Part shown: positions 1-64,000 of the stretch, in pieces
Layout of the letters: the number at the start of each line of letters is the position of its first letter
How positions within the stretch are numbered: position 1 is the first letter of the stretch
Source of the DNA: Thermoplasmata archaeon
GTDB taxonomy: Archaea; Thermoplasmatota; Thermoplasmata; UBA10834; DTMW01
Direction: 5' to 3'
Assembly (NCBI GenBank): GCA_038852105.1
Contig: JAWCKK010000005.1
Location: forward strand, 1,899 to 65,898
Length of the DNA stretch: 64,000 nucleotides
Made by a program: the position numbers and the translations under genes
The notes under the pieces: model-generated
Seen by the model: only the letters and a program-made list of their open reading frames with translations
What the model was told of the DNA's origin: nothing
Databases searched by the model: none

Positions 1-2
1 CA

Positions 3-2657
3 TTGGAGGATAAGGACAAGGGCGCGCATTACAGCCGCGGACTCGTCCTGATGGAGCTTCATCGATATGAGGAGGCTGCTGCCAGTTTTGGAAAAGTGAT
101 AAACCTGGATGGAAACGACACTGACGGAATGATGCAATTGGGGAACGCCCTCTTTAAGTTGGATAGACTCCAGGAAGCACTCGACTGCTTCTCAAAACTA
201 TCATCGATGAAGCCGAACGATTTCGCCCCGCTAATCAAGCAGGCCGAGGTCCTGCTCAAGATGGGCAGACCGAGGGACAGCATATCTCCACTCTCTGCGG
301 CGCTCAAGATATCTCCAGATTCACTGGCGGCACTGAGGCTGATGAAAGAGGCGAGCATGAAGCTTGGGGATAACGATCAGGTGGTGAAGATATGCAATGA
401 CATCCTCAGGCTCGATCCGAAGGATGCCGATACCCTGGTTGACAAGGGCAAGGCGAACATGAACCTAGAAAGATACAGGGACGCGGTGGCGAACTTCGAT
501 ATGGCCATCGATCTCCGTCCGGCCAGCATCGGCATCTACAAGCTGAAGGAGGCCGCGCTGATAGAGCTTGGGGACAATGAAGGGATAATCGCAGTTGGAG
601 AGAAAATCCTCGCGATGAGCCCCGGCGACAGACAGACGATGATAAATATCGCCCTCGCGCACGAGAGAATGGACAATTTCGAGGACGCTTTGAAAGTATA
701 CGACACGATTCTGCTGTCGAATCCGAACGACGCAGAGATAGCCAACCGAAAGGGAGAGATATTGCTCGTGATGGATAGACCGGCTCAGGCGGCTGAGGCA
801 TTTGCGAATGCGCTGAGCACCTCTCCGAAGAGCCCTGTCCTCTTGAACAATCTCGGAAAGGCGATGATGAAGCTGAGGAGGACCGACGAGGCTCTAAGGT
901 ATTTCAGAGAAGCGATAGGCATCAATCCGAAGGAGGCGGAGTACCGCGTGAACGAGGGCAGGGCCCTTGCAGCCGAGGAGAGGCTCGAGGAGGCCATGCA
1001 GTCCTTCGAGACCGCATTGTTGCTCAAGCCAGGAGATTATCAAGCATTGAAATACAAGGGCAACCTGCTGCTGAGAATGGGGAAAGCGTCCGATGCTTTG
1101 AAAAGCTTCGAGAAGGCATTGGAATCGTCAAAGGGCGATAAGGATCTATTCAGGAATATGGGGAAGGCATCGGAACTCCTTGGAAGGACCCGCGAAGCGA
1201 TTGCCCACTATGGACAATGCCTCGACGAGGACCCCTCGGACAAGGCGGTATGGACGAGGATGGGGCAACTGCGCGCGTCCTTGGGCGAGCACAAGGAGGC
1301 GATCGATTGCTTCGACAAGGTCATAAGCATGGGCTCAGAGGATCCCACAGCATGGCTGAGCAAGGGGATGTCTCTCGAGGCAATGGGGAAGCTCGAAGAG
1401 GCAGTCCAGGCATACGACCAGGCTATCGGCATAGATGCGAACATCGCCGAAATCTGGGAGAAGAAGGGCTCGGCTCTGCTGAAATTGTACAAGCCGGAGC
1501 AGGCCTTGAGAGCCTTCGAGCACGCAACTGCGCTAAATCCTTCAAGCGAAGGCGCGAAGAAGGGGTTGCAGGAGTCGGAGAAGCTCGTCAGGGAGCTGAA
1601 GATCGAAGATTACGCGAGAGCGGTGCTGGATTTCGAATATGCCCATAGGAGACCCGTGACGAAGGAGGAGGCGTTCAGGATAGCCGGCATCCCGTATGCC
1701 TTCCTCGATGACGTCCTTGCATATATCCAGGCTAGAGTTGATGTAAACATATCGGAACTCACGCCCGATGAAATCAACGCGTTCGAAGAGGCGTCGAGAG
1801 AGATACTGCTGAGAGCCTACGACGAAGGCAGTCTTGAGACCCACGGACTCAGTCTGGCAGACATAATCCGGAACTTTCCGGATTACAAGATTTCGACCGC
1901 GAAAAAAATACTCGCTTACATCCAAACGGTAAGCGATATGACGTTCTCAGATAAGAAATCCGGCGATCCTGAGACCGAGCACCTCTTGAGAGCCGCGCTG
2001 GATCTTCCGGACACGGAAAAGAACGTCCTCGGGATAATGCGCAACCTGAACTTGGGGGTCATGAAGGCCAGGCGACTCGTGACTATTCTGCAGACGTTCA
2101 GGGGCGGAGGATATGAGACCCCGACATTGAGCCTCCGAAAAATAGTGACCGAGGGGTTCGGAGGCGAGAGAATCTCGACAACGGAAAGGGTCGGGTATGC
2201 CCCCGAGGTTAGAAGGCGGGAGACGGAGGTATCCGAAGAACCGGAGGAGATTGTCAAACCTGCAAGAAAGGAGATCGGCGGCAGGGAAAGAATCGAAGAG
2301 GAACTGGAAACGGTTGCTCCTTCGAGACGCAGAAAAGAGGAGGTCGAGAGGACTCATCGAGGTCATCCGGCGGAGAAGGGCGTGAGCAGAGGGACAGGGC
2401 TGGACCGCGATACTTCCTCGATAGAAGGCAGAAGATGCCTGTTCCACGGAGGCATCGCCATCGGGCGATGCATGAGCTGCAAGGCAATCTTGTGCAAGGA
2501 GTGCATCAGAGGCGTGTCCAACTGCCCGCGCTGCGGTTCACCGCTTTCAGAAACCGCATCGGCTGAAGAGGAGGCTCGAGAGGAAAAGAGACCGAAAGAA
2601 CCGCCAGAGAAAACGAAAGAGCGCGAGGAGAAACAGCGCGATTTTTCGAGATTGTGA
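3..2657 (+). CDS. TPR-repeat protein with a C-terminal zinc ribbon; the N-terminus probably lies beyond the window edge
   Basis: More than 15 consecutive 34-aa TPR-like units with the A/L/Y-rich helical pattern (e.g. ALFKLDRLQEALDCFSKL, AEVLLKMGRP). The C-terminus carries CMSCKAILCKECIRGVSNCPRCGSP, a CxxC..CxxC zinc ribbon, after a highly charged RE/K-rich linker. The ORF begins at window position 3 with a TTG, so the 5' end is probably truncated by the window. Confidence 0.8.
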   Translation: MEDKDKGAHYSRGLVLMELHRYEEAAASFGKVINLDGNDTDGMMQLGNALFKLDRLQEALDCFSKLSSMKPNDFAPLIKQAEVLLKMGRPRDSISPLSAALKISPDSLAALRLMKEASMKLGDNDQVVKICNDILRLDPKDADTLVDKGKANMNLERYRDAVANFDMAIDLRPASIGIYKLKEAALIELGDNEGIIAVGEKILAMSPGDRQTMINIALAHERMDNFEDALKVYDTILLSNPNDAEIANRKGEILLVMDRPAQAAEAFANALSTSPKSPVLLNNLGKAMMKLRRTDEALRYFREAIGINPKEAEYRVNEGRALAAEERLEEAMQSFETALLLKPGDYQALKYKGNLLLRMGKASDALKSFEKALESSKGDKDLFRNMGKASELLGRTREAIAHYGQCLDEDPSDKAVWTRMGQLRASLGEHKEAIDCFDKVISMGSEDPTAWLSKGMSLEAMGKLEEAVQAYDQAIGIDANIAEIWEKKGSALLKLYKPEQALRAFEHATALNPSSEGAKKGLQESEKLVRELKIEDYARAVLDFEYAHRRPVTKEEAFRIAGIPYAFLDDVLAYIQARVDVNISELTPDEINAFEEASREILLRAYDEGSLETHGLSLADIIRNFPDYKISTAKKILAYIQTVSDMTFSDKKSGDPETEHLLRAALDLPDTEKNVLGIMRNLNLGVMKARRLVTILQTFRGGGYETPTLSLRKIVTEGFGGERISTTERVGYAPEVRRRETEVSEEPEEIVKPARKEIGGRERIEEELETVAPSRRRKEEVERTHRGHPAEKGVSRGTGLDRDTSSIEGRRCLFHGGIAIGRCMSCKAILCKECIRGVSNCPRCGSPLSETASAEEEAREEKRPKEPPEKTKEREEKQRDFSRL

Positions 2658-2667
2658 GATTATCGTC

Positions 2668-3972
2668 TCAATAGCTCAGAAGCGGGGCTTTCATGTATTC
2701 TCTGAGCAGCGAGGTCGCATAGCAGCCCTTGTTGAGCTCAAACGTGAATAGCTCGCCGAACTCAACACTGGAACGGACAAAACCTCTGATTTTCGAAAGC
2801 AGCTCACGGCGCATGCCGCGCGAGGATGCCTGAATGATGTCAGGAACGATGAAATCCTCCGATTCCAGCTTCTCGGTCTTTATGACTTGATGTTCTATCT
2901 CGCCCATTTCTCCGTCGGCGATGATGGGATTGGAACCGAACAGGGATCCGCTCACAAAGCCCTTTCCGGCCGCAATCTGCTCGTTGACCGTCCGGATATT
3001 GTCGCGCGTTACTTGGATGTATCTCCTGTGATCGGGCAAGCCGTGCTTGTCGAGCGGCAGCACGATGTCTCCCTCAACGGCAGAGTTCAGCGGGAGACCT
3101 CTCTCGATCCGCATGCTCAATATCCTGTTGAAGAGATAGGATTGGTAGGCATGAACGAACATCATGACGAGATTCCTCGGCAGCATCTTCAACGCGCCCG
3201 AGAAGTCGTCCGGCCTGCGCGAAAGATGCCCGAGAAGCATCCTCTCGAAGGTCATCTCTTTTGGGAAAATCGATAGGGCTTTCTTGAAGTCCCTGGTCTC
3301 GTTTACGAACTTCCTAGCTTTCTGAAAATCGGGGCTCTCATATTCTGTCTCATATGCGAGATAGAGCATAGCCGCCTCCTCGAAATCACCGCGTATCATC
3401 GCCCTGCCTATCGCGTGAGTCACAGGGCGCGTGACTCCGAACCTCTGGATTCCGAAGAAGTTTGGAAATCCGCCGAGCGATCGCAGGGCCTCATCGATCA
3501 ACCTCATTCGATTCTCCTTGTCCTCTCTCACGACATCCCTGATGACGATTCTGAACCTGTTGCCCAACAGGTTTCCGAGCTTGATAGGGGTGTTAGTTCT
3601 ATACATGCTCAGGAATTCGACATCGGGTATCTGAACGGTGGCCAACGCTTCCAGGGGAACCCGAAATGTCATGAGCTGGGTCGCCACAGACCGCTTGTCC
3701 TTCGTGCCCGCAAATGATACCGAGTTTCTGCTGATGCGAAGGTTCGTGCTCAGGCGTCTCACCAGGCGGTTCATCTCCCAATTCCGGTGCCTGACGACTG
3801 CGGCAGAAAGCTCTCCCTCCGGGTTTTCTGGCGGAAAAAGGCTTATCTCCTCGACTATGAAATCCTCGGGGACCGCCTTCAATCTGCCACCTATCCCGGG
3901 GACATCCTTCGTCCAGTATACCGAGATGCCTATTTCCTCCTCCGGTATTTTCATAATTGGCGGCCTCGCCAT
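2668..3972 (-). CDS. truD: tRNA pseudouridine synthase TruD/Pus7 family
   Basis: FAGTKDKRSVATQ matches the TruD catalytic-Asp GTKDK signature and the length (about 430 aa) fits archaeal TruD. I set the start at the internal Met (MARPPIMKIPEEE) to remove the overlap with the downstream rpoL-like ORF; the ORF-track start is 4056. Confidence 0.7.
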   Translation of the reverse strand: MARPPIMKIPEEEIGISVYWTKDVPGIGGRLKAVPEDFIVEEISLFPPENPEGELSAAVVRHRNWEMNRLVRRLSTNLRISRNSVSFAGTKDKRSVATQLMTFRVPLEALATVQIPDVEFLSMYRTNTPIKLGNLLGNRFRIVIRDVVREDKENRMRLIDEALRSLGGFPNFFGIQRFGVTRPVTHAIGRAMIRGDFEEAAMLYLAYETEYESPDFQKARKFVNETRDFKKALSIFPKEMTFERMLLGHLSRRPDDFSGALKMLPRNLVMMFVHAYQSYLFNRILSMRIERGLPLNSAVEGDIVLPLDKHGLPDHRRYIQVTRDNIRTVNEQIAAGKGFVSGSLFGSNPIIADGEMGEIEHQVIKTEKLESEDFIVPDIIQASSRGMRRELLSKIRGFVRSSVEFGELFTFELNKGCYATSLLREYMKAPLLSY

Positions 3973-3997
3973 GAAAGGGGATGAAAGAGTCTTTGGG

Positions 3998-4273
3998 CTA
4001 CCCCAGCTTCTTCTCGACGAGCTCCCTCGCAGTCGAGAATTCCGATGCGAGAGCACGGGCAGCCTTTTTTATCGCCGACTGAGGCTTGCCGTCCTTGACC
4101 TTCACGGTCAGCACCGGGTTGTCTAGCTTGGGATGACCAGCCGAATAGGACGCATCCTCCACGTTTTCATCCTTTAGAAGCTGGTGTATCAACGGATAGA
4201 GCAGCGTGTCGTCGGCACCTATGAGTTCCAGCTGTATCAGGTCCTTCTGCTTTTTTAGAAGTTTGAGCTCCAT
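3998..4273 (-). CDS. rpoL: DNA-directed RNA polymerase subunit L (Rpo11)
   Basis: 91 aa. The pattern LELIGADDTLLYPLIHQLLKDENVEDASYSAGHPKLDNPVLTVKVKDGK resembles archaeal RpoL (E-x-E-G-E-D-H-T-L-x-N-x-L, then E-H-P-L). The stop codon is TAG. Confidence 0.55.
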   Translation of the reverse strand: MELKLLKKQKDLIQLELIGADDTLLYPLIHQLLKDENVEDASYSAGHPKLDNPVLTVKVKDGKPQSAIKKAARALASEFSTARELVEKKLG

Positions 4274-4399
4274 CGTACCGAGCCACCAATAGGGGATTCG
4301 TTTTTAATACTTTGCATGCGAAACGCGGATTCATCGCCAGCCGCACTTGCGCGTACCTCATCGCAATTTTGATTACATTCGACTCAGGTCATGTGACTC

Positions 4400-6727
4400 G
4401 TGTTCATCGAGCATCCGCTTCTGAGGAAGGACAGCGTCGAACATAGAGAGTTCCAGGTGAATATCGCGAAGGAGTGCCTGAGCGAGTCGACCCTCGTGGT
4501 TCTCCCCACAGGTCTGGGGAAGACCGTCGTCGCATTGCTTGTGATAGCGGATGTCCTGATGAAAAAGGGCGGAAGAATATTGTTCATGGCTCCGACGAAA
4601 CCCCTGGTGGACCAGCATGCGGCGTTCTTGCGGAAGAACCTTCTGATCGAGTCCGTTTCGACGTTTACTGGCGAGATGCCACCTGACAGAAGAGTAAATG
4701 ACTGGAAAAGCGCGAGGATTATCGTTTCGACCCCGCAGGTCGTCGAGAACGACATCGATTCTGGCACTGTTCCGCTCAAAGATTTCTCCTTGTTGATATT
4801 CGACGAAGCTCATAGAGCGGTGGGCGACTACTCGTACGTCAGGATAGGCGGCAGGTATACGGCAGAAAATGATGACCCGCTTGTGCTGGGGATGACCGCA
4901 TCGCCGGGGTACGACCTCGATAAAGTGGCCGAGGTTTGCAGGAACCTCGGGATATCGAACATTGCGGTGAGATCGGAGCTGGACGAGGATGTGGCGCCGT
5001 ACGTCTACGGAATCGCGATAGAGTTCGCGAAAGTGGATGTCCCCGAAGATGTCGACGAAATAACCGCGCTACTGCAGAAGATCTTGGACGAGAAGATACA
5101 GGCACTCAGGAAATACCATGTGCTGGACCCGAAGAAACCTCCGAACACCAGAGCGCTCCTGGAAGCGGGAAATGTTCTCAGGGCGAAAATAGCCAGCAAT
5201 AGGAAGAATTACCACCTGTACAGGGCGCTGACCATTCAGGCATGCGCGATAAAGGTCAATCACGCAATCGATCTCGCGAGGATGCAGGGCATAGAATCGC
5301 TCAAGAACTATATTGCGAGAATAGTCGAAGACGCGCAGACGAAGGGCGGGTCGAGAGCATCGAGAGATCTCGTGAAAGATGCGCGGTTCGAGATGGTCCG
5401 GAGAAAGCTGGATTCGGGAATTACAGAACATCCGAAACTGGACAAGGTCAAGGAAATAGTGCAGCAGGAAATCCGTCGGAACCCCAAAGCTCGCATAATC
5501 GTCTTCACCCATTACCGGGACACGAGCGAGCAGGTATGCAAGATGCTATCCGATCTGCCTGACATCATGCCTGTGAGGTTCGTCGGACAGGCGAAGAAGG
5601 GCGCGGATTCCGGCCTCAACCAGAAAGAACAGAAAGAGATTATCGAGCGATTCAAGAAGGGGGAGTTCAACGTCCTCGTTGCCACCTCCGTCGCGGAAGA
5701 GGGGCTTGATATACCGTCTACCGACCTCGTGGTGTTCTACGAACCGATACCATCCGAGATACGGACGATACAGAGGCGGGGCAGGACCGGAAGGCATCGG
5801 CCAGGAAGAGTCGTGGTGGTCCTTGCCAGACGAACGAAAGACGAGGCGTTCAACTACTCCAGCAAGAGAAAAGAGCAGAAGATGAGGCTGCAGCTCGAGA
5901 TGCTGAGCCGCAAGCTGAGGATAGCAAAGCAGATCGGCGCAGGGGAGACTCCCGGGATCGAGGAAATCATAGAGAGGATGCCCGAGGAGGCCGCAGCCGA
6001 GAGGAGGGCGCAGCGGATATCCAAGGACCAAACGCTGCTATCGGACTTCGGTGCGGTGGCATCGTCGGGCCTCGGGCTCCGCGCGAATGCCGATAGGAAC
6101 GAGGACGTCCTCCGGGAGCTGAAGAGCATCGGGATAGAATTCAATCGAAGGAAAGGACAGCTGGAGGATTTTGTGATAGGGGACGAGATCGCGATAATCA
6201 GGGAATCCGTCGACGACTTCCTCGCGGACATCGATAGGAGAAACATCCAGGCCAAGGTTTCGGCCCTGAGCAAGAGGTTCAAGAGGAACTTCATGATAGT
6301 CGAGGGGAAGGCCGTTAGAAAGGCCGAGATACCGGACAAGCTCCCGGTGTTTGACGTTCTTGTTTCCTTGATCAGGGACCTCGGAATACCCGTGGTTGCG
6401 ACATCGAACGCCTCCGACTCGGCAGCGTTCATCGCCTCTTTGGTGAAATCCGAGATGAGAAAAGGCAGCAAAGAAAAGACAGATTCGCCGGATCTCACGG
6501 AGTATCAGATGAGGATGATTCAAGGGCTGCCGAACGTCACCTCAATCCTTGCCGAACGATTGCTACAGAGGTTTGGCTCGGTCCGGGGAATTCTATGCGC
6601 ATCCGCCGAGGAGCTTATGCAGGTCGAAGGAATTGGCAGGGTGATAGCAGAAGGAATACGGAGAATAGCGACCGAGAAATTCTCGCAGAAGCAGATAGAT
6701 TCTACTGACTATACCCGGGCACAGTGA
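4400..6727 (+). CDS. hef: Hef-type helicase/nuclease (SF2 DEAH helicase + XPF/ERCC4-like domain + (HhH)2)
   Basis: Walker A LPTGLGKT and DEAH box IFDEAHRAVG are present, with helicase-C motifs (VATSVAEEGLDIP, QRRGRTGR). The C-terminal ERCC4-like region carries GDEIAIIRESVDD and MIVEGK, followed by tandem HhH (LPNVTSILAERLLQRFGSV, VEGIGRVIAEGIRR). The start is GTG. Confidence 0.75.
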   Translation: MFIEHPLLRKDSVEHREFQVNIAKECLSESTLVVLPTGLGKTVVALLVIADVLMKKGGRILFMAPTKPLVDQHAAFLRKNLLIESVSTFTGEMPPDRRVNDWKSARIIVSTPQVVENDIDSGTVPLKDFSLLIFDEAHRAVGDYSYVRIGGRYTAENDDPLVLGMTASPGYDLDKVAEVCRNLGISNIAVRSELDEDVAPYVYGIAIEFAKVDVPEDVDEITALLQKILDEKIQALRKYHVLDPKKPPNTRALLEAGNVLRAKIASNRKNYHLYRALTIQACAIKVNHAIDLARMQGIESLKNYIARIVEDAQTKGGSRASRDLVKDARFEMVRRKLDSGITEHPKLDKVKEIVQQEIRRNPKARIIVFTHYRDTSEQVCKMLSDLPDIMPVRFVGQAKKGADSGLNQKEQKEIIERFKKGEFNVLVATSVAEEGLDIPSTDLVVFYEPIPSEIRTIQRRGRTGRHRPGRVVVVLARRTKDEAFNYSSKRKEQKMRLQLEMLSRKLRIAKQIGAGETPGIEEIIERMPEEAAAERRAQRISKDQTLLSDFGAVASSGLGLRANADRNEDVLRELKSIGIEFNRRKGQLEDFVIGDEIAIIRESVDDFLADIDRRNIQAKVSALSKRFKRNFMIVEGKAVRKAEIPDKLPVFDVLVSLIRDLGIPVVATSNASDSAAFIASLVKSEMRKGSKEKTDSPDLTEYQMRMIQGLPNVTSILAERLLQRFGSVRGILCASAEELMQVEGIGRVIAEGIRRIATEKFSQKQIDSTDYTRAQ

Positions 6728-8057
6728 GGACGATCTTAGTTCCCTTGGAATAGTCGCCAGGAATGCGGTCCCCGATATCGAATCGGCCGCCCAGATGCCC
6801 GATTATGCGGATGACGAACGGAATCCCTGTGGCTATTGCCTTCGACAACCTCTCGACGTTGGCCGATGCTTCTGCGAGCAAGGCGTTTCTCAGCTGCGGG
6901 TTCATGCCGGGGCCATTATCCGTTATCTCTATCTTCCAGAGCGCCCGGTTCTCCGCCGTGCGCTCCTGGGATACGAGCACCGTTATTTCGACCCTCGGCT
7001 CAATCGAATATTTGATAGCATTGTCCAGTATCTCTTCGATGACTCCCTCGAGGAGATTCCCGCCGAGAACGAAAATCGGCTCGTCGTTCTGGTAACCATA
7101 TTCAATTTCAATATCTTTGTTCGGGTATCTTCTGAAAACTTCCGATTGCGCGACGAGGAGCAGCTCACGGAGATCGGTGCTCTCTATCTTGTCGATTGGC
7201 ATCGTCTCTGCGATTGCCAGATTTTTCACCCGCGAAATGAACTTCGCGGCGCGAAGCACGTAATCAACGACGACTCTGCCGTATTTCCTGTCATCGATCG
7301 GGACCCGCTCGTCGCTCGATATCATCTCGGCATATGTCATGATCGGTGTGAGGATGTTAGTGAGGTCGTGGCTCATAAAGTCCAGATATGTCTGTGCGCG
7401 CATCGTAGCCGATTCCGCCTGCCTAATCTTCTTCTCGAGCTCCTCGTTGAGACCCTTCAAATCGAACTCGGCCGCCATGCGTTTCCGATCCGCTTCGTAT
7501 TTATCGATCGAACGCGAGATGTTCGCCGTCACTCCTTCGAGAAGTGATACAACTTCCTTGCTGAATGCGCCCGTTCTCGAGGAGCCGAGGATTAGCGCTG
7601 CGAACGGCGTCCCATCCTTGCTGATGGGGAAGGATGCTATCGATTTCGCTCCGACCATCGCAAGAAATTCCTTCATCGGCTCCAACCGCGGCTCCTCGAG
7701 CGCGTTGTTCGAAACGAACGACTTCCCCGTCTTTACCGATGTGGCCGAGTGCCCTGCAGCAGCCATAGAAGAGAGCAATGATTTGAAATCGAACTCTGGA
7801 GGCATGCCCGCACTGGAAATATGGCGTATTTCTCCATCTGCTGTGTCGGCGATGCCCACCCATGCGAATTTGAAACTCCCATCACTGACCGCGACTTCAC
7901 AAACGCGGTCGAAAACCTCCTTCGGCTCATTGGCGCCAAGAATCGCCTCATTGAAATGCATCAGAGTGAGATATAGTCTGTTTGAGTCAGAAGGCTCATT
8001 CTTGGCACTCGTCTTGATGCCTTTAGTTCCTTTCTTCCGGGATTTTTTTCCAGTCAT
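6702..8057 (-). CDS. GAF-domain sensor histidine kinase
   Basis: N-terminal GAF-like region, an HisKA H-box (MSHDLTNILTPI) and an HATPase_c G-box (EITDNGPGM). It overlaps hef convergently by 26 nt. Confidence 0.8.
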   Translation of the reverse strand: MTGKKSRKKGTKGIKTSAKNEPSDSNRLYLTLMHFNEAILGANEPKEVFDRVCEVAVSDGSFKFAWVGIADTADGEIRHISSAGMPPEFDFKSLLSSMAAAGHSATSVKTGKSFVSNNALEEPRLEPMKEFLAMVGAKSIASFPISKDGTPFAALILGSSRTGAFSKEVVSLLEGVTANISRSIDKYEADRKRMAAEFDLKGLNEELEKKIRQAESATMRAQTYLDFMSHDLTNILTPIMTYAEMISSDERVPIDDRKYGRVVVDYVLRAAKFISRVKNLAIAETMPIDKIESTDLRELLLVAQSEVFRRYPNKDIEIEYGYQNDEPIFVLGGNLLEGVIEEILDNAIKYSIEPRVEITVLVSQERTAENRALWKIEITDNGPGMNPQLRNALLAEASANVERLSKAIATGIPFVIRIIGHLGGRFDIGDRIPGDYSKGTKIVLTVPGYSQ

Positions 8058-8234
8058 TCGAATTCTCCGTTCTATGCAATCTTGATGAGATCTTGCAACC
8101 TGCTATTTCGATGCGCGAGACTTCTTGCATCGCAACATCGTCACATCATTCTACTAAATTATCATAGTCTTCGGTGAGTTTATTCTTTTGTATATTAGAA
8201 TCTATTTCAAGGAATGAAGACAAATATTCGCGAG

Positions 8235-8310
8235 TGGGGTAGGTCGGATTTGAACCGACGACCTCGTGGTCCCGAACCACGAATCATGAACCAAACTAGA
8301 CCACTACCCC
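8235..8310 (-). tRNA. tRNA-Pro (anticodon CGG), 76 nt, CCA not encoded
   Basis: The reverse complement gives GGGGTAG / CTACCCC as a 7-bp acceptor stem. The anticodon stem is CGTGG/CCACG with loop TTCGGGA, giving U33, anticodon CGG and G37. The T-arm is GTCGG TTCAAAT CCGAC, the variable loop AGGTC and the discriminator A. The D-stem is weak (G-U, U-A, C-G, U-U) with an 11-nt D-loop containing GG. Confidence 0.75.
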
Positions 8311-8330
8311 TGAGACAGGGCCGCACTGTA

Positions 8331-8350
8331 ATCGAATAATCGTATTATAG
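8331..8350 (-). promoter_or_regulatory. Putative TATA/AT-rich promoter element for tRNA-Pro
   Basis: On the minus strand the sequence reads CTATAATACGATTATTC, about 25-40 nt upstream of the mature tRNA 5' end. The 3' side of the tRNA has a T-rich run (TATTTGTCTTCATT) typical of archaeal terminators. Confidence 0.3.
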
Positions 8351-8487
8351 CATTGCCCATCTTCGAGAACTGTTTCTAATAAAGTTGCATGATTCCGATC
8401 GCTCGCGCTGTTCATGCCAGGATCGACGATATTCATCGATATCGTCGATTGACGATTTAAATATTCGACAGACTTTTATACGCACAA

Positions 8488-9183
8488 GTGGTTCAGCCAG
8501 TCATGCGGGATCAGCTCAGAGAGAAGATGGCTGGCGAGATTGCGCTCTCGGAGGAGCCCGGCAAGACCATCAGGAAATGGAGGGAGCAATTCAAGGTCTC
8601 CCAGCAGGATCTTGCCCGACAGTTGAACGTGTCTCCTTCAGTTATCAGCGATTACGAGGCGGGAAGGAGGAAGTCGCCAGGAATTGCCACGGTGAAGCGA
8701 ATTGTCGATGCCCTCATCGATATAGACGAGACCACGGGCGGCCAGGTCATGAAGCAGTACACATTGGCCAACGTCTCGGAGGCGGTGATATCGATAAAGG
8801 AGTTTTCAGAGGATGTGCAGATGGGCACTTTTCTGAAGGCCATCGAAGGCGAGAACCTGACCCCGCAGGTGCAGATGGAAAGACACCTTCACGGATACAC
8901 GGTCATCGACAGCATCAAAGCGATAACGTCATTGGACTCGTTCGATTACTTGAAAATATACGGATGGAGCAGCCAGAGAGCGCTCATATTCACTGGGGTG
9001 AAGTTCGGTCGGTCTCCTATGATAGCAATCCGAGCTCACCCGCTAAAGCCGGCAATGGTCGTGTATCAGAAGCCGGAGAAGGTCGACGAGCTGGCTGTCA
9101 AATTGGCGGAAATAGAGAACATACCGCTTGCCAGAACGCAGCTCGAAGTTCCTATTATCATAGAACGATTGAACAAATTGTGA
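8488..9183 (+). CDS. HTH (XRE/Cro-C1 type) transcriptional regulator with a C-terminal domain of unknown function
   Basis: The N-terminal helix-turn-helix is IRKWREQFKVSQQDLARQLNVSPSVISDYEAGRR, followed by a conserved C-terminal domain of about 150 aa. The ATG at about 8503 is preceded by TTTTATA roughly 30 nt upstream. Confidence 0.6.
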   Translation: MVQPVMRDQLREKMAGEIALSEEPGKTIRKWREQFKVSQQDLARQLNVSPSVISDYEAGRRKSPGIATVKRIVDALIDIDETTGGQVMKQYTLANVSEAVISIKEFSEDVQMGTFLKAIEGENLTPQVQMERHLHGYTVIDSIKAITSLDSFDYLKIYGWSSQRALIFTGVKFGRSPMIAIRAHPLKPAMVVYQKPEKVDELAVKLAEIENIPLARTQLEVPIIIERLNKL

Positions 9184-10251
9184 ATGTTGGTGAAAGGGAT
9201 GGATGTCGGGATAGTCAGCTACGGTGCTTATGTGCCGAGATACAGGATAGCCCCGGTAGAGATAGGACGCATCTGGGGACTCGACGGTGCTGGTCTGGGA
9301 AAGGGACTCATGGTCGAGGCGAAATCGGTCCCATCGCCGGATGAGGACGTCGCTACGATTTCTGTCGAGGCGGCAAGATACGCGCTGAGGAGATGCAAAG
9401 TCTCACCACAGAAGATAGGCGCGATATACGTCGGGTCGGAATCGCACCCGTACACTGTCAAGCCGACGGGGACCATCGTGGCGGAGGCAATCGAAGCTAC
9501 TCCCGCGCTCACGGTCGCGGATTATGAGTTCGCTTGCAAGGCAGGAACGGCTGCAATCCAGACATGCATGGGGCTGGTCAAGTCCGGCATGATAGAATAC
9601 GGGCTTGCAATAGGCGCCGACACGTCGCAGGGAGCCCCGGGAGATCCTCTCGAATTCACTGCCTCCGCAGGCGGTGCGGCGTTCTTGATAGGGTCTAAGG
9701 ACATCATCGCCAGGATAGATCATACGGTCTCCTATACGACGGACACGCCGGATTTCTGGCGAAGAGAAGGGCAGGTATACCCGAGTCATGGAGGCAGATT
9801 TACCGGTGAGCCCGCCTATTTCAAGCACATCGTCTCCTGCAGCAAGATGCTGTTCGAGCGCACTGGGACGAAGCCTGCGGACTTCAAGTATGCAGTATTC
9901 CATCAGCCTAACGGCAAGTTCCCTCTCAGGGTCGCGAAGCAGCTGGGGTTCAATGATGAGCAGGTGAAGACAGGCCTTCTCACACCTAAAATCGGGAACA
10001 CATACTCGGGCGCTGTCCCGCTCGGATTATCCGCCATCTTGGACGAGGCCAAGGCGGGAGACAGAATATTCGTCGTATCCTACGGATCCGGCGCAGGCTC
10101 CGACGGGTTTGACATCACCGTAACGGACGCCATTGAGCAGTACGAAAGGAGCGCGGCGCCTACTGTGAAAGAGATTCTGGCGAATTTCAAGATGCTCGAT
10201 TACGGGACCTACGCCAAGTTCCGCGGCAAGATACTCCTCGGAGGTGAGTGA
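9184..10251 (+). CDS. Hydroxymethylglutaryl-CoA synthase (archaeal type)
   Basis: [14 protein letters not shown], the EAxxxAL motif region, and the active-site Cys context (ACKAGTAA, with the thiolase-fold [13 protein letters not shown]). The size, 355 aa, is typical. Confidence 0.9.
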
Positions 10252-11423
10252 GGATGAGGAGAGTGGCAATCATAGGTGCGGGCATGACGGAGTTCGGAGA
10301 GCTTTGGGACCAATCTTTCCGGGACATGGGCATCCGCGCCGGGTTCGAAGCTCTGAACGATGCGAATGTGACATCTGATCAGATTGACGCCTTGTATGTC
10401 GGGAACATGTCTGCTGGCAGATTCATAGAGCAGGAGCATGTTTCCGCTCTCATAGCCGATTACGCGGGTTTCGCGAAGAACAACACGCCTTCCACCAGGG
10501 TAGAGGCAGGGGGCGCGAGCGGAGCGCTCGCAATTCGAGAGGCGTTCATGTCGGTCGCATCGGGTCTCCATGATATCGTAGTCGTCGGAGGCGCAGAGAA
10601 GATGACAGATATCAGCGACGAGGAGGTGAACGCGATCCAGTCCTCGGCCGCGGACCAAGAATGGGAAACGATATTCGGTGCGACATACCCGAGCCTTTTC
10701 GCGCTCATGGCGACCAGACATATGCACGAGTACGGGACGACCAGAGAGATGCTTTCCGCAGTCGCCGCGAAGAACCACAAGCACGGCTCGATGAACCCGA
10801 AGGCGCAGTTCAGACGAGAGATAAAACCAGAGGATGTGACCAGGTCTCCCCTGATATCCAGTCCGCTCAGAATGCTGGACTGCGCTCCGATATCCGATGG
10901 TGCCGCAGCGGTCGTGATGTGCCCGCTAGACATGGCGAAGAAGTTCACTGATAGGCCCGTAGAGATATTGACTACGGCGATGGCGAGCGATTCGCTTGCT
11001 CTGAATCAAAGGAGGAGCATCACCGAGATGGCTGCTACGAGAATCGCCGCGAAGAAGGCCTATGATCGAACGGGGCTGAAACCGTCTGATATCGATGTTG
11101 CGGAGGTGCATGATAACTTCACCATCACCGAGATCATGGCGGTGGAAGATCTCGGTTTCGCGCCAAAGGGAGAGGGAGGAAAATTCACGCTTGAAGGCAA
11201 GACAACCGTCGGAGGAGAGATACCCGTCAACACATCCGGCGGATTGAAAGCGAGGGGAGACCCGATAGGAGCCACGGGGGTCGCGCAAATCATCGAGATC
11301 GTGCAGCAGCTCAGAGGAGACGCTGGCAAGAGGCAGGTGCCGGACGCGAAGATAGGGCTTACCCACAACGTCGGAGGCACCGGTTCGACGGTAATAATAC
11401 ACATCCTGGGGGTGCCTCAATGA
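10248..11423 (+). CDS. Acetyl-CoA acetyltransferase (thiolase)
   Basis: [15 protein letters not shown]-terminus, the Nx[18 protein letters not shown]-terminal thiolase signatures, 391 aa. It overlaps HMG-CoA synthase by 4 nt. Confidence 0.9.
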
Positions 11424-11821
11424 CGAAGACGCCCAGATACTGGCGTGAGAACCAGAGCAGATATAACATGATTGGTGCCAAGTGCGCGAACTGCGGGAAG
11501 ACGTACTTCCCGGCGAGAGCCATGTGCACCGAGTGCGGAAGAAAGAGCCTCGGGAAAATGGAGAAGTTCAAGTTCTCGGGCAAAGGTTCGGTCTTCTCCG
11601 TCACGACCGTTCATGAAGCCCACGAACAGTACGACTTCCTGAAGCCTTACACGCTCGCACTCATCGAGCTCGACGAAGGAGCGAGGATTCTCGGTCAGGT
11701 CATAGATTGCGAGCCCGAGGAGATAAAGATCGGCATGCGGGTCAAATCCACCTTCAGAAAGCTCGGCGAGGAGGGCAAGTCGGGGACTATATATTACGGA
11801 TACAAGTTCATAAAGGAATGA
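11420..11821 (+). CDS. DUF35 OB-fold/zinc-ribbon protein, the thiolase-HMGCS scaffold subunit
   Basis: The zinc ribbon CANCGKTYFPARAMCTECG and an OB-fold C-terminus, 133 aa, with a 4-nt overlap on the thiolase gene. This is the third gene of the archaeal mevalonate triad. Confidence 0.85.
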   Translation: MTKTPRYWRENQSRYNMIGAKCANCGKTYFPARAMCTECGRKSLGKMEKFKFSGKGSVFSVTTVHEAHEQYDFLKPYTLALIELDEGARILGQVIDCEPEEIKIGMRVKSTFRKLGEEGKSGTIYYGYKFIKE

Positions 11822-11827
11822 ACGGCA

Positions 11828-14800
11828 TCAGAATTCCAAGGTCGCACCGCAATTGCCGCATTTCCTGGTCCTCTTGGCGCACGCGAGATGGGCAATGCTG
11901 TTGCACTTGTTGCAAATAGCTATGTCGAACCCTGGCTTTATCTTGCCGCTACAGGAGGCGCATTTCGCAGGCTCGGTAGCGCGCGCGATTCTCGCAGTGG
12001 GCTCTTTCGGAAGGACTATGACATCGCTCTTTGCGCTGAACTGATATTCTTTGCCGTCGAAGATTCTCTTGGCGGTGACCGTCACGGAAATCTGCGCGTC
12101 CCCGATGCGCCTCGGTACTACAGGGACAGAGATTCTCCTCGTCTCCCCTGCCTTCAATGGGGCAACCTCTGGGACGGACTCGACGTCCATATTGCTCCCG
12201 AAGAACTCGAGCTTGAGGTCCTTTGCCAGCGCCTTCCCCTTGTTTGCGAGCTCGATATCGATCATCGCTCTTTGGTCCTGCTTCAGCTCGACCGGTAGAA
12301 GGGATACAGAGACATCAGGGTTGAACCTATCCATGCTGGCCTGTATGTTTTCCCTGGCGTCCTTCAGAAGTTCGATAGCCGACGAGTAATCGCTCTCTCG
12401 CTCTATCTCCGCCATTGCAATCAGCCGGTCGCTCTCGCGGGTAGGGATTCCGAACCGCTTCGCAACGGTCACAGCACTCTCGGCGGCATACTTGGCGTCA
12501 AGATAATCCTTGTGCAGCGATTCGATTTTTGAGAGCAAGGATTCGGATTCGATTATCGACTTGAACGAAAGCTCGTACTCACCCTCTTCCATCATCTTTT
12601 CGATCTTCTTCAGCTCCTGCTCGACAATCGCCACGGACGCCCCGCTCTTTGCCACGACGGAGCTCTTTGCTCTTATGTCGCTAATCGCAGAGTATAGTTT
12701 TTCCTTGAGGTAGCTCTCGACGCTTTGGCTTGTTTTCTGCGTCTCCTCAAATGCCACATCCCAAAGGCCCTCTCTTGCGGATACCTGAGCCGCATCGAGC
12801 ATTGCGCGGTAATCGTTATCGTCAGGAAGCCCTAGGCTCGACGCCAAATCGAGCAGTATCTCTGCCTTGGATAACTTTTCGTTGATAATCTTCTCGAGCT
12901 CTACAGATATCAGTCGCTCGCCGTCGATGCAATACTCCCTGCACTCCGTGAACGCGCCGTTCTGAAGCGCCTCCTCGGCCTTCTGCCGTATCTTTTCTAT
13001 CTCTGCGAGTTCCAGGCCTATCTTTCTCAATCTGGACAGACGGTCGGTCAGAGAATTCATGTCGAGCCTGCATCCCTCCGCCTGACGTCTGATGCGCTCG
13101 ATTTCGTCTCCTACGGATATCGATAACTCGATGGCGCTTTCGAATTTCTTCTCGCGCATTGCCTCTTCGGCTTTCTCGTATATTTCCTTGGCCGCTGCTA
13201 CGGCCAGCATATCTTTCTCGGCGCTCGATATCTTCTCTTTTGCAACACCCAGGGCTCCCATCGCGAGCGAACGCTGCAAATCAGCCCTTTCGAGCTCCTG
13301 CTCACACGAAATAATCTTCTTGACGGCCTCCTGGAAATTGGCAACCTCAAAGCTGCTCTTCGCCTCATCAAGCAAAGACCTTGCATCATCGACGTATGTG
13401 CCGTCCTTCTCGGCGTAAGTTATCCTTCTTGCCAATTTCTGCAGGAGTCCTTGGAGATTCTTCTTGGCTATTTCAGATGCCTCATTCGAAATCTTCCTTG
13501 CGAGCTCGAAAGCAATTGCATATTTATGACTGTTCAACGAATCGACAGCCTGAGCGAGTATCGCGCGTGGTTCGGACATGTCTATGCCTATCATCTCAGC
13601 GTCCCGTATGCGCTCCTTCGCTATCCTTATCTCGAACGCGCTCTTCGAACTCAGATCTCTGATCTGGTCGATTTCCTCTCTCGCGGATTTTGCACTTTTC
13701 AGGCAAGACTCGTATTCCTGTTGCTCGAATTCATTCCTTGCCTGCTCCAACAGCTTCTCAGGGCGGGAAGTATCGACCCCGACATTCTTTGCATCGGCTA
13801 TGAGAGTGGCAATCGATGCGATCTCCTCTTCGGACTTCGATTTCAGGAGCTCGTCGAGTTCGGCCCGGGCTTTCTTCGCGGATGCAAGAGCGAGGTCGTA
13901 GTTTCTCTCCTTCATCGCGGCCTTTGCCTCTTCCAAAGATTGCCGCACCCCTTCCGGAGTCAGGTTCTCGGAATCTGTGAATCCCAGAGATACCTTGAGC
14001 GACATGATCAGCTTGGCGGCAAGATACATCCCCATTAGTTTTTCGAGTATGTTCTCCGCTTCCGCTATCTTCCGCTCGGCGTCATCTATGCTCAGGCTGG
14101 CTAAATCGCTCTTTGACTCTTCCAGCAATTTCGCTGCGGCCGAAACATCGATATTATTCTTCGCCGCCTCGGATAGCAGTTCCTCGCATCTGCTCAGCTT
14201 CCCCAGCAAAATCTGTTGTTCCTGTGTGAATCTATTGATTTCGCTCAGAGACTTTGAAGACGTCTGATAGGACGATGAGTATTCTCCGGCCTCGAGGAGC
14301 TCCTTTGCCTGCTTGTAGTACGCTCTCCACTTCGTGGTATCCATGGAGTTCGACTTCGCGCTGTCGAGCACCGCCTTGAGAGAGAATAGCGCCTTTTGAG
14401 CGACCTCTTCAAGAGCCCTATCGGCATCCTGTATCGTTTCTTTCGCCGTTGCGACTGCAACTTCGAGCACGCCCTTCTGAAGAGCCTCGTCCGCCTTCTT
14501 GACCATCAATCGGAGGTCGGACGCATCAATGCCAGCTGCTTCGACCTCGGAAATTTTTATCTCGGCGTCTCCGATCAGCCGTTTGGCTTCGTCTATGCCG
14601 CGCTTTTCTAGGTTCTCCTTAATGTCTGTGATTCTAGAGAGAGCATCGATGTACTGCGATGAATAAATCAATTGCTTCGCGTCGTTCAAGCTCGCCCGAA
14701 ATTCCGTGACGTCGAACGATTTTGAGCAATCGTCAAGGAAGGATTCCAACGCCGATGCAGTATCGGTCAGAACCTCATGATATGCCTTATTCGAAGCCTC

Positions 14801-16348
14801 GATGCTCATTACCGCCCGCCTAAACGCCTCGAGGGAGTTTAGCTCGGAAATCTCTTCGTTCGCAATCCTGAGCTGTTCCTTTGCCTCGGTGGGGTCGATC
14901 CCCAACTGCCCTGCAATCGAGATCAGGCTCTCGGCGTCGAGTATTTTCTCCTGGGCAACCTTTCTGACGTGCTTCTCTATCGCCTCAATCCCGGACTTGG
15001 CCTTTGCGTCTGCTTGAACGAAATCCTTGTTTGCGAGCGCGGTTCTGACCTGGCCGAACATGTTGACATCGCTGGGGATTTCGATACCCGCGTCTTCCGC
15101 CTGCTTGATCATCATGGCAAGTTTCTCGAGACCGCTCTGAGCGTTCCTGAAGGCTGAGAGAATCTCGGTTACCTCCTTGTCCGCCTGCTCTGCGGCCGCG
15201 ATGGCCTCCTCGAACAGCCCCTTCTGAAGCTTATCTCTAGCCTCGTTGAGTGTCGTTATTGGTTTTCCGATATCGAGGTTCAATTTTTTCGCGAGGACGA
15301 AATTGTCCTTCGATTTCGATATGGCTTGAAGAACTATCTTGAACTGGGCATCCTTAAGAGCGCTCCTCGCTTTCTCAATAGATTTGGTTGCTTCAGCGAT
15401 GTTCTTGTCCCTCATCGCTTTGCTCGCCGCCTCGATGAGCGCCTGGGCGGCCTCAGTGTCTCCTTCGTGCCTTTTGACTATCCGGATATCCTCCCGAAGC
15501 TTTCGGATATCCTCAAGAATCTTGCTGGAAGTCGCCTTCTCGCATTCGCTTTGCGCGCGCCGGACGTAGCTCGCAGCCTCCTCGAATTCCATGGATTCGA
15601 GGCTCTCGCGGGCCTTGTCTATGTATTCCCTCAGTTTCGAGACATCTGTGCCCAGGTCCTCAGCAGCCAGCACGCTGTCTTCGGCCGAATCAATATCCGC
15701 CTTTATCCGCGACTTGACAATATCGGTGGCTGATGCAAGCAGAGAGTTTACAGTGGCGATTGCGGCCCTGTAATCTTCGGACTCTATCATCTCTTTCGTG
15801 TCGCGAAGCTCCCTCTGGAGATCCTCGACGTTCTCGCCGATATCCTTCGCTTTCAGAATGATCTGCTGGGCCTTAGAGTAGGTCTTGGCATAATGCTCGT
15901 GAAGGGCCTTCTGGGAGAGATCGTAGGTCTCCTCGGCGAGCTTTATCGTCTCGTCGAAATCATCTTTATCCATGGAAGATTTGACGTCGGCGATCAATTG
16001 CTTCAACTGCGACGCCTCATCTCCGGATTCCGTCACAATCTGGACAATCTCATCTGCGCCCTTCAAAATCGATAGAATCCTTTCTTTGAAAATCTTCTTC
16101 GAGGTCTCGACCGCGCGCTCCGATTTATCCAACGCGAGATCGAAATCCTTCGATTCGAGAGCCGCATTTGTCTCTGCGATGGCCTTCTTCCCGAGGTCGA
16201 TATCGGCGTTGAGCTTCTTGCAACGCTCCAGTATTCCTTCGGCCACTTGCAGACGCGCTTCTGCATCGGCCTTTTTCTTGGACGCCTCCTTTGCCTTTTG
16301 CTCTATTTGCTTGGCCAACTGGAGGCTTTTCAAATAGCTACCTGCCAA
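11828..16348 (-). CDS. Giant (about 1506 aa) tandem-repeat alpha-helical protein with a C-terminal beta-sandwich-like domain and zinc ribbon
   Basis: A single uninterrupted 4.5-kb ORF. About 20 repeats of roughly 70 aa each carry a conserved aromatic-then-Ala-rich helix (e.g. ESKDFDLALDKSERAVE, MRDKNIAEATKSIEKARSAL, KERNYDLALASAKKARAEL, REKKFESAIELSISVGDEI) followed by a G[IV]D.S-type turn (GIDPTE, GIDASD, GVDTSRPE, GIDMSEP). The C-terminus has a beta-rich segment (ETRRISVPVVPRRIGDAQISVTVTA) and CASCSGK...CNKCN...CGNCG. There is no N-terminal signal peptide. The start codon is uncertain: a TTG at 16348, with the first ATG about 126 codons in. Confidence 0.7.
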   Translation of the reverse strand: MAGSYLKSLQLAKQIEQKAKEASKKKADAEARLQVAEGILERCKKLNADIDLGKKAIAETNAALESKDFDLALDKSERAVETSKKIFKERILSILKGADEIVQIVTESGDEASQLKQLIADVKSSMDKDDFDETIKLAEETYDLSQKALHEHYAKTYSKAQQIILKAKDIGENVEDLQRELRDTKEMIESEDYRAAIATVNSLLASATDIVKSRIKADIDSAEDSVLAAEDLGTDVSKLREYIDKARESLESMEFEEAASYVRRAQSECEKATSSKILEDIRKLREDIRIVKRHEGDTEAAQALIEAASKAMRDKNIAEATKSIEKARSALKDAQFKIVLQAISKSKDNFVLAKKLNLDIGKPITTLNEARDKLQKGLFEEAIAAAEQADKEVTEILSAFRNAQSGLEKLAMMIKQAEDAGIEIPSDVNMFGQVRTALANKDFVQADAKAKSGIEAIEKHVRKVAQEKILDAESLISIAGQLGIDPTEAKEQLRIANEEISELNSLEAFRRAVMSIEASNKAYHEVLTDTASALESFLDDCSKSFDVTEFRASLNDAKQLIYSSQYIDALSRITDIKENLEKRGIDEAKRLIGDAEIKISEVEAAGIDASDLRLMVKKADEALQKGVLEVAVATAKETIQDADRALEEVAQKALFSLKAVLDSAKSNSMDTTKWRAYYKQAKELLEAGEYSSSYQTSSKSLSEINRFTQEQQILLGKLSRCEELLSEAAKNNIDVSAAAKLLEESKSDLASLSIDDAERKIAEAENILEKLMGMYLAAKLIMSLKVSLGFTDSENLTPEGVRQSLEEAKAAMKERNYDLALASAKKARAELDELLKSKSEEEIASIATLIADAKNVGVDTSRPEKLLEQARNEFEQQEYESCLKSAKSAREEIDQIRDLSSKSAFEIRIAKERIRDAEMIGIDMSEPRAILAQAVDSLNSHKYAIAFELARKISNEASEIAKKNLQGLLQKLARRITYAEKDGTYVDDARSLLDEAKSSFEVANFQEAVKKIISCEQELERADLQRSLAMGALGVAKEKISSAEKDMLAVAAAKEIYEKAEEAMREKKFESAIELSISVGDEIERIRRQAEGCRLDMNSLTDRLSRLRKIGLELAEIEKIRQKAEEALQNGAFTECREYCIDGERLISVELEKIINEKLSKAEILLDLASSLGLPDDNDYRAMLDAAQVSAREGLWDVAFEETQKTSQSVESYLKEKLYSAISDIRAKSSVVAKSGASVAIVEQELKKIEKMMEEGEYELSFKSIIESESLLSKIESLHKDYLDAKYAAESAVTVAKRFGIPTRESDRLIAMAEIERESDYSSAIELLKDARENIQASMDRFNPDVSVSLLPVELKQDQRAMIDIELANKGKALAKDLKLEFFGSNMDVESVPEVAPLKAGETRRISVPVVPRRIGDAQISVTVTAKRIFDGKEYQFSAKSDVIVLPKEPTARIARATEPAKCASCSGKIKPGFDIAICNKCNSIAHLACAKRTRKCGNCGATLEF

Positions 16349-16628
16349 TGTCCTCGACCTCTTGCGGCTGATTTCTTCGAGACGGCCGACTCACATCGTG
16401 CATTTCATTACGATGCGAACTCATCTCTGCTCGCGTGTAAATCTGAAACGGAACATTTCTATCATGCATTCATTGCAGATATAGCATTCAGATTACTCGC
16501 GCCTAATCATGTATCGACAGAAGGAAAATCAGCCACCCTAAGGATATAAATATGTCGGGGATGTCATCAATTTCGAACAGGACTTGCCAGGAAGAAGAGG
16601 GTGTCCGAGCGAACACAATGCCATCTGC

Positions 16629-17540
16629 CTATTCTCGAAGATTGTTTCTTTCCAAGGACTTTATTTCGTGATACAATCTTGACATCACGGGACATTCTAT
16701 CCCCAGCTTTGCCCCGAATCGCAGAATAGGTCCGCAAATCGCATCGATCTCTGTCCTCTTTCCCCTTTCTATGTCCGAGAGCATGCTTGAACGGTTGTCT
16801 GCAGTCTTCGTCGCGACGTCGGTCATGTATCTTACCACATCTGGAGGATCGAGTGCAATACCCATCCCTTCCGCAACCCTCGAACCTTCCAGACAAACAG
16901 CGATTGCCTGCTCGTTCAACTTCTTATCATCGACTATCATTCCATTCCTGCATCTATGAATCGCCGTCAGTGGGTTTATTGCGGCATTTACAATCGCCTT
17001 GGACCAAACTATGCCGGTGATGTTCTCGGTCGATCTCGTTCTGACCCCCGCATCATGCAAGATCCTTTCGGCAACATCAAGAGCCGCGGATTCTTGCGCA
17101 AGGGAACCAATGGCAATCTCGCCTTCGGCGACATAACGAATGAAGCCCGGTCCGACTCTATGAGCAGCCAGACTGGTGACGCCGATGACCACAGCGCTTC
17201 TATCATAATACTTGCCGAGTGTTTCGGCATTTCCGATTCCGTTCTGCACCGTCACCACGCATCCGTTTCTGACCAGATGCCTGACAGTGCATTTTGCCGC
17301 AATTTCCGTGTCATACGATTTCGTGGTAACGAATATCGCATCGAACTGCCTGCTATCTTCGATGACTTCAAGAGCAGGTATTTTGAAGCACCCATTCATC
17401 AGGCCTTCGAGTCTGAGGCCTCGCCGCTGAATCTCGCTCAGATGATCACCACGCGTTATCAGAATTACGTCGTGGGCGCGAGAAAGAAGAACGCCCATGA
17501 CTCCGCCGAGTGCCCCGGCACCGAAAATGAGAACTCTCAT
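16629..17540 (-). CDS. panE: 2-dehydropantoate 2-reductase (ketopantoate reductase, ApbA/PanE family)
   Basis: Rossmann N-terminus MRVLIFGAGALGG, the conserved Lys/Asn region (VTTKSYDT ... NGIGN) and the C-terminal ApbA_C pattern (SSMLSDIERGKRTEID). Confidence 0.75.
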   Translation of the reverse strand: MRVLIFGAGALGGVMGVLLSRAHDVILITRGDHLSEIQRRGLRLEGLMNGCFKIPALEVIEDSRQFDAIFVTTKSYDTEIAAKCTVRHLVRNGCVVTVQNGIGNAETLGKYYDRSAVVIGVTSLAAHRVGPGFIRYVAEGEIAIGSLAQESAALDVAERILHDAGVRTRSTENITGIVWSKAIVNAAINPLTAIHRCRNGMIVDDKKLNEQAIAVCLEGSRVAEGMGIALDPPDVVRYMTDVATKTADNRSSMLSDIERGKRTEIDAICGPILRFGAKLGIECPVMSRLYHEIKSLERNNLRE

Positions 17541-18622
17541 TCGTCCTCTCTCCGTGCTTTTTCCGCCTCGATGTGGGCAATCCTGACAGGCTCGGGTACC
17601 CGCCGTACCCAGAACGGCTTGAGCAACCTCAGAGCAGACCTCACGGACACCCTATGTCCGGGGGAAACGAAGACCGGAGCACCGTCCGAATCTCTCGAGA
17701 CCGCAAATCCGACATGCCTGCCGGAAATCATTACTTTTCTCACAGGCCCTCTGCCTACGATATCGCCAATGAGCAATTTCTTCGCCACACCAATGGATGG
17801 TACGCCCGTAATTACTCCCAAATGGCTTGCCACTCCGAAACCGAGCGGATGCAAGATGCCGTTGCCATCGTGCACGAGGATTATGTCTTCACCGGCTTTC
17901 CTCACGAGTTCTGAGACGACCTCGGCTTCGCGAAAGGTCAGATATGTCGGAATATACGGAAAATGCACCTTTGTCTTCTTGGTCACAACATCGATCATAT
18001 CCCCGGACTTTCTATCGAATAGCGCGAGCGCGCCATATGCGATATCATCACGATATGCGACATCCGAACCGGCGATCATGGACGCTCCCGAATAGTCATC
18101 TCTGAGGACAATCTTAGCGAGATCCCTCTTCTGAATTTGTCGAAATTTTCGCAGCGGGTAGGTGGTCTTAAAATCGTCGAAAACCACCTTATCGAAATTC
18201 AGAATCCTATCACCCTGAATCTCGATCCCCTCTGCGCGGAGCAGCCTCTTCTTGCCCTCTACTCCTCCGTCTCCGGTATATCCCCCGATAGTCCCATCGG
18301 ATTGCACCACGCGTCTGCAGGGCACGCGGACAATGTCGTCGTTCTCTGACATAACCTTGCCAACGAACCTGCTCGCGGAGATATCGCCCAGAGCTCTGGC
18401 AACCATGCCATAAGTCGTGATTCTGCCGCGGGGGACTTGGGCCACCAGCTTCTTTACCTCTTCGACGAGATCTATCTCCGGGAAATCGACCGCCAGGCAA
18501 ATCACCGAAATACCTATAGCACCCGTTGTGGGTAATATGTATTTTGGCCAGAACCGTGAGCATGTATGAAAGCGAGACGAGATGAAAGACTGGGACGATA
18601 CGAGAGGATAGCCGCGGGTCAT
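17537..18622 (-). CDS. nfi: Bifunctional O6-alkylguanine-DNA alkyltransferase (C-terminal/DNA-binding domain) - endonuclease V fusion
   Basis: N-terminal MGMT DNA-binding domain (RITTYGMVARALG ... VPCRRVV) fused to a complete EndoV domain (GSDVAY, PYIPTYLTFRE, ILVHDGNGILHP, GFGVASHLG). The 5' end overlaps the divergent radical-SAM ORF, so one of the two annotated starts is probably too long. Confidence 0.8.
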   Translation of the reverse strand: MTRGYPLVSSQSFISSRFHTCSRFWPKYILPTTGAIGISVICLAVDFPEIDLVEEVKKLVAQVPRGRITTYGMVARALGDISASRFVGKVMSENDDIVRVPCRRVVQSDGTIGGYTGDGGVEGKKRLLRAEGIEIQGDRILNFDKVVFDDFKTTYPLRKFRQIQKRDLAKIVLRDDYSGASMIAGSDVAYRDDIAYGALALFDRKSGDMIDVVTKKTKVHFPYIPTYLTFREAEVVSELVRKAGEDIILVHDGNGILHPLGFGVASHLGVITGVPSIGVAKKLLIGDIVGRGPVRKVMISGRHVGFAVSRDSDGAPVFVSPGHRVSVRSALRLLKPFWVRRVPEPVRIAHIEAEKARREDE

Positions 18623-19636
18623 GAGCCGCCCAGATACCTATTGACCAAGAAAATAGAATGCAGATTTGATGCATCGGATGCGTCTGAGAAGCTCTGGGAG
18701 CTGCACAACGACAGGTGCTCAGGCATTGGAACAGCTGACCATGCCCGAAAGAATACGAGCCTCCTCGACTTGAAGGTCGAACTTGCGGAGAGAGTACTGA
18801 GCGATTGCATCTTTTGCGAAAGACGGTGCGGCGCGAATCGAGCCAAAGGAGAGAAGGGGGCGTGCGGAGTCCTCGAATCACGTGTATCTAGCGAATTCAT
18901 ACATATGGGCGAAGAGCCGGAGATTATCCCTTCATACACTATCTTCTTCTCGGGCTGCACCTTCAAATGCGTTTTCTGCCAGAACTGGGACATAAGCACC
19001 AATCCCGACGGAGGCAGAATGATCCCGCCGGAGAAGCTTGCAAGAATGATAGAGGGCAGGGACGCCTCGCTCGGATGCGAGAGCGACAGGCTCAAGAGCA
19101 TCGCTATGCCCGCGTTCCTAACGAGAGCCAATTATGCAAAGAACGTAAACTGGGTAGGCGGCGATCCGACCTCTAACATACCGTTCGTTCTGAAGACTCT
19201 GCAATCGTGCAATAGCAGGTTGCCCCAGGTATGGAACTCGAACATGTATCTGACGGAAGAATCGATGAGGCTCCTAGATGGCGTGATCGATCTCTATCTC
19301 ACGGATTTCAAGTACGGCAACGACGGGTGCGCGAAAAGGCTCTCCGGGATAGACAATTACTTCGATATCGTCTCGAGGAACCATTTACTGGCAGCAAGGC
19401 AATGCGATGTGCTCGTTCGACACTTGGTCATGCCGAATCATATCGATTGCTGCACGAAACCGGTGCTCGAATGGGTTGCGGAAAACATGCCGGACGCGGT
19501 GGTGAACGTAATGGCACAGTACAGGCCGGAACACAGGGCGTATGAATTTGATGACATTTCGAGACCGATTTCTCCCAGAGAATATGCCGTTGCCATCAAA
19601 ATCGCAGAGAATCTGGGGCTGAATCTGACATCCTGA
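18566..19636 (+). CDS. Radical SAM protein (PflX-like, activase family)
   Basis: CxxxCxxC radical-SAM motif (GCTFKCVFCQNW) and an upstream Cys cluster (CIFCERRCG). The start is uncertain. Confidence 0.7.
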   Translation: MKARRDERLGRYERIAAGHEPPRYLLTKKIECRFDASDASEKLWELHNDRCSGIGTADHARKNTSLLDLKVELAERVLSDCIFCERRCGANRAKGEKGACGVLESRVSSEFIHMGEEPEIIPSYTIFFSGCTFKCVFCQNWDISTNPDGGRMIPPEKLARMIEGRDASLGCESDRLKSIAMPAFLTRANYAKNVNWVGGDPTSNIPFVLKTLQSCNSRLPQVWNSNMYLTEESMRLLDGVIDLYLTDFKYGNDGCAKRLSGIDNYFDIVSRNHLLAARQCDVLVRHLVMPNHIDCCTKPVLEWVAENMPDAVVNVMAQYRPEHRAYEFDDISRPISPREYAVAIKIAENLGLNLTS

Positions 19637-19642
19637 GATGTC

Positions 19643-20785
19643 TCATAAGAATACGATTTCTCTCGCCGCCCTCGTAATTACCTCGGCGCGGTCTTTCCTC
19701 ACGATCACATCATCCTCTATGCGCACTCCACCTCTTCCGGGCAGATAAATCCCGGGCTCGACCGTGATGACCATGTTTTCTCGCAGAACATCCTTGGAGC
19801 CCTTGGATATACGACCGGGGTCGTGAGTCGAAATTCCGAGGCCATGCCCGGTCGAATGTATGAACTGCTTCCCGTAGCCCGCGTCCTCAATCACTTTCCT
19901 GGCTGCCGAATCTATCGTCTTCGCCTTGATGTCCGCCCGGATCATCCGTATTGCCGCGGATTGCGCCTCGAGGACAATGTCAAATACCTCCTCCATCTTG
20001 CGGTCGATAGGCTTTGTGAAATACGTCCGCGTGATGTCCGAACCGTAATTCCTATATCTAGCTCCGAAATCGAACAGCGCGACCGAGCCTCTGCCCAATT
20101 TCCGGGCTCCTGGCTGATAATGAGGTATCGATGATGACTTGCCGAATGCGACTATCGAGCTGAAAGCTACATCGTCCGCACCGGTCGATTTCAAGAGATA
20201 ATCGACCTCCGCTGCAGCCTGTCGCTCAGTCATTCCGACTTTCACGACATCAGGAATCGAATCAGCAACTTTCGAAGCGATCGCGGCGGCCTTCTTGATC
20301 CTCGACAGCTCGATTTCATCTTTTACCATCCTGCATTTCTTCAGCTGCTTTGAGATATCTCTGAGTTTGACGCCTTTCGAATGCTTTCGTATCAATTTGA
20401 CTGCGGACAGTGTCATTCTATCAGGGGAAATACCCAAGACTGATATTCCTTTGAGCAGGTCGGCAAATTTCGATTCGAACTCCTTTTGCGAACCATAAAT
20501 GATGACGCGTGCACCTGTCCTCTTAGCAATTTGCTGTTCGAGCAGCGATGTCAGTATCGTGACGCCTCTTCTAGTTACGAGGGCGCAATCCCCTTCGAAT
20601 GCGCCTCCATGCGCATCGGTCAGATATCGGAAATTATCATCGTAATACGGTTCGTGAGAGTTGCATACCAGAACCGCATCGATCGAGTCGTCGAGAAGTG
20701 AAAACAGTCGAGCCGCTCGATTGCGCGAAACGGATTTTGCCATGGAGCGATGATTGATATCTCCATAGTTTAACTTTTTGAGCAA
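19643..20785 (-). CDS. pepQ: Xaa-Pro aminopeptidase / M24 family metallopeptidase
   Basis: Creatinase-like N-domain plus an M24 core with the metal ligands (ALFDFGARYRNYGSDITRTY, HSTGHGLGISTHD, ITVEPGIY). Confidence 0.85.
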   Translation of the reverse strand: MLKKLNYGDINHRSMAKSVSRNRAARLFSLLDDSIDAVLVCNSHEPYYDDNFRYLTDAHGGAFEGDCALVTRRGVTILTSLLEQQIAKRTGARVIIYGSQKEFESKFADLLKGISVLGISPDRMTLSAVKLIRKHSKGVKLRDISKQLKKCRMVKDEIELSRIKKAAAIASKVADSIPDVVKVGMTERQAAAEVDYLLKSTGADDVAFSSIVAFGKSSSIPHYQPGARKLGRGSVALFDFGARYRNYGSDITRTYFTKPIDRKMEEVFDIVLEAQSAAIRMIRADIKAKTIDSAARKVIEDAGYGKQFIHSTGHGLGISTHDPGRISKGSKDVLRENMVITVEPGIYLPGRGGVRIEDDVIVRKDRAEVITRAAREIVFL

Positions 20786-21583
20786 TCAGACTCCTACCCA
20801 AATCCGGGATATATACGACCGCAGGGCAGAAACCGCGGAAAGAGATGCAAGATAGCTCGTCCTCGGATTATCAGGGGATGGCAAATTCCTTGTCACGGCC
20901 TCGAATTCTCCGAATGCTCCCCGGGCAAATAGTCTGTGCGAGTTGACCGTCGATTTCGGATCGCAGACTATCTCGACTTGGGTTCGCTCGAAGCCAATCC
21001 CCGCCAGGCTCACCGTCGCAGCCACATTGACATTCGCGGGGAAGTATTGGACCGCCTGGCTTGCGGGACCAGAATAAAGTGTCGTTCTCTCCCGCAGCTT
21101 ATCGACGTCTATCCCCTTCTCGATGAGGTATTTGACGCCCGACAGTCCCTTAGGAGGTTTCGATGTCGTCAATCGCACCTCATCAAGACGCGCCTTTGAC
21201 GCGCTCCTGAGCGCATCCACTCCCGCGATTGCCCCAGAGGGTATAATCACGCTTGCACCGTGTCTGAGCACTGCATTGAAGCATCTCTTCTGGAATTCCC
21301 TGTCCGCGAATGCCCCTACACTCATAATCATCGAATCCTTGCCGACTTCGAGCGCCGACGGTATGAACTGCTTGGCGGCCTGTTGTCCAGCTGCCTCGAT
21401 GACAAAATCCGCGTCGAAATCTACCTCCGATATCAACTCGCCCTTGGATGTCGCGGCCTTTAGATGATTCGCCCTCTCTCGATCGATATCGAAAAGCATT
21501 ATCTTCTGCACCTCGTCCATTTGATCGGCGGCTCTCGCTATGACAGTCCCTATTGAGCCGCAACCGATCACCAACAGCCTCAA
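20786..21583 (-). CDS. nadX: L-aspartate dehydrogenase (NadX-like, DUF108 family)
   Basis: N-terminal NAD-binding MRLLVIGCGSIGT, 265 aa, and the architecture typical of the AspDH family. Confidence 0.65.
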   Translation of the reverse strand: MRLLVIGCGSIGTVIARAADQMDEVQKIMLFDIDRERANHLKAATSKGELISEVDFDADFVIEAAGQQAAKQFIPSALEVGKDSMIMSVGAFADREFQKRCFNAVLRHGASVIIPSGAIAGVDALRSASKARLDEVRLTTSKPPKGLSGVKYLIEKGIDVDKLRERTTLYSGPASQAVQYFPANVNVAATVSLAGIGFERTQVEIVCDPKSTVNSHRLFARGAFGEFEAVTRNLPSPDNPRTSYLASLSAVSALRSYISRIWVGV

Positions 21584-21701
21584 ATCTCCGCACCTGATGC
21601 GCGATGGCCTTCCGGTCTATTTTCAATTTTCGGATTTTGAACGTTCGCGATAATATCATGATGTCGAAGTACAAATATCATCGTTCTCATAGCGGTCGGC
21701 G

Positions 21702-22400
21702 ATGAAGCCGAGAGAACGTTCTGAGCTCGTCAGACACAGGTTAGAGGATATCTTCGGAAGGCATGAGAACGATTTCCCGAATGACCCCCTGTGCTCATTG
21801 GTGGAGACAATCCTCTCTCAAAACACTACGGATATTACATCTGAACGCGCCTGGGTAGCACTGCGTAAGCGATATCCGACGATGAACGAGCTGAAGAATG
21901 CGGACATAAACGAACTCGCGGAAACCATCAGGGTCGGAGGGCTCGCGCGGCTCAAAGCTGAGAGAATACTCAATGCGCTCAGGGAGATAGAAAGACTTAC
22001 GGGAGAATTATCCCTAGATTTCCTAGCAGATATGACTGAGGAAGAGGCGGACAATTGGCTTAGCCAGTTGAAAGGCGTCGGTCCTAAGACAAGGGCGATC
22101 GTTCTATTGTTCGCGCTGAAGAAGAAGGCTTTCCCAGTGGATACGCACATATTGCGAGTCACGAAAAGGCTCGGCCTGATAGGACCGACTACAGGAAGGC
22201 TTGAGGCTCAGAAAATCATGGCTCGACTCGCGCGTCCTCGGGATTATTTTAGCTACCATATCAACCTGATAGAGCACGGCAGGCGTACATGCTCGGCCTT
22301 GAGACCGAGGTGCAACGCGTGTCCGCTCTATGATATCTGTCTCTGGTCGGAGAAGGACAGATATGGCGGAAGAACGATGAGCAGAAGGAAGAAGAGATGA
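21702..22400 (+). CDS. nth: Endonuclease III (HhH-GPD DNA glycosylase/AP lyase, Nth)
   Basis: HhH-GPD motif (LKGVGPKTRAIVLLFAL ... VDTHILRV) and the C-terminal [4Fe-4S] ligands C-x6-C-x2-C-x5-C (CSALRPRCNACPLYDIC). Confidence 0.85.
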   Translation: MKPRERSELVRHRLEDIFGRHENDFPNDPLCSLVETILSQNTTDITSERAWVALRKRYPTMNELKNADINELAETIRVGGLARLKAERILNALREIERLTGELSLDFLADMTEEEADNWLSQLKGVGPKTRAIVLLFALKKKAFPVDTHILRVTKRLGLIGPTTGRLEAQKIMARLARPRDYFSYHINLIEHGRRTCSALRPRCNACPLYDICLWSEKDRYGGRTMSRRKKR

Positions 22401-22813
22401 GCGATAGACGATACGAAACCGTCAATCACACAGCAGATGTGATGATCAAAGCATACGGCAATGACTTGGAAACAAGCTTCGCGAACGCCGCGTACGGCAT
22501 GTTCGACCAGCTCGCGGATCTATCGAGAGTCGAACCCCGGGAGAAATTCCGAATAGAAATCGAAGGCAGGGACAGGGAACAGCTTCTGGTCGATTTCCTG
22601 AGCGAGCTGCTGTACCTCTTTGACACGGAGCTTGTCTTGCTAAAGGAATTCGACCTGAAATATGACGGAGAGGTGCTCAGAGCCGAGGCAAGAGGGGAGC
22701 GGATTGACAAGAAAAAGCACAGGATGAAGCAGGCGCTTAAGGCGGTCTCGTACCACGCCATCGATGTCCAGCCGGAAAAGAAAGGATACATCCAGGTCCT
22801 GTTCGATGCCTAG
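22397..22813 (+). CDS. Archease (RtcB ligase cofactor)
   Basis: HTADVMIKAYG signature near the N-terminus, 138 aa, with a 4-nt overlap on nth. Confidence 0.85.
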   Translation: MSDRRYETVNHTADVMIKAYGNDLETSFANAAYGMFDQLADLSRVEPREKFRIEIEGRDREQLLVDFLSELLYLFDTELVLLKEFDLKYDGEVLRAEARGERIDKKKHRMKQALKAVSYHAIDVQPEKKGYIQVLFDA

Positions 22814-23619
22814 TGCCTGTTCCCCTGCTTCCGTCTGCAGCGCTGGCGATCGATTGCTTGATCCATCGATATTTCGCCGACGGCCACTGCCTCTGCTAGC
22901 GCTCGGGAGATGGTCAGGTCGCCCCCGCTGCTTATCCGACTCTTCCGCTGGATATCTGCTATCTCTCCCTCCGATGGCATGACAAGCTGTCGCTTCACCG
23001 GCCGATATCCTGATGTGAGGGCAATCTCGATAGCCGCATCGATGTCCTTTTGATTGCTCAACTTCGTCGTGTTGCTCTCATCGACTATCTCGATCGGCAA
23101 TCCCATATCCCATATCGAATTGAATATCCTATTCCTCTTCGTCCGATCGCCATTTCCGATTCTCACGAGGATAGATTCCGAGGGATACAGCGCGGAGAAC
23201 TCCTGAATGATAGGTGCGACATCCTCGGGCCTATCTATTACGGCGGAATCAACAAATGAGTCGTCGATCAGGACCGCGACTCCTGTCTTGCTTCCTGGAT
23301 CTATCCCTATCGTCAAATTCCTTATCTTGTTCCCGGAGCGAAGCGCTGCTTTCGCCTCTCTCGCCACGGTTTCAGGTTTCTTGCCTTCGCAGATGATGAG
23401 CTTTCGCGAGAACTTCGTAGGTTTGTCTGATTCCGTCGTGACCATGACGGATATATTCTGCGGGATCCGATCCTTTCTATCGATTATTTCGAACGGGACG
23501 CGATCAGCCTTGAGAGCTTCGATTATTTCGAACATCAGCCTGGCGTCAGATATCAATATCCCGATTTTCCTCATCTCATCGATACGAAAAAGGCTCCAGT
23601 TCAAGATATTCTTTTCCAA
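22810..23619 (-). CDS. Predicted RNase H-fold nuclease (RuvC/YqgF-like) with an N-terminal extra domain
   Basis: IGIDPGSKTGVAVLIDD resembles the first catalytic strand of RuvC/YqgF-type RNase H-fold nucleases. There are downstream acidic residues and a basic C-tail. Confidence 0.4.
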   Translation of the reverse strand: MEKNILNWSLFRIDEMRKIGILISDARLMFEIIEALKADRVPFEIIDRKDRIPQNISVMVTTESDKPTKFSRKLIICEGKKPETVAREAKAALRSGNKIRNLTIGIDPGSKTGVAVLIDDSFVDSAVIDRPEDVAPIIQEFSALYPSESILVRIGNGDRTKRNRIFNSIWDMGLPIEIVDESNTTKLSNQKDIDAAIEIALTSGYRPVKRQLVMPSEGEIADIQRKSRISSGGDLTISRALAEAVAVGEISMDQAIDRQRCRRKQGNRH

Positions 23620-23643
23620 TCACACGATGTCTGGCGTAGTGCA

Positions 23644-24792
23644 CTATCGCAAACCTTCTGGGGGCCGAGGCCTATCGGCATAATCTCCCAGGGATTCGTC
23701 CAGTTGCTTCAGCAGATTCTTCTGCTCCCTCGTGAGCCTCTTGGGAATCGAGACGACGACCTTCGCCAGAATGTCGCCTCTGCCTCGGCCAGCCACATCG
23801 GGCATGCCCCGCCCGCGCAACCGAAAAATAGTTCCAGACTGAGTGCCAGGAGGTATAGTCAGCATCGCGTTCCCGTCCATTGTGGGTATTTTGACCTCGT
23901 CTCCGAGCGCCGCCTGGGAGATGGTCACAGGCACCTCGATGAGCAAATCGTTCCCGTCCCTCAGGAACTGATGATGGGGAGCAACATGCACGATGACATA
24001 CAGGTCTCCAGGAGGCCCCCCTTCTGGCCCGGGCTCTCCGGCACCTCTGACCCGAAGCCGCATGCCCGTATCGGCTCCTTTCGGAATAGAGATGACTATC
24101 CTGCTCGTCTCCTGTCTCTGACCAGTACCGCCGCAACTCCTGCAAGGATTTGTGTTCTTCCTGCCCGACCCCCTGCATTTCGGACACGTCGTCACGGTGA
24201 CATACTGGGCGAAGCCTCTTGTCTGGCTACGCCTTATTTGGCCGGACCCTCCGCAAGCATCGCAATTCTCGAGCTTCCCATCCGCAGAGCCGCTCCCCCG
24301 GCAATCGCGACAGGCCACCATGTGCGGCACCATTATCTCCTTCTCGGCACCGCGGTACGCGTCCTCGAGCGATATTTCCAGATCGTATCTCAGGGACTCT
24401 CCTTGAACCGGTCCTCGTCTGGTACGTCTGGAAGAACTGCCGAAGAACTGGTCGAATATGCTGCCGCCCAGGCCGAAGTCGGCGAACCCTCCGAATATGT
24501 CCTCCAGATCGGAGAAGTGCGTGAAATCCGTCCATTGGAACCCGCCTTCCCTGAACGTGGATTGAACGCCGGCCATCCCGTAGGTGTCGTACAACTTCCG
24601 TTTCTCGTCGTCGACCAGGACCTCGTATGCCTCCGAAAGCTCCTTGAATTTCTCCTCGGCCACCTTCCGGTCGAGCTTGGAAACGTCTGGATGATATTCC
24701 CTGGCAAGCCTGCGGTATGCCTTCTTGATATCGTCCTTGGTCGCGTTTCTCGATACGCCCAGGACTTCGTAGTAATCGCGCTTCTCGGGCAT
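23644..24792 (-). CDS. dnaJ: Chaperone DnaJ (Hsp40)
   Basis: J-domain with HPD (YHPDVSK), a G/F region and four CxxCxGxG zinc-finger repeats, 382 aa. Confidence 0.9.
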
Positions 24793-24860
24793 CTCAAAGC
24801 CCCTGTGCAGCCGGGAACATCCGAGTCGGGAGTGCCCTTTGCTGAGATTTCAATGTTTGC

Positions 24861-26759
24861 CTAGTCAACTATCCTGTAATTAGCGTCCACGACTCCGCCG
24901 TCTCCGGAGCCTCCGCCACCGCTATCCGCGCTGCCTCCAGGGGGCGGCGTGCCAGGACCGCTGGGGCCTGCGGCCGTCGGTCCTGCCTGGCCGTACGCCT
25001 TCTTCGCGGCCTCGTTAAGGAGGGATAGCAGTTCCTGCATGACTTCCTTCGTCTTCACGAGATCCTCGGTCGCAAGCACCTCGCGCAGCTGCTTCGCCTT
25101 GTCGAGTATCTTGTTCTTCAGCTCATCCCCGATTTTCGCCGCGAGCTCCTCGGCCGTCTTCTCCGCCTGGTACGAGAGAGACTCCGCCTGGTTCTTCAGC
25201 TCGGCAGCATCACGTCGCTTCTTGTCCTGCTCAGCGAATTCCTGAGCCTGCTTGATTGCCTTGTCAATCTCTTCCTTAGAGAGCTTCGTAGCAGCGGTTA
25301 TCACAATGGACTGCTGCTTTCCCGTGGCGAGGTCTTTCGCGGTCACGTTGAGTATGCCGTTCGCGTCTATGTCGAATGTGACCTCGATTTGCGGTATGCC
25401 GCGCGGCGCCGGCGGTATTCCGACAAGGTGGAACCTGCCTAGGGAGGTGTTGTCAGCTGCCATCGGTCTCTCTCCCTGGAGGACGTGAATCTCTACCCCG
25501 GTCTGATTGTCGGCCGCCGTGGTGAATATCTCCGATTTCCTGGTCGGGATTGTCGTGTTCCTATCGATCAGTTTTGTGAATACTCCGCCGAGGGTTTCGA
25601 CACCGAGGGTGAGAGGGGTCACATCCAGCAACAGGATGTCCTTCATCTCACCGGCAATCACGGCGCCCTGAATCGCTGCTCCTATTGCGACGCATTCCAT
25701 CGGGTCGACGCCTCGGACAATCTTGTTCCCGAGATGCTTCTCGACGAACTTCTGCACGATCGGCATCCTGGTCGGTCCGCCGACGAGTATAATCTTATCG
25801 ATGTCGCTTGCAGAAAGCTTCGCGTCACGGAGCGCGTTGTCAATCGATATCTTGCACTTCTCGACTATCGGCCCCACTAGCTCTTCGAGCTTGGCCCTCG
25901 TCAGCTTCATCGTCAGATGCTTCGGGCCGTTCTGGTCCGCCGTGATATACGGCAGGTTTATCTCGGTCTCGATTGTCGACGAAAGCTCGACCTTCGCCTT
26001 TTCCGCTGCCTCTCTTATTCGCTGCATTGCCATCTTGTCTTTCGTCAGGTCAAACCCTTGCTCGGCCTTGAACTGCTTCACTATGTGATCGATTATCGCG
26101 TTGTCCATGTCGGTCCCGCCGAGCTGCGTGTCGCCGCTCGTCGAGATCACTTCGAAGACGCCTTCGCCAAACTCCATTATGGTGACATCCAAGGTCCCGC
26201 CGCCGAAGTCGAACACGAGAATCTTCTGCTCCTTTTCCGATTTGTCAATCCCGTATGCCAGCGCTGCGGCGGTCGGCTCATTGATGATCCTGACGACCTC
26301 CAGGCCGGCGATTGTTCCGGCGTCCTTTGTTGCCTGTCTCTGATTGTCGTTGAAATACGCGGGGACGGTTATGACGGCCTTCTCTATCTTCGTCCCGAGA
26401 TAGGCTTCGGAATCCCTCTTTATCTTTTGGAGAATCATCGCCGAAATCTGTTGCGGGGTGTACTCCTTACCCCTGATATTCACCTTGTAATCAGTGCCCA
26501 TCTTCCTTTTGATTGCCATTACCGTTCCTTCCGGGTTGGATACGGCCTGTCTTCTGGCAGGCTCTCCCACGAGCACCTGGCCGTCTTTCGTGAACGCGAC
26601 ATACGATGGGAAAGCCTTTCCACCCAGCGTGGTCCCCTCCGCGCTCGGGATTATGACGGGCTTTCCGTTTTCTACAACGGCGGCCGCAGAGTTGCTCGTC
26701 CCCAAATCGATACCAATAATCTTCGCCATGATTTTCACACTCCTATTCATCCGTGTCAA
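24861..26759 (-). CDS. dnaK: Chaperone DnaK (Hsp70)
   Basis: [25 protein letters not shown], the EKAKVELSS linker and a GGxP-rich C-tail, 632 aa. Confidence 0.95.
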
Positions 26760-27366
26760 TATACCCTTGATCGTTCAAATTGAGCTTCTGAGTATCCTTG
26801 ATGGTAGGTGCTTCCTTGCCCTCCTCCCGATGGCAAACAACCACTCGCGCAGGGCGAATCACCTTGTTCCCGATCTTGTAGCCTTTCTGGAGGCATTCTA
26901 CTATATCTCCTTCCTGTTTTCCGGGCTGGTCGACCTTCGACATCGCCTCGTGCTCGAACGGATCCAGCTTGCAGTCCGTGGTTATCTCCACGACGCCCTC
27001 CTTCTTGAGGATATCTTTCAACTGCTTGTGCATCATCTCGAGCGCGTCCGCAAGAGGTTTCTCGTCTGGCCCTTTCGAGTTCGCGATTGCTCTCTCGAAA
27101 TCGTCCAATAGGCCCAGGAGCTCCCTGATTATCCTCTCGGTTGCCAGGGCGCAATATTCCTCCCTTTCTTTTGCCATCCTTTTCTTGTAGTTATCGAAAT
27201 CCGCCTGGAGCCTCTTCAGCCTGTCAAGATATTCCTCGTTCTTCTTTTCGAGGTCGGAAATCCTCTTCTCGTAATCAGATTCCGAGCCTTCGGACTCGGT
27301 GCGAGGCTGGGCAGACGCCGAATCGGTCCTTCCCCCAGAATCACCTTCTTCCATCTCGCGCTTCAT
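26743..27366 (-). CDS. grpE: Nucleotide exchange factor GrpE
   Basis: Coiled-coil N-region and a GrpE C-terminal beta domain ([16 protein letters not shown]). I set the start at the internal Met (MKREMEE) to avoid a roughly 100-nt overlap with the thermosome gene. It overlaps the dnaK start by 17 nt. Confidence 0.8.
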
Positions 27367-27439
27367 GTCTGCTGCCCTCCCCTTGACAGACCAATAATCA
27401 ATCTGGAAAGGGTTTGGAAGGGGTTTTGAGCCGTGAGGC

Positions 27440-29113
27440 TCAGAACTCCTCGTCCATTCCGCCGCCGGACGAACCTCCGCCTGGAGGCGTTCCGCCCTTG
27501 CCGCCCGGACCGCCAGCTCCGCCGCCCTTCGCAGCGATGACATCGTCGATCCTCAGGATCATGACCGCCGCGTCGGTCGCGGAGTTGATCGCCTGCTTGC
27601 CCACTCGTATCGGCTCGAGAACCTTCTCCTTCTCCATGTCCACGACTTTTCCGGTGAAGACGTTTATTCCAGCCCTCTTTTTGCCGTCCTTGTGGGCCTT
27701 CCTGAGCTCAATCAGCACATCGATCGGATCGAGCCCGGCGTTCTCCGCCAGTGTCGTCGGGATTATCTCCATAGCGTCCGCGAAAGCATCTATCGCAATC
27801 TGCTCCCTGCCTCCCACTGACGCTGCATATTCCCTGAGCCGCAGAGCGATTTCTGTTGCCGTCGACCCTCCGCCCGTCACCAGCATACCGTCCTCCAGGG
27901 CCAATCCGACGACGCTTATCGCATCGTCGAGCGAGCGCTCGATTTCGTCGACGACATGCTCGGTGCCGCCACGTATTAGGACGCTAACTGCCTTCGGGTT
28001 CTTGCAGCCAGTGACGAATGTCATCTGGTCTCCGCCTATCTTCTTCTCCTCGACCAGGGCCGCGCTCCCGAGGTCCGATTCCTTCAGGTCGTCGAGCTTT
28101 GTGACGATGGTCGCGCCCGTCGCCTTGCTCAGCTTCTCCATATCCGACTTCTTCACCCTGCGGACGGCGTATATGCCCTCTTTCGCCAGGTAGTGCTGGG
28201 CGAGGTCGTCGATGCCCTTCTGGCAGAACGCGACGTTCGCGCCCGACTTCTTGATGATGTCGACCATGCGCTTCAGCATCTTCTCCTCTTCCGCAAGGAA
28301 TGCCTGGAGCTGGGTCGGATCGGTTATCTCGATCTTCGCGTCTATTTCGGTCTTCTTGACCTCAAGTGCGGAATCTATCAGGGCTATCTTCGCCTTCTCG
28401 ACTTTCTTCGGCATGCCGCTGTGCACGACCTCCTTATCGACGATGATGCCCTCTATCAGCTGCGTGTCCTCCATCGAGGCGCCCTGCTTCTTTACTATCT
28501 GTATATTGTCCTGGTCGACCTCGAATTTGCCGTCCTTCTTTTCCGCGACGGCAAGAACAGCCCTGACGGCAATATCTGCCAGGTGCTCTCTCGATGCGCT
28601 CACGCTCTTGCTTATCATCGCAGTCATTGCGATGTCCTTGAGCTTGTTCTTGTCATCCGGGGTTATTTTGATAGCAATGTCTGTGAGAATCTCCTGCGCC
28701 TTCTGCGCGGCCAGCCTGAACCCGGATGCGATCACCGTCGGGTGAACGTTCTGCTCGATCAGAGCCTCTGCCTTCTTCAGGAGCTCGCCGGCCATGATGA
28801 CCGCCGTCGTCGTCCCATCTCCGCATTCCTCGTCCTGGGTCTTCGCGACCTCGACTATCATCTTCGCTGCGGGATGCTCGACATCAATCTCCTTCAATAT
28901 CGTCACGCCGTCGTTCGTTATGACGACGTCCCCCATGCTGTCAACGAGCATCTTGTCCATCCCGCGCGGACCGAGAGTGCTCCTGACGGCTTCACCTATT
29001 GCCTTCGCCGCCGTGATATTGCTGAACTGAGCGCCTCTTCCTTTCTCGCGCTTCGTTCCTTCCCTAAGTATCAAGACCGGTGTCTGTCCTATCATTTCAA
29101 ACCCTCCAAACAT
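27440..29113 (-). CDS. ths: Thermosome subunit (group II chaperonin)
   Basis: GPRGMDKML, the [11 protein letters not shown] apical region, the GGGATE-type motif ([12 protein letters not shown]) and a C-terminal GGxGG/MDEEF-like tail, 557 aa. Confidence 0.95.
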
Positions 29114-29368
29114 TCAAATTTTTCAATCAGATTTCATTGGTTGAGTTGGCGTTATGTTAGAGCTTCTATAAATAGCTTACTATCTTTGAAATTAATCGAA
29201 ATATTGAATGGCCAGATAAGTAAGAATCGTTCGAAACATGGGCGTGATTGAACTGTCGGCAATTCCTGCAAATTTTTGTGATTGCCTCTGAAAATCCATT
29301 AATTGAATTGATGTCAGAATTTACATCTACGAGTGTCGCAATCCCGAACGCAATTAGGGAGGCTCTCC

Positions 29369-30790
29369 ATGGCAAGAGGTAGACTCAGCATTCTATTCTC
29401 CGAAGAAATCGAACGCATCCATTCAATTTCTATTAGGATATTGGAAGAAATAGGAATAGTTGTTAAAAGCGAAAATGTTGCGAAGATGCTGCTCGATGCG
29501 GGAGCTATCAGATCTCCTAATGGGAAACGGATATTGATACCGGAGAGGATGGTAAAGGCAGCTTTGGCTAGCGTGCCCAAGTCAATCCTTCTTGCCGGAC
29601 GGAATGGCGTCAAGGACATGACTATCCCTTCGAACATACTCTATGCCGCGACGGGCGGAGAGGGGGTCTACCTGAAGAACCTGGTCAAGGGAACCACTCG
29701 ACCGACGTCGATTCAGGACGTGAGAGATGTCTCAAGAATCGTGGAGAGTCTCCCCCAGATAGACTTCTTATGGGGACTTGTCGGTGCGTTAGATGTCCCT
29801 GATCATCTAAAGACCACGATGGAAACAAAGACAGCCATTCAATATTGCAGCAAGCACTGGCAAGGAGGCAGCTTGAGCGCAGAGGAGGCAAAGAGAGACA
29901 TCGACCTAGCGGCAATAGTGGTCGGCGGCCACAAGGAACTAGCAAGGAGGCCGATCATCTCTGCCGTTGAATGCCCCCTTTCACCGTTGACTTTCGAGAA
30001 GGGACTGGTCGAAGCCCAGGTTACGTATGCCAAGGCGGGCATACCGGTCGTCGCAATGGTGGCTAATATGGCTGGCCTCACATCTCCAATCACGCTATCT
30101 GGAACTGTGACGCAGACCAATGCCGAGAATCTTGCTAGCCTGGTGATATCCCAGACCGCGAAGCCAGGATCGCCTTGGATTTACAGTAGCGATTCCGTCC
30201 CTGCGGACTTGAGGACCGGCTCGATTGATTATGGAGCGTTCGAGGCACCATTGATGAGAGCCGCCGCGGGAGAGATGGGCAGGCATTACGGATTTCCAGT
30301 CATGTGCGCGGGCTTGGGCATCGAGGAGACCTCGATTAGCCTCAGCAGCATCCGAGAAGGGGTGCCGTTCATGCTAAACGAGGCTTTGGTGCAGTCCGAC
30401 CTCGGCTCAGGATTCGGCGGGATAGACCAGGCGGCGGGTGCCGCGTTCGAGCAGATAATCGTGGATGCGTGGATTTGGGAGATTGCACGAGAGATCGCGA
30501 GGGAGTTCGATACCGACGAGGACGCAATAGCGTTCGACACAATACGCGAAGCTTCGGAGGACATGAATTTCCTGACGAAGAAGCACACGATGGCACGGTT
30601 CAGAAAGGAATCGCTGGCAACATCGAAACCCTCTGCCGCAATCACAGGAAGACAGGAAAGTGCTGAGCGCGGAGCGGTCGTCAAGATGGCGCAGAAAGAG
30701 GTCGAGAAGATACTTTCGAAAGAGCCGAAGATGGTCGTCCCGAAGGATATCGCGAAAGAAATGGACGAATACGTCTCAAGGATAAGATGA
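29369..30790 (+). CDS. MttB-superfamily (trimethylamine methyltransferase-like) methyltransferase, uninterrupted (non-Pyl type)
   Basis: Homologous along its full length to the five paralogs at 57.2-64.0 kb (e.g. the conserved GGHKELARRPIISAVECPLSPLTFEKG, AGIPVV and HGNxFLTxxHT blocks). No in-frame stop. I set the start at the internal Met (MARGRL). Confidence 0.8.
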   Translation: MARGRLSILFSEEIERIHSISIRILEEIGIVVKSENVAKMLLDAGAIRSPNGKRILIPERMVKAALASVPKSILLAGRNGVKDMTIPSNILYAATGGEGVYLKNLVKGTTRPTSIQDVRDVSRIVESLPQIDFLWGLVGALDVPDHLKTTMETKTAIQYCSKHWQGGSLSAEEAKRDIDLAAIVVGGHKELARRPIISAVECPLSPLTFEKGLVEAQVTYAKAGIPVVAMVANMAGLTSPITLSGTVTQTNAENLASLVISQTAKPGSPWIYSSDSVPADLRTGSIDYGAFEAPLMRAAAGEMGRHYGFPVMCAGLGIEETSISLSSIREGVPFMLNEALVQSDLGSGFGGIDQAAGAAFEQIIVDAWIWEIAREIAREFDTDEDAIAFDTIREASEDMNFLTKKHTMARFRKESLATSKPSAAITGRQESAERGAVVKMAQKEVEKILSKEPKMVVPKDIAKEMDEYVSRIR

Positions 30791-30914
30791 CCTATTCCTG
30801 GGTCTTGCCACTGACTGATGAAGATTATGGAACCTCCCATGGCAGTCAGGACGATATGTTTATTACCATACGCATCCGATACTTCCAGCAGTAATGCTCG
30901 GGAGGACACCCCAA

Positions 30915-31445
30915 ATGGCCGACATAAGGCAAAGAGTAGAGGAGGACATGGGGCTTCTGAAGAAGATTCAGAGCTTCATTCCCGGTTTCAGAGGATACAG
31001 GAGAAGAGAGGACCTTCGAGACGCCGACAGGATGCTGCGCATGCAGCTCGCCGACAAACTCGGAAAGCAAAGGAAAAGGCTCGAGGATTACAGGGGATTG
31101 ATTACGAAAACCTTCAACTCCAAACCGCTCGATATGATGGGCGGGATAATCTTCCAGATGAAGAAGGTTGAAGGTCAGGTCCTGCACGCAGATATGGGAT
31201 ACTCAGGATTTGTCGCGGATATTCAGATAAAGGAAGCCGAGTTGAACCGGCTCTACGAGTACGATGCCGCGATGATAGATGGCGTGACCTCTATCGCGGC
31301 GAGCATAGATTCGCTCGAGCCAGCGTTGGCCTCCCAGGACGACGCCAAGAGCGTTCTGATGCTCAATGAGATCAAGCAGAAGGTCAGCCAATTCGAGGAG
31401 ATATTCAACAAGAGGAAGATTGTCATAACGGGAACGGAGGTGTGA
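30915..31445 (+). CDS. Small coiled-coil protein (CC1); the first gene of the SPFH/zinc-ribbon operon and a paralog of the 36218 gene
   Basis: About 176 aa, predicted all-helical. It shares IPGFRGYRRREDLRDADRMLRM and LNRLYEYDAAMIDG blocks with the ORF at 36218 (IPDFRGYSRKEDLRDADRMIRM, LERLYEFDAKLLDI). There is a 3-nt gap to the next gene. Confidence 0.5.
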   Translation: MADIRQRVEEDMGLLKKIQSFIPGFRGYRRREDLRDADRMLRMQLADKLGKQRKRLEDYRGLITKTFNSKPLDMMGGIIFQMKKVEGQVLHADMGYSGFVADIQIKEAELNRLYEYDAAMIDGVTSIAASIDSLEPALASQDDAKSVLMLNEIKQKVSQFEEIFNKRKIVITGTEV

Positions 31446-31448
31446 TGA

Positions 31449-32552
31449 ATGAGCCTGATAGGCGCTGAGACGTTCAACTGGGAAGATGCCTACAAACGAA
31501 ACAACATCATGTGGAGAGTTCCCCGGAATATAAAGTTCAATGACAACATAGTCGTCAGGGAGGACGAGATGGCGGTGTTCTTCAGGGACGGCAAGGCCCT
31601 GGATTACATCGACCGGCCGGACAGGTATGCCCTTTCTTCCCTGAACGCACCGATCGTCGGGAAAATCGTGAAGTTCTTGTCCGGTGTGCAGCAGCAGGCA
31701 GAGGTCATATACATCCAGAAGAGGGTTTTCGACGGAAAGTTCGGCAGCAAGCAGCCTTATCAGTTCAGGGACAAGGAGTTCGGGATGGTCAATCTCCGGG
31801 TCTTCGGGGAGTTCCGATACAAGGTCGCTTCGCCGATGAACTTCGTCAACCAGTTCTGCGGTACCTTCAATTTCACCACGAGCGCGGAGGTCGAGGAGCG
31901 AATCAAGGAGCAGATGGTCATCCTCGTGTACGACGCGCTTGGGGACATGAAGAACGAGGGCATGGGCGTCGCGGACATCGCTGCGAACCTAACGAACATC
32001 GAGCAAGCTGTCCTTTCGAGATCGAAGGAGCACTTCGAGTTGTACGGCATCTCGATAGACAAGTTGTCCGGGCTCTATATCTCAATGCCAGAGGAGGTCC
32101 AGAAGGCGGTCGATACGCGCGCCTCGATGCAAATCCTTGGCGCGAACTACATGCAGTATCAGACTGGACAGGCGATGAGAGACGCCGCGGCAAACCCGTC
32201 CGGCGGAGCCGCGGGCGTCGGTGTCGGTGTCGGCGCCGGGATAGGCATGGGATATCAGATGATCGGTGCGATGCAGCAGCCCGCCGCGGCTCCGACGCAA
32301 ACCGCGGCCGCACCAGGGATAGCCTGTCCCAAATGCGGCACGGTCAACCCTGGCGGAGCGAAGTTCTGCTCGTCTTGCGGCTCGAAACTGACTGTCGATA
32401 TGACCAACTGCCCAAAGTGCGGGAAGCAGGTCCCGATGGGCAAGTTCTGTCCTGAGTGCGGCGCGCCGCTGGGGACGAAGAAGTGCTCGAAATGTGGCGC
32501 GGAAGTCCCCGCAGCGGCGAAGTTCTGCCCTGAGTGTGGAAAAGAGCCATGA
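31449..32552 (+). CDS. SPFH-like (Band_7_1 / YdjI-COG4260 family) protein with four C-terminal tandem zinc ribbons
   Basis: The N-terminal pattern FNWEDAY...IMWRVP...IVVREDEMAVFFRDGKALDYIDRPDRYALSSLNAPIV matches the characteristic N-terminus of the YdjI/Band_7_1 family. It is followed by a G/A-rich linker (GVGVGVGAG) and four CPxCG..KFC..CG repeats. A Shine-Dalgarno-like GGAGGTG precedes the ATG. Confidence 0.75.
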   Translation: MSLIGAETFNWEDAYKRNNIMWRVPRNIKFNDNIVVREDEMAVFFRDGKALDYIDRPDRYALSSLNAPIVGKIVKFLSGVQQQAEVIYIQKRVFDGKFGSKQPYQFRDKEFGMVNLRVFGEFRYKVASPMNFVNQFCGTFNFTTSAEVEERIKEQMVILVYDALGDMKNEGMGVADIAANLTNIEQAVLSRSKEHFELYGISIDKLSGLYISMPEEVQKAVDTRASMQILGANYMQYQTGQAMRDAAANPSGGAAGVGVGVGAGIGMGYQMIGAMQQPAAAPTQTAAAPGIACPKCGTVNPGGAKFCSSCGSKLTVDMTNCPKCGKQVPMGKFCPECGAPLGTKKCSKCGAEVPAAAKFCPECGKEP

Positions 32553-32592
32553 TTGATGATACGGAAATGATTGCATCATCGGAGGTATCGGT

Positions 32593-33336
32593 TTGGCGTC
32601 GGTCAAATGCGTGAAGTGCGGCGCAAGCGTCCAGTTCGACTCTGGGACGAAGTTCACAAAATGCCCCTATTGCAGTTCGCAGATATACATCGATAGATCG
32701 GGCGCGGGGTTCTATTACATCTTGACCTTCATGTCCGACCAGAACGGCGCGATAGGCATATTCAGGCGGTGGGCGGCGGGATCGACCAAGGCCAAAGATT
32801 TGGACAAGTTGGCGCAGATAGTCTCGATAAAGAAGCAATATTTCCCGGTATATCTTTTCAAGAGAGATAACCAGGGGGTCGAGCAGGTCTTCGTCGAGCC
32901 CGCGGGCTCAACGACCTTGCCGGGCCTTCACAGCCTCAAGGTCCCAGCGGGGGATCTGAAGATATTCGATGCGAGCTTCGATATCGGGGGCGCGGAGCTC
33001 ATCCAGCCCGATATCGAGATGCTTTCATACTTGAACAAGCTGCCTGGAAAGCCGAAGGAACAGGCGCTCGTCTATTTCCCCATCTGGACAATTATCTACG
33101 AATTCCAGGGAAAACAATACACGGCTGTCATCGACGGCGTCTCGGGAGAGGTATTCTCGGGCGAATTCCCCGTGCGCGCCTCGGCGCCGTACATGGTCGT
33201 CGCCGTGCTCGGTTTCCTCGCGTTCATCGGAGAAGGGTTGCTCGCGACGGCGAACATCCCGATTGCGGTTATCCTCATGGCCGTCACGGTGATAGCGATT
33301 TTCTTCATTGCGCTATTTGTCGCGAGGAGGATGTGA
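32593..33336 (+). CDS. Zinc-ribbon membrane protein, paralog A (N-terminal CxxC..CxxC, C-terminal two transmembrane helices)
   Basis: N-terminal VKCVKCGASV...CPYCSS, repeated Y-x-P-[VIF]-[YW] motifs (YFPVYLF, YFPIWTIIYEF, then TAVIDGVSGE), and hydrophobic C-terminal segments (MVVAVLGFLAFIG, IAVILMAVTVIAIFFIALFV). TTG start after GGAGGT. Confidence 0.6.
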   Translation: MASVKCVKCGASVQFDSGTKFTKCPYCSSQIYIDRSGAGFYYILTFMSDQNGAIGIFRRWAAGSTKAKDLDKLAQIVSIKKQYFPVYLFKRDNQGVEQVFVEPAGSTTLPGLHSLKVPAGDLKIFDASFDIGGAELIQPDIEMLSYLNKLPGKPKEQALVYFPIWTIIYEFQGKQYTAVIDGVSGEVFSGEFPVRASAPYMVVAVLGFLAFIGEGLLATANIPIAVILMAVTVIAIFFIALFVARRM

Positions 33337-33339
33337 TCC

Positions 33340-34338
33340 ATGCCGGACATATCAGTAGGCCTCAATTGCCCGACGTGCGGCGGAGCGATCCAGATATCCG
33401 AGGGAGACAACACCGTCATCTGTCAATACTGCAATTCGACTCTCTTCGTTGAGGGCGACCAGGGCGTCAACACCATTGCCTTCAAGAGCAAGTTCCAGCG
33501 AGAACACGCCATTGCGGCAACATTCGATTGGTGGAAGAGAGGGCTCAAGGCACGCGACCTGCCTAAGACCGGGAAGATATTGGAGGCGTATCCGATCTAC
33601 TTGCCCTTCTGGAGCGCGACCACGAGGGTCGCCGGCTGGATATGTGGTTACGAAGAGCGGAGGCACACCGATCAGCGCGGGAACGTGCGAGTCGAGAGGA
33701 TACCGAAAGAGGTGATGATCCTCCAGGACTTCGCCTTCTCGGAGATTGCCTGCGACCCGGGCGACATCGGGATAGCCCATCTCAGGAACTTTCAGGGTGA
33801 GACTACCTTCGAGGACTTCGAGATGATCCCGACCTTCGAATCGACCACGAGCAAGGATGACGCGCTCGCGCATGCGAGGGCGGACGCCATAAATCGCGCG
33901 AGGGCTGGCGCGCGCGTGCCAAATGTGACCTTCGAGCGCCTCCATGCGTTCCCGAAGCGCCTTTCGCTAATCTATTATCCTGTCTGGGTCGTGAGATACA
34001 GCTACCGCGACAGGATGTACATGGACACTGTTGACGGGGTGACGGGAACGATACTGTCCGGAAGAGCGCCGGGCGACCCGCTATATCAGAGCTTGGCGAT
34101 AACCGGGGGCACATCTATCGGAGGATTGATTGCCGCCGGTGGGATACTCGCGGGCCAGGCGGATTGGAGGATCGCTGCGGCAGGGGTCGTCGTCGGAATC
34201 ATAGTGTTGGCTGTGACGTATCTGTTCTTCAGGCACGGCTCGGAGATTACGCAGGGAGATTTCAAGGCGAAAAGGCCTTCGGCCAAAGAAACAATCGCGA
34301 GCATTCAGCAGATAGCGAACCAGCTGGGGAGGGTGTGA
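33340..34338 (+). CDS. Zinc-ribbon membrane protein, paralog B
   Basis: N-terminal CPTCGGAI...CQYCNS, the motifs YPIYLPFWSA and YYPVWVVRYSY then DTVDGVTGT, and a C-terminal hydrophobic stretch (GGLIAAGGILAG...AAGVVVGIIVLAVTYLFF). ATG after GGAGGATG. Confidence 0.6.
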   Translation: MPDISVGLNCPTCGGAIQISEGDNTVICQYCNSTLFVEGDQGVNTIAFKSKFQREHAIAATFDWWKRGLKARDLPKTGKILEAYPIYLPFWSATTRVAGWICGYEERRHTDQRGNVRVERIPKEVMILQDFAFSEIACDPGDIGIAHLRNFQGETTFEDFEMIPTFESTTSKDDALAHARADAINRARAGARVPNVTFERLHAFPKRLSLIYYPVWVVRYSYRDRMYMDTVDGVTGTILSGRAPGDPLYQSLAITGGTSIGGLIAAGGILAGQADWRIAAAGVVVGIIVLAVTYLFFRHGSEITQGDFKAKRPSAKETIASIQQIANQLGRV

Positions 34339-34340
34339 GC

Positions 34341-34928
34341 GTGAAGGTCATCCAGGTCAAATGCCCGAAGTGCAACGCCCCAATCGTTATGAAGCAGAAG
34401 GACAAGCTGTTCCTATGCAACCAGTGCAACACGCTGCATACGAGGGATGACGGCGTCGAGGTGATACCTTTCGAAATCGCGGAGTTCCATCCGAACATAC
34501 ACGGAGACGATGTCTATATACCGTTCTGGAAGATGAACGCGACCTTCGAGATCAGGTACAAGCGCTCGGAAGGGGGCTTGATATCCAAGTTGGCATCTTT
34601 CGTGAAGGGGAACTCGAATACCGGCAACATCGTGATCTACATCCCGGCGACCGATCTTGACACGGCAACGTTCAGAAGGCTCGTCTCGCTGTTCCTCTCC
34701 AATCCGCCCAGGTACAGCACCAGATTCAACTTCGGCGGCGTGAGGAACATGCCTTCCACGGTCACAAGAAGAGAAGCCGCCGAGCTTGCGGATTTCGCGG
34801 TCGTGACGATGGAAGCCGACCAACCTGGGGTCCTGCAGGCGTTGGACTATTCGCTAAAGATTAACGATTCGAAGATAGTGTACCTGCCGTTTGTAGTCAC
34901 GCCCGGCGGGCTGAACCCCGCACTGTAG
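34341..34928 (+). CDS. Zinc-ribbon protein, paralog C (no transmembrane segment)
   Basis: GTG start 3 nt after the previous stop, preceded by GGGGAGGGTG. N-terminal CPKCNAPI...CNQCN and the motifs YIPFWKM and YLPFVVTP. The ORF-track 5' extension (34164) is out of frame with paralog B and I rejected it. Confidence 0.55.
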   Translation: MKVIQVKCPKCNAPIVMKQKDKLFLCNQCNTLHTRDDGVEVIPFEIAEFHPNIHGDDVYIPFWKMNATFEIRYKRSEGGLISKLASFVKGNSNTGNIVIYIPATDLDTATFRRLVSLFLSNPPRYSTRFNFGGVRNMPSTVTRREAAELADFAVVTMEADQPGVLQALDYSLKINDSKIVYLPFVVTPGGLNPAL

Positions 34929-34995
34929 AAGCTTCAGCATTCTCTTACGCAAACCCTTTCCGATTACTTCCCTGATTTCTGGATTCAATCGAGCA

Positions 34996-35003
34996 TTTTA
35001 TAT
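34996..35003 (+). promoter_or_regulatory. Putative archaeal TATA box (TTTTATAT) for the 35029 transcription unit
   Basis: TTTTATAT lies about 26-33 nt upstream of the ATG at 35029, consistent with a leaderless transcript. Confidence 0.3.
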
Positions 35004-35028
35004 CAGGACTGGTTCTATCCTCGGCTCG

Positions 35029-35649
35029 ATGCAGGCGGAGACGAAAAGAGCAGGATTAATACCGCTCATTCTTCTCAGGGGCAGGACGCTTCTTTTCAAG
35101 GAATATTCGAAAAAAGCGCTCAGCGAACTCTCAAAGGACTTGAGACGCAAGAATTTCGAGAAGATATACATCATGGACTTGGACGGCCTGGAAAGGAATA
35201 GGCCCCAGTTGGACATCGTCCAGCGATTATCGGACGATTTTGGGATCTTGTACGAAGGAGGACCGCGGAGGGGGGCTCACATCATCGACTTCATCATGGC
35301 TGGGGCTGAATTGGCCTACATGAATACGGCCACCCTTGAATCTCTCGATGAGCTGGAAATCGCGTTGTCGTACACCGATAATGTCGGCCTGAAGGTTGAC
35401 TGGAATCGGGGCATGATCGGCGATGATTTCAAGGATAAGACGTTGCAGGGCGCAGTGCAGGAATGCATGGGACTAGGCATCAGGGATTTCGTCATTCCCG
35501 TAGAGGTGATGCCTCAGCTAAGAAGCATGCGCTCCCTTCCGAACATCGTGCTGCGGGCAATCGCCGACCGCCCAGGTGATGAGAGAGCGCGCGACATCGA
35601 CGCGGACTCGATAATCGTCAATTACGAGTTGATAAGAGATGGCAATTGA
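35029..35649 (+). CDS. HisA/HisF-family (beta/alpha)8-barrel-like protein
   Basis: LIPLILLRG and IYIMDLDGLERNRPQLDIVQRL...EGGPRRGAHIIDFIMAGAE parallel the HisA blocks (IPAIDL..G, LHLVDLDGA, GGGIR). At 206 aa it is shorter than canonical HisA. Confidence 0.4.
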   Translation: MQAETKRAGLIPLILLRGRTLLFKEYSKKALSELSKDLRRKNFEKIYIMDLDGLERNRPQLDIVQRLSDDFGILYEGGPRRGAHIIDFIMAGAELAYMNTATLESLDELEIALSYTDNVGLKVDWNRGMIGDDFKDKTLQGAVQECMGLGIRDFVIPVEVMPQLRSMRSLPNIVLRAIADRPGDERARDIDADSIIVNYELIRDGN

Positions 35650-36127
35650 TATCGATAAAGAACTCAGAAAATGCCTCGCGGCGCTCTTTCGCCAGAAGGG
35701 GAAGGATATCATGACCGAGCGCGAGTTCGTGTACGCTGCCTCGATGGACTTGCGTTGGTTCGCTCCCAAGGAAGCACAAACGTTGCTCGAAATCTCATTG
35801 AAGTGCGGCCTATTAAGACTCTCCAACGGCACGCTGAGTCCGTCGTTCGAGATCTCGGACGATATGATAGAACTTGATTATAAGCCCTCGAGGGAAATCA
35901 TAATCGGGGAACAAAAGGGAGACGAGCACGATCCATTTATGGCTCTTGTGGACAAGATATCGACAAGCTCGGGGCTTCAGAAAAGGCAGGTCATCGCAGG
36001 GATAAATAAGGTGCGCGAGAAAATGCCCGTAGATATCGAAGTCGCCGCCCTCATTTTCGCCAGAAATCTCGGGATCGACATTTCGATGGACATCAAGAGC
36101 GTCAGAGACACGCTGATGGCGAGATAG
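35639..36127 (+). CDS. Conserved hypothetical protein (archaeal DUF-like), overlapping the upstream gene by 11 nt
   Basis: 162-aa ORF in operon arrangement with 35029. I recognised no motif. Confidence 0.4.
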   Translation: MAIDIDKELRKCLAALFRQKGKDIMTEREFVYAASMDLRWFAPKEAQTLLEISLKCGLLRLSNGTLSPSFEISDDMIELDYKPSREIIIGEQKGDEHDPFMALVDKISTSSGLQKRQVIAGINKVREKMPVDIEVAALIFARNLGIDISMDIKSVRDTLMAR

Positions 36128-36217
36128 ATTTCCTCCTCCTACTATTTCACCAAGACATTTATTAGCTCAATTAGGAATCACTAGTCCGTTCTCTTGAATC
36201 GATTGTTGGGAAGTAAA

Positions 36218-36742
36218 ATGGCAGAGTTCGAGGAGGAGAGAGAAGAGCGACATCCTCTAAAGAGGGTGCAGGCATACATACCAGACTTCCGAGGATACTC
36301 TCGGAAGGAAGACCTAAGAGATGCCGATAGGATGATAAGGATGATGTTATCGCAAAAACTAATGTTGGCTAGAAGGAACATTGAGGATTCCATGGGAAAG
36401 CTGGAAGAGGCTTTGCTGTACGAGGACGTCGATTCCCTCACTTCCCTGTTGAATATGCTGAAGAGGATCGAATCGGAAATCGCATATGCGGATTCCGGCC
36501 TTTCGTGGCTTGCGAGCGACATAAGCCTTGGGGAGGAGGAACTGGAGAGACTGTACGAATTTGACGCTAAACTATTGGACATCGCTACGCTCATTCTGAA
36601 GAAAACCGAGGAGACGAAGACGGCGTCCTCGGCGGGCAACAGGCCTGTAATAAAATCGAGCTTCATCGATCTCCGCACGAAACTGACAGTGCTAGAGGAC
36701 ACCTATCGAAAGAGAATGCTATCGCTCAATAAGATCGGATAA
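36218..36742 (+). CDS. Small coiled-coil protein (CC2), paralog of the 30915 gene
   Basis: Shares the N-terminal and central blocks with CC1. A TTTATTAG element lies about 55 nt upstream, a similar arrangement to CC1. Confidence 0.5.
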   Translation: MAEFEEEREERHPLKRVQAYIPDFRGYSRKEDLRDADRMIRMMLSQKLMLARRNIEDSMGKLEEALLYEDVDSLTSLLNMLKRIESEIAYADSGLSWLASDISLGEEELERLYEFDAKLLDIATLILKKTEETKTASSAGNRPVIKSSFIDLRTKLTVLEDTYRKRMLSLNKIG

Positions 36743-36763
36743 TCCCGGACGCTTTTGGCCGTG

Positions 36764-38017
36764 TCACCGGTCAATCGGAATCGGGATATCGTTGCTCACC
36801 TTGGCTCGCAAAATCTCGTTTGAAATCATGGCTTTATTGAAATAATATCTGAATAGCACGGGCGCCAGCGCTGTCGAGATGAATGCCATCAGAACGAGCG
36901 CGGAGAATATATCCTGACCTATGAGCCCACTTTCGAGCGCGATCTTTGCGAATACGAGCTCTATCACTCCTTTCCCCATCATGATCGAGCCGATTGCAAT
37001 TGATTCGTTCTTCTTGACACCGATGAGTCTTGCTGAGATAGCGCTGCCCAATAGCTTCCCGGGTATGGCAATCAGCAATAATAGTGCAAATAAGAGGATT
37101 GAGGACGATGAGGTGAATAATAGAGCATTGAAATCTACCGTAAAACCGATCAGAACGAAGAAGATTGGCGCAAGGAATCCCAAGGTGATGCCTGATAGAA
37201 TATCCTCCACTCGCGCCCATACTTTCAGCCTGCTTCCGCTTTCCCTGAGCATCATACCTGCGATGAACGCGCCGATGAAATCTGGAAGACCGGCGAATCT
37301 CGCAAGGACCGCGAAGGCGATGGCAAATCCTATTGCGATTGCGAACGCCGCTTCCCCCGTGCGCATCCATATCAGAATCCGATAAAGCTGGGGGATGATG
37401 TAATGGCTGACCAGGAATACCAAAACAAAGAATAGCGCAAACCCGAGAAAGAGAACGAAAGCCTTCTCGGAACTCTGACCGTCGATTGGCCCTGCAACCA
37501 CGATTGCCATCGCGATCAGAAGCGATACATCCGTCATCATCGCCGCGCTGATGATTCTGCTGCTCGTCTCGGTTTCGAGCACCTCCATATCCTTCAATAT
37601 TCTTATCGTCACCGGGAGTGCCGTAACGGACATCGCTATCGCAAGAAACAGCACTGCATTTCTTTCAAGGCCGAATGCGATTCCGAGTAGTATCCCGCAG
37701 ACTGCAGGTATGATGACACCGCCGATGGTGACAACTAGCCCGATTCGATAGGATGCTACAATCCTCTTGAAAGAGAACTCGAGACCGATGTACAATAGAA
37801 GCAGTAGTATTCCGAGGTCGGCCAAATTCCTAATGAACTCATCGACGTACATCGAACGGAGCTCGCCGATTACGCTTCCGAGAATGAACGGACCGAGAAT
37901 AATTCCTGCGAGAAGTTCACCCACGATTGATGGCTGATTTATGCGCGAAACCAGCTCGCCCATCGCCTTCGCGAACGCTATTATCAGTAGGATGTATACA
38001 AGCACTGAGATGTCCAT
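36764..38017 (-). CDS. Cation:proton antiporter (CPA2 / Na+-H+ exchanger family)
   Basis: 12-TM profile. The N-terminus MDISVLVYILLIIAFAKAMGELVSRINQPSIVGELLAGIILGP is classic KefB/NapA-like. Confidence 0.85.
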   Translation of the reverse strand: MDISVLVYILLIIAFAKAMGELVSRINQPSIVGELLAGIILGPFILGSVIGELRSMYVDEFIRNLADLGILLLLLYIGLEFSFKRIVASYRIGLVVTIGGVIIPAVCGILLGIAFGLERNAVLFLAIAMSVTALPVTIRILKDMEVLETETSSRIISAAMMTDVSLLIAMAIVVAGPIDGQSSEKAFVLFLGFALFFVLVFLVSHYIIPQLYRILIWMRTGEAAFAIAIGFAIAFAVLARFAGLPDFIGAFIAGMMLRESGSRLKVWARVEDILSGITLGFLAPIFFVLIGFTVDFNALLFTSSSSILLFALLLLIAIPGKLLGSAISARLIGVKKNESIAIGSIMMGKGVIELVFAKIALESGLIGQDIFSALVLMAFISTALAPVLFRYYFNKAMISNEILRAKVSNDIPIPIDR

Positions 38018-38078
38018 CTAAATACGCAGTTGCCAATGCAATAGATTAAGCTTCTTGCCAAATAATCGATTTCAGGAA

Positions 38079-38576
38079 TCATTCCTTCTTGAGAAAATCT
38101 CCCAGGGTCATACCGTGAGAGTACGCTCTCTTCTCGACCTGGACATCGGATATCTTTTCTCTCAGGGATATCCCGAGCTCCTTCTCGAGCTTCCTCACGA
38201 GCCTGTCGTCAGGATGCAACTCGCCCCTTTCCAGGGCGTGCACGACTGACAACTTCTCATTCAGTCTGGCGGCCAATTCCTTTTTCGTTAGGCCTTTCGA
38301 ATTTCGTGCGTTCATGATTCTCGCAGCATAATCGGCGACGAGAGCCTCGCCGGTGTCCTGGGTCGCGAAGATATCCTTATAAACAGGGCGGTTGGAAATG
38401 CGCTCGATCCTCTGTCTGACAACGGGATGGACGGGTGCCTTCTGAGCTTCCTTCTTCGCTACCTCGTCCCCAAATCTGGCGCATTTCGAACAGACTTCCA
38501 TGAGTGTCCCCTCGACCTTCACTTTCTTCAAAACGGGGAACTCCTGGCCGCACATCTCGCACTGCTTTTGTGTCAT
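38079..38576 (-). CDS. mbf1: Archaeal multiprotein-bridging factor 1 (aMBF1): zinc ribbon + HTH_XRE
   Basis: From the internal Met: CEMCGQEFP...CSKCARFG zinc ribbon, then HTH (KGLTKKELAARLNEKLSVVHALERGE), about 165 aa. The ORF-track 5' extension is hydrophobic junk. Confidence 0.8.
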   Translation of the reverse strand: MTQKQCEMCGQEFPVLKKVKVEGTLMEVCSKCARFGDEVAKKEAQKAPVHPVVRQRIERISNRPVYKDIFATQDTGEALVADYAARIMNARNSKGLTKKELAARLNEKLSVVHALERGELHPDDRLVRKLEKELGISLREKISDVQVEKRAYSHGMTLGDFLKKE

Positions 38577-38646
38577 CGTCGCAAACGATAAATAGCCCAG
38601 CCCGGCTATATAGCTTATCGAGCCGAAAATTATCACGCCAGAAGGA

Positions 38647-39894
38647 GTGTTCAAATTGGGAGACGACCCCGGCGCTTTTAGGGACGAATCAAGGAAAATA
38701 GAGACTATCGAAGAACAGATGAAGCGCATCGCGCTACTCGAAGAGAGAAACCTCGAACTCGTGGAGGAATCACGGAGAATCGAGGGAGAAAAGAGGTTCG
38801 TGGAGGGCGAAATGCTCCGCCTTCAGAAGGAAATGAAGAGGCTGAAGGCTGAGCTGGAGAGGCTGAAAGCGCCTCCGCTTATAATAGGCCAAATCAAAGA
38901 TGTGCTCTCGGATGGCCGAGTGGTTGTGAAGAGCTCGACTGGCCCCGATTTCATAGTCAACATATCGGATTACGTTCCGAAGGACAACATCGAAGTTGGT
39001 GCGAGGGTCGCGCTGAACAAGCAGACGCTCGCCGTGATGGGAGTTCTACCACCGTCTCTCGATCCGATAGTCGTCGGCGCCGAGATAATCGAGAAGCCCG
39101 ATACGACCTACAAGGACATCGGAGGACTGGAACAGCAGATAGTCGAGCTGAGGGAGGCGGTCGAGGACCCCTTGCTCAGACCTGAGCTTTATAAGAAGGT
39201 CGGCATAGACCCGCCGAAAGGCGTATTGCTCGTGGGACCGCCTGGCACCGGGAAGACTCTCCTGGCGAAGGCCGTTGCACAGCAGACCCATGCGACTTTC
39301 ATCAGATTCGTCGGTTCCGAACTCGTCCAGAAGTATATCGGAGAAGGCGCGAGACTTGTCCGGGAGCTGTTCGACCTCGCGCGTCAGAAGGCCCCGAGCA
39401 TAGTATTCATCGACGAGCTTGATAGCATAGGCGCCAAGAGACTCGATATGGCAACATCCGGCGACAGGGAAGTCCAGAGAACCCTTATGCAGCTGCTCGC
39501 AGAGCTCGACGGATTCAACCCGCTGGGAGACGTGAAGATAATCGGCGCCACGAACAGGCCCGACATATTGGACGAAGCGCTGCTGAGGCCTGGTAGATTC
39601 GACAGGATAATCGAAATACCGATCCCGAATGCGGATGCAAGGATCGAGATATTCAAGATTCACATGAGAAGGATGAACATCGACGAGACCGTAGGCGCGC
39701 CCGAGCTCGCGGCAAGGACCGAGGGTGTGACCGGCGCGGAGATAAAGGCTATTTGCACCGAGGCTGGGATGTTCGCTATCCGTGACAACAGGGACACCGT
39801 AACCTTCGCGGACTTCGAGAAGGCGATAACGAAGGTTATGCATCAAGGAGAAGAGCTCCAGAAATCCCCAGAGTCCGGACCGATGTTCGCCTGA
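38647..39894 (+). CDS. pan: Proteasome-activating nucleotidase PAN (AAA+ ATPase)
   Basis: N-terminal coiled coil, OB domain, Walker A GPPGTGKT, Walker B IVFIDELD, second region of homology and a C-terminal tail. Confidence 0.9.
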
Positions 39895-39929
39895 TATGAA
39901 ACAAAGCATCATTGACGAGTAGAATTCAA

Positions 39930-40082
39930 TTAGAATTCTACTTCTTTCTCTATCACGAACGCTCCGACATACTGGCAGTTCTTGCAGTGGTATTTGTATC
40001 CTGTTATCAGTCCGGTCTCGTAATATAGATCTGATGAGCCGCACTGCGGGCACGTCAATATTCTCTTCTTCACGGAGCACAT
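39930..40082 (-). CDS. Small (50 aa) zinc-ribbon protein, not in the ORF track
   Basis: Hand translation gives MCSVKKRILTCPQCGSSDLYYETGLITGYKYHCKNCQYVGAFVIEKEVEF, with C-x2-C-x18-C-x2-C. ATG start, TAA stop, 31 nt downstream of the GPN GTPase gene on the same strand. Confidence 0.45.
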   Translation of the reverse strand: MCSVKKRILTCPQCGSSDLYYETGLITGYKYHCKNCQYVGAFVIEKEVEF

Positions 40083-40113
40083 AATGCAGGAAGTCGCAGA
40101 AAAAGCTACGCAT

Positions 40114-40890
40114 TCAGCGTGGCTCTATATCCTCACCGCCCGCGATGATGTTCTGCGCGAGAGCATAGATATCCTCGAGCCCGGTCATCGTCTCGCTAGA
40201 AACAAAGCATATGGAGCCACTCTTGCCCGTCGCCGTCTCGATCGCTTTTAGGAATTCTATGCTCACCTGATTCTGGGCGCTCGAAACCTCTTCCGATAAA
40301 GAATTGAAAAGTAGCTGATAGTCAGAAGACCAGCTTTCGATCCTTTCGATTTCTTCCGCACTGAGAAGGTCCGCTTTTGAAATCATGGTCAGCATCGGGA
40401 GGCCGAGCCTGAAGCTCGTCGTCGTCGCCAATAGAAGAGAAGAGACGAAGCCGTTCGGATTTCTCGCGAGCATCGGATCTATCAAGAAACAAAGCATGGA
40501 TGTCTCCCTGCCGAAACTCTCGATGATCTTCCTGCTGCTTTCCCTGAATGTGAACAGCTCCAGCTGGCCAGGCGTATCGAAAACCGCATAGTCCGTGTCA
40601 TACTCATCGAGTATTTCCTTGACCTCCGGTACGTTCAGGGCTAGAAGATCCGCGGCTGCGATTTGAGCGCCGTTCGGCCCGAGGCCGTACTCCTGCATGA
40701 CATCCGAAAGCTTGATCCACTCGCGTATATCGATGTCCGGCTCGTACGGCAACTCCTCCGCGCCAGGATCGAGGTTCAGAAGAACGGAGTCGATGCCTTC
40801 GTTCTCGAGGTACTCGTGAAACGCAGCTGTGAGAGTGCTCTTGCCACACCCAGCCGTCCCGATAAAATAGACATTGAAGGCCTCTTCCAA
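40114..40890 (-). CDS. GPN-loop GTPase (Npa3/XAB1 family)
   Basis: Walker A GTAGCGKST, the GPN motif in LLNLDPGAE, the G3 DTPGQ and a TTG start preceded by GAGGTGGGTG. Confidence 0.85.
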   Translation of the reverse strand: MEEAFNVYFIGTAGCGKSTLTAAFHEYLENEGIDSVLLNLDPGAEELPYEPDIDIREWIKLSDVMQEYGLGPNGAQIAAADLLALNVPEVKEILDEYDTDYAVFDTPGQLELFTFRESSRKIIESFGRETSMLCFLIDPMLARNPNGFVSSLLLATTTSFRLGLPMLTMISKADLLSAEEIERIESWSSDYQLLFNSLSEEVSSAQNQVSIEFLKAIETATGKSGSICFVSSETMTGLEDIYALAQNIIAGGEDIEPR

Positions 40891-41222
40891 GCACCCACCT
40901 CGCTACGCGGAGCAATGAGCGGGCCTGAAGGGATATTCGGGCGCTTCGGGCGCCTTTCGAACCCTTGGCCGATCGGTCTCTCTTCTCCAAACAGAGATTA
41001 AGAGCCGATTGCTCTACCTGCCTGAGCTACAGGCCCGCGTGCGCTCATAATAACTGGCCACTAATAAAGTTATCGAAGCATATTCCGCAACATCCAGTCC
41101 CTCCAAAAAGACCTATTCTTTCTGGAAGAAAATGAATGAGAGATTGTTCGGTCAAAAGCATTATCTCCTGAGCGCTTCTGCCTCCCGAACGAAAGCGATT
41201 CATAAACTTATGGAGACGGAAA

Positions 41223-42101
41223 ATGTTCGAGCCCTGGTTATTGTTCGCACTGGTTGCCGTCTTCATGTACGGAACCTCGCAGGCGATAGTGAAGGTCGCG
41301 CTCGGAAACATCTCCGTCGCCACGCTTATAATAATCAATTTCATCATTACGATGCCAATCTATTTGGCCTTTCTTGTAGCCTCTTCGGTGCAAGTAGATC
41401 TATCGCAGTTCAGCCTTCAAGTACTGATGATAGGCTTTCTCGCGGCGTTGCTCGGCAGAGCTGGATACTACACATATCTGGAGGCGCTCGAGAGCGGCCC
41501 GGTGACCATCGTCGGAAGCATAACCGCCGCCTATCCCGCGATCATAACGATACTCGCCTTGACGATACTGCGCGAGAGCATCACGCCGATTCAAGCGTTG
41601 GGCGTCATCCTGGTAATCGGCGGGATAGTCGCGCTGTCGTATTCCGTAAACGGACAAGGGAAAGATAAGAAGCTGTCAAGAAAAGCTATCTTCTATTGCG
41701 GAGCGACGCTCGCGATTTGGGGTATCTGGGGATTGTTCGCGAAGATGGCACTCCTTGTTCTGCCAATCGGCATCTACCTCGGACTATATGCGCTGGCTTT
41801 GCCAATAGTCCTCTCAGGATATATGATCGGCAAGAGAATACCGGTCAGAGACGAGTTCCCGAAATGGTCGCTCCCGGTCACAATAGCGGCGATATCGGTG
41901 ATGATAGGACAGCTCGGGCTGTTCGCCGACACGACGGCTGTTTCCATAGGCAATGCGTCGATAGTATTCCCGCTAATCGCCGCCTACCCAGTAGTCACAA
42001 TCATCGAGGCGCAGGTGTTTCTCAAGGAAGCTCTCGCAAAGAAGGATTTCATCATGATCGCGCTCGTGATTATCGGAATAGTGCTCGTATCTACCGTATA
42101 G
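41223..42101 (+). CDS. EamA/DMT-family transporter
   Basis: Ten predicted TM helices in two 5-TM halves, 292 aa. Confidence 0.7.
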   Translation: MFEPWLLFALVAVFMYGTSQAIVKVALGNISVATLIIINFIITMPIYLAFLVASSVQVDLSQFSLQVLMIGFLAALLGRAGYYTYLEALESGPVTIVGSITAAYPAIITILALTILRESITPIQALGVILVIGGIVALSYSVNGQGKDKKLSRKAIFYCGATLAIWGIWGLFAKMALLVLPIGIYLGLYALALPIVLSGYMIGKRIPVRDEFPKWSLPVTIAAISVMIGQLGLFADTTAVSIGNASIVFPLIAAYPVVTIIEAQVFLKEALAKKDFIMIALVIIGIVLVSTV

Positions 42102-42187
42102 CAACGCTTCTGACCTCACAACAAAGACTATCTATCGGTACTTTCTATAGCTCTCGCAGAGCCTGATAAGAGCGATGGGACTCTCTC

Positions 42188-42952
42188 ATGGAAGTCGCTT
42201 TTCTGGGGAGCAGCAGCAGCGGTAACTCGACTTTGATATTCAGTGAGGACACCCGCGTGCTGATTGACGCCGGACTATCTGCCAAAGAGATAGAAAGGAG
42301 GATAGAATTTCTCGGACACTCCCCGGAAGATGTCGATGCAATCGTTCTTACGCACGAGCACACCGATCACTGCAGGGGCGCCGGGATATTCGCGAGGAAA
42401 TATGATGTCCCGATACGCGCGAACGCGCCGACGATTGCGATGTCCCCGATAGGAAACGCGCGCTTTGAGGAGTTCCATACGCAGGAGGGGTTCTCTATCA
42501 AGGACCTGAGGATAATCGCATTCCCTGTGCCGCATAACGCCGCTGAGCCAGTGTGTTTCGTCATATCGGATCATAGACACAGCATAGGCTTCGCGACTGA
42601 TCTGGGTCGGATCACGAAAATGCTCAGCGGCGTGCTGTTCGACAAGGACCTCCTGATAATCGAGGCAAATCACGACGAAGAAATGCTAAGAGCCGGCCCA
42701 TATCCCGAATTCCTCAAGCGCTCTATCGCTTCCCCCACGGGACATCTTTCAAACAGGCAGACAGCAACGGCGGCTGCAGAGCTCGTGACAGATCGCACCA
42801 AGGGAATCGCCCTCGTCCACCTGAGCGAAGAGAACAATACACCTGAGAAGGCCGAGCACACTGTAAAGAGCGCACTGGCGAGAAGGCTCAAGACGACGCA
42901 TATCCATGCTGCCGAGAGATACAGGATAACAGAACCGATCTCATTGAAGTGA
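42188..42952 (+). CDS. MBL-fold metallo-hydrolase
   Basis: HxHxDH motif (LTHEHTDHCRGAG) and a downstream His/Asp, 254 aa. Confidence 0.75.
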   Translation: MEVAFLGSSSSGNSTLIFSEDTRVLIDAGLSAKEIERRIEFLGHSPEDVDAIVLTHEHTDHCRGAGIFARKYDVPIRANAPTIAMSPIGNARFEEFHTQEGFSIKDLRIIAFPVPHNAAEPVCFVISDHRHSIGFATDLGRITKMLSGVLFDKDLLIIEANHDEEMLRAGPYPEFLKRSIASPTGHLSNRQTATAAAELVTDRTKGIALVHLSEENNTPEKAEHTVKSALARRLKTTHIHAAERYRITEPISLK

Positions 42953-43597
42953 ATGCCTTATCTCGACGGCCTTGTTGTTCTTGAGGAGTATCTCTGCATA
43001 TCTCCTGGGAAGATCGATGACATCTTCCTTCGCCAACTGATAGTTCTTATCTTCACCAGCGATCACTGGCAGGTCTTCCAGTATTCGAACGAGCACGGTA
43101 TCGCGCTTCTCGTCGGAACTCTTTGCTGTCATGACTGGCGGATTCTCACCGATAGGCTGCGATGCGGCCGCTGCGCCAGCCAATTCGAGCCTCGGTTCTT
43201 GGGGAACGGATTCGTCGCACTTCGGGCTCAATGTCTGTCTTCGATGCTCAATAAAGTAGCTCTTGATAGATTCGAACGCTTTCAACTCCTCTGGGGTCGC
43301 GTTTTCAAGTCTGGGCTCGGCACCGAACGCGCTGCTCATGGCCATCAGCACAAGCTTCCGCATCCTGATCTCGTACACTCCCGCGCTCTTCTCCTTCGCG
43401 GTCTTCAACTGGCTCAGGAGCATCCCGGAAATGTCTGCCCCGCTCTTGCTTTCGGAGCATCTCCTATCGAGGGCATCCAGATATGTTGTCACTCGTTGAT
43501 AGAAATCCGAGGGGACCTTCGATAGCGTCGTCTGCCTGGACTCCTGTCGGTAGACAGACATCAGCTCCTCATAAGTCATTTCTGGTTTGCCGGGCAT
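42941..43597 (-). CDS. Conserved hypothetical alpha-helical protein (possibly GINS-like); this assignment is weak
   Basis: N-terminal helical bundle pattern (MTYEELMSVYRQE...FYQRVTTYLDAL...EIRMRKLVL) reminiscent of the GINS A-domain. I recognised no catalytic motif. Confidence 0.3.
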   Translation of the reverse strand: MPGKPEMTYEELMSVYRQESRQTTLSKVPSDFYQRVTTYLDALDRRCSESKSGADISGMLLSQLKTAKEKSAGVYEIRMRKLVLMAMSSAFGAEPRLENATPEELKAFESIKSYFIEHRRQTLSPKCDESVPQEPRLELAGAAAASQPIGENPPVMTAKSSDEKRDTVLVRILEDLPVIAGEDKNYQLAKEDVIDLPRRYAEILLKNNKAVEIRHSLQ

Positions 43598-43699
43598 CCC
43601 GATTCCTCATGTAATTACATCCTCTTAGCATTTTTGCGAAGGCACTGAATAAATAGCTCGCATCCCAATTAGCATAACTGTCGAGGAGAGTATCTCGGG

Positions 43700-44008
43700 T
43701 TGAATAAGAAGATTGCCGCAATAAAAGAAGTCGAGAAGGGAATATACCTCAATTTGAAAGTGAGCGCGAACCAAAAAGAAACGAGAATCGGTGGGATCGA
43801 CATCTGGAGAAACGCACTCGAGGTTTCGATTGGCGCAGCGCCCGTCTCAGGAAAGGCAAATATGGAATTATTGAAGCTGTTGGAGGGGATATTCCCCGAG
43901 GCGAAAGGCGGGATAATCATCGTGAAGGGTCAGAAATCTAGCATGAAGAAAATATTCATACCGATATCATCAACATTGGCTATAGAACGATTAGGGTTGG
44001 ATAGATGA
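43700..44008 (+). CDS. DUF167 (YggU/UPF0235) family protein
   Basis: 102 aa. ...VSANQKETRIGGI..ALEVSIGAAPVSGKANMELLKLL matches the DUF167 GKAN signature. Confidence 0.7.
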   Translation: MNKKIAAIKEVEKGIYLNLKVSANQKETRIGGIDIWRNALEVSIGAAPVSGKANMELLKLLEGIFPEAKGGIIIVKGQKSSMKKIFIPISSTLAIERLGLDR

Positions 44009-44451
44009 CCTCCGAAGCAGAAAGACTGGAGATGCTAGAGGAAATGATAGAAGAGCTCGAGCGGAGGAGCGCCTCAGAGCCTATCATCGTCGAGGGCCCC
44101 AGGGATGTAAGGGCGATGAGAGAGCTCGGCATCACAGGCATCGTGAAATCGATCAATACTGGCAACAGCCTCGTCAATTTCTGTGCAGCTCTGGCTGCGG
44201 AACATGATAGATTCATAATAATGACAGACTGGGATAGAAAAGGAGGGCACATCGCTCAGCTTCTGAGAAAGGGGTTTGAGGCCGCTGACGCGAAATATGA
44301 CGATGCCCTGCGACGGAAAATAGCGAATCTGACGAAGAAAGAACTTAAGGACATTGAAGGCTTCCCTGCATATCTCGACAGATTGAGAAAATCAGTCGAG
44401 CATAGATCGCCATCTGAATCCCGTGAGGAAATGCGGAGGCGAAGAAAGTAA
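44005..44451 (+). CDS. Toprim-domain protein (small primase-like, COG1658-type)
   Basis: IIVEGPRDVRAMRELGI (Toprim E/G) and the IIMTDWDRKG DxD motif, 148 aa, overlapping DUF167 by 4 nt. Confidence 0.65.
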   Translation: MTSEAERLEMLEEMIEELERRSASEPIIVEGPRDVRAMRELGITGIVKSINTGNSLVNFCAALAAEHDRFIIMTDWDRKGGHIAQLLRKGFEAADAKYDDALRRKIANLTKKELKDIEGFPAYLDRLRKSVEHRSPSESREEMRRRRK

Positions 44452-44469
44452 TTTGCATTCACACCGATT

Positions 44470-45807
44470 ATGAAGCGGAGTCGGAATATGATTCCCGAGA
44501 AAATGCTGGACGCCCTTCGGATAAAGACGCTTGATGAGCTGTTCGACGACATCCCAAATAGCGCTCGAATAGATGGACTCAACCTACCTGATGGGATCGA
44601 GGACCTCGAACTCGAAAGAGATGTGACCCGAATACTGGCAAGAAATCGTACAATGGCTGATATTCCGATCTTTCTCGGAGGAGGAGTATACAGGCATTAT
44701 GTTCCCGCGGTCGTAGAAGAGATTCTATCGCGCTCCGAATTGTACACATCGTATACTCCGTATCAGGCGGAGGCGAGCCAAGGAATGCTTCAGGCGCTGT
44801 TCGAATATCAGAGCATGGTGGCCGAACTGACAGGATTGGAGGCGGTGAACTCGAGCATGTACGATTGGTCGACCGCTCTCGGTGAGGCCGCGCTGATGTG
44901 CCACAGAATCAAGCCCGGCAAGAGATTTCTCATCGGAAGGTCGGTTTCTCCTGAAAGAAAGGCGGTATTGAAGACATATTTGGCCGGCATCGGTGCAAGC
45001 ATTAAAGAAATACCGTTTGAGAAGGAATCTGGAAGAATCGATCTTCAAGGCCTGAAATCCGAAATTTCTGATGATGTCTTCGGACTGTATCTGGAAAATC
45101 CGAACTATTTTGGGGTATTGGAAGAGGATGTCGACGAGGTCTCGCCTCTCATCCGAGATGTGCCACTGGTCATAGGGGCCAATCCGCTCTCACTCGCGAT
45201 TCTGAAACCCCCGTCAGAGTACGGGGCGGACATCGTCATAGGTGAAGGACATCATCTTGGGACTAATCCGAATTTCGGTGGGCCGCTCCTGGGAATATTT
45301 GCAACGAAAAAGGAGCACATACGAAAAATGCCTGGGAGAATAATAGGCATGACCGTCGACGCAACTGGGAAGACAGCTTATTGCATGACTCTGCAGACGA
45401 GAGAACAGCACATCAGAAGGGATAAGGCGACTTCGAACATATGCACGAACGAAGCGTTGATGGCTGTCGCGGCAGTCGCCTATCTCGCATCTATCGGGAA
45501 GAGAAAATTGGTGGAAATCGCCTCGGAAAATATCCGAAAGGCGAAAAAATTCGCGGATAGAATTTCATCTGTCAAAGGATTTCGGGCGCCACTGTTCCAG
45601 GCGAATCACTTCAACGAGTTCGTAATGAGGTCAGACACGGGCGCGGAAGAACTCTCGAAACGGCTGTTGTCCAAGGGTGTGCACGGTGGGATTTGTCTGA
45701 ACAAGGACTTTCCAGACCTCGGGGAAAGCATGCTTCTCGCGGTCTCGGAATTGCACTCTGACGAGGATTTCGATCTCTTCGTTTCGGCCTTGGAGGGAGA
45801 AAACTGA
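44470..45807 (+). CDS. gcvPA: Glycine dehydrogenase (decarboxylating) subunit 1, GcvPA
   Basis: N-terminal half of the P-protein with characteristic [11 protein letters not shown], 445 aa. Confidence 0.9.
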
Positions 45808-45836
45808 CCTACCGTCAAGCATCGTTTGACGAGCCA

Positions 45837-47276
45837 TTGCTATTCGAACTCGAAACAGAGACTTCGTGCAACGACGACATCCTGAAAGACACGCCTGTCC
45901 CGGATAAATTGAGAAGAAGCTGCCTTGGAATCCCAGACTTGCCCGAGAGGGAGGTCATGAAGCATTTCGTCAGGCTGAGCCAGATGAACTACTCCGTGGA
46001 CACGGGGTTCTATCCGCTCGGTTCCTGCACAATGAAATACAACCCGAAATTGAACGAGAAAATCGCGCGTCTACCTTCGGCGACATTGTTGCATCCCAAT
46101 CAGGACGAATCCACAGTGCAGGGAGCCCTCCAGATAATGTACGAGCTTGAGAAAATGCTCTGCGAGATCGGCGGCGTCGATGCGGTCACGTTGCAGCCTG
46201 CCGCTGGTGCACACGGGGAGTTCACTGGGATGCAACTCGTTAGGGCCTATCACGAGGACAGAGGCGAGTGCAGAAATGATATAATAGTTCCCGAAACTGC
46301 CCACGGAACGAACCCCGCAAGTGCCGCGATGGCAGGATTCGACGTAATAGAACTGCCTTCTAAGAATGGAAGGGTCGATTGCGAAGCGCTGAGGTCCGTT
46401 GTCGGCAAAAACACCGCGGCCATGATGCTGACCAACCCCAACACCCTGGGACTTTTCGAGAAGGATGTTCTACAGATTGCGGACATTTTGCATAATGCTG
46501 GTGCGCTACTGTACTATGATGGCGCGAACATGAATGCGATTCTTGGCAGGACGAACCCAGGGAGGATGAATTTCGATATCGTCCATTTCAACCTCCACAA
46601 GACTTTTTCAACCCCCCATGGCGGAGGCGGCCCAGGCGCCGGCCCGATCGGTGTCAAGAAATTCTTAGAACCCTACCTACCGGTGCCAAGAATCGTAAAA
46701 AAAGGCGATGCCTTCGGATTCGATTATGACCGCCCTAAATCCATAGGTAAGGTGAGGGCATATTACGGGAATTTCGGAGTCTTGCTCAGGGCGTATGTAT
46801 ATATACGGTCTATGGGAGGAAACGGCCTCCGAGAAGTATCGGGAAGGGCCGTTGCGAACTCGAACTACCTCAGGAAATTGCTCGAGACCAGGCTTGAACT
46901 GCCATATCCGGGAAAACGCATGCATGAGTTCGTCCTATCGGGTGACAGACTGAAGGAGAAGGGGATCAGGACATTAGACCTTGCGAAACGAATGTTGGAC
47001 TATGGTGTGCACGCGCCAACGATATATTTCCCGCTGATAGTTGGCGAGGCAATCATGATAGAGCCTACGGAGACGGAATCGATTCAGACTCTTGACAAGT
47101 TCGTGGGAATAATTGATAAGATACTCAGCGAGGATCCGGAGATTATCAAGGACGCACCGCACAACACATCGGTGCGCAGGATCGATGAAGTCAAAGCGGC
47201 AAGGGAGCTAATCCTGAGCTACAAGATGTTGCTCGAGAAGAGGCGGAACGAAAAGGGAGTCGGTCATAATTCCTAG
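45837..47276 (+). CDS. gcvPB: Glycine dehydrogenase (decarboxylating) subunit 2, GcvPB
   Basis: PLP-lysine region ([16 protein letters not shown]), 479 aa. Confidence 0.9.
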
Positions 47277-47611
47277 CCGAATCTGTCTTTGCTGTTTTCG
47301 ACCGGGTATTTCGCTTCGTTAAGCGCGATTTTTCTCAGTACGGCATCTCCAAGGTCGAATCCGCAGGCGTTCGCGAGCGATAATGCATAAATCGCGACAT
47401 CGGCCACTTCCATTCTGATCTTCTCGAGATCGGCATCCGAGAGATCGTTACGAGCGTCCTTCCATAGGAACAATTCGAGAAGCTCCGATGCTTCTACAGA
47501 AAGTGCTATCGCGATATCCTTGGGCCGATGATATTTTTTCCAGTCTCTCCTTGTCACGAAGCTATCGATCGCCGCTGCGAGCTCCCTGATTGTAACATCG
47601 CTCAACCTCAT
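47273..47611 (-). CDS. MazG-like nucleoside triphosphate pyrophosphohydrolase
   Basis: EAxE-type metal-binding helices ([19 protein letters not shown]), 112 aa. Confidence 0.75.
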
Positions 47612-47652
47612 GCCCCCTCTGTGATGATACCTGAGGCAAAACTCTCTGACAG

Positions 47653-50217
47653 CTATTTAGATGATGTCTCCTGCTTCCTCGCACGGATACGATACTTGCC
47701 TACCGGAGCAACTATTTCTATGCGCGCTCCCTGATAATCTCCATCCGGCACTCTGACTACCATACCCGTTATCGCGAGTATCTGATTCGCGAGATACAGA
47801 CCAAACCCAGACTTTCCTTTGATCCTCGTCTTGAACAGGACTGGCTTAAGCTCAGAAGGAAAACCGACGCCGTTGTCCTCGAACGTGATCTTATAGCCAT
47901 TATCGATTTCCTCGCCCCAGAGCCTGATCTCGGTGAGCGTCTTGCCATGTTTGACAGAATTGTCAATCAGATTATGGAATACCTTCTCCACCATCGGATC
48001 CGCGAATATTTCGACGTCTTTGATTTCGTTCCTTATCGAGATATTTTCGAGCTTGAAGTCCCTGCTGGCGCGCTCAAATACGTCCTTTACATTCAACCAC
48101 TCAGGGCCTTTCACGCCTATATTCTGATATTCCGTCACGAACTCGAACTGCCGCTGAATTGAAAAAGCCGCGTCTGCTATTCTGTCCAGGTACTGCAGAA
48201 CCGATTTGTCCTGACATGTATTTCTAATGAAGTCGACGTATCCCTGGATGGTCGCGAGCTGGTTGTAGGTATCGTGCTTGGTGATATCCCCCAGTATGCT
48301 CAGTTTCTGGTTCGCCTGCTTCAGACGTTCCTCCGCGAGCTTCCTGTCGGTTATGTCAATCGACATCGAGAACCCGACTATTCTATTGTCGGGCCAATTT
48401 ATGGCGCGGTCTAGGCACCGATACCATTTCTTGGTGAGCAGATTCTGTTGCTCGGAGATATGGACGAGGCCGATGTTCTCTCCGAATATCTTGTCGTTCG
48501 TGCAGAAAGGACATGGGGCGTCGAGGCCTTGCAAGGCCTTGTAACATTTCTGACCGACGACATCGCCAAAGAGCTCGCGTGCCGCCCCGTTGATGAACAG
48601 CAACTCGTAGGTCGCCGGATCAAATACGTGAATCGGGTCGTCGATGCTGTTGAACAGCGACTCGAGCTGCTGATGGCTAGCCTCGGCCGCCATCCTCATC
48701 TTCTCCCTGTCTGTGACGTCTCGAACATACTCGATGACCCCTTCTATCTCGACCGTCCTGGGATTTCGTATGGGAAAACTGAATAGGTCCAGCCATCCGA
48801 CGACCTCTCCGTCCGGGCCTGTCTTCGGGACTATATTGTATTCTGGTTTGCCGGATTTCAGGGCGCGGTCGGTCGGGCACACCTTGCATGGTTCTGTACG
48901 TCCATGATAGGCCTCGTAGCATTTTTTCCCGACGAGCGGCAAGGCATGGGAGTACCACCTCTCCATCGCGTTGTTCACTCTCACGATGTTCAGGTCCTTG
49001 TCGAGGATGCTGATGCCGTCCTGGATGCTCGAAAGAATTTCGGAGATGAACTTATCGCCATCGCTGAGAGCCCTTTCGGCGAGGTGTCTTTCGGTCACAT
49101 CCCGCGAATATAATATCACGCCTTCCGAGCAGCCGGTCTCCGGGTTTATAAGCGGGAAGTGATAGACCTCAATCCATGTGTCCCGGTCGTCGGGGTCCCT
49201 GCGGTATATCTTCTCGCGTATTATCTCTTTCTTCTCGATTGCCCGCCAGGCATTGCAATCCGGGCAACGAGAAGTCCTATTGTCGTACGCGTAATAGCAT
49301 TTCTTTCCAACGACAGGGGGATTGAACGGTTTGTAGATGACATTCATCGCAGGGTTCGAATAGAGAACATTCAAATCCTTGTCGAGGATACAGAGGCCAT
49401 CCTGGACGCTCTCGAGCACGTTGTTGAAGAGTTGCACCTGCTTGCTCAGTGCGCGCTCCATTTTGGCAAGATCTTCGTTGTCGAACGCGAATGTTGCTAT
49501 CGCGGTTATTTTGCCCTCAGAGTCCTTTATAGGAATCTTTGTGACTGCGACGTTCATCGTCTTTCCTCTGAAATCCCGGCTCTCGTGGAAATAGAGGGTC
49601 TTTCCCGTCTCGAGAACCTGGCGTTCCTCGTTTTCGGTCCAGTCCGAGAATTCCTTCGGGAAGAACTCCCTGGACGTCTTCCCGAGCATTTCCTGCTCGG
49701 GCTTGCAAGCAAAGTCGCAGAATTTCTTGTTGACGACTAGATATCTGCCCTCGAGGTCTTTTACGAAGACATACGCGGGGATATTATCCAATATGCTCCT
49801 GAGTTGCCATTGGAGTTCTCGAAGCTCTCTGCGGCTCTTTTGCGCGTCCGCGAAGCGCTCGACGGCCATCTGCAGCTGTGCGAACTGAACCTCGGGCTGA
49901 CCACGTTTCGGAATATAAGAATCCATACCCGCGCTCAAAGCCTCATCGAAAATTTCTTCCTGATTTCTCCCGGTGAACAAGATAAAGGGGACCTGCACAT
50001 TTGAAGAGCGCAAATGCTTGAGAAAGTCTATCCCGGTTCCGTCCGACATCTGATATTCTGATACTATGACATCGAATTCTTTTCGTGATACCAGTAGCTT
50101 CGCATCCTCGAGCGATTCCGATGCCTCGACTTCGATCTCCTGATGCTTCTCTAAATGCCGCTTCGAGGCTTCAAGAGCAGATTGTTCGCTGTCGATGAGG
50201 AGGACCTTTATTGTCAT
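47653..50217 (-). CDS. Hybrid sensor histidine kinase: N-terminal receiver + multiple PAS domains + HisKA/HATPase_c
   Basis: REC domain (KVLLIDSE ... phospho-acceptor Asp in DVIVSEYQMSDG ... K in IPKRG), at least 4 PAS/PAC repeats with conserved Cys (CxxC-type motifs in three of them), then an H-box region and a G-box (FEDNGVGFP, GKSGFGLYL). Start set at the internal Met. Confidence 0.85.
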   Translation of the reverse strand: MTIKVLLIDSEQSALEASKRHLEKHQEIEVEASESLEDAKLLVSRKEFDVIVSEYQMSDGTGIDFLKHLRSSNVQVPFILFTGRNQEEIFDEALSAGMDSYIPKRGQPEVQFAQLQMAVERFADAQKSRRELRELQWQLRSILDNIPAYVFVKDLEGRYLVVNKKFCDFACKPEQEMLGKTSREFFPKEFSDWTENEERQVLETGKTLYFHESRDFRGKTMNVAVTKIPIKDSEGKITAIATFAFDNEDLAKMERALSKQVQLFNNVLESVQDGLCILDKDLNVLYSNPAMNVIYKPFNPPVVGKKCYYAYDNRTSRCPDCNAWRAIEKKEIIREKIYRRDPDDRDTWIEVYHFPLINPETGCSEGVILYSRDVTERHLAERALSDGDKFISEILSSIQDGISILDKDLNIVRVNNAMERWYSHALPLVGKKCYEAYHGRTEPCKVCPTDRALKSGKPEYNIVPKTGPDGEVVGWLDLFSFPIRNPRTVEIEGVIEYVRDVTDREKMRMAAEASHQQLESLFNSIDDPIHVFDPATYELLFINGAARELFGDVVGQKCYKALQGLDAPCPFCTNDKIFGENIGLVHISEQQNLLTKKWYRCLDRAINWPDNRIVGFSMSIDITDRKLAEERLKQANQKLSILGDITKHDTYNQLATIQGYVDFIRNTCQDKSVLQYLDRIADAAFSIQRQFEFVTEYQNIGVKGPEWLNVKDVFERASRDFKLENISIRNEIKDVEIFADPMVEKVFHNLIDNSVKHGKTLTEIRLWGEEIDNGYKITFEDNGVGFPSELKPVLFKTRIKGKSGFGLYLANQILAITGMVVRVPDGDYQGARIEIVAPVGKYRIRARKQETSSK

Positions 50218-50393
50218 AGGACCAGGCGTCCTTGATGACTGCGGGGCAACTGAAATCATCAACCGATTAGATAATACTAGCCCGAACCGCACCTGCCCGT
50301 TTCGATATCTGTGCTTTGAGCTGCTCTCTGGACTAAGAATCTTACGTGCAATCCAATAAAATGAAATATCTCGCTTGAGGTAATGCCCATAAG

Positions 50394-50987
50394 ATGCCGA
50401 AATTCATAGTTCTCGAAGGAATAGACGGTTCCGGGAAATCCAGCGTAAAGAAGGCCCTTCCTGAGAGGCTCGGAACAGAGAACCTGGTTCTTACCGAGGA
50501 ACCGACCGATACCTGGCTCGGGGAAGCGGTCAGGAAATCCCACCGGGAAAAGGTCAACCCGTTCACGGAAGCCTTCCTGTTCATCGCAGACAGGGCAGCG
50601 CACTCGGAACTGATACGCGGTTGGCTTGGGCAGGGAAAAAATGTGATCTGCGATAGGTACTATCATTCTACTGTGGCGTATCAGAGCGCGGCATTGGAGG
50701 GAACGGTCGATTTCGATCCTGTGCCTTGGCTTCTGTCTATCAATCGCAAGGTATCTATAGAGCCCGACTTGGTGTTTCTCTTCAGGATAGATCCGAAGGT
50801 CGCCCTATCGAGGCTGAAAAATCGGAACGAGCTATCGAAATTCGAGCAGATAGGGTTCTTGGAGAAGGTTGCGGCGAACTACGATAGGCTAACGGAACTA
50901 TGTCGAAACATCGTGGTGATAGATGCATCACAGCCTTTTGAAGAGGTCATCCTGGAGGTCATGAGCAACCTATATGGCAATATTTAA
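50394..50987 (+). CDS. tmk: Thymidylate kinase
   Basis: P-loop LEGIDGSGKSS, DRY motif (ICDRYYHS) and LID region. Confidence 0.85.
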   Translation: MPKFIVLEGIDGSGKSSVKKALPERLGTENLVLTEEPTDTWLGEAVRKSHREKVNPFTEAFLFIADRAAHSELIRGWLGQGKNVICDRYYHSTVAYQSAALEGTVDFDPVPWLLSINRKVSIEPDLVFLFRIDPKVALSRLKNRNELSKFEQIGFLEKVAANYDRLTELCRNIVVIDASQPFEEVILEVMSNLYGNI

Positions 50988-51014
50988 GTCCAGGCATTCG
51001 GATAGGCGCCACCC

Positions 51015-52214
51015 ATGCATCCTGCCGAAATACTCAGGAACTCCGGAAAAAACGGAAGGTTCGCCGGAAAGCACATCCTTGTCTGCGTCACGGGAAGCAT
51101 AGCTGCTGTCGAGGATGTCAAGCTAATAAGAGAGTTCATCAGGCAAGGCGCGGAGGTCACGGTTGCGATGACCGAGAGCGCAACCAGGATCGTTCATCCG
51201 GAAGCTCTCTGGTTCGCGTCAGGAAGAAAGCCGATCACCGCCTTGGACGGCGATGTACAGCACGTGACCGTGTGCGGCTCCAATCCGGGTGGCGCAGATG
51301 CCGTTCTTGTCGCTCCTTGTACCGCGAACATGATCTCGAAAATCGCGACGGGGATTTGCGACGATGCGGTCAGCACGATGCTTGTCACGGCAATCGGGGC
51401 GAAGAAATCGATTATCATTGCGCCCGGAATGCATGGAGATATGTGGCAGAACAAAATCCTGCAGGAAAACCTGCGAAAGTTGAGAGATTTGGGAATAACG
51501 ATAGTTGAACCGTCCCTCGACGAAGGAAAGGCAAAGATGGCAGAAATTGAGACTATCGTCTGCGCCACCGGTAGGGGTATGCTCGGAGGCCCTCTAAGAG
51601 GCAGGAAAGTCACCGTTATAGGCGGCTCCACTATAGAGCCGATTGACGCGGTTAGGTGCATCACGAATGCAAGCACCGGGGGAACCGCGGTCGCGCTGGC
51701 GAAGGAAGCCTACATGAGAGGTGCGGACGTTGAGCTGCTAATGGGCAATTGCGCGGTCCAATTGCCTGGCTTCCTCCCCTCAAAGCGATTCAAGACGGCA
51801 AGAGATCTCGAGAAACTTGTATCAGGGAAGAAGATGGACATAGTGCTGATGCCCGCGGCCGTTTCGGATTACTCGCCCGACAGGGCGTTCAAAGGCAAGA
51901 TGCCGTCGGACAAAGAATCTCTTTCAATCGTGCTGAAAAGGAACGAAAAAGTCATCGACTCGATAGACGCATCAATCCTTGTCGGCTTCAAACTCGAAGT
52001 CGGGATATCGGTTGAGGATTTGAAGGAGAGGGCGAGAGAGAGGATGAACTCGAGTAAGATGACCGCAATCGTCGCGAACAGGCTCGAGGACGTGAAGGAG
52101 GATAGCTCACGAGCATTCATGCTAGATAGATCCGGCGATGAGATCGAGCTGTACGGAACCAGAGACGAAATCGCAAGAGGCATCATCGACCAGCTGATAA
52201 AGGGTTTGAGATGA
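51015..52214 (+). CDS. coaBC: Bifunctional phosphopantothenoylcysteine decarboxylase / phosphopantothenate-cysteine ligase (CoaBC)
   Basis: Flavoprotein N-domain (ILVCVTGSIAAVE, PAMHGDMW) and a C-terminal DFP domain (GGSTIEP...ITNASTG, AAVSDY). Confidence 0.9.
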   Translation: MHPAEILRNSGKNGRFAGKHILVCVTGSIAAVEDVKLIREFIRQGAEVTVAMTESATRIVHPEALWFASGRKPITALDGDVQHVTVCGSNPGGADAVLVAPCTANMISKIATGICDDAVSTMLVTAIGAKKSIIIAPGMHGDMWQNKILQENLRKLRDLGITIVEPSLDEGKAKMAEIETIVCATGRGMLGGPLRGRKVTVIGGSTIEPIDAVRCITNASTGGTAVALAKEAYMRGADVELLMGNCAVQLPGFLPSKRFKTARDLEKLVSGKKMDIVLMPAAVSDYSPDRAFKGKMPSDKESLSIVLKRNEKVIDSIDASILVGFKLEVGISVEDLKERARERMNSSKMTAIVANRLEDVKEDSSRAFMLDRSGDEIELYGTRDEIARGIIDQLIKGLR

Positions 52215-53080
52215 CTGTACGCAAGGCCGCGTTCTGCCCAGGGCACATAACCGCATTTTTTGAAATCTGCGACGACGCCCAGGAATTGTTGAGGAAGGGC
52301 TCTCGGGGAGCAGGTCTATGCATCTCGCTAGGGGCGAGAAGCACGGTCTCAATCGAGGAATCCTCCTGGCAAGAATTGAAGATAAGGATAGACGGGCGGG
52401 AAACGGATGCGCCCGTGACCAGGGATGCCTTGAATTACTTGCTTGGCGAGAGAAAGCTGAGAGTAGAAGTTGATACCGCGCTCGATCTGCCGATGGAGCA
52501 GGGGTTTGCAATGAGTGCAGCCGGCTCTCTCTCTGCCGCCTTGGCGACATGCGAGGCAATTGGCATCGATCATCGCAAGGCATACGAGGCCGCACACATC
52601 GCAGAAGTCAAGAACCTGACAGGCCTCGGCGACATCGCAGGAATCTGCGCTGGCGCTATGGAGCTCAGAGCCGAACCCGGCCTGCCGCCCTTCGGACGCG
52701 TCGAGCGAATCGATATCGAGGCGGAGCTCGTATTATCCGTCTTGGGCAAGCCGATAAAGACGCCGGGCATTCTCGGTGACCCTGAGAGGAGAAAGGCGAT
52801 TTCTGCCGCTGGCAATAAATGCGTAGCAGAATTTTCGGAACATAAGACCTTGGAGCATCTGTTCGCCCTGGGGATGGAATTCGTCGAGAACGCCGGGCTG
52901 ATCTCGCCTGAGGTCTTGAAGGGCATCATGGCCGCGGAAGAGCACGGGATATCGAGCATGGTGATGCTCGGCAACTCGATTTTCTGCGTCGGCGAGACAA
53001 AGGAGCTCATGAAAGACTTGAAGCCGCTAGGGCATTCATACAGATGCGAGATAGATCGAAAGGGCCCGAGGATTCTCTGA
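52211..53080 (+). CDS. GHMP-family kinase, probable archaeal pantoate kinase
   Basis: GHITAFFE N-terminus and the GHMP motif GSRGAGLCISLGA. It sits immediately downstream of coaBC with a 4-nt overlap, the archaeal CoA-pathway context. Confidence 0.6.
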   Translation: MTVRKAAFCPGHITAFFEICDDAQELLRKGSRGAGLCISLGARSTVSIEESSWQELKIRIDGRETDAPVTRDALNYLLGERKLRVEVDTALDLPMEQGFAMSAAGSLSAALATCEAIGIDHRKAYEAAHIAEVKNLTGLGDIAGICAGAMELRAEPGLPPFGRVERIDIEAELVLSVLGKPIKTPGILGDPERRKAISAAGNKCVAEFSEHKTLEHLFALGMEFVENAGLISPEVLKGIMAAEEHGISSMVMLGNSIFCVGETKELMKDLKPLGHSYRCEIDRKGPRIL

Positions 53081-53086
53081 CAAAGC

Positions 53087-53320
53087 TCATTCGAAAAGCG
53101 TGAACAGCTGGTCATCTCCGCCGACATCGAACAGCCCGATGCGCGCCCCGCAGTCCAGCCAACCGTGGGCATAATTGATGCACGCGAACGCGTTCACGTA
53201 ATCTCCCTTCTTTGCGAAATCGATGGCATCGGACCTATAGCTCTTCGCCATTTCGAGAAAATCGTCAGCCAGCTTTCGCAAATAGGATTTTTCAGGGGCA
53301 GCTATCTTGAGCTTCCTCAT
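53087..53320 (-). CDS. Small conserved archaeal protein (DUF357-like)
   Basis: 77 aa with the helical pattern FLEMAKSYRSDAIDFAKKGDYVNAFACINYAHGWLDCGARIGL. It lies downstream of herA on the same strand. Confidence 0.4.
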   Translation of the reverse strand: MRKLKIAAPEKSYLRKLADDFLEMAKSYRSDAIDFAKKGDYVNAFACINYAHGWLDCGARIGLFDVGGDDQLFTLFE

Positions 53321-53387
53321 CGCTCTATCCGTAATATTGAGGTACTTCTCGAGACGCTCCTTCGTGACCTCGCTTCCGGTCAGAAGC

Positions 53388-55010
53388 TCACATCCTCTTC
53401 GAGGGCACTATCTCGATGCTCTCCCCGCCGTGTTTCGTCTCCCTCGGCCTGATATCGACGAACAGCGGCATCGCCGTGCCTCCGCCCGTGACAAGCGCCG
53501 TGCCTATCGGAAGGCGTTGGATCTCCTCTTCCATTGCTTCCGTCAATCCCTCGATTGAAGCCGAAATCGCCTTCAGGTCGTTCGGGTTGAGCACCTTGAG
53601 GATTATCTGAGTGTTGCACTGGCTAAGCACGTTCTTGTCCACCTTCGCAGGGCGTTGAGATATGATGGTCAACCCGAGCCCGAACTTCCTGCCCTCAGAG
53701 GCTATCGTCCGCATTATCTTCGTCGAGCACGCCTTCCCCTGTTGCGGAGCGAAGTTGTGCGCCTCCTCGCATACGAGCATCAGGGGCGGTATCTTATCGC
53801 TCTTCCTCAGCTCGAACAGGCTCGTGCAAAGCCTATTGACTATGAGTTCCTGGATGTCGGGCGGCGCTCCCTTGAGGTTTATGACGGTCGTCTTCCCCTT
53901 CCGGACGAGCTCGTCAATCCTTGTGCCCTTGTCCGCGAATATCTCAGACTCCTGAAGGTATTCTAGTTCGCTCACTAGAGTGTTCACCTGCGGGTCCTCG
54001 GTGGCGAGCAGGGAGTCGATGACATCCTTCAGAGTGAAGTCCCCCTTCGCCTCTCTAAGCACATCCAGGGTTCTCCTCAGCATGGTGAGGTACGACCTCA
54101 CATTCTTGATATTCGTGAGAGATAGAATCTCCCTCGCATCGAGCGCGCTCAACGTGAACCTGAGCGGCTTCGCATCCTTGTTTATGGCCGTGTTCGCCGC
54201 GAATTCTATGACTCTATCGGCATATCCCCGCGGATGAACTCCGAAATCGCGAGCCGTCTTTTCGACCCGCCCCTTCTCCCCGAGCGTGTGATACTCGCCG
54301 TGGGGATCTATTATCACGGTCGTCACGTCATGCTTCATGAACTCCTCTATCAGGTCGCCGCTACAGTACGACTTCCCAGCGCCCGTCATCGCGAGGATGC
54401 TCACGTGCTTCTGAACCATCTTGTTGATGTCCAGCTCGACCCGTATGTCGTGACCCGAGAGAAGGCCTATGTAGGCCCCGGTCGGAGAGCCTTCCTTCAA
54501 TCCGACTACCTGTCGGATGAGGTCGTCCGTCGCCCTGTATACGGCCGCTCCTGCCCTGAGCGGAGTCCTCGGGCTCTGGAGGAGATTCCGCTCGTCCCTA
54601 TAGCCGATCAAACTGACCCTGGCAATCTCCTTCTCTTCGATGTCCAAGCTCGCGCCTTTCACCGCCTCGACCGCCTTTGCCGCGGTGAAATCCGTGACGC
54701 GTTCTATCTCGATAATCTGACCGAGAATCCACCCGTGATGCTCGTGCTCCGTCTGCACGTACTCCAGCTTCTCGATTTCGCCAGTTAGGAGTATGTTGAA
54801 CGAGGTCGTCCCCACATTGCCATAGATCACTCCTATCTCAACCAGTCCTGACTTCGATGACCTGGCATGCCTCACCGCATGCTCCTTTTCAGGCCTCTCC
54901 GCCGGTGGCGGAGGCGGAGGAAGAACCTGGGCTTCGCTATCCGAAGACGCCTCTGGCTCATCTTGAGCCTGAGAATACGCAAGCTCGGTGATAGGCTCGT
55001 TCAGATGCAT
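53388..55010 (-). CDS. herA: HerA-like / DUF87 ATPase (FtsK-HerA superfamily)
   Basis: HAS-barrel-like N-domain, Walker A AMTGAGKSY and Walker B LMLVCEEAHNF. An unusual acidic/proline-rich N-extension (EPEASSDSEAQVLPPPPPPAERPE) precedes them. No nurA, mre11 or rad50 is adjacent. Confidence 0.75.
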   Translation of the reverse strand: MHLNEPITELAYSQAQDEPEASSDSEAQVLPPPPPPAERPEKEHAVRHARSSKSGLVEIGVIYGNVGTTSFNILLTGEIEKLEYVQTEHEHHGWILGQIIEIERVTDFTAAKAVEAVKGASLDIEEKEIARVSLIGYRDERNLLQSPRTPLRAGAAVYRATDDLIRQVVGLKEGSPTGAYIGLLSGHDIRVELDINKMVQKHVSILAMTGAGKSYCSGDLIEEFMKHDVTTVIIDPHGEYHTLGEKGRVEKTARDFGVHPRGYADRVIEFAANTAINKDAKPLRFTLSALDAREILSLTNIKNVRSYLTMLRRTLDVLREAKGDFTLKDVIDSLLATEDPQVNTLVSELEYLQESEIFADKGTRIDELVRKGKTTVINLKGAPPDIQELIVNRLCTSLFELRKSDKIPPLMLVCEEAHNFAPQQGKACSTKIMRTIASEGRKFGLGLTIISQRPAKVDKNVLSQCNTQIILKVLNPNDLKAISASIEGLTEAMEEEIQRLPIGTALVTGGGTAMPLFVDIRPRETKHGGESIEIVPSKRM

Positions 55011-55145
55011 CCCATCTTTTCACTTCTATCTGCCAATCCATTTATAAATGTTATTGGAATGACGCTGATGTGGCCGATGTGCCTGCGACTTCCCTAAAGT
55101 AGATGTTGCCGGGAGGTCCTTCGGCTGACGGAATGCTGTTCGGGT

Positions 55146-57014
55146 GTGCAGATGAACGAGAGGAGAAAAATTGAATCCGAACTTCTCGCCAGAGTATCTG
55201 GAGACCGGGCGAAGGCTTTCGTGACGGAACTTGCGGGTATCCGACACAGGATTCCGGGGTCTGACGAGGAGCGGGTCGCCGCCGAGAGAATCGCTGACGA
55301 GATGAGGAAACTGGGTCTTGAGGTAGTCATCGAAGAATTCGACGTCGTTTCCTGGGAGCACCATCCGGCGAAGCTGACGCTGTCGAACGGCAGCACGAAA
55401 TCGTTCGACGTGGAGTTCATGCCGTACTCGCCTCCTGTGCGACCGGACGGATCCAAGGGCAGATTGGCCCCGCTGAGGTTCGGTTTTCCGGCTGAATATT
55501 CCGTATTCGGCGATGAAGCCATCATACCAATCGTGGATTTCAATTACGATGCAGGCGCACACCTTGTGGAACTCGCTGCGGCAAGGTCGGGCAAGAACAT
55601 CATCGCCCTCGGAATAATCGCGCATATCGACCGTGCTTTTAGGATAGAGAGCACCCCGATGCTTGCCAAGCCGATATCCTTTCCGGTCTTTTCAATCAGG
55701 AAAGAAGATGGCGAGGAGATACGAAGGCTGTGCGCCGGCGGCGATATCGTGGCCGAGCTCGAAGGCGAATCGAAGATCATACCCGATGCGAAGTCGGAGA
55801 ACGTGATAGGCCGCATGAAAGGTTCTTCAAAGGGCAAACATCGAATCATAGTCTCGGCTCATCACGATGGATGGTTTGCGGGCGCCAACGACAATCTCTC
55901 GTCCGTGGCGAGCATTCTGGAGGTCGCTAGAGCGCTCTCGGGCTCGGAGCTACGGAGAGCCATAGATTTCATTTCGTTCGGCTCGGAGGAAGGAGGGACA
56001 GAAGGATATCAGTACTATCTTTGGGGCTCGAGGCAGTACGTGAAGAAGCATTCGCGCGAGATGAAGGACATTGCATGCATCCTCAACTGCGAACTCGCGG
56101 GCGCGACCAACAGGGAAGCGCTCATCATCGATTGCACCCCGGACATGATATCGTTCTACGAGGGATTGCTGGACAATTGCAAGAATCTGTTGTCCGAAAA
56201 CGGCTGGCTTCCGGAGTTCGGAATCGCCACGCCGACAGCCTCTCAGGCAGATCAGATGAATTTCTCTCTTGCCGGTGTCCCCAGCACCCTTTTCGCGTGG
56301 GCTTGGTACGACGAATACCACACGGATATCGACAAGCCGGAGATTCTGAAACCGAAGCTGCTAGCCACCTTCTCGAAGATGGTCCTTCTCTCGGCGCACG
56401 AGTTCGCGACACTCGAAAAGCTTCCGCTGAGCCTGACCAGATACGCAAGGATAATCCGCATGGGACACACCGGATTGACCTCTCACATAATGGGGGACTT
56501 ATGCAAGGAATCCGTTCCCGGCCTTGAGCATCTCAAAAGGGTATCGAGCGGATTGCTGGACTTCAATCAGGCTTTCGTCGCACTCGACTCATTATCCGTC
56601 GCTGCTGCTGATTTGGAAAGAAGACTTTCCGCCGCAGATGACGACGCGGTTGAAGATTTGAACTCAAAGCTGCTCGGAGCCTGCAATGTGCTCAACAGCG
56701 CATTGTGCCGTACCGGCGGGCTGATGGGCGAGGACCCGATGTTTCCGGGATATCTGGAGTACATCGAGGAGCTCAGGAAGATGAGCGAAGCAAAGGACAA
56801 GATACGAGGCATCGCGGGATCGGATATTCCAACCGAGATATTGTCCGAATTCGTTCCGATACAGACCCCGGAGGTCTCGTTCAGGGAATTCGAAATGCAT
56901 GACGAGATATCGGCTCTCTCGAGAAGGCTCGAAAGAGCTAGGGTAATGCTACAGACCGAGTTGGACCGCATCACGCAGACAATCAACTTGGCCGCCCGCC
57001 ATATCAGCGGGTGA
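55146..57014 (+). CDS. M28-family aminopeptidase with PA domain
   Basis: ENVIGRMKGSSKGKHRIIVSAHHDGW...GANDNLSSVA (M28 zinc ligands H/D, and the second D in GANDN), EEGG (FGSEEGGTEG). 622 aa with a C-terminal extension. Confidence 0.75.
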   Translation: MQMNERRKIESELLARVSGDRAKAFVTELAGIRHRIPGSDEERVAAERIADEMRKLGLEVVIEEFDVVSWEHHPAKLTLSNGSTKSFDVEFMPYSPPVRPDGSKGRLAPLRFGFPAEYSVFGDEAIIPIVDFNYDAGAHLVELAAARSGKNIIALGIIAHIDRAFRIESTPMLAKPISFPVFSIRKEDGEEIRRLCAGGDIVAELEGESKIIPDAKSENVIGRMKGSSKGKHRIIVSAHHDGWFAGANDNLSSVASILEVARALSGSELRRAIDFISFGSEEGGTEGYQYYLWGSRQYVKKHSREMKDIACILNCELAGATNREALIIDCTPDMISFYEGLLDNCKNLLSENGWLPEFGIATPTASQADQMNFSLAGVPSTLFAWAWYDEYHTDIDKPEILKPKLLATFSKMVLLSAHEFATLEKLPLSLTRYARIIRMGHTGLTSHIMGDLCKESVPGLEHLKRVSSGLLDFNQAFVALDSLSVAAADLERRLSAADDDAVEDLNSKLLGACNVLNSALCRTGGLMGEDPMFPGYLEYIEELRKMSEAKDKIRGIAGSDIPTEILSEFVPIQTPEVSFREFEMHDEISALSRRLERARVMLQTELDRITQTINLAARHISG

Positions 57015-57220
57015 AATTGTTTCAGCGGTCCCACGGTGATGATAGGACATTTTTTCAAAACTCCCGAATCATTTCCCTCACCCCAGATAAAGTTTCTTCT
57101 CGTCCTCCCCCCAACCCCTGGGGATTCAATTGAAAAGATGTATCTTCCTATCGAGCAGAACAATCATAATAACACCCTTCGAGTCATCAAGGTAGCAAGC
57201 ACCACCATCAGGGGCAAATC

Positions 57221-58645
57221 ATGGCGAAGACGATACTGAGGTTCTTGGAGAAGGACGAAGAGGAACTGATACACGCGCAGAGCATCAAGGTGCTGGAGGA
57301 GCTCGGAGTGATGATACACAGCGACCAGGTGCTCGATATGCTCGGCGCGAAAGGCGCGATAATAGACAAGAAAAAAAAGATAGCCAGGCTGCCAGAGAGC
57401 CTCGTTCTCGAATCACTGAAAAAAGCACCTAAAGAGTTCGTGCTTTGTGGAAGGGATCCGAAGAAGGATGTGGCTCTTCCTGCCAGGGAGTTTCCGTACA
57501 TATCGACCAATGGACTTTCAATATACATGACCGACCTTGAGACCGGCGAGAAGCGTCCAACGACCAGGAAGGATCTCGCGATGTTCGCGAGACTGGCGGA
57601 TTCATTGGATGCCGTCAGTTTCTTCTGGCCACAGGTGACCGCATCGGAGGTCCCGGAGATGGCTCATAATGTGCACGAGCTCTGGACGTCGCTGCAGAAC
57701 ACCGTCAAGCATGTCCAAGGAGATTCCGTCAACGCGGAGGACGCGCGGATGCAGATAAGGCTCGCGGCTCTTGTCGCGGGCGGAGAGAAAGAGCTCCGGA
57801 GACGGCCGATATTCTCTGTGACCGACTGTCCGATAGCGCCTCTGTCGTTCGAGAAGGGCGCCGTAGAGGCGCAGGTCGAGTTCGCCAGAGCAGGAATACC
57901 GATATCCTCGATGTCTATGTCACTCTCTGGCATGTCGTCGCCGGTGACCATCGCCGGGACTATCGTAAACGCGAACGTCGAGAACCTCGCGAGCATAACC
58001 ATCACGCAGACTGCAAACCCCGGAGCACCTCACCTGTACGCCTCGGAGTCGACCCCGATCGATATGAGCTCGGGGATGATCAACTACAAGGCTAACGAAT
58101 GCCCGATGATTGCATCGGCGCTCGCGCAGATGGCAAAAAGATACAGATTGCCATGCGTCGTGGGCCAGTGGGGCGCGGACGGAGATGAACCCGGACTGCT
58201 CGCATCGTTCAACGAGCTCGCAACAATCGCGATGACGATGCTCAGCGGTACAGACTGCTGCTCCGGGATGGGAGGTCTGGAATCGGCGAAGGGTGGCTCG
58301 CTGGAGCAGATGGTGATAGACGCATATTTGTGGGAGAACTTCAAGCCGATACTTCGGAACATGACGATCAACGAGGAGATGATGGCTTTCGATGTCATGA
58401 AGCAGGTAGGGCACGGGAACTCGTACCTGAGCCATCCGCATACCGCGAAGTTCCTCAGGAAGGAGCTCTTCTTCCCGGACAAGAAAAAGTTGGCCTGGGA
58501 GGCAACGCTATCGACGAAAATGGTCGGAGAGGCTCGGGAAATTGCAAAAAAGACCCTGAGGGATCACCGCGTAGAGCCGATAGACAGGGACATCATCAAG
58601 GAAGGGGATGAGATGATCCGCGAGTTCGAGAGGAGATTGCGATAA
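57221..58645 (+). CDS. MttB-superfamily methyltransferase paralog 2 (uninterrupted)
   Basis: 474 aa. Conserved blocks shared with the other paralogs (LLDxxEExLIHxxSIxxLExxGV, GGxxELRRRPIFS, FEKGAVEAQVEFAxAGIP, HGNSYLSHPHTAKF). No in-frame TAG. Confidence 0.85.
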   Translation: MAKTILRFLEKDEEELIHAQSIKVLEELGVMIHSDQVLDMLGAKGAIIDKKKKIARLPESLVLESLKKAPKEFVLCGRDPKKDVALPAREFPYISTNGLSIYMTDLETGEKRPTTRKDLAMFARLADSLDAVSFFWPQVTASEVPEMAHNVHELWTSLQNTVKHVQGDSVNAEDARMQIRLAALVAGGEKELRRRPIFSVTDCPIAPLSFEKGAVEAQVEFARAGIPISSMSMSLSGMSSPVTIAGTIVNANVENLASITITQTANPGAPHLYASESTPIDMSSGMINYKANECPMIASALAQMAKRYRLPCVVGQWGADGDEPGLLASFNELATIAMTMLSGTDCCSGMGGLESAKGGSLEQMVIDAYLWENFKPILRNMTINEEMMAFDVMKQVGHGNSYLSHPHTAKFLRKELFFPDKKKLAWEATLSTKMVGEAREIAKKTLRDHRVEPIDRDIIKEGDEMIREFERRLR

Positions 58646-58688
58646 TGTCGCGATAAATATCCATGATTTGAAGGAAAGGAAGGTGGGG

Positions 58689-60119
58689 ATGTTGGCAAAA
58701 GCTAGGTTGAAATTGTTGGACAAGTCGGAAGAGGACCTGATACACGCATCGAGCATCGAGACGCTCGAAAAAATCGGCGTCCTGGTGAGAAGCCCCACGG
58801 TGCTGAGGATGCTCGGCAACGCGGGCGCGAAGATCGATGAGAGATCGATGATTGCGAAGATACCCGAAGGGATGGTCAACGAGGCGATCAAGAAAGCTCC
58901 GAAGAGCTTCGTCCTGTGCTCGCGCGACGGAAAGCACGACCTGAGGCTCCCCGCGGATCCGTTCCCATACGTCGGCTCGAACGGCATCGGCACATATATG
59001 ACCGACTTCAAAACGGGGAAGAAAAGGGAAACCACTCGAAAAGACATCGCGGACTTCGCGAGGCTGGCGGACGCGTTGACGGGGACAGATTTCTTCTGGT
59101 CGAACGTGACGGCCTACGACGTCCCCGAGAGGACGCACATGGTGCACGCGCTCTGGGTATCGCTCCAGAACTGCACGAAGAGCTACGGTACGCTCACGCT
59201 GAGCGCAGAGGACGCCAGGGCGCAGGTGGAACTCGCGTCGCTCATAGTAGGCGGGAAAGATGAGCTGCGCAAGAGGCCCATCTTCCACTCGCTCTGCTGC
59301 GTCATCGCCCCCCTCTCGTTCGAGAAGGGAGCGATCGAAGGCCAAGTGGAGTTCGCGAAGGCAGGCATACCTGTCATATCGATGTCGATGTCCCTCTGCG
59401 GGATGTCCGCTCCTGTCACATTGGCGGGAACTGTCACAAACGCGAACACCGAGAATCTCGCGAGTCTCGTGATAACCCAGACAGCGGCCCCAGGAGCCCC
59501 TCACATATACTGCTCAGAATCGGAGCCGGCGAGCATGGTCACCGGGAACATAGTATACGAGGCCCCGGAGGCCCCGCTGATCGCGGCGGCGGCCGCTCAG
59601 ATGGCTCACAGGTACAACCTGCCTACCTTTACGGGCAGCTGGGGAGCGAACGGCGAGGTGCCAGGCGTGCCACTCTCGTTCTGCGAGCTGTCGGCAATCG
59701 CGCTGACGATGCTCACGGGCACGGACATGGCAGCGGGCTCTGGCGGGCTCGAAGAGGCGAAAGGCGCCTCGCTCGAACAGCTGGTCATAGATTCATACCT
59801 ATGGGAGAACTATAGAGCTTTCCTCAGGAAGTTCGAGGTCTCCGAGAAGACGATAGCTCTGGACGTCGTGAGGGAAGTGGGACACGGGAATTCCTTCCTT
59901 ACGCACCCACACACTGCCAGGAATTTCAAGAAGGAGCTCTTCTTCTGGGACAAGGAGAAATCGAAGTTCGAGGCGACGAGATCGACGGCAATGGTGCCGG
60001 AGGCGAAGAAGATAGCGAGCAAGATATTGAAAGAGCACAAGCCGGAACCGATAGATCCGAAGATCGTCGAGAAGGGAAACAAGATAATCGCCGCTCTCGA
60101 TAAAGAATTATCAACCTGA
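58689..60119 (+). CDS. MttB-superfamily methyltransferase paralog 3 (uninterrupted)
   Basis: As above. Start set at MLAKARLKLLDK, after a GGAAGGTGG Shine-Dalgarno-like element. Confidence 0.85.
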   Translation: MLAKARLKLLDKSEEDLIHASSIETLEKIGVLVRSPTVLRMLGNAGAKIDERSMIAKIPEGMVNEAIKKAPKSFVLCSRDGKHDLRLPADPFPYVGSNGIGTYMTDFKTGKKRETTRKDIADFARLADALTGTDFFWSNVTAYDVPERTHMVHALWVSLQNCTKSYGTLTLSAEDARAQVELASLIVGGKDELRKRPIFHSLCCVIAPLSFEKGAIEGQVEFAKAGIPVISMSMSLCGMSAPVTLAGTVTNANTENLASLVITQTAAPGAPHIYCSESEPASMVTGNIVYEAPEAPLIAAAAAQMAHRYNLPTFTGSWGANGEVPGVPLSFCELSAIALTMLTGTDMAAGSGGLEEAKGASLEQLVIDSYLWENYRAFLRKFEVSEKTIALDVVREVGHGNSFLTHPHTARNFKKELFFWDKEKSKFEATRSTAMVPEAKKIASKILKEHKPEPIDPKIVEKGNKIIAALDKELST

Positions 60120-60248
60120 TCGGCCAGCTGAAAGAATCCATCGAGGGGTTTCACAAACGCCATGCGCGGTTCCGACGGGGAAACGCTTAAGAAATGCTCG
60201 TCGTTAGGGGGAACCGGACTCAGCGGACGCTGAGGGGAGGTGTTGAGC

Positions 60249-61682
60249 ATGGCAGTGGCAAAACTGAAGTTTCTCGATAAGAGCGAAGAGGAGACGATTC
60301 ATCAGCAGAGCATAGAATGCCTTGAGACAATCGGAGTCAAGATAAAGAGCGAGCGGGTTCTCAAGATGCTGGGGGATGCGGGCGCGAACATCGACACAAA
60401 AAGCATGGTCGCGAAAATCCCCGAGAGCATGGTGAAGGAAGCTCTGAGGACAGCGCCGAAGGAGATGACGCTCTATGCCAGGGACCCGAAGCATAACCTC
60501 AAGATTCCTGTATCGTCGTTTCCGTACACTGCCACGACCGGCCTCGGCGTCTACATAGTTGATCTCAAGACGGGCAAGCCCAGGTCTTCTACGAGGAAGG
60601 ACATCGCGGATTTCATCAAGGTCGCGGACGCGCTGAGCGGGATAGACTATGTCTGGACATCGCTTACCGCGACGGACGTGCCTCAGGTGACACATGGCCT
60701 GCACGAGCTCTGGACGGCCTTCCAGAACACGACCAAGCACGTGCAAGGAGTCGAGATACTCAACGCGGAGGACGCGAAGAGACAGATTGAGCTCGGCGCT
60801 CTTGTCGCAGGGGGCATGGAAGAGCTTCGGAAGAAGCCTTGCTTCTCCGTCATACACTGCTCCATCGCGCCTCTCATGTTCGAACACGAAGCGGTAGAGG
60901 CGATGGTCGAGTTCAACAAGGCAGGCGTTCCGATCTGCACGATGACGATGTCGCTCTCCGGAGGCACGGCGCCGGTGACGATGGCCGGAACCCTGGTCAA
61001 CGGCAACTCCGAGAACCTCGCGAGCTTCGTCATAAGCCAGGTGGCAAACAAGGGCGCCCCCGTGATATACTGCTCCTCATCGGCACCCGTCAGCATGAAG
61101 ACGGGAATAATCGATTACATGACGGTCAATCAGCCCCTCATCGCTACGGGGTTCGCGCAGATGGCGAAGAGGTACGGGATGCCCTGTATGGTCGGCGACT
61201 GGGGCGTGAACGACAAGCCGGAACCGGGAATCCCGCACACCTTCAGCGAGGTCATGGGCGTCTCGCTCAGCACGATGTCGGGAACGGACCTTCAATCGGG
61301 CATCGGCGGGCTGGACGCGGTGAAGGGCGCCGCGCTCGAACAGGAAGTGATTGAAGCCTATCTCTGGGAGAACGTGAGGAAGTTCATGACGCCCGTCCTA
61401 ATCAATAAGGAAACCTGCGCGCTCGACGTAATCAAGGCCGTTGGACATGGCAACACCTTCCTGTCGCACATACACACAGCGAAGAACTTCAAGAGGGAGA
61501 TAATCCTGAGGGACCCTGACAAGGGAAGGTTCGAGGCAACCCTGTCTAACAAGATGGTCCCAGAGGCGAAGCAGATAGCCGAGAAGATCTTGAAAGAGCA
61601 CAGGCCAGTACCTCTCGATCCTTCCATCGTGAAGAAGGGCGACGAGATAATCAGGAACTGGGAGAAGAAGCTGGGCGTGTGA
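60249..61682 (+). CDS. MttB-superfamily methyltransferase paralog 4 (uninterrupted)
   Basis: Starts MAVAKLKFLDKSEEE, with the GAGGTGTTGAGC ATG GCA initiation context shared by paralogs 5 and 6. Confidence 0.85.
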   Translation: MAVAKLKFLDKSEEETIHQQSIECLETIGVKIKSERVLKMLGDAGANIDTKSMVAKIPESMVKEALRTAPKEMTLYARDPKHNLKIPVSSFPYTATTGLGVYIVDLKTGKPRSSTRKDIADFIKVADALSGIDYVWTSLTATDVPQVTHGLHELWTAFQNTTKHVQGVEILNAEDAKRQIELGALVAGGMEELRKKPCFSVIHCSIAPLMFEHEAVEAMVEFNKAGVPICTMTMSLSGGTAPVTMAGTLVNGNSENLASFVISQVANKGAPVIYCSSSAPVSMKTGIIDYMTVNQPLIATGFAQMAKRYGMPCMVGDWGVNDKPEPGIPHTFSEVMGVSLSTMSGTDLQSGIGGLDAVKGAALEQEVIEAYLWENVRKFMTPVLINKETCALDVIKAVGHGNTFLSHIHTAKNFKREIILRDPDKGRFEATLSNKMVPEAKQIAEKILKEHRPVPLDPSIVKKGDEIIRNWEKKLGV

Positions 61683-61810
61683 ATCCAAGCCCCTTGAAAA
61701 ACCCTTTCGATTGTTTCTGATTTGTTCCGAATTCGAAAGAATATTAAGCCTTCGAACTTTAGGGGTAGTTTGCTAAGGCGCTGTTGCGGCCTAGCGGGAG
61801 GTAGTTGAGC

Positions 61811-63247
61811 ATGGCAGTCGCGCGACTGAAGTTCTTAGATAAGGAAGAGGAAGATCTCGTTCATGAATACTCGCTGAAGAGCCTGGCCGAGATAGGCGTC
61901 AAGATAAGAAGCGAATCGGTCCTCGGGATGCTGGGAAAAGCAGGGGCAACCATCGACCGAAAGGAGATGATCGCGCGAATACCGGAGGACATGGTCACAG
62001 AGGCTCTCAGGAAAGCGCCCAAGGAGTTCAAGCTCTATTCTCGCGACGGAAAGCATGACCTCCAGCTTCCTGTCGAGGCGATGCCTTACATTTGCACGAA
62101 CGGCCTGGGAATATACATCAGAGACATTCATTCGGGCAAGAACAGGCCATCGACCAAGAAGGATATCGCGGACGTGGTAAGATTGGGCGATGCTCTGGAA
62201 CAGATGGACTATCTCTGGACGACTCTGACGGCCACCGAGGTGCCCCAGGTCGCGCACGGCCTGCACGAACTCTGGACAGCGTTCCAGAACACTTCGAAGC
62301 ACGTCCAGGGGGTCTCCGTGGGAAGCGCGGAAGAGTGCAGGGCGCAGATAAGGCTCGCCTCGTTGATAGCCGGGGACGAGGAGAAGCTCAGAAAGAGACC
62401 GATATTCTCGGTGATATGCTGCTCTATTGCCCCGCTCTCCTTCGAGAAGGGCGCAGTCGAGGGACAGGTCGAGTTGAACAAGGCAGGGATACCCGTCGTA
62501 TCCATGTCGATGTCCCTGGGCGGAATGTCGGCGCCAGTCACGCTAGGAGGGACGATACTGAACGCGAACACCGAGAACCTCGCGAGCCTCGTCATCTCGC
62601 AGACCGCGAATCCGGGGACGCCGCACATCTACAGTTCGGAATCGACCCCCGTGAACATGAGCACAGGGAACATCTACTACGAGAGCCCGGAATCGCCTCT
62701 CATTAGCGCGGCGACCTCTCAGATGGCGAAAAGATACGGATTGCCCTGCCTGACGGGAGCCTGGGGCTCGGGAGCTGACGACCCTGAACCGGGGCTATTG
62801 AGCCCGTTTTCCGAGCTCATGAGCCTGGTACTCTGCTCCATGACGGGGACCGATCTTGCAGCTGGCGCAGGATCGATAGATGTCGCGAAGGGCGTCTCTC
62901 TCGAGCAGGTGGTTATCGACGCGTATCTCTGGGAGAACCAGCGCGCGTTCATGAGGAAGTTCAAGATAGATGCGGAATCGTTCGCCCTGGACGTGGTCAA
63001 GCAGGTGGGGCATGGCAATAGCTTCTTGACGCACCCGCACACTGCGAAGCACTTCAGGTCGGAGTTGTACTTCCGAGACAAGAAGAAGCTCGCCTGGGAG
63101 CAGACGCTGTCGAACAAGAGCGTCCCTGAGGCGAGGGAGATAGCGCTCAAGCTGCTCAAAGAACACAGGCCTCTGCCATTGGATGCATCGGTCATCAGAG
63201 AAGGGGACAAGCTGATAGAGGAATTCGAGAGACGTCACGCGACATGA
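61811..63247 (+). CDS. MttB-superfamily methyltransferase paralog 5 (uninterrupted)
   Basis: Starts MAVARLKFLDKEEED and is about 60% identical to paralog 4 by eye. Confidence 0.85.
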   Translation: MAVARLKFLDKEEEDLVHEYSLKSLAEIGVKIRSESVLGMLGKAGATIDRKEMIARIPEDMVTEALRKAPKEFKLYSRDGKHDLQLPVEAMPYICTNGLGIYIRDIHSGKNRPSTKKDIADVVRLGDALEQMDYLWTTLTATEVPQVAHGLHELWTAFQNTSKHVQGVSVGSAEECRAQIRLASLIAGDEEKLRKRPIFSVICCSIAPLSFEKGAVEGQVELNKAGIPVVSMSMSLGGMSAPVTLGGTILNANTENLASLVISQTANPGTPHIYSSESTPVNMSTGNIYYESPESPLISAATSQMAKRYGLPCLTGAWGSGADDPEPGLLSPFSELMSLVLCSMTGTDLAAGAGSIDVAKGVSLEQVVIDAYLWENQRAFMRKFKIDAESFALDVVKQVGHGNSFLTHPHTAKHFRSELYFRDKKKLAWEQTLSNKSVPEAREIALKLLKEHRPLPLDASVIREGDKLIEEFERRHAT

Positions 63248-63453
63248 ACTATTTCGGACAATATTCCCGATTAGTTCGACTGATTTTCACCCCTTTTAGA
63301 AACCTTTTCACAGAACATTATGCTCAGGGTGTAATATCTTCTCCCGATTATTCGAGCCAGCATCCAGAACGGCTGGTTCCCCTCGAAACAATAATAATGA
63401 ATGCGCACTTTGGGAGTGGCGTCGGCAATGGCTGATGGGAGGTCTGTTGAATC

Positions 63454-64000
63454 ATGGCAGTCGCGCGTCTGAAGTTCCTCGACAAGAGCGAGGAAGATCT
63501 GGTGCACAGTCTGAGCCTGAAGAATCTGAGGGAAACCGGGGTCAAGATCCATAGCCAATCGGTTTTGAAGATGCTCCGAGATGCGGGAGCAGATGTGGAT
63601 CTGAAGACCGAGATAGCAAAGATACCCGAGGAGATGGTGAACGAAGCCTTGCGGAAAGCCCCGAAGAGCTTCGTCATAGGGGCGCGCGATGCGAAGAAGG
63701 ACATCAGGCTCCCCGCGGAAAGCTATCCGTATGTCTCGCTCGGAGGAGTCACCGCTTGGATAGAGGACTACGAGACGAAGAAGCACCGGGATGCGACGAG
63801 AAAGGACCTCGCGACCATCGCGAGGCTCGGAGACGCGTTGAACCCCGTTGACGCGATTTGGCCGCTTGTGACGGTCAGAGATGTCCCGCCTCACACGGGA
63901 TTCGCGTACGAGCTCTGGACATGCCTTCAGAACACGGTCAAACCGATTCATGGCTCGGCGGGTTCCGGCACGATAGGCGTCGAGGACGCGCGGGTTCAGA
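63454..64000 (+). CDS. MttB-superfamily methyltransferase paralog 6, 3'-truncated by the window end
   Basis: Hand-translated MAVARLKFLDKSEEDLVHSLSLKNLRETGVKIHSQSVLKMLRDAGADVDLKTEIAKIPEEMVNEALRKAPKSFVIGARDAKKDIRLPAESYPYV..., open to the end of the window. Not in the ORF track because no stop is reached. The start coordinate may be off by 1. Confidence 0.75.
   Translation, partial: MAVARLKFLDKSEEDLVHSLSLKNLRETGVKIHSQSVLKMLRDAGADVDLKTEIAKIPEEMVNEALRKAPKSFVIGARDAKKDIRLPAESYPYVSLGGVTAWIEDYETKKHRDATRKDLATIARLGDALNPVDAIWPLVTVRDVPPHTGFAYELWTCLQNTVKPIHGSAGSGTIGVEDARVQ

Follow-up and report, generated by a model that had tools for sequence, protein, structure and literature searches.

A giant protein of fixed length with a tandem helical-repeat array, a CARDB-like domain and a RING-type zinc finger in uncultured Thermoplasmata

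The window, i.e. the whole stretch of 64,000 nucleotides of Thermoplasmata DNA that was analysed, contains a single giant gene whose features are located in Table 1. Its ORF has no internal stop codons, and the product is identical to the NCBI entry 'MAG: hypothetical protein QW505_02770 [Thermoplasmata archaeon]'. An earlier reading of the letters and ORFs alone (the sequence-only reading) had described one genuine giant gene at 11828-16628. The gene is borne out by the open frame and by the alignment of its homologues, although only the part from 11828 to 16348 is the ORF; the remainder is an intergenic region of 280 nt that reaches to the stop codon of the PanE gene. A frameshift or pseudogene artefact is ruled out, since 28 homologues align with the protein one to one.

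Table 1. Positions of the features of the gene, its product and its upstream region (numbered along the window).
Feature	Residues	Position	Strand	Basis or remark
Complete ORF, 1506 aa plus stop (TAA/TAG at 11828-11830)	1-1506	11828..16348	minus	ORF list
TTG start codon	1	16346..16348	minus	earliest possible start past the in-frame TGA
N-terminal segment MAGSYLKSLQLAKQIEQKAKEASKK (MAGSYLKSLQLAKQ...)	1-25	16274..16348	minus	most conserved segment, mean column entropy 0.80
Repeat array of 21 complete units and a half unit (62-64 aa per unit)	3-1345	12314..16342	minus	autocorrelation, HHalign, model
Starts of repeats R1-R11	3, 63, 127, 189, 251, 313, 377, 439, 503, 564, 626
Starts of repeats R12-R22	688, 751, 815, 877, 941, 1003, 1067, 1129, 1192, 1254, 1316
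Repeat 6	313-376	15221..15412	minus	best-conserved and most basic repeat, net charge +7, pI 10
LMGMYLAAKLIMSLKVSLG, in repeat 13, at the chain midpoint	771-789	13982..14038	minus	most hydrophobic stretch, Kyte-Doolittle (KD) 1.34, below TM level
Repeat 17	1003-1066	13151..13342	minus	family-wide motif CExELERxxLQxxxA
CARDB/Ig-like beta-sandwich	1346-1456	11981..12313	minus	net charge +3
C4HC3 cross-brace zinc finger (Prok-RING_1)	1457-1506	11831..11980	minus	net charge +5
Upstream intergenic region		16349..16628	minus	ends at the stop of the PanE gene (16629-17540)
SD-like GAGGA		16351-16355		in the upstream intergenic region
Box TAATGAAATGCACG		16397-16410		similar to a box, AAAATGAT-AAC, shared by the upstream regions of orthologues
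uORF of 28 codons		16338-16424		overlaps the TTG start codon of the 1506-aa ORF

Since an in-frame TGA lies 17 codons upstream of the TTG, with no start codon in between, and since residues 1-25 are the best-conserved part of the chain, the TTG is, as judged from the sequences, the correct start of the 1506-aa protein. The homologues begin at the same position, and the N-terminus, which had been called uncertain, is settled. Among 34 orthologues with DNA, 27 start with TTG (the window counted), seven with GTG and none with ATG; an ATG start occurs in one deep relative, L050. This nearly universal use of weak start codons in the closest clade suggests that the protein is present in low copy number. 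The TTTATAT element pointed out earlier lies at about -200 and is probably not the promoter of the gene. RNAalifold predicted no conserved pairs in the 5' regions of 28 orthologues, so that hairpins apparent by eye in these regions are unsupported.

The BLOSUM62 autocorrelation of residues 1-1335 peaks at a lag of 62 (z = 8.1 against 50 shuffles). When the alignment of 28 homologues was compared with itself by HHalign, shifted self-matches with E-values down to 6e-73 spanned residues ~3-1345 at offsets of 60, 124, 186, 248, 310, 374 and so on to 1189, which are multiples of ~62.5 aa. By these measures the repeats are real and far above chance; thus, tandem repetition was rightly seen, although the number and period first given, about 20 units of about 70 aa, have to be revised to those in Table 1. 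The motifs described earlier are confirmed: [DENK]-[FY]-x-x-A opens every unit, and a G-[IVLT]-[DE] loop precedes its short helix. Repeats within the array are on average 17% identical, whereas orthologous repeats share 17-43%, mostly ~30%. Therefore, each repeat has its own conserved identity. In addition, TRF found no tandem repeat in the DNA of the gene and, together with the low identity among the paralogous repeats, this indicates that the array is ancient and rules out a recent repeat expansion.

A Pfam scan of the whole protein gave no repeat model at E <= 1, and scans with Pfam, NCBIfam and PADLOC returned only CARDB and Prok-RING_1. Searches of PDB sequences, for which the queries were the protein itself and profiles of its two halves, found nothing significant, the best matches being NUP96 (E 0.016) and RING-H2 domains (E 0.2-0.7). 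In line with the sequence-only reading, which did not recognise the repeat as TPR, HEAT or spectrin, the repeat is none of these, nor Sel1, by sequence. A TPR/Sel1 solenoid is brought to mind by the Ala-rich antiparallel helices, by a G-x-[YF]-x-x-A signature and by weak, sub-threshold ANAPC3/TPR-like matches in some relatives; however, it was rejected since no TPR or Sel1 model matched at E <= 1, the period is 62 aa instead of 34-36 aa, and the helices are unequal (40 and 15 residues). Overall, the protein represents a family that is new by sequence, although its architecture is of a known kind.

Full-length orthologues were found in ~46 species-level genomes, all from uncultured Thermoplasmata, and a further search with a full-length profile brought in no organism that is named or in culture. 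Across these genomes the gene holds a conserved chromosomal position and is present once; it belongs to their conserved core and is inherited vertically. The orthologues are 1,496-1,509 aa long even at 25-33% identity; therefore, the number of repeats is fixed. The ORFs at the homologous loci have 1502-1509 codons, and the alignment of the 28 homologues (25-80% identity, 1496-1508 aa) contains only 21 insert columns. Variation in repeat copy number across orthologues, which had been named as a check, was not seen, as length and repeat number are both invariant. In several members of the family the finger is absent or swapped for a low-complexity linker, and the rod and the N-terminal motif are retained; relatives without the finger also retain the CARDB domain, from which it follows that the rod is the core of the family. 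Many members of the wider family carry, after the finger, a basic tail with a hydrophobic tip, KKK[LV]AL[KR][ILV](G), which is retained even where the finger is lost; the window protein and a clade of ~1503 aa lack it and end in ...LEF or ...YSF. One relative, P0204, is fused to a true TPR array. The likeness that had been drawn to the first ORF of the window (3-2657), in which a TPR array is followed by a Cys-rich finger at the C-terminus, is a fair one.

The AF2 models (pLDDT 87.8 for residues 2-760 and 87.6 for residues 751-1506) show, in both halves and with high local confidence, strictly alternating helices of ~40 and ~15 residues. Within each predicted repeat, a G-x-D loop of five residues joins the long helix (~40 aa) to the short one (~15 aa), which is followed by a G-x-[YF] turn of three residues. 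The short helix would pack between the latter half of the long helix before it and the leading half of the long helix after it, as an up-down-up three-helix bundle. Since such a bundle would be built across successive repeats, adjacent bundles would share one continuous helix, and the predicted arrangement resembles the rods of spectrin, EzrA and staphylococcal Ebh/Embp. The sequence is not that of spectrin, although the predicted topology is a spectrin- or Ebh-like string of three-helix bundles. The pTM values are low (0.36-0.37); therefore, the models do not fix the relative orientation of the repeats, which could be straight, curved, superhelical or ring-like. If straight, the array would be roughly 65-75 nm long at about 30-35 Å per bundle. 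In Embp/Ebh, two bundles with a shared helix measure ~70 Å and the repeats form rods in solution (PMC7587433). A Foldseek search of the PDB with the N-terminal half gave no match at E <= 0.001.

The likeness to Ebh/Embp (PDB 2dgj, 6gv5) is confined to the fold, as there is no sequence similarity and no FIVAR or GA match in Pfam. Those proteins are extracellular, wall-anchored bacterial adhesins of Staphylococcus with a variable copy number of a 126-aa unit made of two unlike bundles (FIVAR/GA), whereas the window protein is archaeal, has a single bundle per unit of 62-64 aa, fixed at 22, and ends in CARDB and RING domains. Spectrin repeats (~106 aa) and EzrA repeats (~100 aa) have three long helices, and in the 62-aa unit the short helix has only ~15 residues; moreover, the protein is archaeal, has no actin-binding or TM domain and no match to Pfam Spectrin (PF00435) at E <= 1. 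It also differs from EzrA, which has an N-terminal TM anchor, four to five spectrin-like repeats and FtsZ binding. In contrast to SMC-like coiled coils, its helices are interrupted every 62 aa and no SMC_N, hinge or AAA match was found.

Because Ebh/Embp, the closest multi-repeat structural analogue, is an extracellular rod, a secreted surface fibre or adhesin, in which the CARDB domain would serve cell adhesion, was considered. It is highly improbable: a signal peptide, a TM segment (maximal 19-residue Kyte-Doolittle mean of 1.34) and a C-terminal anchor are all absent from the 1506-aa protein, the N-terminus is conserved and hydrophilic, a zinc finger with eight Cys/His ligands is expected in the cytoplasm, and the repeat number is invariant, unlike that of adhesins. 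A cytoplasmic location, as first proposed, is thus probable, and the eight invariant ligands fit it.

The domain order given by the sequence-only reading, i.e. helical repeats, a CARDB/Ig-like domain and a multi-Cys zinc finger, is confirmed. The CARDB model (PF07705) scores 22.9 bits against a cut-off of 22.7 over residues 1344-1424, and this segment forms a beta-sandwich like the solved CARDB domains (PDB 3idu). CARDB domains usually occur in an extracellular or surface context, whereas here the domain lies between a helical rod and a zinc finger in a cytoplasmic protein. The finger had been called a zinc ribbon; its eight-ligand spacing, C-x2-C-x12-C-x2-C-x4-H-x2-C-x6-C-x2-C, is instead that of a binuclear RING-type C4HC3 finger, for which cross-brace coordination appears probable. 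The ligands C1463, C1466, C1479, C1482, H1487, C1490, C1497 and C1500 are invariant in alignments of 28 and of 15 homologues. The Prok-RING_1 model (PF14446) gives 27.8 bits (E 2.4e-6) over residues 1461-1497 of the window protein, just under its gathering cut-off of 29.1, and exceeds it in the homologues P0031 (37.3 bits) and P0062 (40.1 bits); most homologues have a precomputed match. The RING-PHD likeness extends to a short helix at residues 1488-1494, after the His, in the model, whereas the loop between ligands 6 and 7 has only six residues. Fusion of Prok-RING_1 to a 1,345-residue rod and a CARDB domain is seen only in this family, and the matches of a profile search with the CARDB-RING module were all fragments of family members, located on short contigs.

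Such a finger raises the question of a giant RING-type E3, in which the finger would bring in a conjugating enzyme of E2-like or E1-like (SAMP/Ubl) kind and substrates would be gathered on the arm formed by the 22 repeats. This is suggested by the eight invariant ligands and the RING-like helix, by canonical-looking C-P-I-C and C-P-x-C-G pairs in relatives, by weak, non-significant profile matches to the RING-H2 E3s Arkadia/RNF165 (E 0.2-0.7), and by the RING being the second most conserved segment. However, no E1, E2, Ubl or JAB gene occurs in the 64-kb window or as a flanking gene in the homologous loci examined, the members without the finger keep the rod and the N-terminal motif, and the PDB matches to RING domains are non-significant. 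Those who defined the prokaryotic RING families reportedly remarked that ubiquitin-like pathways do not account for every one of these families. An E3 function is therefore unlikely.

Conservation along the chain peaks in the N-terminal 25 residues, followed by the RING (entropy 1.10) and then by R6 and R15. Residues 1-25 form the leading half of the first long helix; they lack partner helices within the molecule and show the lowest pLDDT of the model (61-78); they are proposed, on the basis of the model, to be a docking or oligomerisation helix. Repeat 6 has the family-wide signature AQFxxVLxxIxxSxDxFVLAKKxGxDI...LNxxRxxL and is a candidate partner-binding site. The hydrophobic stretch of repeat 13 contains a conserved MAMYLAAKxI motif, and Q1025 of repeat 17 is invariant, including in relatives at 20-25% identity. 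The protein as a whole is acidic (pI 5.1), and the Ig-plus-RING head (pI ~9), R1 and R6 are basic (pI 9-10).

The genes around the locus point to no partner. Upstream, ~35-40 other loci have Cgi121/FTCD and the window has PanE/EndoV; downstream, PmbA/TldD/HAL/DUF35-thiolase-HMGCS are conserved and convergent. The neighbourhood of Cgi121/FTCD on one side and PmbA/TldD/HAL/DUF35 on the other seems to reflect a conserved order of genes and not a functional module, and no operon-indicated binding partner was found in the homologous loci. A defence system was rejected, as no PADLOC-DB family matched the 1506-aa protein at E <= 0.1. In P0030 and P0202, which belong to one deep lineage (25-26% identity, both 1506 aa), the gene lies directly after SMC-ScpA-ScpB, in the same orientation and ~90 nt away. 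This adjacency and the basic head, R1 and R6 within an acidic protein suggest a chromosome factor linked to SMC-ScpAB, whose basic parts would bind DNA and whose rod would bridge or space chromosomal sites. It is doubtful that this is so, since the adjacency is confined to that lineage, and the protein has no recognised DNA-binding domain and no ATPase or kleisin-like element.

The basic tail of the wider family resembles C-terminal membrane-targeting sequences, which raises the idea of an EzrA- or spectrin-like skeleton or division regulator lying under the membrane and anchored by its basic C-terminal end. This too seems unlikely for the window protein, as it lacks the tail together with its ~1503-aa clade, has no TM segment, and has no FtsZ, SepF or Cdv gene nearby in the 64-kb window. 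The weak start codon also argues against an abundant cytoskeletal lattice.

With moderate confidence, and from the architecture alone, we favour a fixed-length cytoplasmic rod that serves as a scaffold, tether or ruler; the earlier suggestion of a scaffold or cytoskeleton-like protein seems a reasonable inference. Such a low-copy structural protein may act as a spacer, tether or scaffold of set length. Its free N-terminal ~20 residues, most conserved and without cis partner helices, would attach to a partner or to a second copy of the protein; at the opposite end, the basic Ig-plus-RING head would bind a second partner, be it a protein, an acidic membrane surface or a nucleic acid; and the individually conserved repeats R3, R6, R15 and R17 may be fixed docking sites along the rod. 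The mostly extracellular occurrence of CARDB domains in other proteins counts against this reading. A further, rather improbable extension would make the protein an archaeal counterpart of the spectrin-type rulers, in which the free, highly conserved N-terminal half-helix would join copies into dimers or a lattice and the RING head would be an anchor or a true E3; the lattice would be sub-membrane or nucleoid-associated, with a defined mesh size.

Little is known about the cytoskeletal and scaffold proteins of archaea, and Thermoplasmata include wall-less archaea. Literature searches on archaeal Prok-RING, DUF5915, giant Thermoplasmata proteins and archaeal spectrin-like repeats found nothing relevant, and no spectrin-like or Ebh-like protein inside an archaeal cell is described within the literature searched. 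The gene costs 4.5 kb of a small genome. As its product varies in length by no more than about a dozen residues among orthologues at 25-33% identity, length itself appears to be under selection, as in molecular rulers and tethers. A predicted rod of ~70 nm that is tipped by a prokaryotic RING and an Ig-like domain offers a tractable case for the role of an archaeal RING without an obvious E2. The 62-aa unit is among the shortest natural repeats of the bundle-string kind and may interest protein designers. Even if the protein is only a generic scaffold, the array is a clean new repeat family that merits a Pfam entry. If the view of it as a spectrin-type ruler is true, Thermoplasmata would possess a native length-defined cytoskeletal element, or a giant RING ligase, and would have independently invented the rod-plus-RING layout that occurs in eukaryotic tethering and coat proteins.

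The sequence-only reading had placed the giant gene at 11828-16628. The ORF itself was confirmed within this interval, but the remainder is a 280-nt spacer (16349-16628) separating it from the stop codon of a same-strand PanE/ApbA gene. The sequence of the product is already deposited, without annotation, as 'MAG: hypothetical protein QW505_02770 [Thermoplasmata archaeon]' in GenBank, to which it is identical. The calculated mass and pI are 167 kDa and 5.1, and Ala, Glu, Lys, and Leu are abundant. Since the peak 19-residue hydropathy is only 1.34, the protein lacks a transmembrane segment; its N-terminus is hydrophilic, and given the absence of an export signal, a surface fibre is highly improbable.

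An in-frame TGA lies 17 codons 5' of the TTG, with no ATG, GTG, or TTG in between; therefore, a longer protein is impossible. No part of the protein is better conserved than residues 1-25 (MAGSYLKSLQLAKQIEQKAKEASKK; mean column entropy 0.80), and homologues begin at the same position, which settles an earlier doubt over the N-terminus. Among 34 DNA sequences from the clade of ~1503-1509-aa proteins (33 homologous loci, L002-L048, and the window, TTG at 16346-16348), 27 start with TTG, seven with GTG, and none with ATG, which is found in one deep relative (locus L050). The exclusive use of TTG and GTG suggests selection for weak translation initiation.

Upstream of the orthologues (L002:7926-8006 and the same region of 27 other loci), the box AAAATGAT-AAC lies ~75 nt 5' of the start, followed ~25 nt downstream by TGYCAG, and then by GGAGCTTGGTG at -16 to -6. 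In the window, the first box has a similar counterpart, TAATGAAATGCACG (16397-16410, -62 to -49). Judged by sequence, these elements look like the gene's own promoter, a transcription start site or short leader, and a Shine-Dalgarno site, and since they read in this way the gene looks monocistronic. No conserved RNA structure was found in the same 28 upstream regions by RNAalifold. A 28-codon uORF (MSSHRNEMHDVSRPSRRNQPQEVEDIGR) overlaps the TTG start and stops 11 nt within the giant ORF.

Autocorrelation with BLOSUM62 had its maximum at lag 62 (z = 8.1 vs shuffles). When the 28-sequence family alignment was compared with itself by HHalign, shifted matches appeared at every multiple of ~62.5 residues from 60 to 1189, with E-values down to 6e-73 and covering residues ~3-1345. 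Cutting at these offsets gave units of 62-64 aa, 21 of them complete and one a half, so that the earlier estimate of about 20 repeats of roughly 70 aa was slightly off; the motif described at that time is borne out by the pattern common to the units, [DENK]-[FY]-x-x-A...A...G-[IVL]-[DE]-x-[ST]...LL..A. No tandem repeat was found in the gene at the DNA level. Paralogous units average only 17% identity and resemble one another less than orthologous repeats do; therefore, the array was fixed before the clade radiated, each unit having its own conserved surface. Basic elements (net charge) stand amid the otherwise acidic protein in repeats R1 (+4) and R6 (+7), the CARDB sandwich (+3), and the finger (+5).

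The structure was modelled as two overlapping halves, each from a 13-sequence alignment: residues 2-760 (pLDDT 87.8, pTM 0.36) and 751-1506 (pLDDT 87.6, pTM 0.37). In both, every repeat consists of a ~40-residue helix, a 5-residue loop, a ~15-residue helix, and a 3-residue turn. The array closes with a half-length final helix (1321-1341), beyond which lie an all-beta domain (1346-1456) and a small finger whose helix spans 1488-1494. Since a 60-residue bundle can be built only from a short helix and the adjoining halves of the long helices on either side, we infer from the models that the protein would be a string of 22 bundles, neighbours sharing a continuous helix. Strings of three-helix bundles are a known type of architecture, and spectrin, EzrA, and Ebh follow the same principle of sharing one helix between adjacent bundles. 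In Embp/Ebh, two such bundles are ~70 A long and the repeats are rods in solution (PMC7587433). By analogy with these rods, the present array, if straight, would measure ~65-75 nm, with the relative placement of repeats predicted at low pTM. No global match to the model was found in the PDB by Foldseek, and neither a family model nor literature was found for the repeat. What is new is the combination of the 62-aa unit, the fixed count of 22, the archaeal cytoplasmic setting, and the CARDB-RING tip.

CARDB was recognised at 22.9 bits (Pfam cut-off 22.7), and Prok-RING_1 at 27.8 bits, slightly below its cut-off of 29.1, which homologues exceed (37.3 and 40.1 bits). The finger ligands, all invariant, are spaced C-x2-C-x12-C-x2-C-x4-H-x2-C-x6-C-x2-C, a C4HC3 (PHD/RING-CH) type; the second pair is C-x-C in most relatives, and RING-like C-P-I-C and C-P-x-C-G pairs occur in many. 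The CARDB-RING module was not found in other architectures. One short protein, P0211 (266 aa), encoded on a long contig (943,905 bp), is scarcely more than this module; it may be either a stand-alone head or part of a giant-gene copy that has been split or frameshifted.

A first homology search returned ~30 full-length proteins with 25-80% identity, which, except for two truncated calls, are 1,502-1,508 aa long; the family alignment has only 21 insert columns. Scanning one genome per GTDB species gave 46 loci with ORFs of 1,502-1,509 codons, every one in an uncultured Thermoplasmata/Thermoplasmatota MAG. With a 21-repeat profile, only 387 of 1.84 billion representative proteins matched at E <= 1e-3 and 153 at E <= 1e-10; full-length matches are mostly 1,440-1,540 aa with 13-21 units detected, a minority reach 2,000-3,160 aa, and the few named ones are Thermoplasmata hypotheticals. 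Relatives with 20-25% identity align end to end and keep the N-terminal motif, an invariant Q1025, and signatures in R3, R6, R17, R18, R21, CARDB, and the finger.

Some variants in the wider family stop directly after CARDB, and others have a Pro/Ala/Gln-rich linker in place of the finger. That the protein is a giant RING E3 is thus unlikely, since relatives without the finger exist and any E2/Ubl context is missing. Many wider-family members carry a basic C-terminal tail, KKK[LV]AL[KR][ILV](G), even where the linker replaces the RING; to judge by its sequence, this tail might bind a membrane or a partner. A role as membrane skeleton or division regulator is nevertheless rather unlikely, because the tail is missing from the window protein and its clade. 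Among larger relatives, a distant paralogous class of ~2385 aa (P0035, P0036, P0039-P0043) has an N-terminal zinc ribbon, like repeats, a mid-chain CARDB, and a C-terminal DUF5915; four proteins (P0046, P0081, P0141, P0201) of 3,019-3,160 aa are about twice the standard length, the first three ending in the standard finger; and P0204, of 2698 aa, is a fusion of true TPRs with the 62-aa repeats.

At most loci, Hel308, Cgi121, FTCD_N/FTCD, and FTCD_C precede the giant gene, and PmbA, TldD, histidine ammonia-lyase, DUF35, thiolase, and HMG-CoA synthase are convergent downstream. Deep RING-less relatives retain Cgi121 directly upstream and DUF35-thiolase-HMGCS downstream; of this arrangement, the window has kept the downstream DUF35 operon alone. 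Genes of the ubiquitin system, of division, or of defence were not found nearby. In one deep lineage (proteins P0030 and P0202), SMC-ScpA-ScpB lies directly upstream on the same strand with a ~90-nt gap; a chromosome factor linked to SMC draws its support from this lineage only and is quite improbable. The rest of the window is ordinary archaeal chromosome, with TruD, Hef, the HMG-CoA synthase/thiolase/DUF35 operon, EndoV-MGMT, DnaK-DnaJ-GrpE, a thermosome subunit, glycine cleavage genes, HerA, and several MttB paralogues that include a tandem cluster of three or four members.

Features of the window and of homologous loci or proteins
Feature	Location	Strand	Remark
Giant gene	11828-16348	minus	uninterrupted ORF, 1,506 codons, TTG start
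uORF	16338-16424	minus	
TPR-rich protein	3-2657	+	touches left window edge; C-terminal Cys-rich finger CLFHGG...CMSC...CKEC...CPRC, B-box or double-ribbon-like in appearance
MttB-superfamily (trimethylamine methyltransferase-like) paralogues	29333-30790, 57221-58645, 58668-60119		
Probable further MttB paralogues	60240-61682, 61805-63247		
SPFH/Band-7 protein	31449-32552	+	C-terminal double zinc ribbons
ORFs after SPFH/Band-7 gene	32593-33336, 33340-34338, 35029-35649		no Pfam match
SMC-ScpA-ScpB lineage	L003:2756-7910, L050:2-4664		
Basic-tail carriers	P0045, P0048, P0050, P0051, P0062, P0064, P0065, P0067, P0072, P0079 and others; L003:12482-12518		

Helix 1 lacks partner helices in cis over its first 20 residues, where pLDDT is also at its lowest. 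Since these residues are the most conserved and yet partnerless, they would be expected to form a docking or self-association helix, which may be likened to the tetramerisation site of spectrin. The length is invariant and conservation is position-specific along the rod; the two ends differ, one being a free conserved helix and the other a basic Ig-plus-zinc-finger head; and the protein is probably cytoplasmic, and is single-copy and vertically inherited, with a conserved weak start codon. For these reasons, we consider the chances about even that the giant protein is neither an enzyme nor an adhesin, and that it serves these archaea as a structural element with a length-dependent role, for instance that of a spacer, a tether, or a ruler.

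Follow-up and report, generated by a model that had tools for sequence, protein, structure and literature searches.

A Thermoplasmata operon with YdjI- and YdjG-like genes and a helical-bundle gene in the position held by pspA in Bacillus

In Bacillus subtilis, the soluble SPFH protein YdjI depends on both YdjG and YdjH to reach the membrane, and YdjI in turn recruits PspA (PMC8581546; 10.64898/2026.02.06.704340). In Bacillus two-hybrid data, YdjH/TPM is the direct anchor of YdjI and PspA. An earlier note on a 64-kb window from a Thermoplasmata archaeon (the whole stretch of DNA that was analysed, 64,000 nucleotides) had read a five-gene operon as a candidate archaeal counterpart of this module. 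The locus raises the question of which components of the Bacillus system it encodes, and what kind of protein its first gene specifies.

The operon spans 30915-34928 with every gene on the + strand (Table 1). In the order CC1-SPFH-ZR1-ZR2-ZR3, the intergenic gaps are 3, 40, 3 and 2 nt, and GGAGG or GGGAGG is found 5-12 nt upstream of each of the five starts, which bears out the tight co-directional cluster with GGAGG-type Shine-Dalgarno motifs described in the earlier note. A copy of CC1 behind a TTTATTA element 1.3 kb downstream was likewise recovered: CC2 is 33-35% identical to CC1 in the alignment, and the element precedes both genes, occurring on the + strand as two copies in all 64 kb (30859 and 36158). 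The genes at 35029-36127 that separate the operon from CC2 (HisA/F-like, DUF2240) are unrelated to the module. For CC2 we favoured the start ATG 36218 over TTG 36194 because it matches the N-terminus of CC1 and leaves a longer distance to the upstream TATA-like element.

Table 1. Features of the operon and of the CC2 locus (positions in the window)
Feature	Position	Strand	Description
TTTATTA	30859..30865	+	candidate archaeal TATA box, 56 nt 5' of CC1 ATG; putative promoter
CC1	30915-31445	+	176 aa, soluble five-helix bundle, unnamed family; directly 5' of the Band_7_1 gene
SPFH	31449-32552	+	367 aa; Band_7_1/YdjI (SamI) type, Gly/Ala/Met-rich linker, three C-terminal C4 zinc ribbons
ZR1	32593-33336	+	247 aa, TTG start; YdjG/SamG homolog by profile: N-terminal C4 ribbon, YpeB/PepSY-like body, C-terminal TM hairpin
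ZR2	33340-34338	+	332 aa; YdjG/SamG homolog by profile: ribbon, two helix-plus-beta-sheet (PepSY/YpeB-like) modules, membrane helices, C-terminal helix
ZR3	34341-34928	+	195 aa, GTG start; soluble, N-terminal zinc ribbon, YIPFW and YLPF motifs
TTTATTA	36158..36164	+	60 nt 5' of CC2 ATG
CC2	36218-36742 (most likely)	+	174 aa, orphan CC1 paralog; no SPFH gene adjoining

YdjI- and YdjG-type components

The SPFH protein scores 119.5 bits with Pfam Band_7_1 (PF13421; gathering cut-off 24, E 2e-34) in a match that covers positions 3-210 of the 211 in the profile, and it also matches DZR and, in three stretches, Zn_Ribbon_1. A BLASTP comparison with Bacillus YdjI gave a full-length alignment (E 5e-17) that runs from the SPFH domain through the Gly/Ala/Met-rich linker into the C-terminal ribbon, and no hydrophobic or TM segment was found in the archaeal protein. 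The Band_7_1/YdjI type had been recognised from the start, but the four zinc ribbons then counted are three, as judged by the six CxxC motifs of the tail (residues 293-363). The Bacillus proteins used to test the homologies are those of the pspA-ydjGHI locus of Bacillus stercoris.

ZR1, ZR2 and ZR3 each carry one N-terminal CxxCG-x(11-13)-CxxC ribbon and had been described as three mutual paralogs of a family unlike anything that could be named. Profile comparison by hhalign identified the YdjG family for the ZR1 family (95.8%, E 6.7e-9, 182 columns) and the ZR2 family (96-97%, E 3.4e-9 to 5.9e-11). Both alignments extend well past the ribbon, which indicates that the YpeB/PepSY-like body that follows it is homologous as well; by these profiles, ZR1 and ZR2 are members of the YdjG/SamG family. 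They are also clear paralogs of each other (E 1.6e-17 over 229 columns), whereas the claim of mutual paralogy holds only in part for ZR3, which aligns with the ZR2 family over 43 columns (E 1.6e-7) comprising the N-terminal ribbon and a GVxxIPF stretch. With YdjG, to which it is probably related, ZR3 likewise aligns over the ribbon only (72.6%, E 3e-5; 38-43 columns in the YdjG and ZR2 alignments), and a YIPFW motif common to ZR3 and the YdjG/ZR2 relatives was noticed by eye. Two of the three proteins had been said to end in TM helices and the third to be soluble, and this was confirmed: hydrophobic segments occupy residues 194-247 of ZR1 and residues 247-271 and 276-300 of ZR2, and ZR3 has no such segment.

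No YdjH/TPM homolog was found when Bacillus YdjH was searched with phmmer against all six-frame ORFs of the 64-kb window. Among the fetched loci, a YdjH HMM, which as a single-sequence model has limited reach, gave no match at E<=1e-3 outside the Bacillus ones.

Gene neighbourhood of the CC family

CC genes were located directly 5' of a Band_7_1 gene in 59/59 evaluable metagenome loci, a sample drawn by the single peptide pattern GY[SAT]G[FL]FD.. and thus covering part of the CC family. The same adjacency was found, mostly with gaps of 0-5 nt, in nine annotated bacterial and archaeal contigs, which come from Thermoplasmata, Methanomassiliicoccales, Methanocella, a Firmicutes MAG and a Caldilineaceae bacterium. 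CC is therefore a neighbour of Band_7_1 in bacteria as well as archaea, with CC2 as the exception; the neighbourhood proved strongly conserved in related archaea, as the earlier note had asked to be checked, but bacteria, too, commonly have the CC-SPFH pair, and the module is not specifically archaeal.

The full five-gene order recurs in four flank contexts, in the Thermoplasmata loci L001, L007 and L008 and in the Methanocella locus L011. Because the same genes in the same order are found elsewhere with different flanks, the cluster is more than a chance arrangement. ZR3 is kept as the fifth gene in these four loci and in L014. In L013 and in 11 of the 59 metagenome loci, CC is directly preceded by a YdjG-like gene; the joint occurrence of the three families is thus not tied to a single gene order. 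In other loci, the YdjG-like position is filled by a protein with a TM hairpin, a wH and a zinc ribbon of the same signature. We also found fusion proteins in which CC is joined to Band_7_1, to a zinc ribbon or to DUF4178, which has been described in PspA/band-7 polyamine operons. The CC-linked SPFH protein lacks zinc ribbons in 16 of the 49 complete proteins of the metagenome sample, so tethering through ribbons is not universal. Across many Thermoplasmata the module is 50-76% identical and lies among housekeeping genes with no mobile-element context. The module is also strongly constrained, with 71% identity between the SPFH proteins of Thermoplasmata and Methanocella.

The CC proteins and their comparison with PspA and ESCRT-III

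No Pfam family was found for CC1. Against NCBIfam NF047596 (the LIMLP_15305 family of Leptospira), residues 8-170 of CC1 align with positions 11-172 of 175 (E 7e-10, 39.1 bits), and CC2 aligns over its full length (E 1.7e-12, 47.6 bits). NF047596 shares with CC1 and CC2 a length of about 175 aa and has no known function; both scores fall far under its curated equivalog cut-off of 210 bits. Judged by these alignments, CC1 and CC2 belong to the wider superfamily of NF047596 and stand outside that equivalog. One paper that names the LIMLP_15305 locus lists it as flanking an sRNA (PMC7567364).

The CC family comprises 1385 clusters at 50% identity, and one family HMM matches both CC1 (6.5e-63) and CC2 (1.2e-44). 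Its motif reads IPGFxGY..E..R..D...R / GYxG / L...Y..D / R167, and CC2 differs at three near-invariant positions (G24D, Y96L, G98W). Neither CC1 nor CC2 has a hydrophobic (TM) segment. In the AlphaFold (AF2) model, CC1 folds into a compact bundle of five helices (pLDDT 88.7, pTM 0.85), which lie at residues 2-21, 31-62, 70-90, 103-139 and 143-172, each 20-37 residues long; the protein is thus all-helical, as had been noted, but a bundle and not a coiled coil. The invariant residues are located in loops (PGFxGY, GYxG), which points to a specific binding site and not to a polymerising coiled coil. We propose a conserved polar surface made up of the PGFxGY loop, R35, D38, R42, the GYxG loop, Y114, D117 and R167, residues that are probably gathered at one pole of the bundle.

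The earlier reading takes CC1 and CC2 for far-diverged proteins of the PspA/ESCRT-III type, which would polymerise on the membrane and remodel or seal it, tethered by the SPFH and YdjG-like proteins as in Bacillus. It draws on the position of CC1 as the first gene beside YdjI and YdjG homologs, like pspA in pspA-ydjGHI, and on its being small, soluble and all-helical. Sequence and fold comparisons came out against it. CC1 and CC2 gave no match to Pfam PspA_IM30 (PF04012) or Snf7 (PF03357) at E<=1, and neither was among the Pfam families most matched by 69 diverse CC members. The CC family profile aligned to Bacillus PspA with an hhalign probability of 0.2%, and PDB sequence searches with two CC profiles returned no PspA, Vipp1 or ESCRT-III. 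Foldseek gave no match for the CC1 model at E<=1e-3, PspA, Vipp1 and ESCRT-III were absent from the CC1 fold matches listed, and the model lacks the long alpha1-alpha2 hairpin of the PspA/ESCRT-III fold. Together with the loop-located invariant residues, these results make that reading very unlikely, and on Pfam, hhalign and the compact bundle model we rejected a PspA/ESCRT-III-like assignment for CC1. Even less probable is an antiviral or abortive-infection system in which an SPFH/zinc-ribbon sensor frees CC as a membrane-disrupting helical bundle. It is suggested by a weak match of the ZR3 ribbon to PADLOC HEC-08 (E 1.9e-5), but CC, SPFH, ZR1 and ZR2 have no PADLOC match past ribbon-level noise, a PHROG search gave no meaningful match, and four- and five-helix bundles match one another generically. 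Conservation of the module among housekeeping genes is, moreover, unlike the patchy, island-borne pattern expected of defence genes.

Proposed assembly and relation to other SPFH systems

The resemblance to the Bacillus PspA-YdjGHI module pointed out in the earlier note holds for the homologs of YdjI and YdjG and fails for PspA and YdjH/TPM, neither of which is encoded in the window. Common to both loci (the Bacillus one also named pspA-samGHI) are a soluble SPFH protein of the Band_7_1 type in which a low-complexity linker leads to a C-terminal zinc ribbon, membrane proteins in which a YpeB-like body lies between an N-terminal C4 ribbon and C-terminal TM helices, and a first gene that encodes a small soluble helical protein. 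In the archaeal operon, however, the product of the first gene is a five-helix bundle unrelated to PspA; there are three diverged YdjG paralogs with one ribbon each instead of two, one of them without TM helices; the SPFH protein has three ribbons where Bacillus YdjI has one; and the order is partner-SPFH-anchors in place of partner-anchors-SPFH.

We consider it somewhat probable that the operon encodes a cytoplasmic-face membrane assembly built around the soluble YdjI/SamI-type SPFH scaffold, with YdjG-like anchors and CC1 as partner. We infer that ZR1 and ZR2 would sit in the membrane via their C-terminal helical hairpins with the ribbon and YpeB/PepSY-like domains facing the cytoplasm, that the TM-less ZR3 would join them as the soluble subunit of a heteromeric anchor, and that the ZR proteins would jointly recruit the TM-less SPFH protein. 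The latter would oligomerise through its SPFH domain and reach its partners through the flexible linker and the ribbons. CC1 would be its obligate cytosolic partner in the operon slot held by PspA in Bacillus, either as a client or effector carried to the membrane by the scaffold or as a regulator of how the scaffold assembles. The analogy with SamGHI-PspA would suggest a role in monitoring or stabilising the membrane during envelope stress. Because YdjH/TPM is missing, the logic of recruitment may differ from that in Bacillus, and because the fold matches of CC are generic helical bundles only, they leave its activity unconstrained.

Whether CC acts as effector or regulator divides two further readings. 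It is possible though rather unlikely that CC is dedicated to the Band_7_1 scaffold as a factor for its assembly or as its negative regulator, following a logic like that of NfeD for stomatin; CC would then act as a cap or chaperone for SPFH oligomers or zinc-ribbon tails, and the output would lie with the SPFH/YdjG-like complex. This would fit the invariant one-to-one adjacency with short gaps consistent with translational coupling, the fusions of CC with Band_7_1 and with zinc ribbons, and the far lower conservation of CC between Thermoplasmata and Methanocella (43% identity, against 71% for the SPFH protein and its Methanocella ortholog). When SamI is lost in Bacillus, SamG-SamH signalling becomes unbalanced, and PspA is dispensable for this phenotype, which suggests that the SPFH/anchor core has an output of its own (10.64898/2026.02.06.704340). 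The sequence data read alike for a regulator and for an effector. Against the regulator role, orphan CC2 and the CC-DUF4178 fusions suggest that CC can act away from an adjoining SPFH gene. As for the effector role, we suggest only tentatively, and regard as doubtful, that Band_7_1 scaffolds are general adaptors able to carry either PspA or a CC bundle, with CC an ancient, widespread SPFH-dependent membrane effector and an alternative to PspA/ESCRT-III in bacteria and archaea. If this were true, YdjI-type scaffolds would bring to the membrane an effector class, the CC family, that had so far gone unrecognised.

Like the cytoplasmic-face assembly that we favour, archaeal 'Meth_adaptin' ESCRT-like loci, whose products combine SPFH, coiled-coil and zinc-ribbon parts, have an SPFH protein with a zinc ribbon that is linked by context to membrane-remodelling machinery, but they are defined by genes for a Vps4-like ATPase, ESCRT-III and adaptin-appendage proteins (PMC11188069), none of which is present here. 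The stomatin-NfeD and HflK/C operons also combine a membrane-acting SPFH scaffold with a dedicated small partner; their SPFH proteins, however, are self-anchored in the membrane, belong to PF01145 and have neither zinc ribbons nor YdjG-like anchors, and the NfeD partner is a beta-barrel/TM protein in contrast to the helical bundle of this operon. In L001 and L008, the module is followed immediately 3' by an NfeD-Band_7 pair.

SamI and SamG homologs in a five-gene archaeal operon

The five genes of the operon lie on the plus strand, separated by intergenic gaps of 3, 40, 3 and 2 nt, and a GGAGG or GGGAGG Shine-Dalgarno sequence precedes each of the five starts, which bears out the tight co-directional packing described in the earlier note. 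ZR3, the last gene, is followed by a 100-nt spacer and by two genes unrelated to the operon, after which comes CC2, a second copy of the first operon gene CC1. The similar upstream element reported for both copies was confirmed: TTTATTA occurs only twice on the plus strand of the whole 64 kb, 56 and 60 nt before the start codons of CC1 and CC2, respectively, and it is plausible that each gene has its own archaeal TATA-type promoter; having this element in common suggests that the operon and CC2 may be co-induced. A scan of the window for sigma-70 promoters and intrinsic terminators addressed bacterial-type signals and was uninformative for an archaeon. Because a TTTATATC element is located approximately 30 nt ahead of the HisA/HisF-like gene (35029), we regard this gene and the DUF2240 gene as a transcription unit apart from the SPFH operon.

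Features of the operon and its surroundings in the window
Feature	Coordinates	Strand	Remarks
MttB-family methyltransferase homolog	29333-30790	+	Pfam MTTB 2.3e-66; ends 125 nt before CC1
CC1	30915-31445	+	176 aa, ATG start
SPFH	31449-32552	+	367 aa, ATG start
ZR1	32593-33336	+	247 aa, TTG start
ZR2	33340-34338	+	332 aa, ATG start
ZR3	34341-34928	+	195 aa, GTG start
HisA/HisF-like barrel, very diverged	35029-35649	+	Pfam His_biosynth E 1.4e-5, just above cut-off
DUF2240 protein	35639-36127	+	Pfam E 3.4e-34; 11-nt overlap with HisA/HisF-like gene
CC2	36218-36742	+	best start ATG 36218; 33-35% identity to CC1
Membrane protein	36764-38017	-	417 aa; convergent with CC2

The SPFH protein is a member of the Pfam family Band_7_1 (E = 2e-34) and has no hydrophobic segments. 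For comparison with Bacillus, a published ydjG forward primer (PMC8581546) was used to locate the pspA-ydjG-ydjH-ydjI locus of four Bacillus species, from which the Bacillus stercoris genes were taken. SPFH aligned end to end with YdjI (SamI), including the Gly/Ala/Met-rich linker and the terminal ribbon (BLASTP, E = 5e-17). Its tail holds six CxxC knuckles and hence three zinc ribbons, where four in tandem had been counted before.

We compared the three zinc-ribbon proteins with YdjG (SamG) by sequences and profiles. The ZR2 family profile matched YdjG with an hhalign probability of 96-97% (E = 3.4e-9 to 5.9e-11) over a stretch that starts at the ribbon, includes the YIPFW motif and ends at the LPVWxVxYxY...G.TG strand-turn directly before the membrane helix, and the ZR1 family matched with 95.8% (E = 6.7e-9). 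In the reverse direction, a phmmer search of all window ORFs with YdjG returned ZR2 (8.7e-8) and ZR1 (7.9e-7), with ZR3 next and not significant. ZR1 and ZR2 can thus be firmly assigned by homology as YdjG/SamG relatives, and ZR3 may be placed with them on its ribbon only. The earlier note could not name this family because Pfam detects nothing beyond the ribbon, even for YdjG; these previously nameless proteins now have a name. Its description of three mutual paralogs held for ZR1 and ZR2, which align over 229 columns (E = 1.6e-17), while ZR3 is related to them at the sequence level via the ribbon region only.

A widespread helical-bundle family distinct from PspA

Because the earlier note had raised the possibility that CC1 and CC2 are PspA- or ESCRT-III-like, fold and profile checks against PspA bear directly on their identity, and these came out negative. 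Neither protein matched PspA_IM30 or Snf7 in Pfam, and the CC family profile aligned with Bacillus PspA at an hhalign probability of 0.2%. In its AlphaFold model (pLDDT 88.7, pTM 0.85), CC1 forms a compact five-helix bundle with helices of 20-37 residues each, for which Foldseek returned no matches at E ≤ 1e-3, and searching all PDB sequences with two profiles yielded designed coiled coils only, with non-significant E-values. No consistent family emerged from a Pfam scan of 69 diverse CC members; weak PspAA matches in two of the 69 (E = 0.03) were rejected since PspAA is an alpha/beta domain. Nor does any gene in the window correspond to PspA or to the TPM protein YdjH, and we consider a PspA-like nature of CC very unlikely.

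Both CC1 and CC2 gave a full-length match, far below the cut-off, to NCBIfam NF047596 ("LIMLP_15305 family protein", Leptospira). When 1.84 billion cluster representatives were searched with a profile, 1385 clusters scored E ≤ 1e-3, of which 742 reached E ≤ 1e-10, so that the family comprises at least 1385 clusters at 50% identity; it has neither a Pfam entry nor a functional name. Members with a named source belong to Firmicutes, Armatimonadetes and Caldilineaceae MAGs, to Methanomassiliicoccales and to Methanocella. Almost all of the clusters represent stand-alone proteins of approximately 175 aa, with rare fusions to Band_7_1, to a zinc ribbon or to DUF4178, the last in the proteins P0320 and P0323, in which DUF4178 is C-terminal to the CC domain (E = 1.7e-23 and 2.3e-16, respectively). 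DUF4178 has previously been tied to PspA-CesT/Tir and PspA/band-7 polyamine operons (PMC11237479). The family signature is polar and lies mostly in loops (IPGFxGY, E32, R35, D38, R42, a GYxG loop, L110, Y114, D117 and R167); judged from helix topology, the conserved positions probably cluster at one pole of the bundle.

No SPFH gene adjoins CC2, an orphan paralog of CC1. CC2 carries the substitutions G24D, Y96L and G98W at near-invariant loop positions, and its GYSW variant is common to its closest cluster representatives. The 417-aa membrane protein beside CC2 equals in length the Na_H_Exchanger (PF00999) protein of the Thermoplasmata contig L007. A 183-aa gene next to that exchanger, considered as a conserved CC2 context, turned out to encode an unrelated membrane protein.

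Conserved pairing of CC and Band_7_1 genes

The earlier note had proposed a neighbourhood survey of Band_7_1 homologs, which we carried out on annotated contigs and on a metagenome sample. A Band_7_1 gene directly follows CC, mostly with a gap of 0-5 nt, in nine annotated contigs from Thermoplasmata (L001, L007, L008), Caldilineaceae (L009), Methanomassiliicoccales (L010), Methanocella (L011, L014), a Firmicutes MAG (L012) and another archaeon (L013). The metagenome sample of 80 loci was drawn with the bacterial-type subfamily alignment A6 and is therefore biased to one subfamily; an SPFH ORF came right after CC in 59 of the 59 loci with enough downstream sequence. These data show that, in many lineages of both bacteria and archaea, YdjI-type SPFH proteins are paired with helical-bundle proteins of a single specific, uncharacterised family. 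The searched literature (LIMLP_15305, Band_7_1/PF13421/COG4260, SPFH with zinc ribbon), whose coverage was incomplete so that absence is not proven, contained no description of the pair.

What surrounds the pair varies. The five-gene module recurs with the same order and protein sizes in L001, L007, L008 and L011, and also in L014, where the SPFH gene is disrupted, the flanks being different each time. A YdjG-like ORF lies just upstream of CC in 11 of the 59 metagenome loci; about 12 (L031, L044, L054 and L073 among them) instead have a protein of approximately 175 aa, also found in L009 (6380-6931), with an N-terminal TM hairpin, a winged-helix/PCI-like middle and a C-terminal CPNCGG..CPYCGSE ribbon of the same type, which looks like a membrane anchor used in place of the YdjG-like proteins. 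CC and Band_7_1 thus form the constant core; a membrane anchor with a ribbon often accompanies them as a third element, and the order of the genes differs among loci. The number of SPFH zinc ribbons showed no clean relation to the number of YdjG-like genes. With single-sequence HMMs of limited sensitivity, no PspA or YdjH match was found in any fetched locus except the Bacillus ones.

Within Thermoplasmata, SPFH identity is 73-76%. Between the window and Methanocella (L011; SPFH at 2000-3070), identities are 43% for CC, 71% for SPFH and 53, 51 and 39% for ZR1, ZR2 and ZR3, respectively. Such a value for SPFH across two archaeal classes, close to that within Thermoplasmata, means that the scaffold is very strongly constrained or else that the module has moved laterally between the classes.

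Several further genes adjoin the pair in single lineages. In one high-GC lineage (L018, L021, L032, L039 and about 12 more loci), a single-domain response-regulator receiver gene (Pfam Response_reg, 6.5e-30) lies directly upstream of CC-SPFH, which hints at phosphorelay control there. In L057, L065, L066 and L078, from a lineage with a single YdjG-like gene upstream of CC, the SPFH gene is followed by a membrane protein of approximately 115 aa with no Pfam family and several hydrophobic segments (about four by eye).

Possible mode of action and genomic setting

To our knowledge, no soluble YdjI-type SPFH scaffold has been studied other than that of the Bacillus PspA-SamGHI system, which has been interpreted via its PspA link. 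The archaeal module resembles that system in two component families, YdjI and a triplicated YdjG, but differs from it in lacking PspA and YdjH (SamH) and in having CC as an extra, widespread partner. It shows that SamI and SamG homologs form a strongly conserved archaeal module without PspA or SamH, which separates the SPFH/anchor core from PspA. CC is a concrete candidate for the cargo or the controller of Band_7_1 scaffolds in most organisms; that a bundle protein, not PspA, appears to be their usual partner may surprise specialists of either family.

In B. subtilis, the soluble YdjI requires the membrane proteins YdjG and YdjH for membrane localisation and in turn recruits PspA (PMC8581546), and the SamG-SamH-SamI core has a signalling output of its own for which PspA is dispensable (10.64898/2026.02.06.704340). 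Transferring this logic, we lean slightly towards a complex at the membrane, in which ZR1 and ZR2 would be tail-anchored, cytoplasm-facing proteins that, with the soluble ZR3, form the receptor for an SPFH oligomer. Tethering would likely be through the long flexible linker of SPFH and its three ribbons. CC1, whose translation is probably coupled to that of SPFH, would be the obligate soluble partner of SPFH and would act as cargo or effector in PspA's place or else regulate how the scaffold assembles. Only analogy suggests a role in membrane stress. A reading of the module as a defence system is also very unlikely, because it has no PADLOC support (PADLOC and PHROG searches returned ribbon-level noise only) and because the module is conserved vertically among housekeeping genes.

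Thermosome, MttB-like and PAN genes in the flanks fit a Thermoplasmata origin of the contig, and ZR2 matches a protein from a Thermoplasmata MAG at 100% identity. The MttB homolog is a single uninterrupted 485-aa ORF with no in-frame amber codons and is therefore presumably a non-pyrrolysine member. In L001 (14123-15727) and L008 (14123-15688), an NfeD-Band_7 (stomatin-type) pair is located immediately downstream of the five-gene module, so that two different SPFH systems lie side by side. In Methanocella (L011, L014), an SDH_protease/NfeD1b gene is found approximately 2.5 kb away on the opposite strand.

Follow-up and report, generated by a model that had tools for sequence, protein, structure and literature searches.

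Five genes of the MttB superfamily lie head-to-tail at the end of a 64-kb stretch of DNA from a Thermoplasmata archaeon (the window), and a sixth stands alone at 29.4 kb. The locus raises the question of which substrates such a set of paralogs may demethylate and to which partner the methyl group would be passed.

Architecture of the array

Four complete open reading frames of the array and the start of the fifth are present in the window, together with the solitary gene.

57221..58645, + strand: MttB-family copy 1, 474 aa, stop TAA; pocket motif LPCVVGQWGAD; PF06253 E 1.5e-67 (profile positions 31–487 of 500)
58692..60119, + strand: MttB-family copy 2, 475 aa from the NCBI-called TTG; motif GSWGAN; PF06253 E 7.7e-70
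60249..61682, + strand: MttB-family copy 3, 477 aa; motif GDWGVND; PF06253 E 1e-62
61811..63247, + strand: MttB-family copy 4, 478 aa; motif GAWGSGADD; PF06253 E 1.4e-63
63454..64000, + strand: MttB-family copy 5, ATG start, cut by the window end, 182 of 482 codons visible; PF06253 E 2.6e-18
29369..30790, + strand: MttB-family copy 6, solitary, 473 aa; motif CAGLGIEE; PF06253 E 2.3e-66

The TTG start of copy 2 is the NCBI gene call in contig JAWCPC010000005.1 (L001). An upstream TTG at 58668, from which the frame is open, is an alternative. Copy 4 matches the database protein 'trimethylamine methyltransferase family protein [Thermoplasmata archaeon]' at 100%. The reading frame of copy 6 spans 29333–30790 and its true start is likely the ATG at 29369, which yields 473 residues as in homologs.

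The window end cuts copy 5, so that its uninterrupted state is not readable from the window alone. Contig L001 is 99.9% identical to the window contig (14 mismatches in 12,190 shared bases) and contains copy 5 intact (482 aa, L001 11644–13092, with its end at the window equivalent of 64902). The complete copy carries the motif TGIVGID, without the Trp. An array of five with a distant sixth gene, as described in the original prediction, is therefore present in full. A TAG-interrupted copy was sought and none was found; no internal stop codon occurs in any of the six copies (copy 5 read in L001), in agreement with the earlier statement that none has an in-frame amber codon. TAG is an ordinary stop in the window, where it ends 11 of 48 genes, and no tRNA-Pyl is found in the 64 kb, which together argue against Pyl decoding.

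Exactly six MttB-family genes were detected by tblastn with copies 1 and 6 as queries, and the same search of the 64-kb window returned no additional MttB fragment or pseudogene. The tandem copies repeat with a period of 1471–1643 nt and share 58–64% of their nucleotides and 51–60% of their amino acids (58% for copies 1 and 2). Copy 6 is divergent (36–38% identical to copies 1–5) and is flanked by a thermosome gene on one side and an SPFH-domain gene on the other.

Family membership, fold and host lineage

The full-length copies match PF06253 (MTTB) with 212–236 bits over approximately positions 28–494 of 500, and the cut copy 5 matches with 66 bits (curated cutoff 25). TIGR02369 is the only NCBIfam match; the full-length copies score between 310 bits (copy 6) and 399 bits (copy 1), below the equivalog cutoff of 525 bits. 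In phmmer searches copy 1 finds M. barkeri MttB (7xcl) with E 5.5e-63 and MtgB with E 3.3e-51. The AF2 model of copy 1 (pLDDT 88, pTM 0.88) superposes on both enzymes, with Foldseek TM-scores of 0.86 to 7xcl, 0.83 to 9yce/2qne (D. hafniense MtgB) and 0.81 to 4yyc. For MtmB, the family that follows, the TM-score is only 0.55. Sequence identity places the clade at roughly the same distance from Pyl-MttB (~30%) and MtgB (26–28%). The six genes are intact, pyrrolysine-free members of the MttB superfamily (COG5598) with the TIM-barrel fold, as had been proposed.

Genes for the thermosome, PAN, GINS51 and HerA in the window identify the host as an archaeon and not a bacterium. This Thermoplasmata archaeon is probably non-methanogenic. 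The clade of the six copies occurs almost only in Thermoplasmata MAGs (UBA10834/Gimiplasmatales and RBG-16-68-12 relatives), and a genome scan yielded matches at 53–76% identity in UBA10834, RBG_13_57_23, RBG_19FT_COMBO_56_21 and the Slate River bins.

Corrinoid partners and neighboring genes

No corrinoid protein (DxHxxG) or methyl-corrinoid:THF/CoM methyltransferase had been visible in the window, and annotation of the window leads to the same result. Among nearly all open reading frames of the window, Pfam identifies no B12-binding, URO-D/MtaA, MtrH/pterin-binding or RamA-type gene, and a corrinoid protein of the lineage, used as tblastn query, has its best match in the window at only E 0.11. 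The search for a corrinoid protein, MT2 or activase is likewise negative in the 6.3 kb of contig beyond the window. MT2 genes (MtaA/MtbA/MtqA/MtrH-like) are found neither in the window nor in the neighborhoods of the corrinoid genes of relatives.

In relatives the clade is linked to a corrinoid protein. The complete genomes CP070732, CP070736 and CP070748 contain a cluster that consists, in this order, of EamA, a clade MttB, a divergent MttB, an MttC-like B12-binding protein and an MtmB-like protein. Within the stretches covered, a B12-binding gene is present in 5 of 40 related loci, where it abuts the divergent MttB or the MtmB-like gene and not the clade member. CP070736 and CP070748 have further clade members 185–480 kb away (loci L025 and L039), which makes it plausible that they use this protein in trans. 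This corrinoid protein family is 70–90% conserved across the lineage. Two reports on UBA10834 and RBG-16-68-12 MAGs list mttB, mttC and mtmB but no MT2 gene, and propose methylotrophy (bioRxiv 10.1101/2020.03.09.984617; PMC11264602).

The copies retain residues connected with corrinoid catalysis. Gly110 of MttB, whose cis-peptide touches the corrin (PMC9842639), corresponds to G98, which is invariant in the clade; the equivalent of Met249 is M233 in copies 1–5. In weighing corrinoid dependence, these residues were counted in its favor. Counted against it were the lack of local partner genes, the occurrence of a B12-binding gene in only 5 of 40 loci and the absence of a cobalamin riboswitch.

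The gene directly upstream of the array encodes a peptidase:

55146..57014, + strand: M28-family peptidase, 622 aa, co-directional with the array; PF04389 E 3.6e-26

Its ortholog group is the most recurrent neighbor of the clade. Of 40 non-redundant loci, 13 have such a gene no more than 10 kb from a clade member, and it is directly upstream and co-directional in four of them (L001, L003, L007 and L035). Other frequent neighbors in the 40 loci are C11 clostripain, a class-III aminotransferase (adjoining a clade gene in 5 loci), a saccharopine-dehydrogenase-like protein and an Opp-type transporter (SBP_bac_5 and permeases). The commonest neighbors have no obvious place in a methyl-transfer pathway.

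These associations, the scarcity of nearby corrinoid genes and a lineage without a reported MT2 would fit a clade that serves the breakdown of peptides or amino acids and uses another acceptor or another chemistry. The substrates might be methylated amino acids or polyamines freed by the adjacent peptidase, the methyl group might be transferred directly to folate or a thiol, or the proteins might not be methyltransferases at all. We regard such a role as rather improbable. All characterized members of the fold are corrinoid-dependent MT1 enzymes (PMC13080624, PMC9842639), the Gly in contact with the corrin never varies, and at least three complete genomes have clade members and the corrinoid protein in one cluster. 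Furthermore, the neighbor associations are partly inherited synteny and reduce to some three independent contexts, and peptidases are abundant in these archaea in general.

The substrate pocket

The position of Pyl334 in M. barkeri MttB is occupied by Gly318 in copy 1, and this Gly is invariant in 32 aligned clade sequences. The preceding residue is Trp in subfamilies 1–4 and V/L/M in subfamily 5, which additionally has D356 and W102. In the alignment these pocket states are kept within each subfamily across distant genomes. Tyr364, which never varies in Pyl-MttB and matters for catalysis, is replaced by Ser or Ala in each of the six copies.

In MtgB, the side chains of Y97 and F356 provide cation-π interactions and those of R312 and H348 bind the carboxylate (PMC13080624). 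The sequence alignment places N97, V313, G349 and A356 of copy 1 at the positions of Y97, R312, H348 and F356, respectively. At the R312 position the copies 1–6 have V/F/M/L/M/M, and no basic residue is found there among 48 clade and neighboring sequences (V/L/M/F/Y). R312 is reported to be conserved in all characterized enzymes with acidic substrates (PMC13080624).

Kinship with the betaine and carnitine demethylases, implied by the original prediction, is not borne out by these residues. Glycine-cleavage genes had been connected with the array as well:

44470–47276: gcvPA and gcvPB (glycine-cleavage P-protein)

Their position is as described, about 10 kb upstream. The link to the array is thematic only: the intervening genes are unrelated and lie on both strands, and in the closest syntenic relative (L003) the 4.7 kb preceding the array contain no gcvP gene. 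If the copies were quaternary-amine demethylases of the MtgB/MtpB/MtcB/MtyB type, dimethylglycine or glycine would enter the nearby glycine-cleavage system. Every characterized superfamily member without Pyl does act on a quaternary amine (PMC13080624), and for copy 6 the score against MtgB slightly exceeds that against MttB. The low identity to MtgB and the loss of all four experimentally validated glycine-betaine-binding residues, with a nonbasic R312 position in 48 of 48 sequences, nevertheless make this assignment unlikely.

The database name would make the copies true trimethylamine methyltransferases that work without pyrrolysine. M. barkeri MttB is indeed the best match in structure and sequence, TIGR02369 is the only NCBIfam hit, and the equivalents of Gly110 and Met249 are conserved. 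However, the TIGR02369 scores remain well below the cutoff. Pyl is thought to be necessary for converting trimethylamine into a quaternary, activated adduct (PMC9842639, PMC13080624), and it is replaced by Gly. The Tyr364 position has also changed to Ser/Ala; in MttB the exchange Y364F alone reduces Vmax about 28-fold (PMC9842639). Moreover, five plus one old paralogs would be hard to explain for a single substrate. Trimethylamine is thus a very unlikely substrate.

The tandem copies are old subfamilies

Copies 3, 4 and 5 have a common initiation context, as noticed before, in which GGGAGGT is followed after 7–10 nt by ATGGCAGTxGC.

60235–60241, + strand: GGGAGGT (SD) of copy 3
61796–61802, + strand: GGGAGGT (SD) of copy 4
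63437–63443, + strand: GGGAGGT (SD) of copy 5

Near-identity does not extend past the SD and codon ~8. It had been taken as a sign of serial duplication. The same context is present at the orthologs in L007 and L003; it therefore reflects the conserved N-terminus (MAVARLKFL) and the ribosome-binding site.

In a neighbor-joining tree each tandem copy pairs with sequences from distant MAGs and with its positional orthologs in L007, which has five copies, and L003, which has four. Orthologs in other genomes are 75–88% identical to the respective copy and follow the same order. Copy 6 forms its own Thermoplasmata subfamily (best match 473 aa, 90% identity). The tandem copies are old, separate subfamilies and neither recent nor redundant duplicates. 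A recent serial duplication that produced redundant isoenzymes with a gene-dosage effect, to which the head-to-tail order and the similar starts of copies 3–5 might point, is hardly tenable given the low identity between the copies, the closer orthologs elsewhere in conserved order, the subfamily-specific pocket residues and the tree.

Proposed function

On balance, and with slightly better than even confidence, we favor a set of corrinoid-dependent MT1 methyltransferases with different, probably non-acidic substrates and a corrinoid protein encoded elsewhere. The six genes would represent a Thermoplasmata-specific clade of substrate:corrinoid methyltransferases (the MT1 component). Since each tandem gene is an old subfamily with its own conserved pocket, the array is most likely a co-located set of different specificities.

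The lack of both a carboxylate-binding Arg and pyrrolysine suggests methylated compounds without an acidic group as substrates. This class assignment is based on residues missing in the sequence alignment and not on a liganded structure. The most plausible candidates, in preference to compounds of the glycine betaine type and to free trimethylamine, are methylamines that are already quaternary or activated in another way. An MttC-like corrinoid protein in its Co(I) form, with its gene elsewhere in the genome, would accept the methyl group. From there a putative second methyltransferase would move it into tetrahydrofolate-linked C1 metabolism, and the outcome would be non-methanogenic methylotrophy.

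Comparison with known systems

Pyl-MttB of M. barkeri (7XCL/7XCN; TIGR02369) resembles the present proteins in its full-length TIM barrel, length and domain order. It differs by its in-frame UAG, by the residues at positions 334 and 364 and by an adjacent mttC; the present genes also fall short of its equivalog cutoff. MtgB, MtpB, MtcB, MtyB and MthB of D. hafniense and E. limosum (2QNE/9YCE) are likewise Pyl-free, share the fold and have the MT1 role expected here. The present clade is a separate branch from these enzymes, with all four MtgB substrate residues replaced and no adjacent corrinoid protein or MT2.

Separated partners are reported from Eubacterium limosum, where, according to work of the Krzycki laboratory, the MttB paralogs MtpB, MtcB and MtyB share one corrinoid protein and are served by MtqC/MtqA. 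That system also has several MT1 paralogs of different specificity with the corrinoid protein and MT2 not beside each. It differs in being bacterial, in its acidic betaine substrates and its known MT2 (MtqA); the present paralogs, on the other hand, are in tandem. MttB homologs without Pyl have reportedly been proposed for non-methanogenic methylotrophy in Brockarchaeia and Culexarchaeia. The same proposal was made for Pyl-free homologs in Asgard archaea, with the methyl group presumed to enter THF/H4MPT C1 pathways (PMC11291895). The Asgard genes are located near mtrH, a corrinoid protein gene and gcvH, whereas the present array has no partner nearby.

The locus is real and only moderately new, as Pyl-free mttB genes have already been published for this lineage. 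The non-Pyl mttB genes of UBA10834 (Ca. Gimiplasmatales) and RBG-16-68-12 belong to the same clade, and the genome scan finds the MAGs that these reports name, with the same pattern of mttB, mttC and mtmB but no MT2 (10.1101/2020.03.09.984617; PMC11264602). The consulted portions of these reports, by Zinke et al. and Rasmussen et al., give only gene presence and a separate tree position. The five-gene array (here and in L007; four genes in L003), the subfamilies and the pocket analysis are not described in those portions.

A more far-reaching possibility, put forward tentatively and considered doubtful, is that the MttB enzymes of the Thermoplasmata clade form a third functional type, with neither Pyl nor the carboxylate-binding Arg, with a GxWG cavity, with five specificities and with peptidase-coupled methyl harvesting. 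A cavity with a cation-π wall would result from the invariant Gly, which in most cases follows a Trp (GxWG). Candidate non-acidic substrates are choline, tetramethylammonium, methylated polyamines and lysine derivatives. If this were true, the conserved pairing with the M28 peptidase would couple the breakdown of detrital protein or lipid head-groups to methyl harvesting in non-methanogenic archaea. At other loci the coupling would involve the aminotransferase, saccharopine-dehydrogenase-like and Opp-type transporter genes, and it would proceed via a putative methylcorrinoid:folate methyltransferase.

Organization of the MttB-family array

Five MttB-family genes lie head-to-tail near the end of the window and a sixth stands alone.

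MttB-family genes (window positions)
57221-58645: copy 1, tandem, complete ORF, PF06253 match
58692-60119: copy 2, tandem, complete ORF, PF06253 match
60249-61682: copy 3, tandem, complete ORF, PF06253 match
61811-63247: copy 4, tandem, complete ORF, PF06253 match
63454 to window end: copy 5, 182 codons, intact (482 aa) in contig L001
29369-30790: copy 6, alone

Each complete copy covers Pfam PF06253 almost end to end (E 1e-62 to 1e-70), and when copies 1 and 6 were used as tblastn queries, the window yielded these six genes and no additional fragment. No internal stop codon is present in any of the six copies in the window. The original prediction of five tandem genes plus a sixth copy, none of them interrupted by TAG, is thus confirmed.

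The 'Thermoplasmata archaeon' MAG GCA_038870435.1 encodes a protein with 100% identity to copy 4. Over the 12,190 positions shared with the window, a contig of this assembly (L001) has 14 differences, and it continues 6.3 kb past the window. There, copy 5 is followed by a small ribbon-helix-helix gene and by the housekeeping genes PAC2, Nop10, eIF2-alpha, S27e and L44e on the opposite strand. Therefore, the array has exactly five members.

The 82-aa ribbon-helix-helix (RHH_1) gene is located directly 3' of copy 5 in all three array-bearing genomes (79-88% identity) and is a candidate local regulator of the array.

RHH_1 gene downstream of the array
L001: 13255-13503 (window-equivalent 65065-65313)
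L007, related locus: 9053-9295
L003, closest syntenic relative: 13348-13587

The 75%-identical relative L003 keeps four MttB genes. Its copy 2 position is filled by an ABC ATPase gene and an ORF of 484 aa that has no match in Pfam (6197-8398).

Genomic surroundings

The DNA is recognisable as archaeal by its thermosome, PAN, GINS51, HerA, DUF2240 and archease genes. According to Pfam annotation of nearly all ORFs, the gene content is mainly housekeeping and regulatory. TAG terminates 11 of the 48 genes and no tRNA-Pyl is found within the window, which fits a host without pyrrolysine (Pyl) decoding.

Glycine-cleavage P-protein genes are located at 44470-47276, as originally reported. The proposed link to the array did not hold. 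A PAS histidine kinase, tmk, coaBC, a GHMP-kinase-like gene, HerA and an M28 peptidase intervene on both strands, and the P-protein genes do not occur in the 4.7 kb upstream of the array in L003. The linkage was therefore rejected as a synteny argument.

Three further features of the window were observed.

11828-16348 (-): 1506-aa ORF with a C-terminal Prok-RING_1 finger as sole Pfam match, remainder unannotated
17537-18622 (-): single ORF joining an O6-methylguanine-DNA methyltransferase DNA-binding domain and an Endonuclease V domain
23644-27543 (-): bacterial-type DnaJ-DnaK-GrpE operon, beside the archaeal thermosome gene (27440-29113)

Distribution and corrinoid partners

When one genome per GTDB species was scanned with patterns drawn from the five copies, 42 loci were found. 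All but one (41/42) belong to Thermoplasmata or 'Methanobacteriota' MAGs, including isolate UBA10834, RBG_13_57_23, RBG_19FT_COMBO_56_21 and the Slate River bins. Among the candidates scored in a protein search, 1096 matched at E<=1e-30, and the source names of the best 120 are all Thermoplasmata or other euryarchaeal labels. Most of the 40 non-redundant loci carry one clade member (34 loci); three carry two, L003 carries four, and only the lineage of the window (L001) and L007 carry five.

The single non-archaeal locus of the scan (L043, CAZSGZ010000071.1) derives from a 'Spirochaetales bacterium' MAG and contains six MttB-family ORFs or fragments, with SBP_bac_5, aminotransferase and saccharopine-dehydrogenase-like genes in the vicinity. 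One of its MttB proteins groups with the Thermoplasmata clade (49% identity). This could reflect horizontal transfer or a mis-binned contig.

Within the window, Pfam annotation of nearly all ORFs revealed no B12-binding protein, no methyltransferase of the URO-D/MtaA or pterin-binding/MtrH type and no RamA-like activase. The DxHxxG motif is absent from all window ORFs, and tblastn with the corrinoid protein of a related archaeon found no match. The predicted lack of a corrinoid or methyltransferase partner in view is borne out by these searches. Two candidates from a search with a relative's corrinoid protein, P0218 and P0235, come from other assemblies and were rejected as the corrinoid gene of this genome.

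Three complete genomes, CP070732, CP070736 and CP070748, share a conserved co-directional cluster that includes a clade member with a GDWG motif. The order is EamA transporter, clade MttB, divergent MttB, a B12-binding corrinoid protein of 206-222 aa and a Pyl-free MtmB-family protein. At a distance of 185-480 kb, CP070736 and CP070748 encode more clade members (L025, L039), and these have no corrinoid gene close by. The corrinoid protein family is 70-90% identical across the lineage. An MtmB-like gene follows the corrinoid gene immediately in all five loci looked up.

Pairs of corrinoid and MtmB-like genes
L005: 13208-15221
L006: 13200-15234
L049: 9337-11375
L053: 1593-3636
L055: 10001-12056

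The MtmB-family gene in these loci is uninterrupted, encodes about 460 aa and starts 4-8 nt past the MttC-like gene. Where M. barkeri MtmB has Pyl202, the aligned residue in the protein of the lineage is Met. A Pyl-free MtmB homolog has recently been tied to tetramethylammonium and choline methanogenesis (PMC13044021).

Only five of the 40 loci contain a B12-binding gene within the stretch analysed. The best-supported reading is that the copies are substrate-specific components (MT1) of corrinoid-dependent methyl transfer. Each subfamily would act on its own substrate, and all copies would be served by a corrinoid protein encoded elsewhere. The methyl group would then pass on to tetrahydrofolate. 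The second methyltransferase (MT2) has been reported missing in these lineages (bioRxiv 10.1101/2020.03.09.984617; PMC11264602).

Recurrent neighbour genes

An M28 peptidase occurs near clade members in 13 of the 40 loci; in the window, L003, L007 and L035 its gene is immediately upstream and in the same orientation. Further neighbours are a saccharopine-dehydrogenase-like protein (nine loci), an ArsR regulator with a beta-propeller protein (eight), a secreted PHP-like protein (eight), a class-III aminotransferase, a C11 peptidase and Opp-type permeases (seven each) and SBP_bac_5 (four). These statistics keep alive the main rival explanation, namely that the clade acts in peptide or amino-acid catabolism, outside the three-component model.

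The PHP-like protein (~400 aa) combines a hydrophobic segment at its N-terminus with a GDLHTHTGYSD...AVTDH motif. The motif suggests that the protein is a PHP-type metal phosphoesterase, although it has no Pfam match at E<=1e-5. In most of the eight loci its gene is directly upstream of a divergent MttB and a clade MttB, and the protein could release a methylated head-group.

PHP-like genes (also present in L017, L020 and L045)
L016: 7082-8260
L018: 2967-4208
L022: 7094-8296
L041: 7106-8317
L047: 7056-8318

In two loci (L011, 5503-~12000; L012, 3837-~10000) a clade MttB is followed by co-directional genes for SBP_bac_5 and two multi-TM Opp/Dpp-like permeases. SBP_bac_5 is confirmed by Pfam in L011, and an unclustered ORF takes this position in L012. 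The arrangement looks like an operon coupling an MttB enzyme to an importer.

Active site

Copies 1-5 are about 30% identical to M. barkeri Pyl-MttB and 26-28% identical to D. hafniense MtgB; these two enzymes share 31% identity. By sequence, the copies are about equally far from both. The AlphaFold2 model of copy 1 (pLDDT 88) superimposes on MttB with a TM-score of 0.86 and on MtgB with 0.83. Full-length copies score 310-399 bits on the NCBIfam Pyl-MttB equivalog model, below its cutoff of 525.

Published active-site residues were mapped onto sequence alignments. Gly318 of copy 1 occupies the position of Pyl334 of Pyl-MttB, and the copies have Ser or Ala in place of Tyr364. Gly110, whose cis-peptide contacts the corrin in MttB (PMC9842639), is kept as G98; Met249 is kept as M233 in copies 1-5.

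MtgB binds glycine betaine through Y97, R312, H348 and F356, as demonstrated by mutagenesis and a liganded structure (PMC13080624). In the alignment these residues are replaced by N97, V313, G349 and A356 in copy 1. All characterised members keep R312, and their substrates are acidic quaternary amines (PMC13080624). This position is V, F, M, L, M and M in copies 1-6, respectively, and is never basic among the related sequences aligned. The mapping is clearly negative for both types. By their residue signature, the copies therefore belong neither to MttB proper nor to the betaine-type enzymes. The suggested kinship with betaine- and carnitine-type enzymes is accordingly contradicted by the tested residues, as is assignment as plain trimethylamine methyltransferases. 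The copies have lost both Pyl and the carboxylate-binding Arg, which speaks against trimethylamine or betaines as substrates. The substrates may instead be non-acidic methylated compounds.

Subfamilies 1-4 share the signature LP-x-x-x-G-x-W-G, and all 32 aligned sequences have Gly at the Pyl position. Subfamily 5 has V, L or M in place of the Trp, plus D356 and W102. Copy 6 reads AGLG. The conserved Trp beside the Gly is a plausible candidate for a cation-pi element.

Age of the paralogs

In the neighbour-joining tree, each window copy pairs with its positional ortholog in L007 and L003, and every copy lies in its own subfamily, joined by sequences of much more distant MAGs. Copy 6, which belongs to a widespread Thermoplasmata subfamily of its own, is sister to the whole clade; both reference enzymes are outside. 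Identity between the copies is 51-60% (protein) and 58-64% (DNA).

The original prediction of serial duplication drew on a shared initiation context. This context is real for tandem copies 3-5, in which GGGAGGT is followed 7-10 nt later by ATGGCAGTxGC. Near-identity is confined to the ribosome-binding site and the first ~8 codons; beyond the start, sliding nucleotide identity of copies 4 and 5 is 33-75% per 20-codon block. Gene conversion as a sign of recent duplication was rejected on these grounds. The L007 and L003 orthologs are preceded by the same start context, which therefore reflects the conserved N-terminus MAVARLKFL and a Shine-Dalgarno site. The tree contradicts a recent duplication. 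The copies are old paralogs that were retained or brought together in tandem order.

Rfam at gathering thresholds detects tRNA-Pro only, with no cobalamin riboswitch or other structured RNA, and the intergenic regions of the array fold no more stably than shuffled sequences (z-scores near 0). A hairpin (CUCAGC-GGAC-GCUGAG, 60219-60234) is located immediately 5' of the copy 3 Shine-Dalgarno site, and similar stems precede that of the orthologs in L007 and L003. Its significance is unproven, the z-score of the whole intergenic region being about 0.

Discussion

Pyl-free MttB homologs are among the most often annotated 'methylotrophy' genes of anoxic sediments. To our knowledge, substrates are known for just a handful of these enzymes and are acidic quaternary amines in every case. 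In one floodplain study, mttB was present in 17% of MAGs (PMC11264602). MAGs of RBG-16 and the order UBA10834 contain multiple Pyl-free mttB ORFs whose phylogenetic position differs from that of methanogen MttB, with mttC or mtbC in some and mtaA in none; the role of mttB there was called unclear (Zinke et al., bioRxiv 10.1101/2020.03.09.984617). From the same gene set, methylotrophic acetogenesis was proposed for Ca. Gimiplasmatales (Rasmussen et al., PMC11264602), and similar proposals exist for Asgard archaea (PMC11291895).

The family in this lineage is thus already published, with its mechanism inferred by homology. New here are the five-gene array with its conserved frame of M28 peptidase and RHH gene, the demonstration that each copy represents an old subfamily, the residue-level exclusion from both characterised types and the pattern of trans-encoded corrinoid partners.

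The finding is useful rather than surprising. The residue signature assigns this Thermoplasmata clade to neither known MttB type, and its importance would rise if the clade defines a new substrate class. The array is a compact test set of five adjoining old subfamilies with distinct pocket residues. Their substrates and the second methyltransferase would tell whether abundant non-methanogenic relatives of the Methanomassiliicoccales compete with methanogens for methylated compounds.
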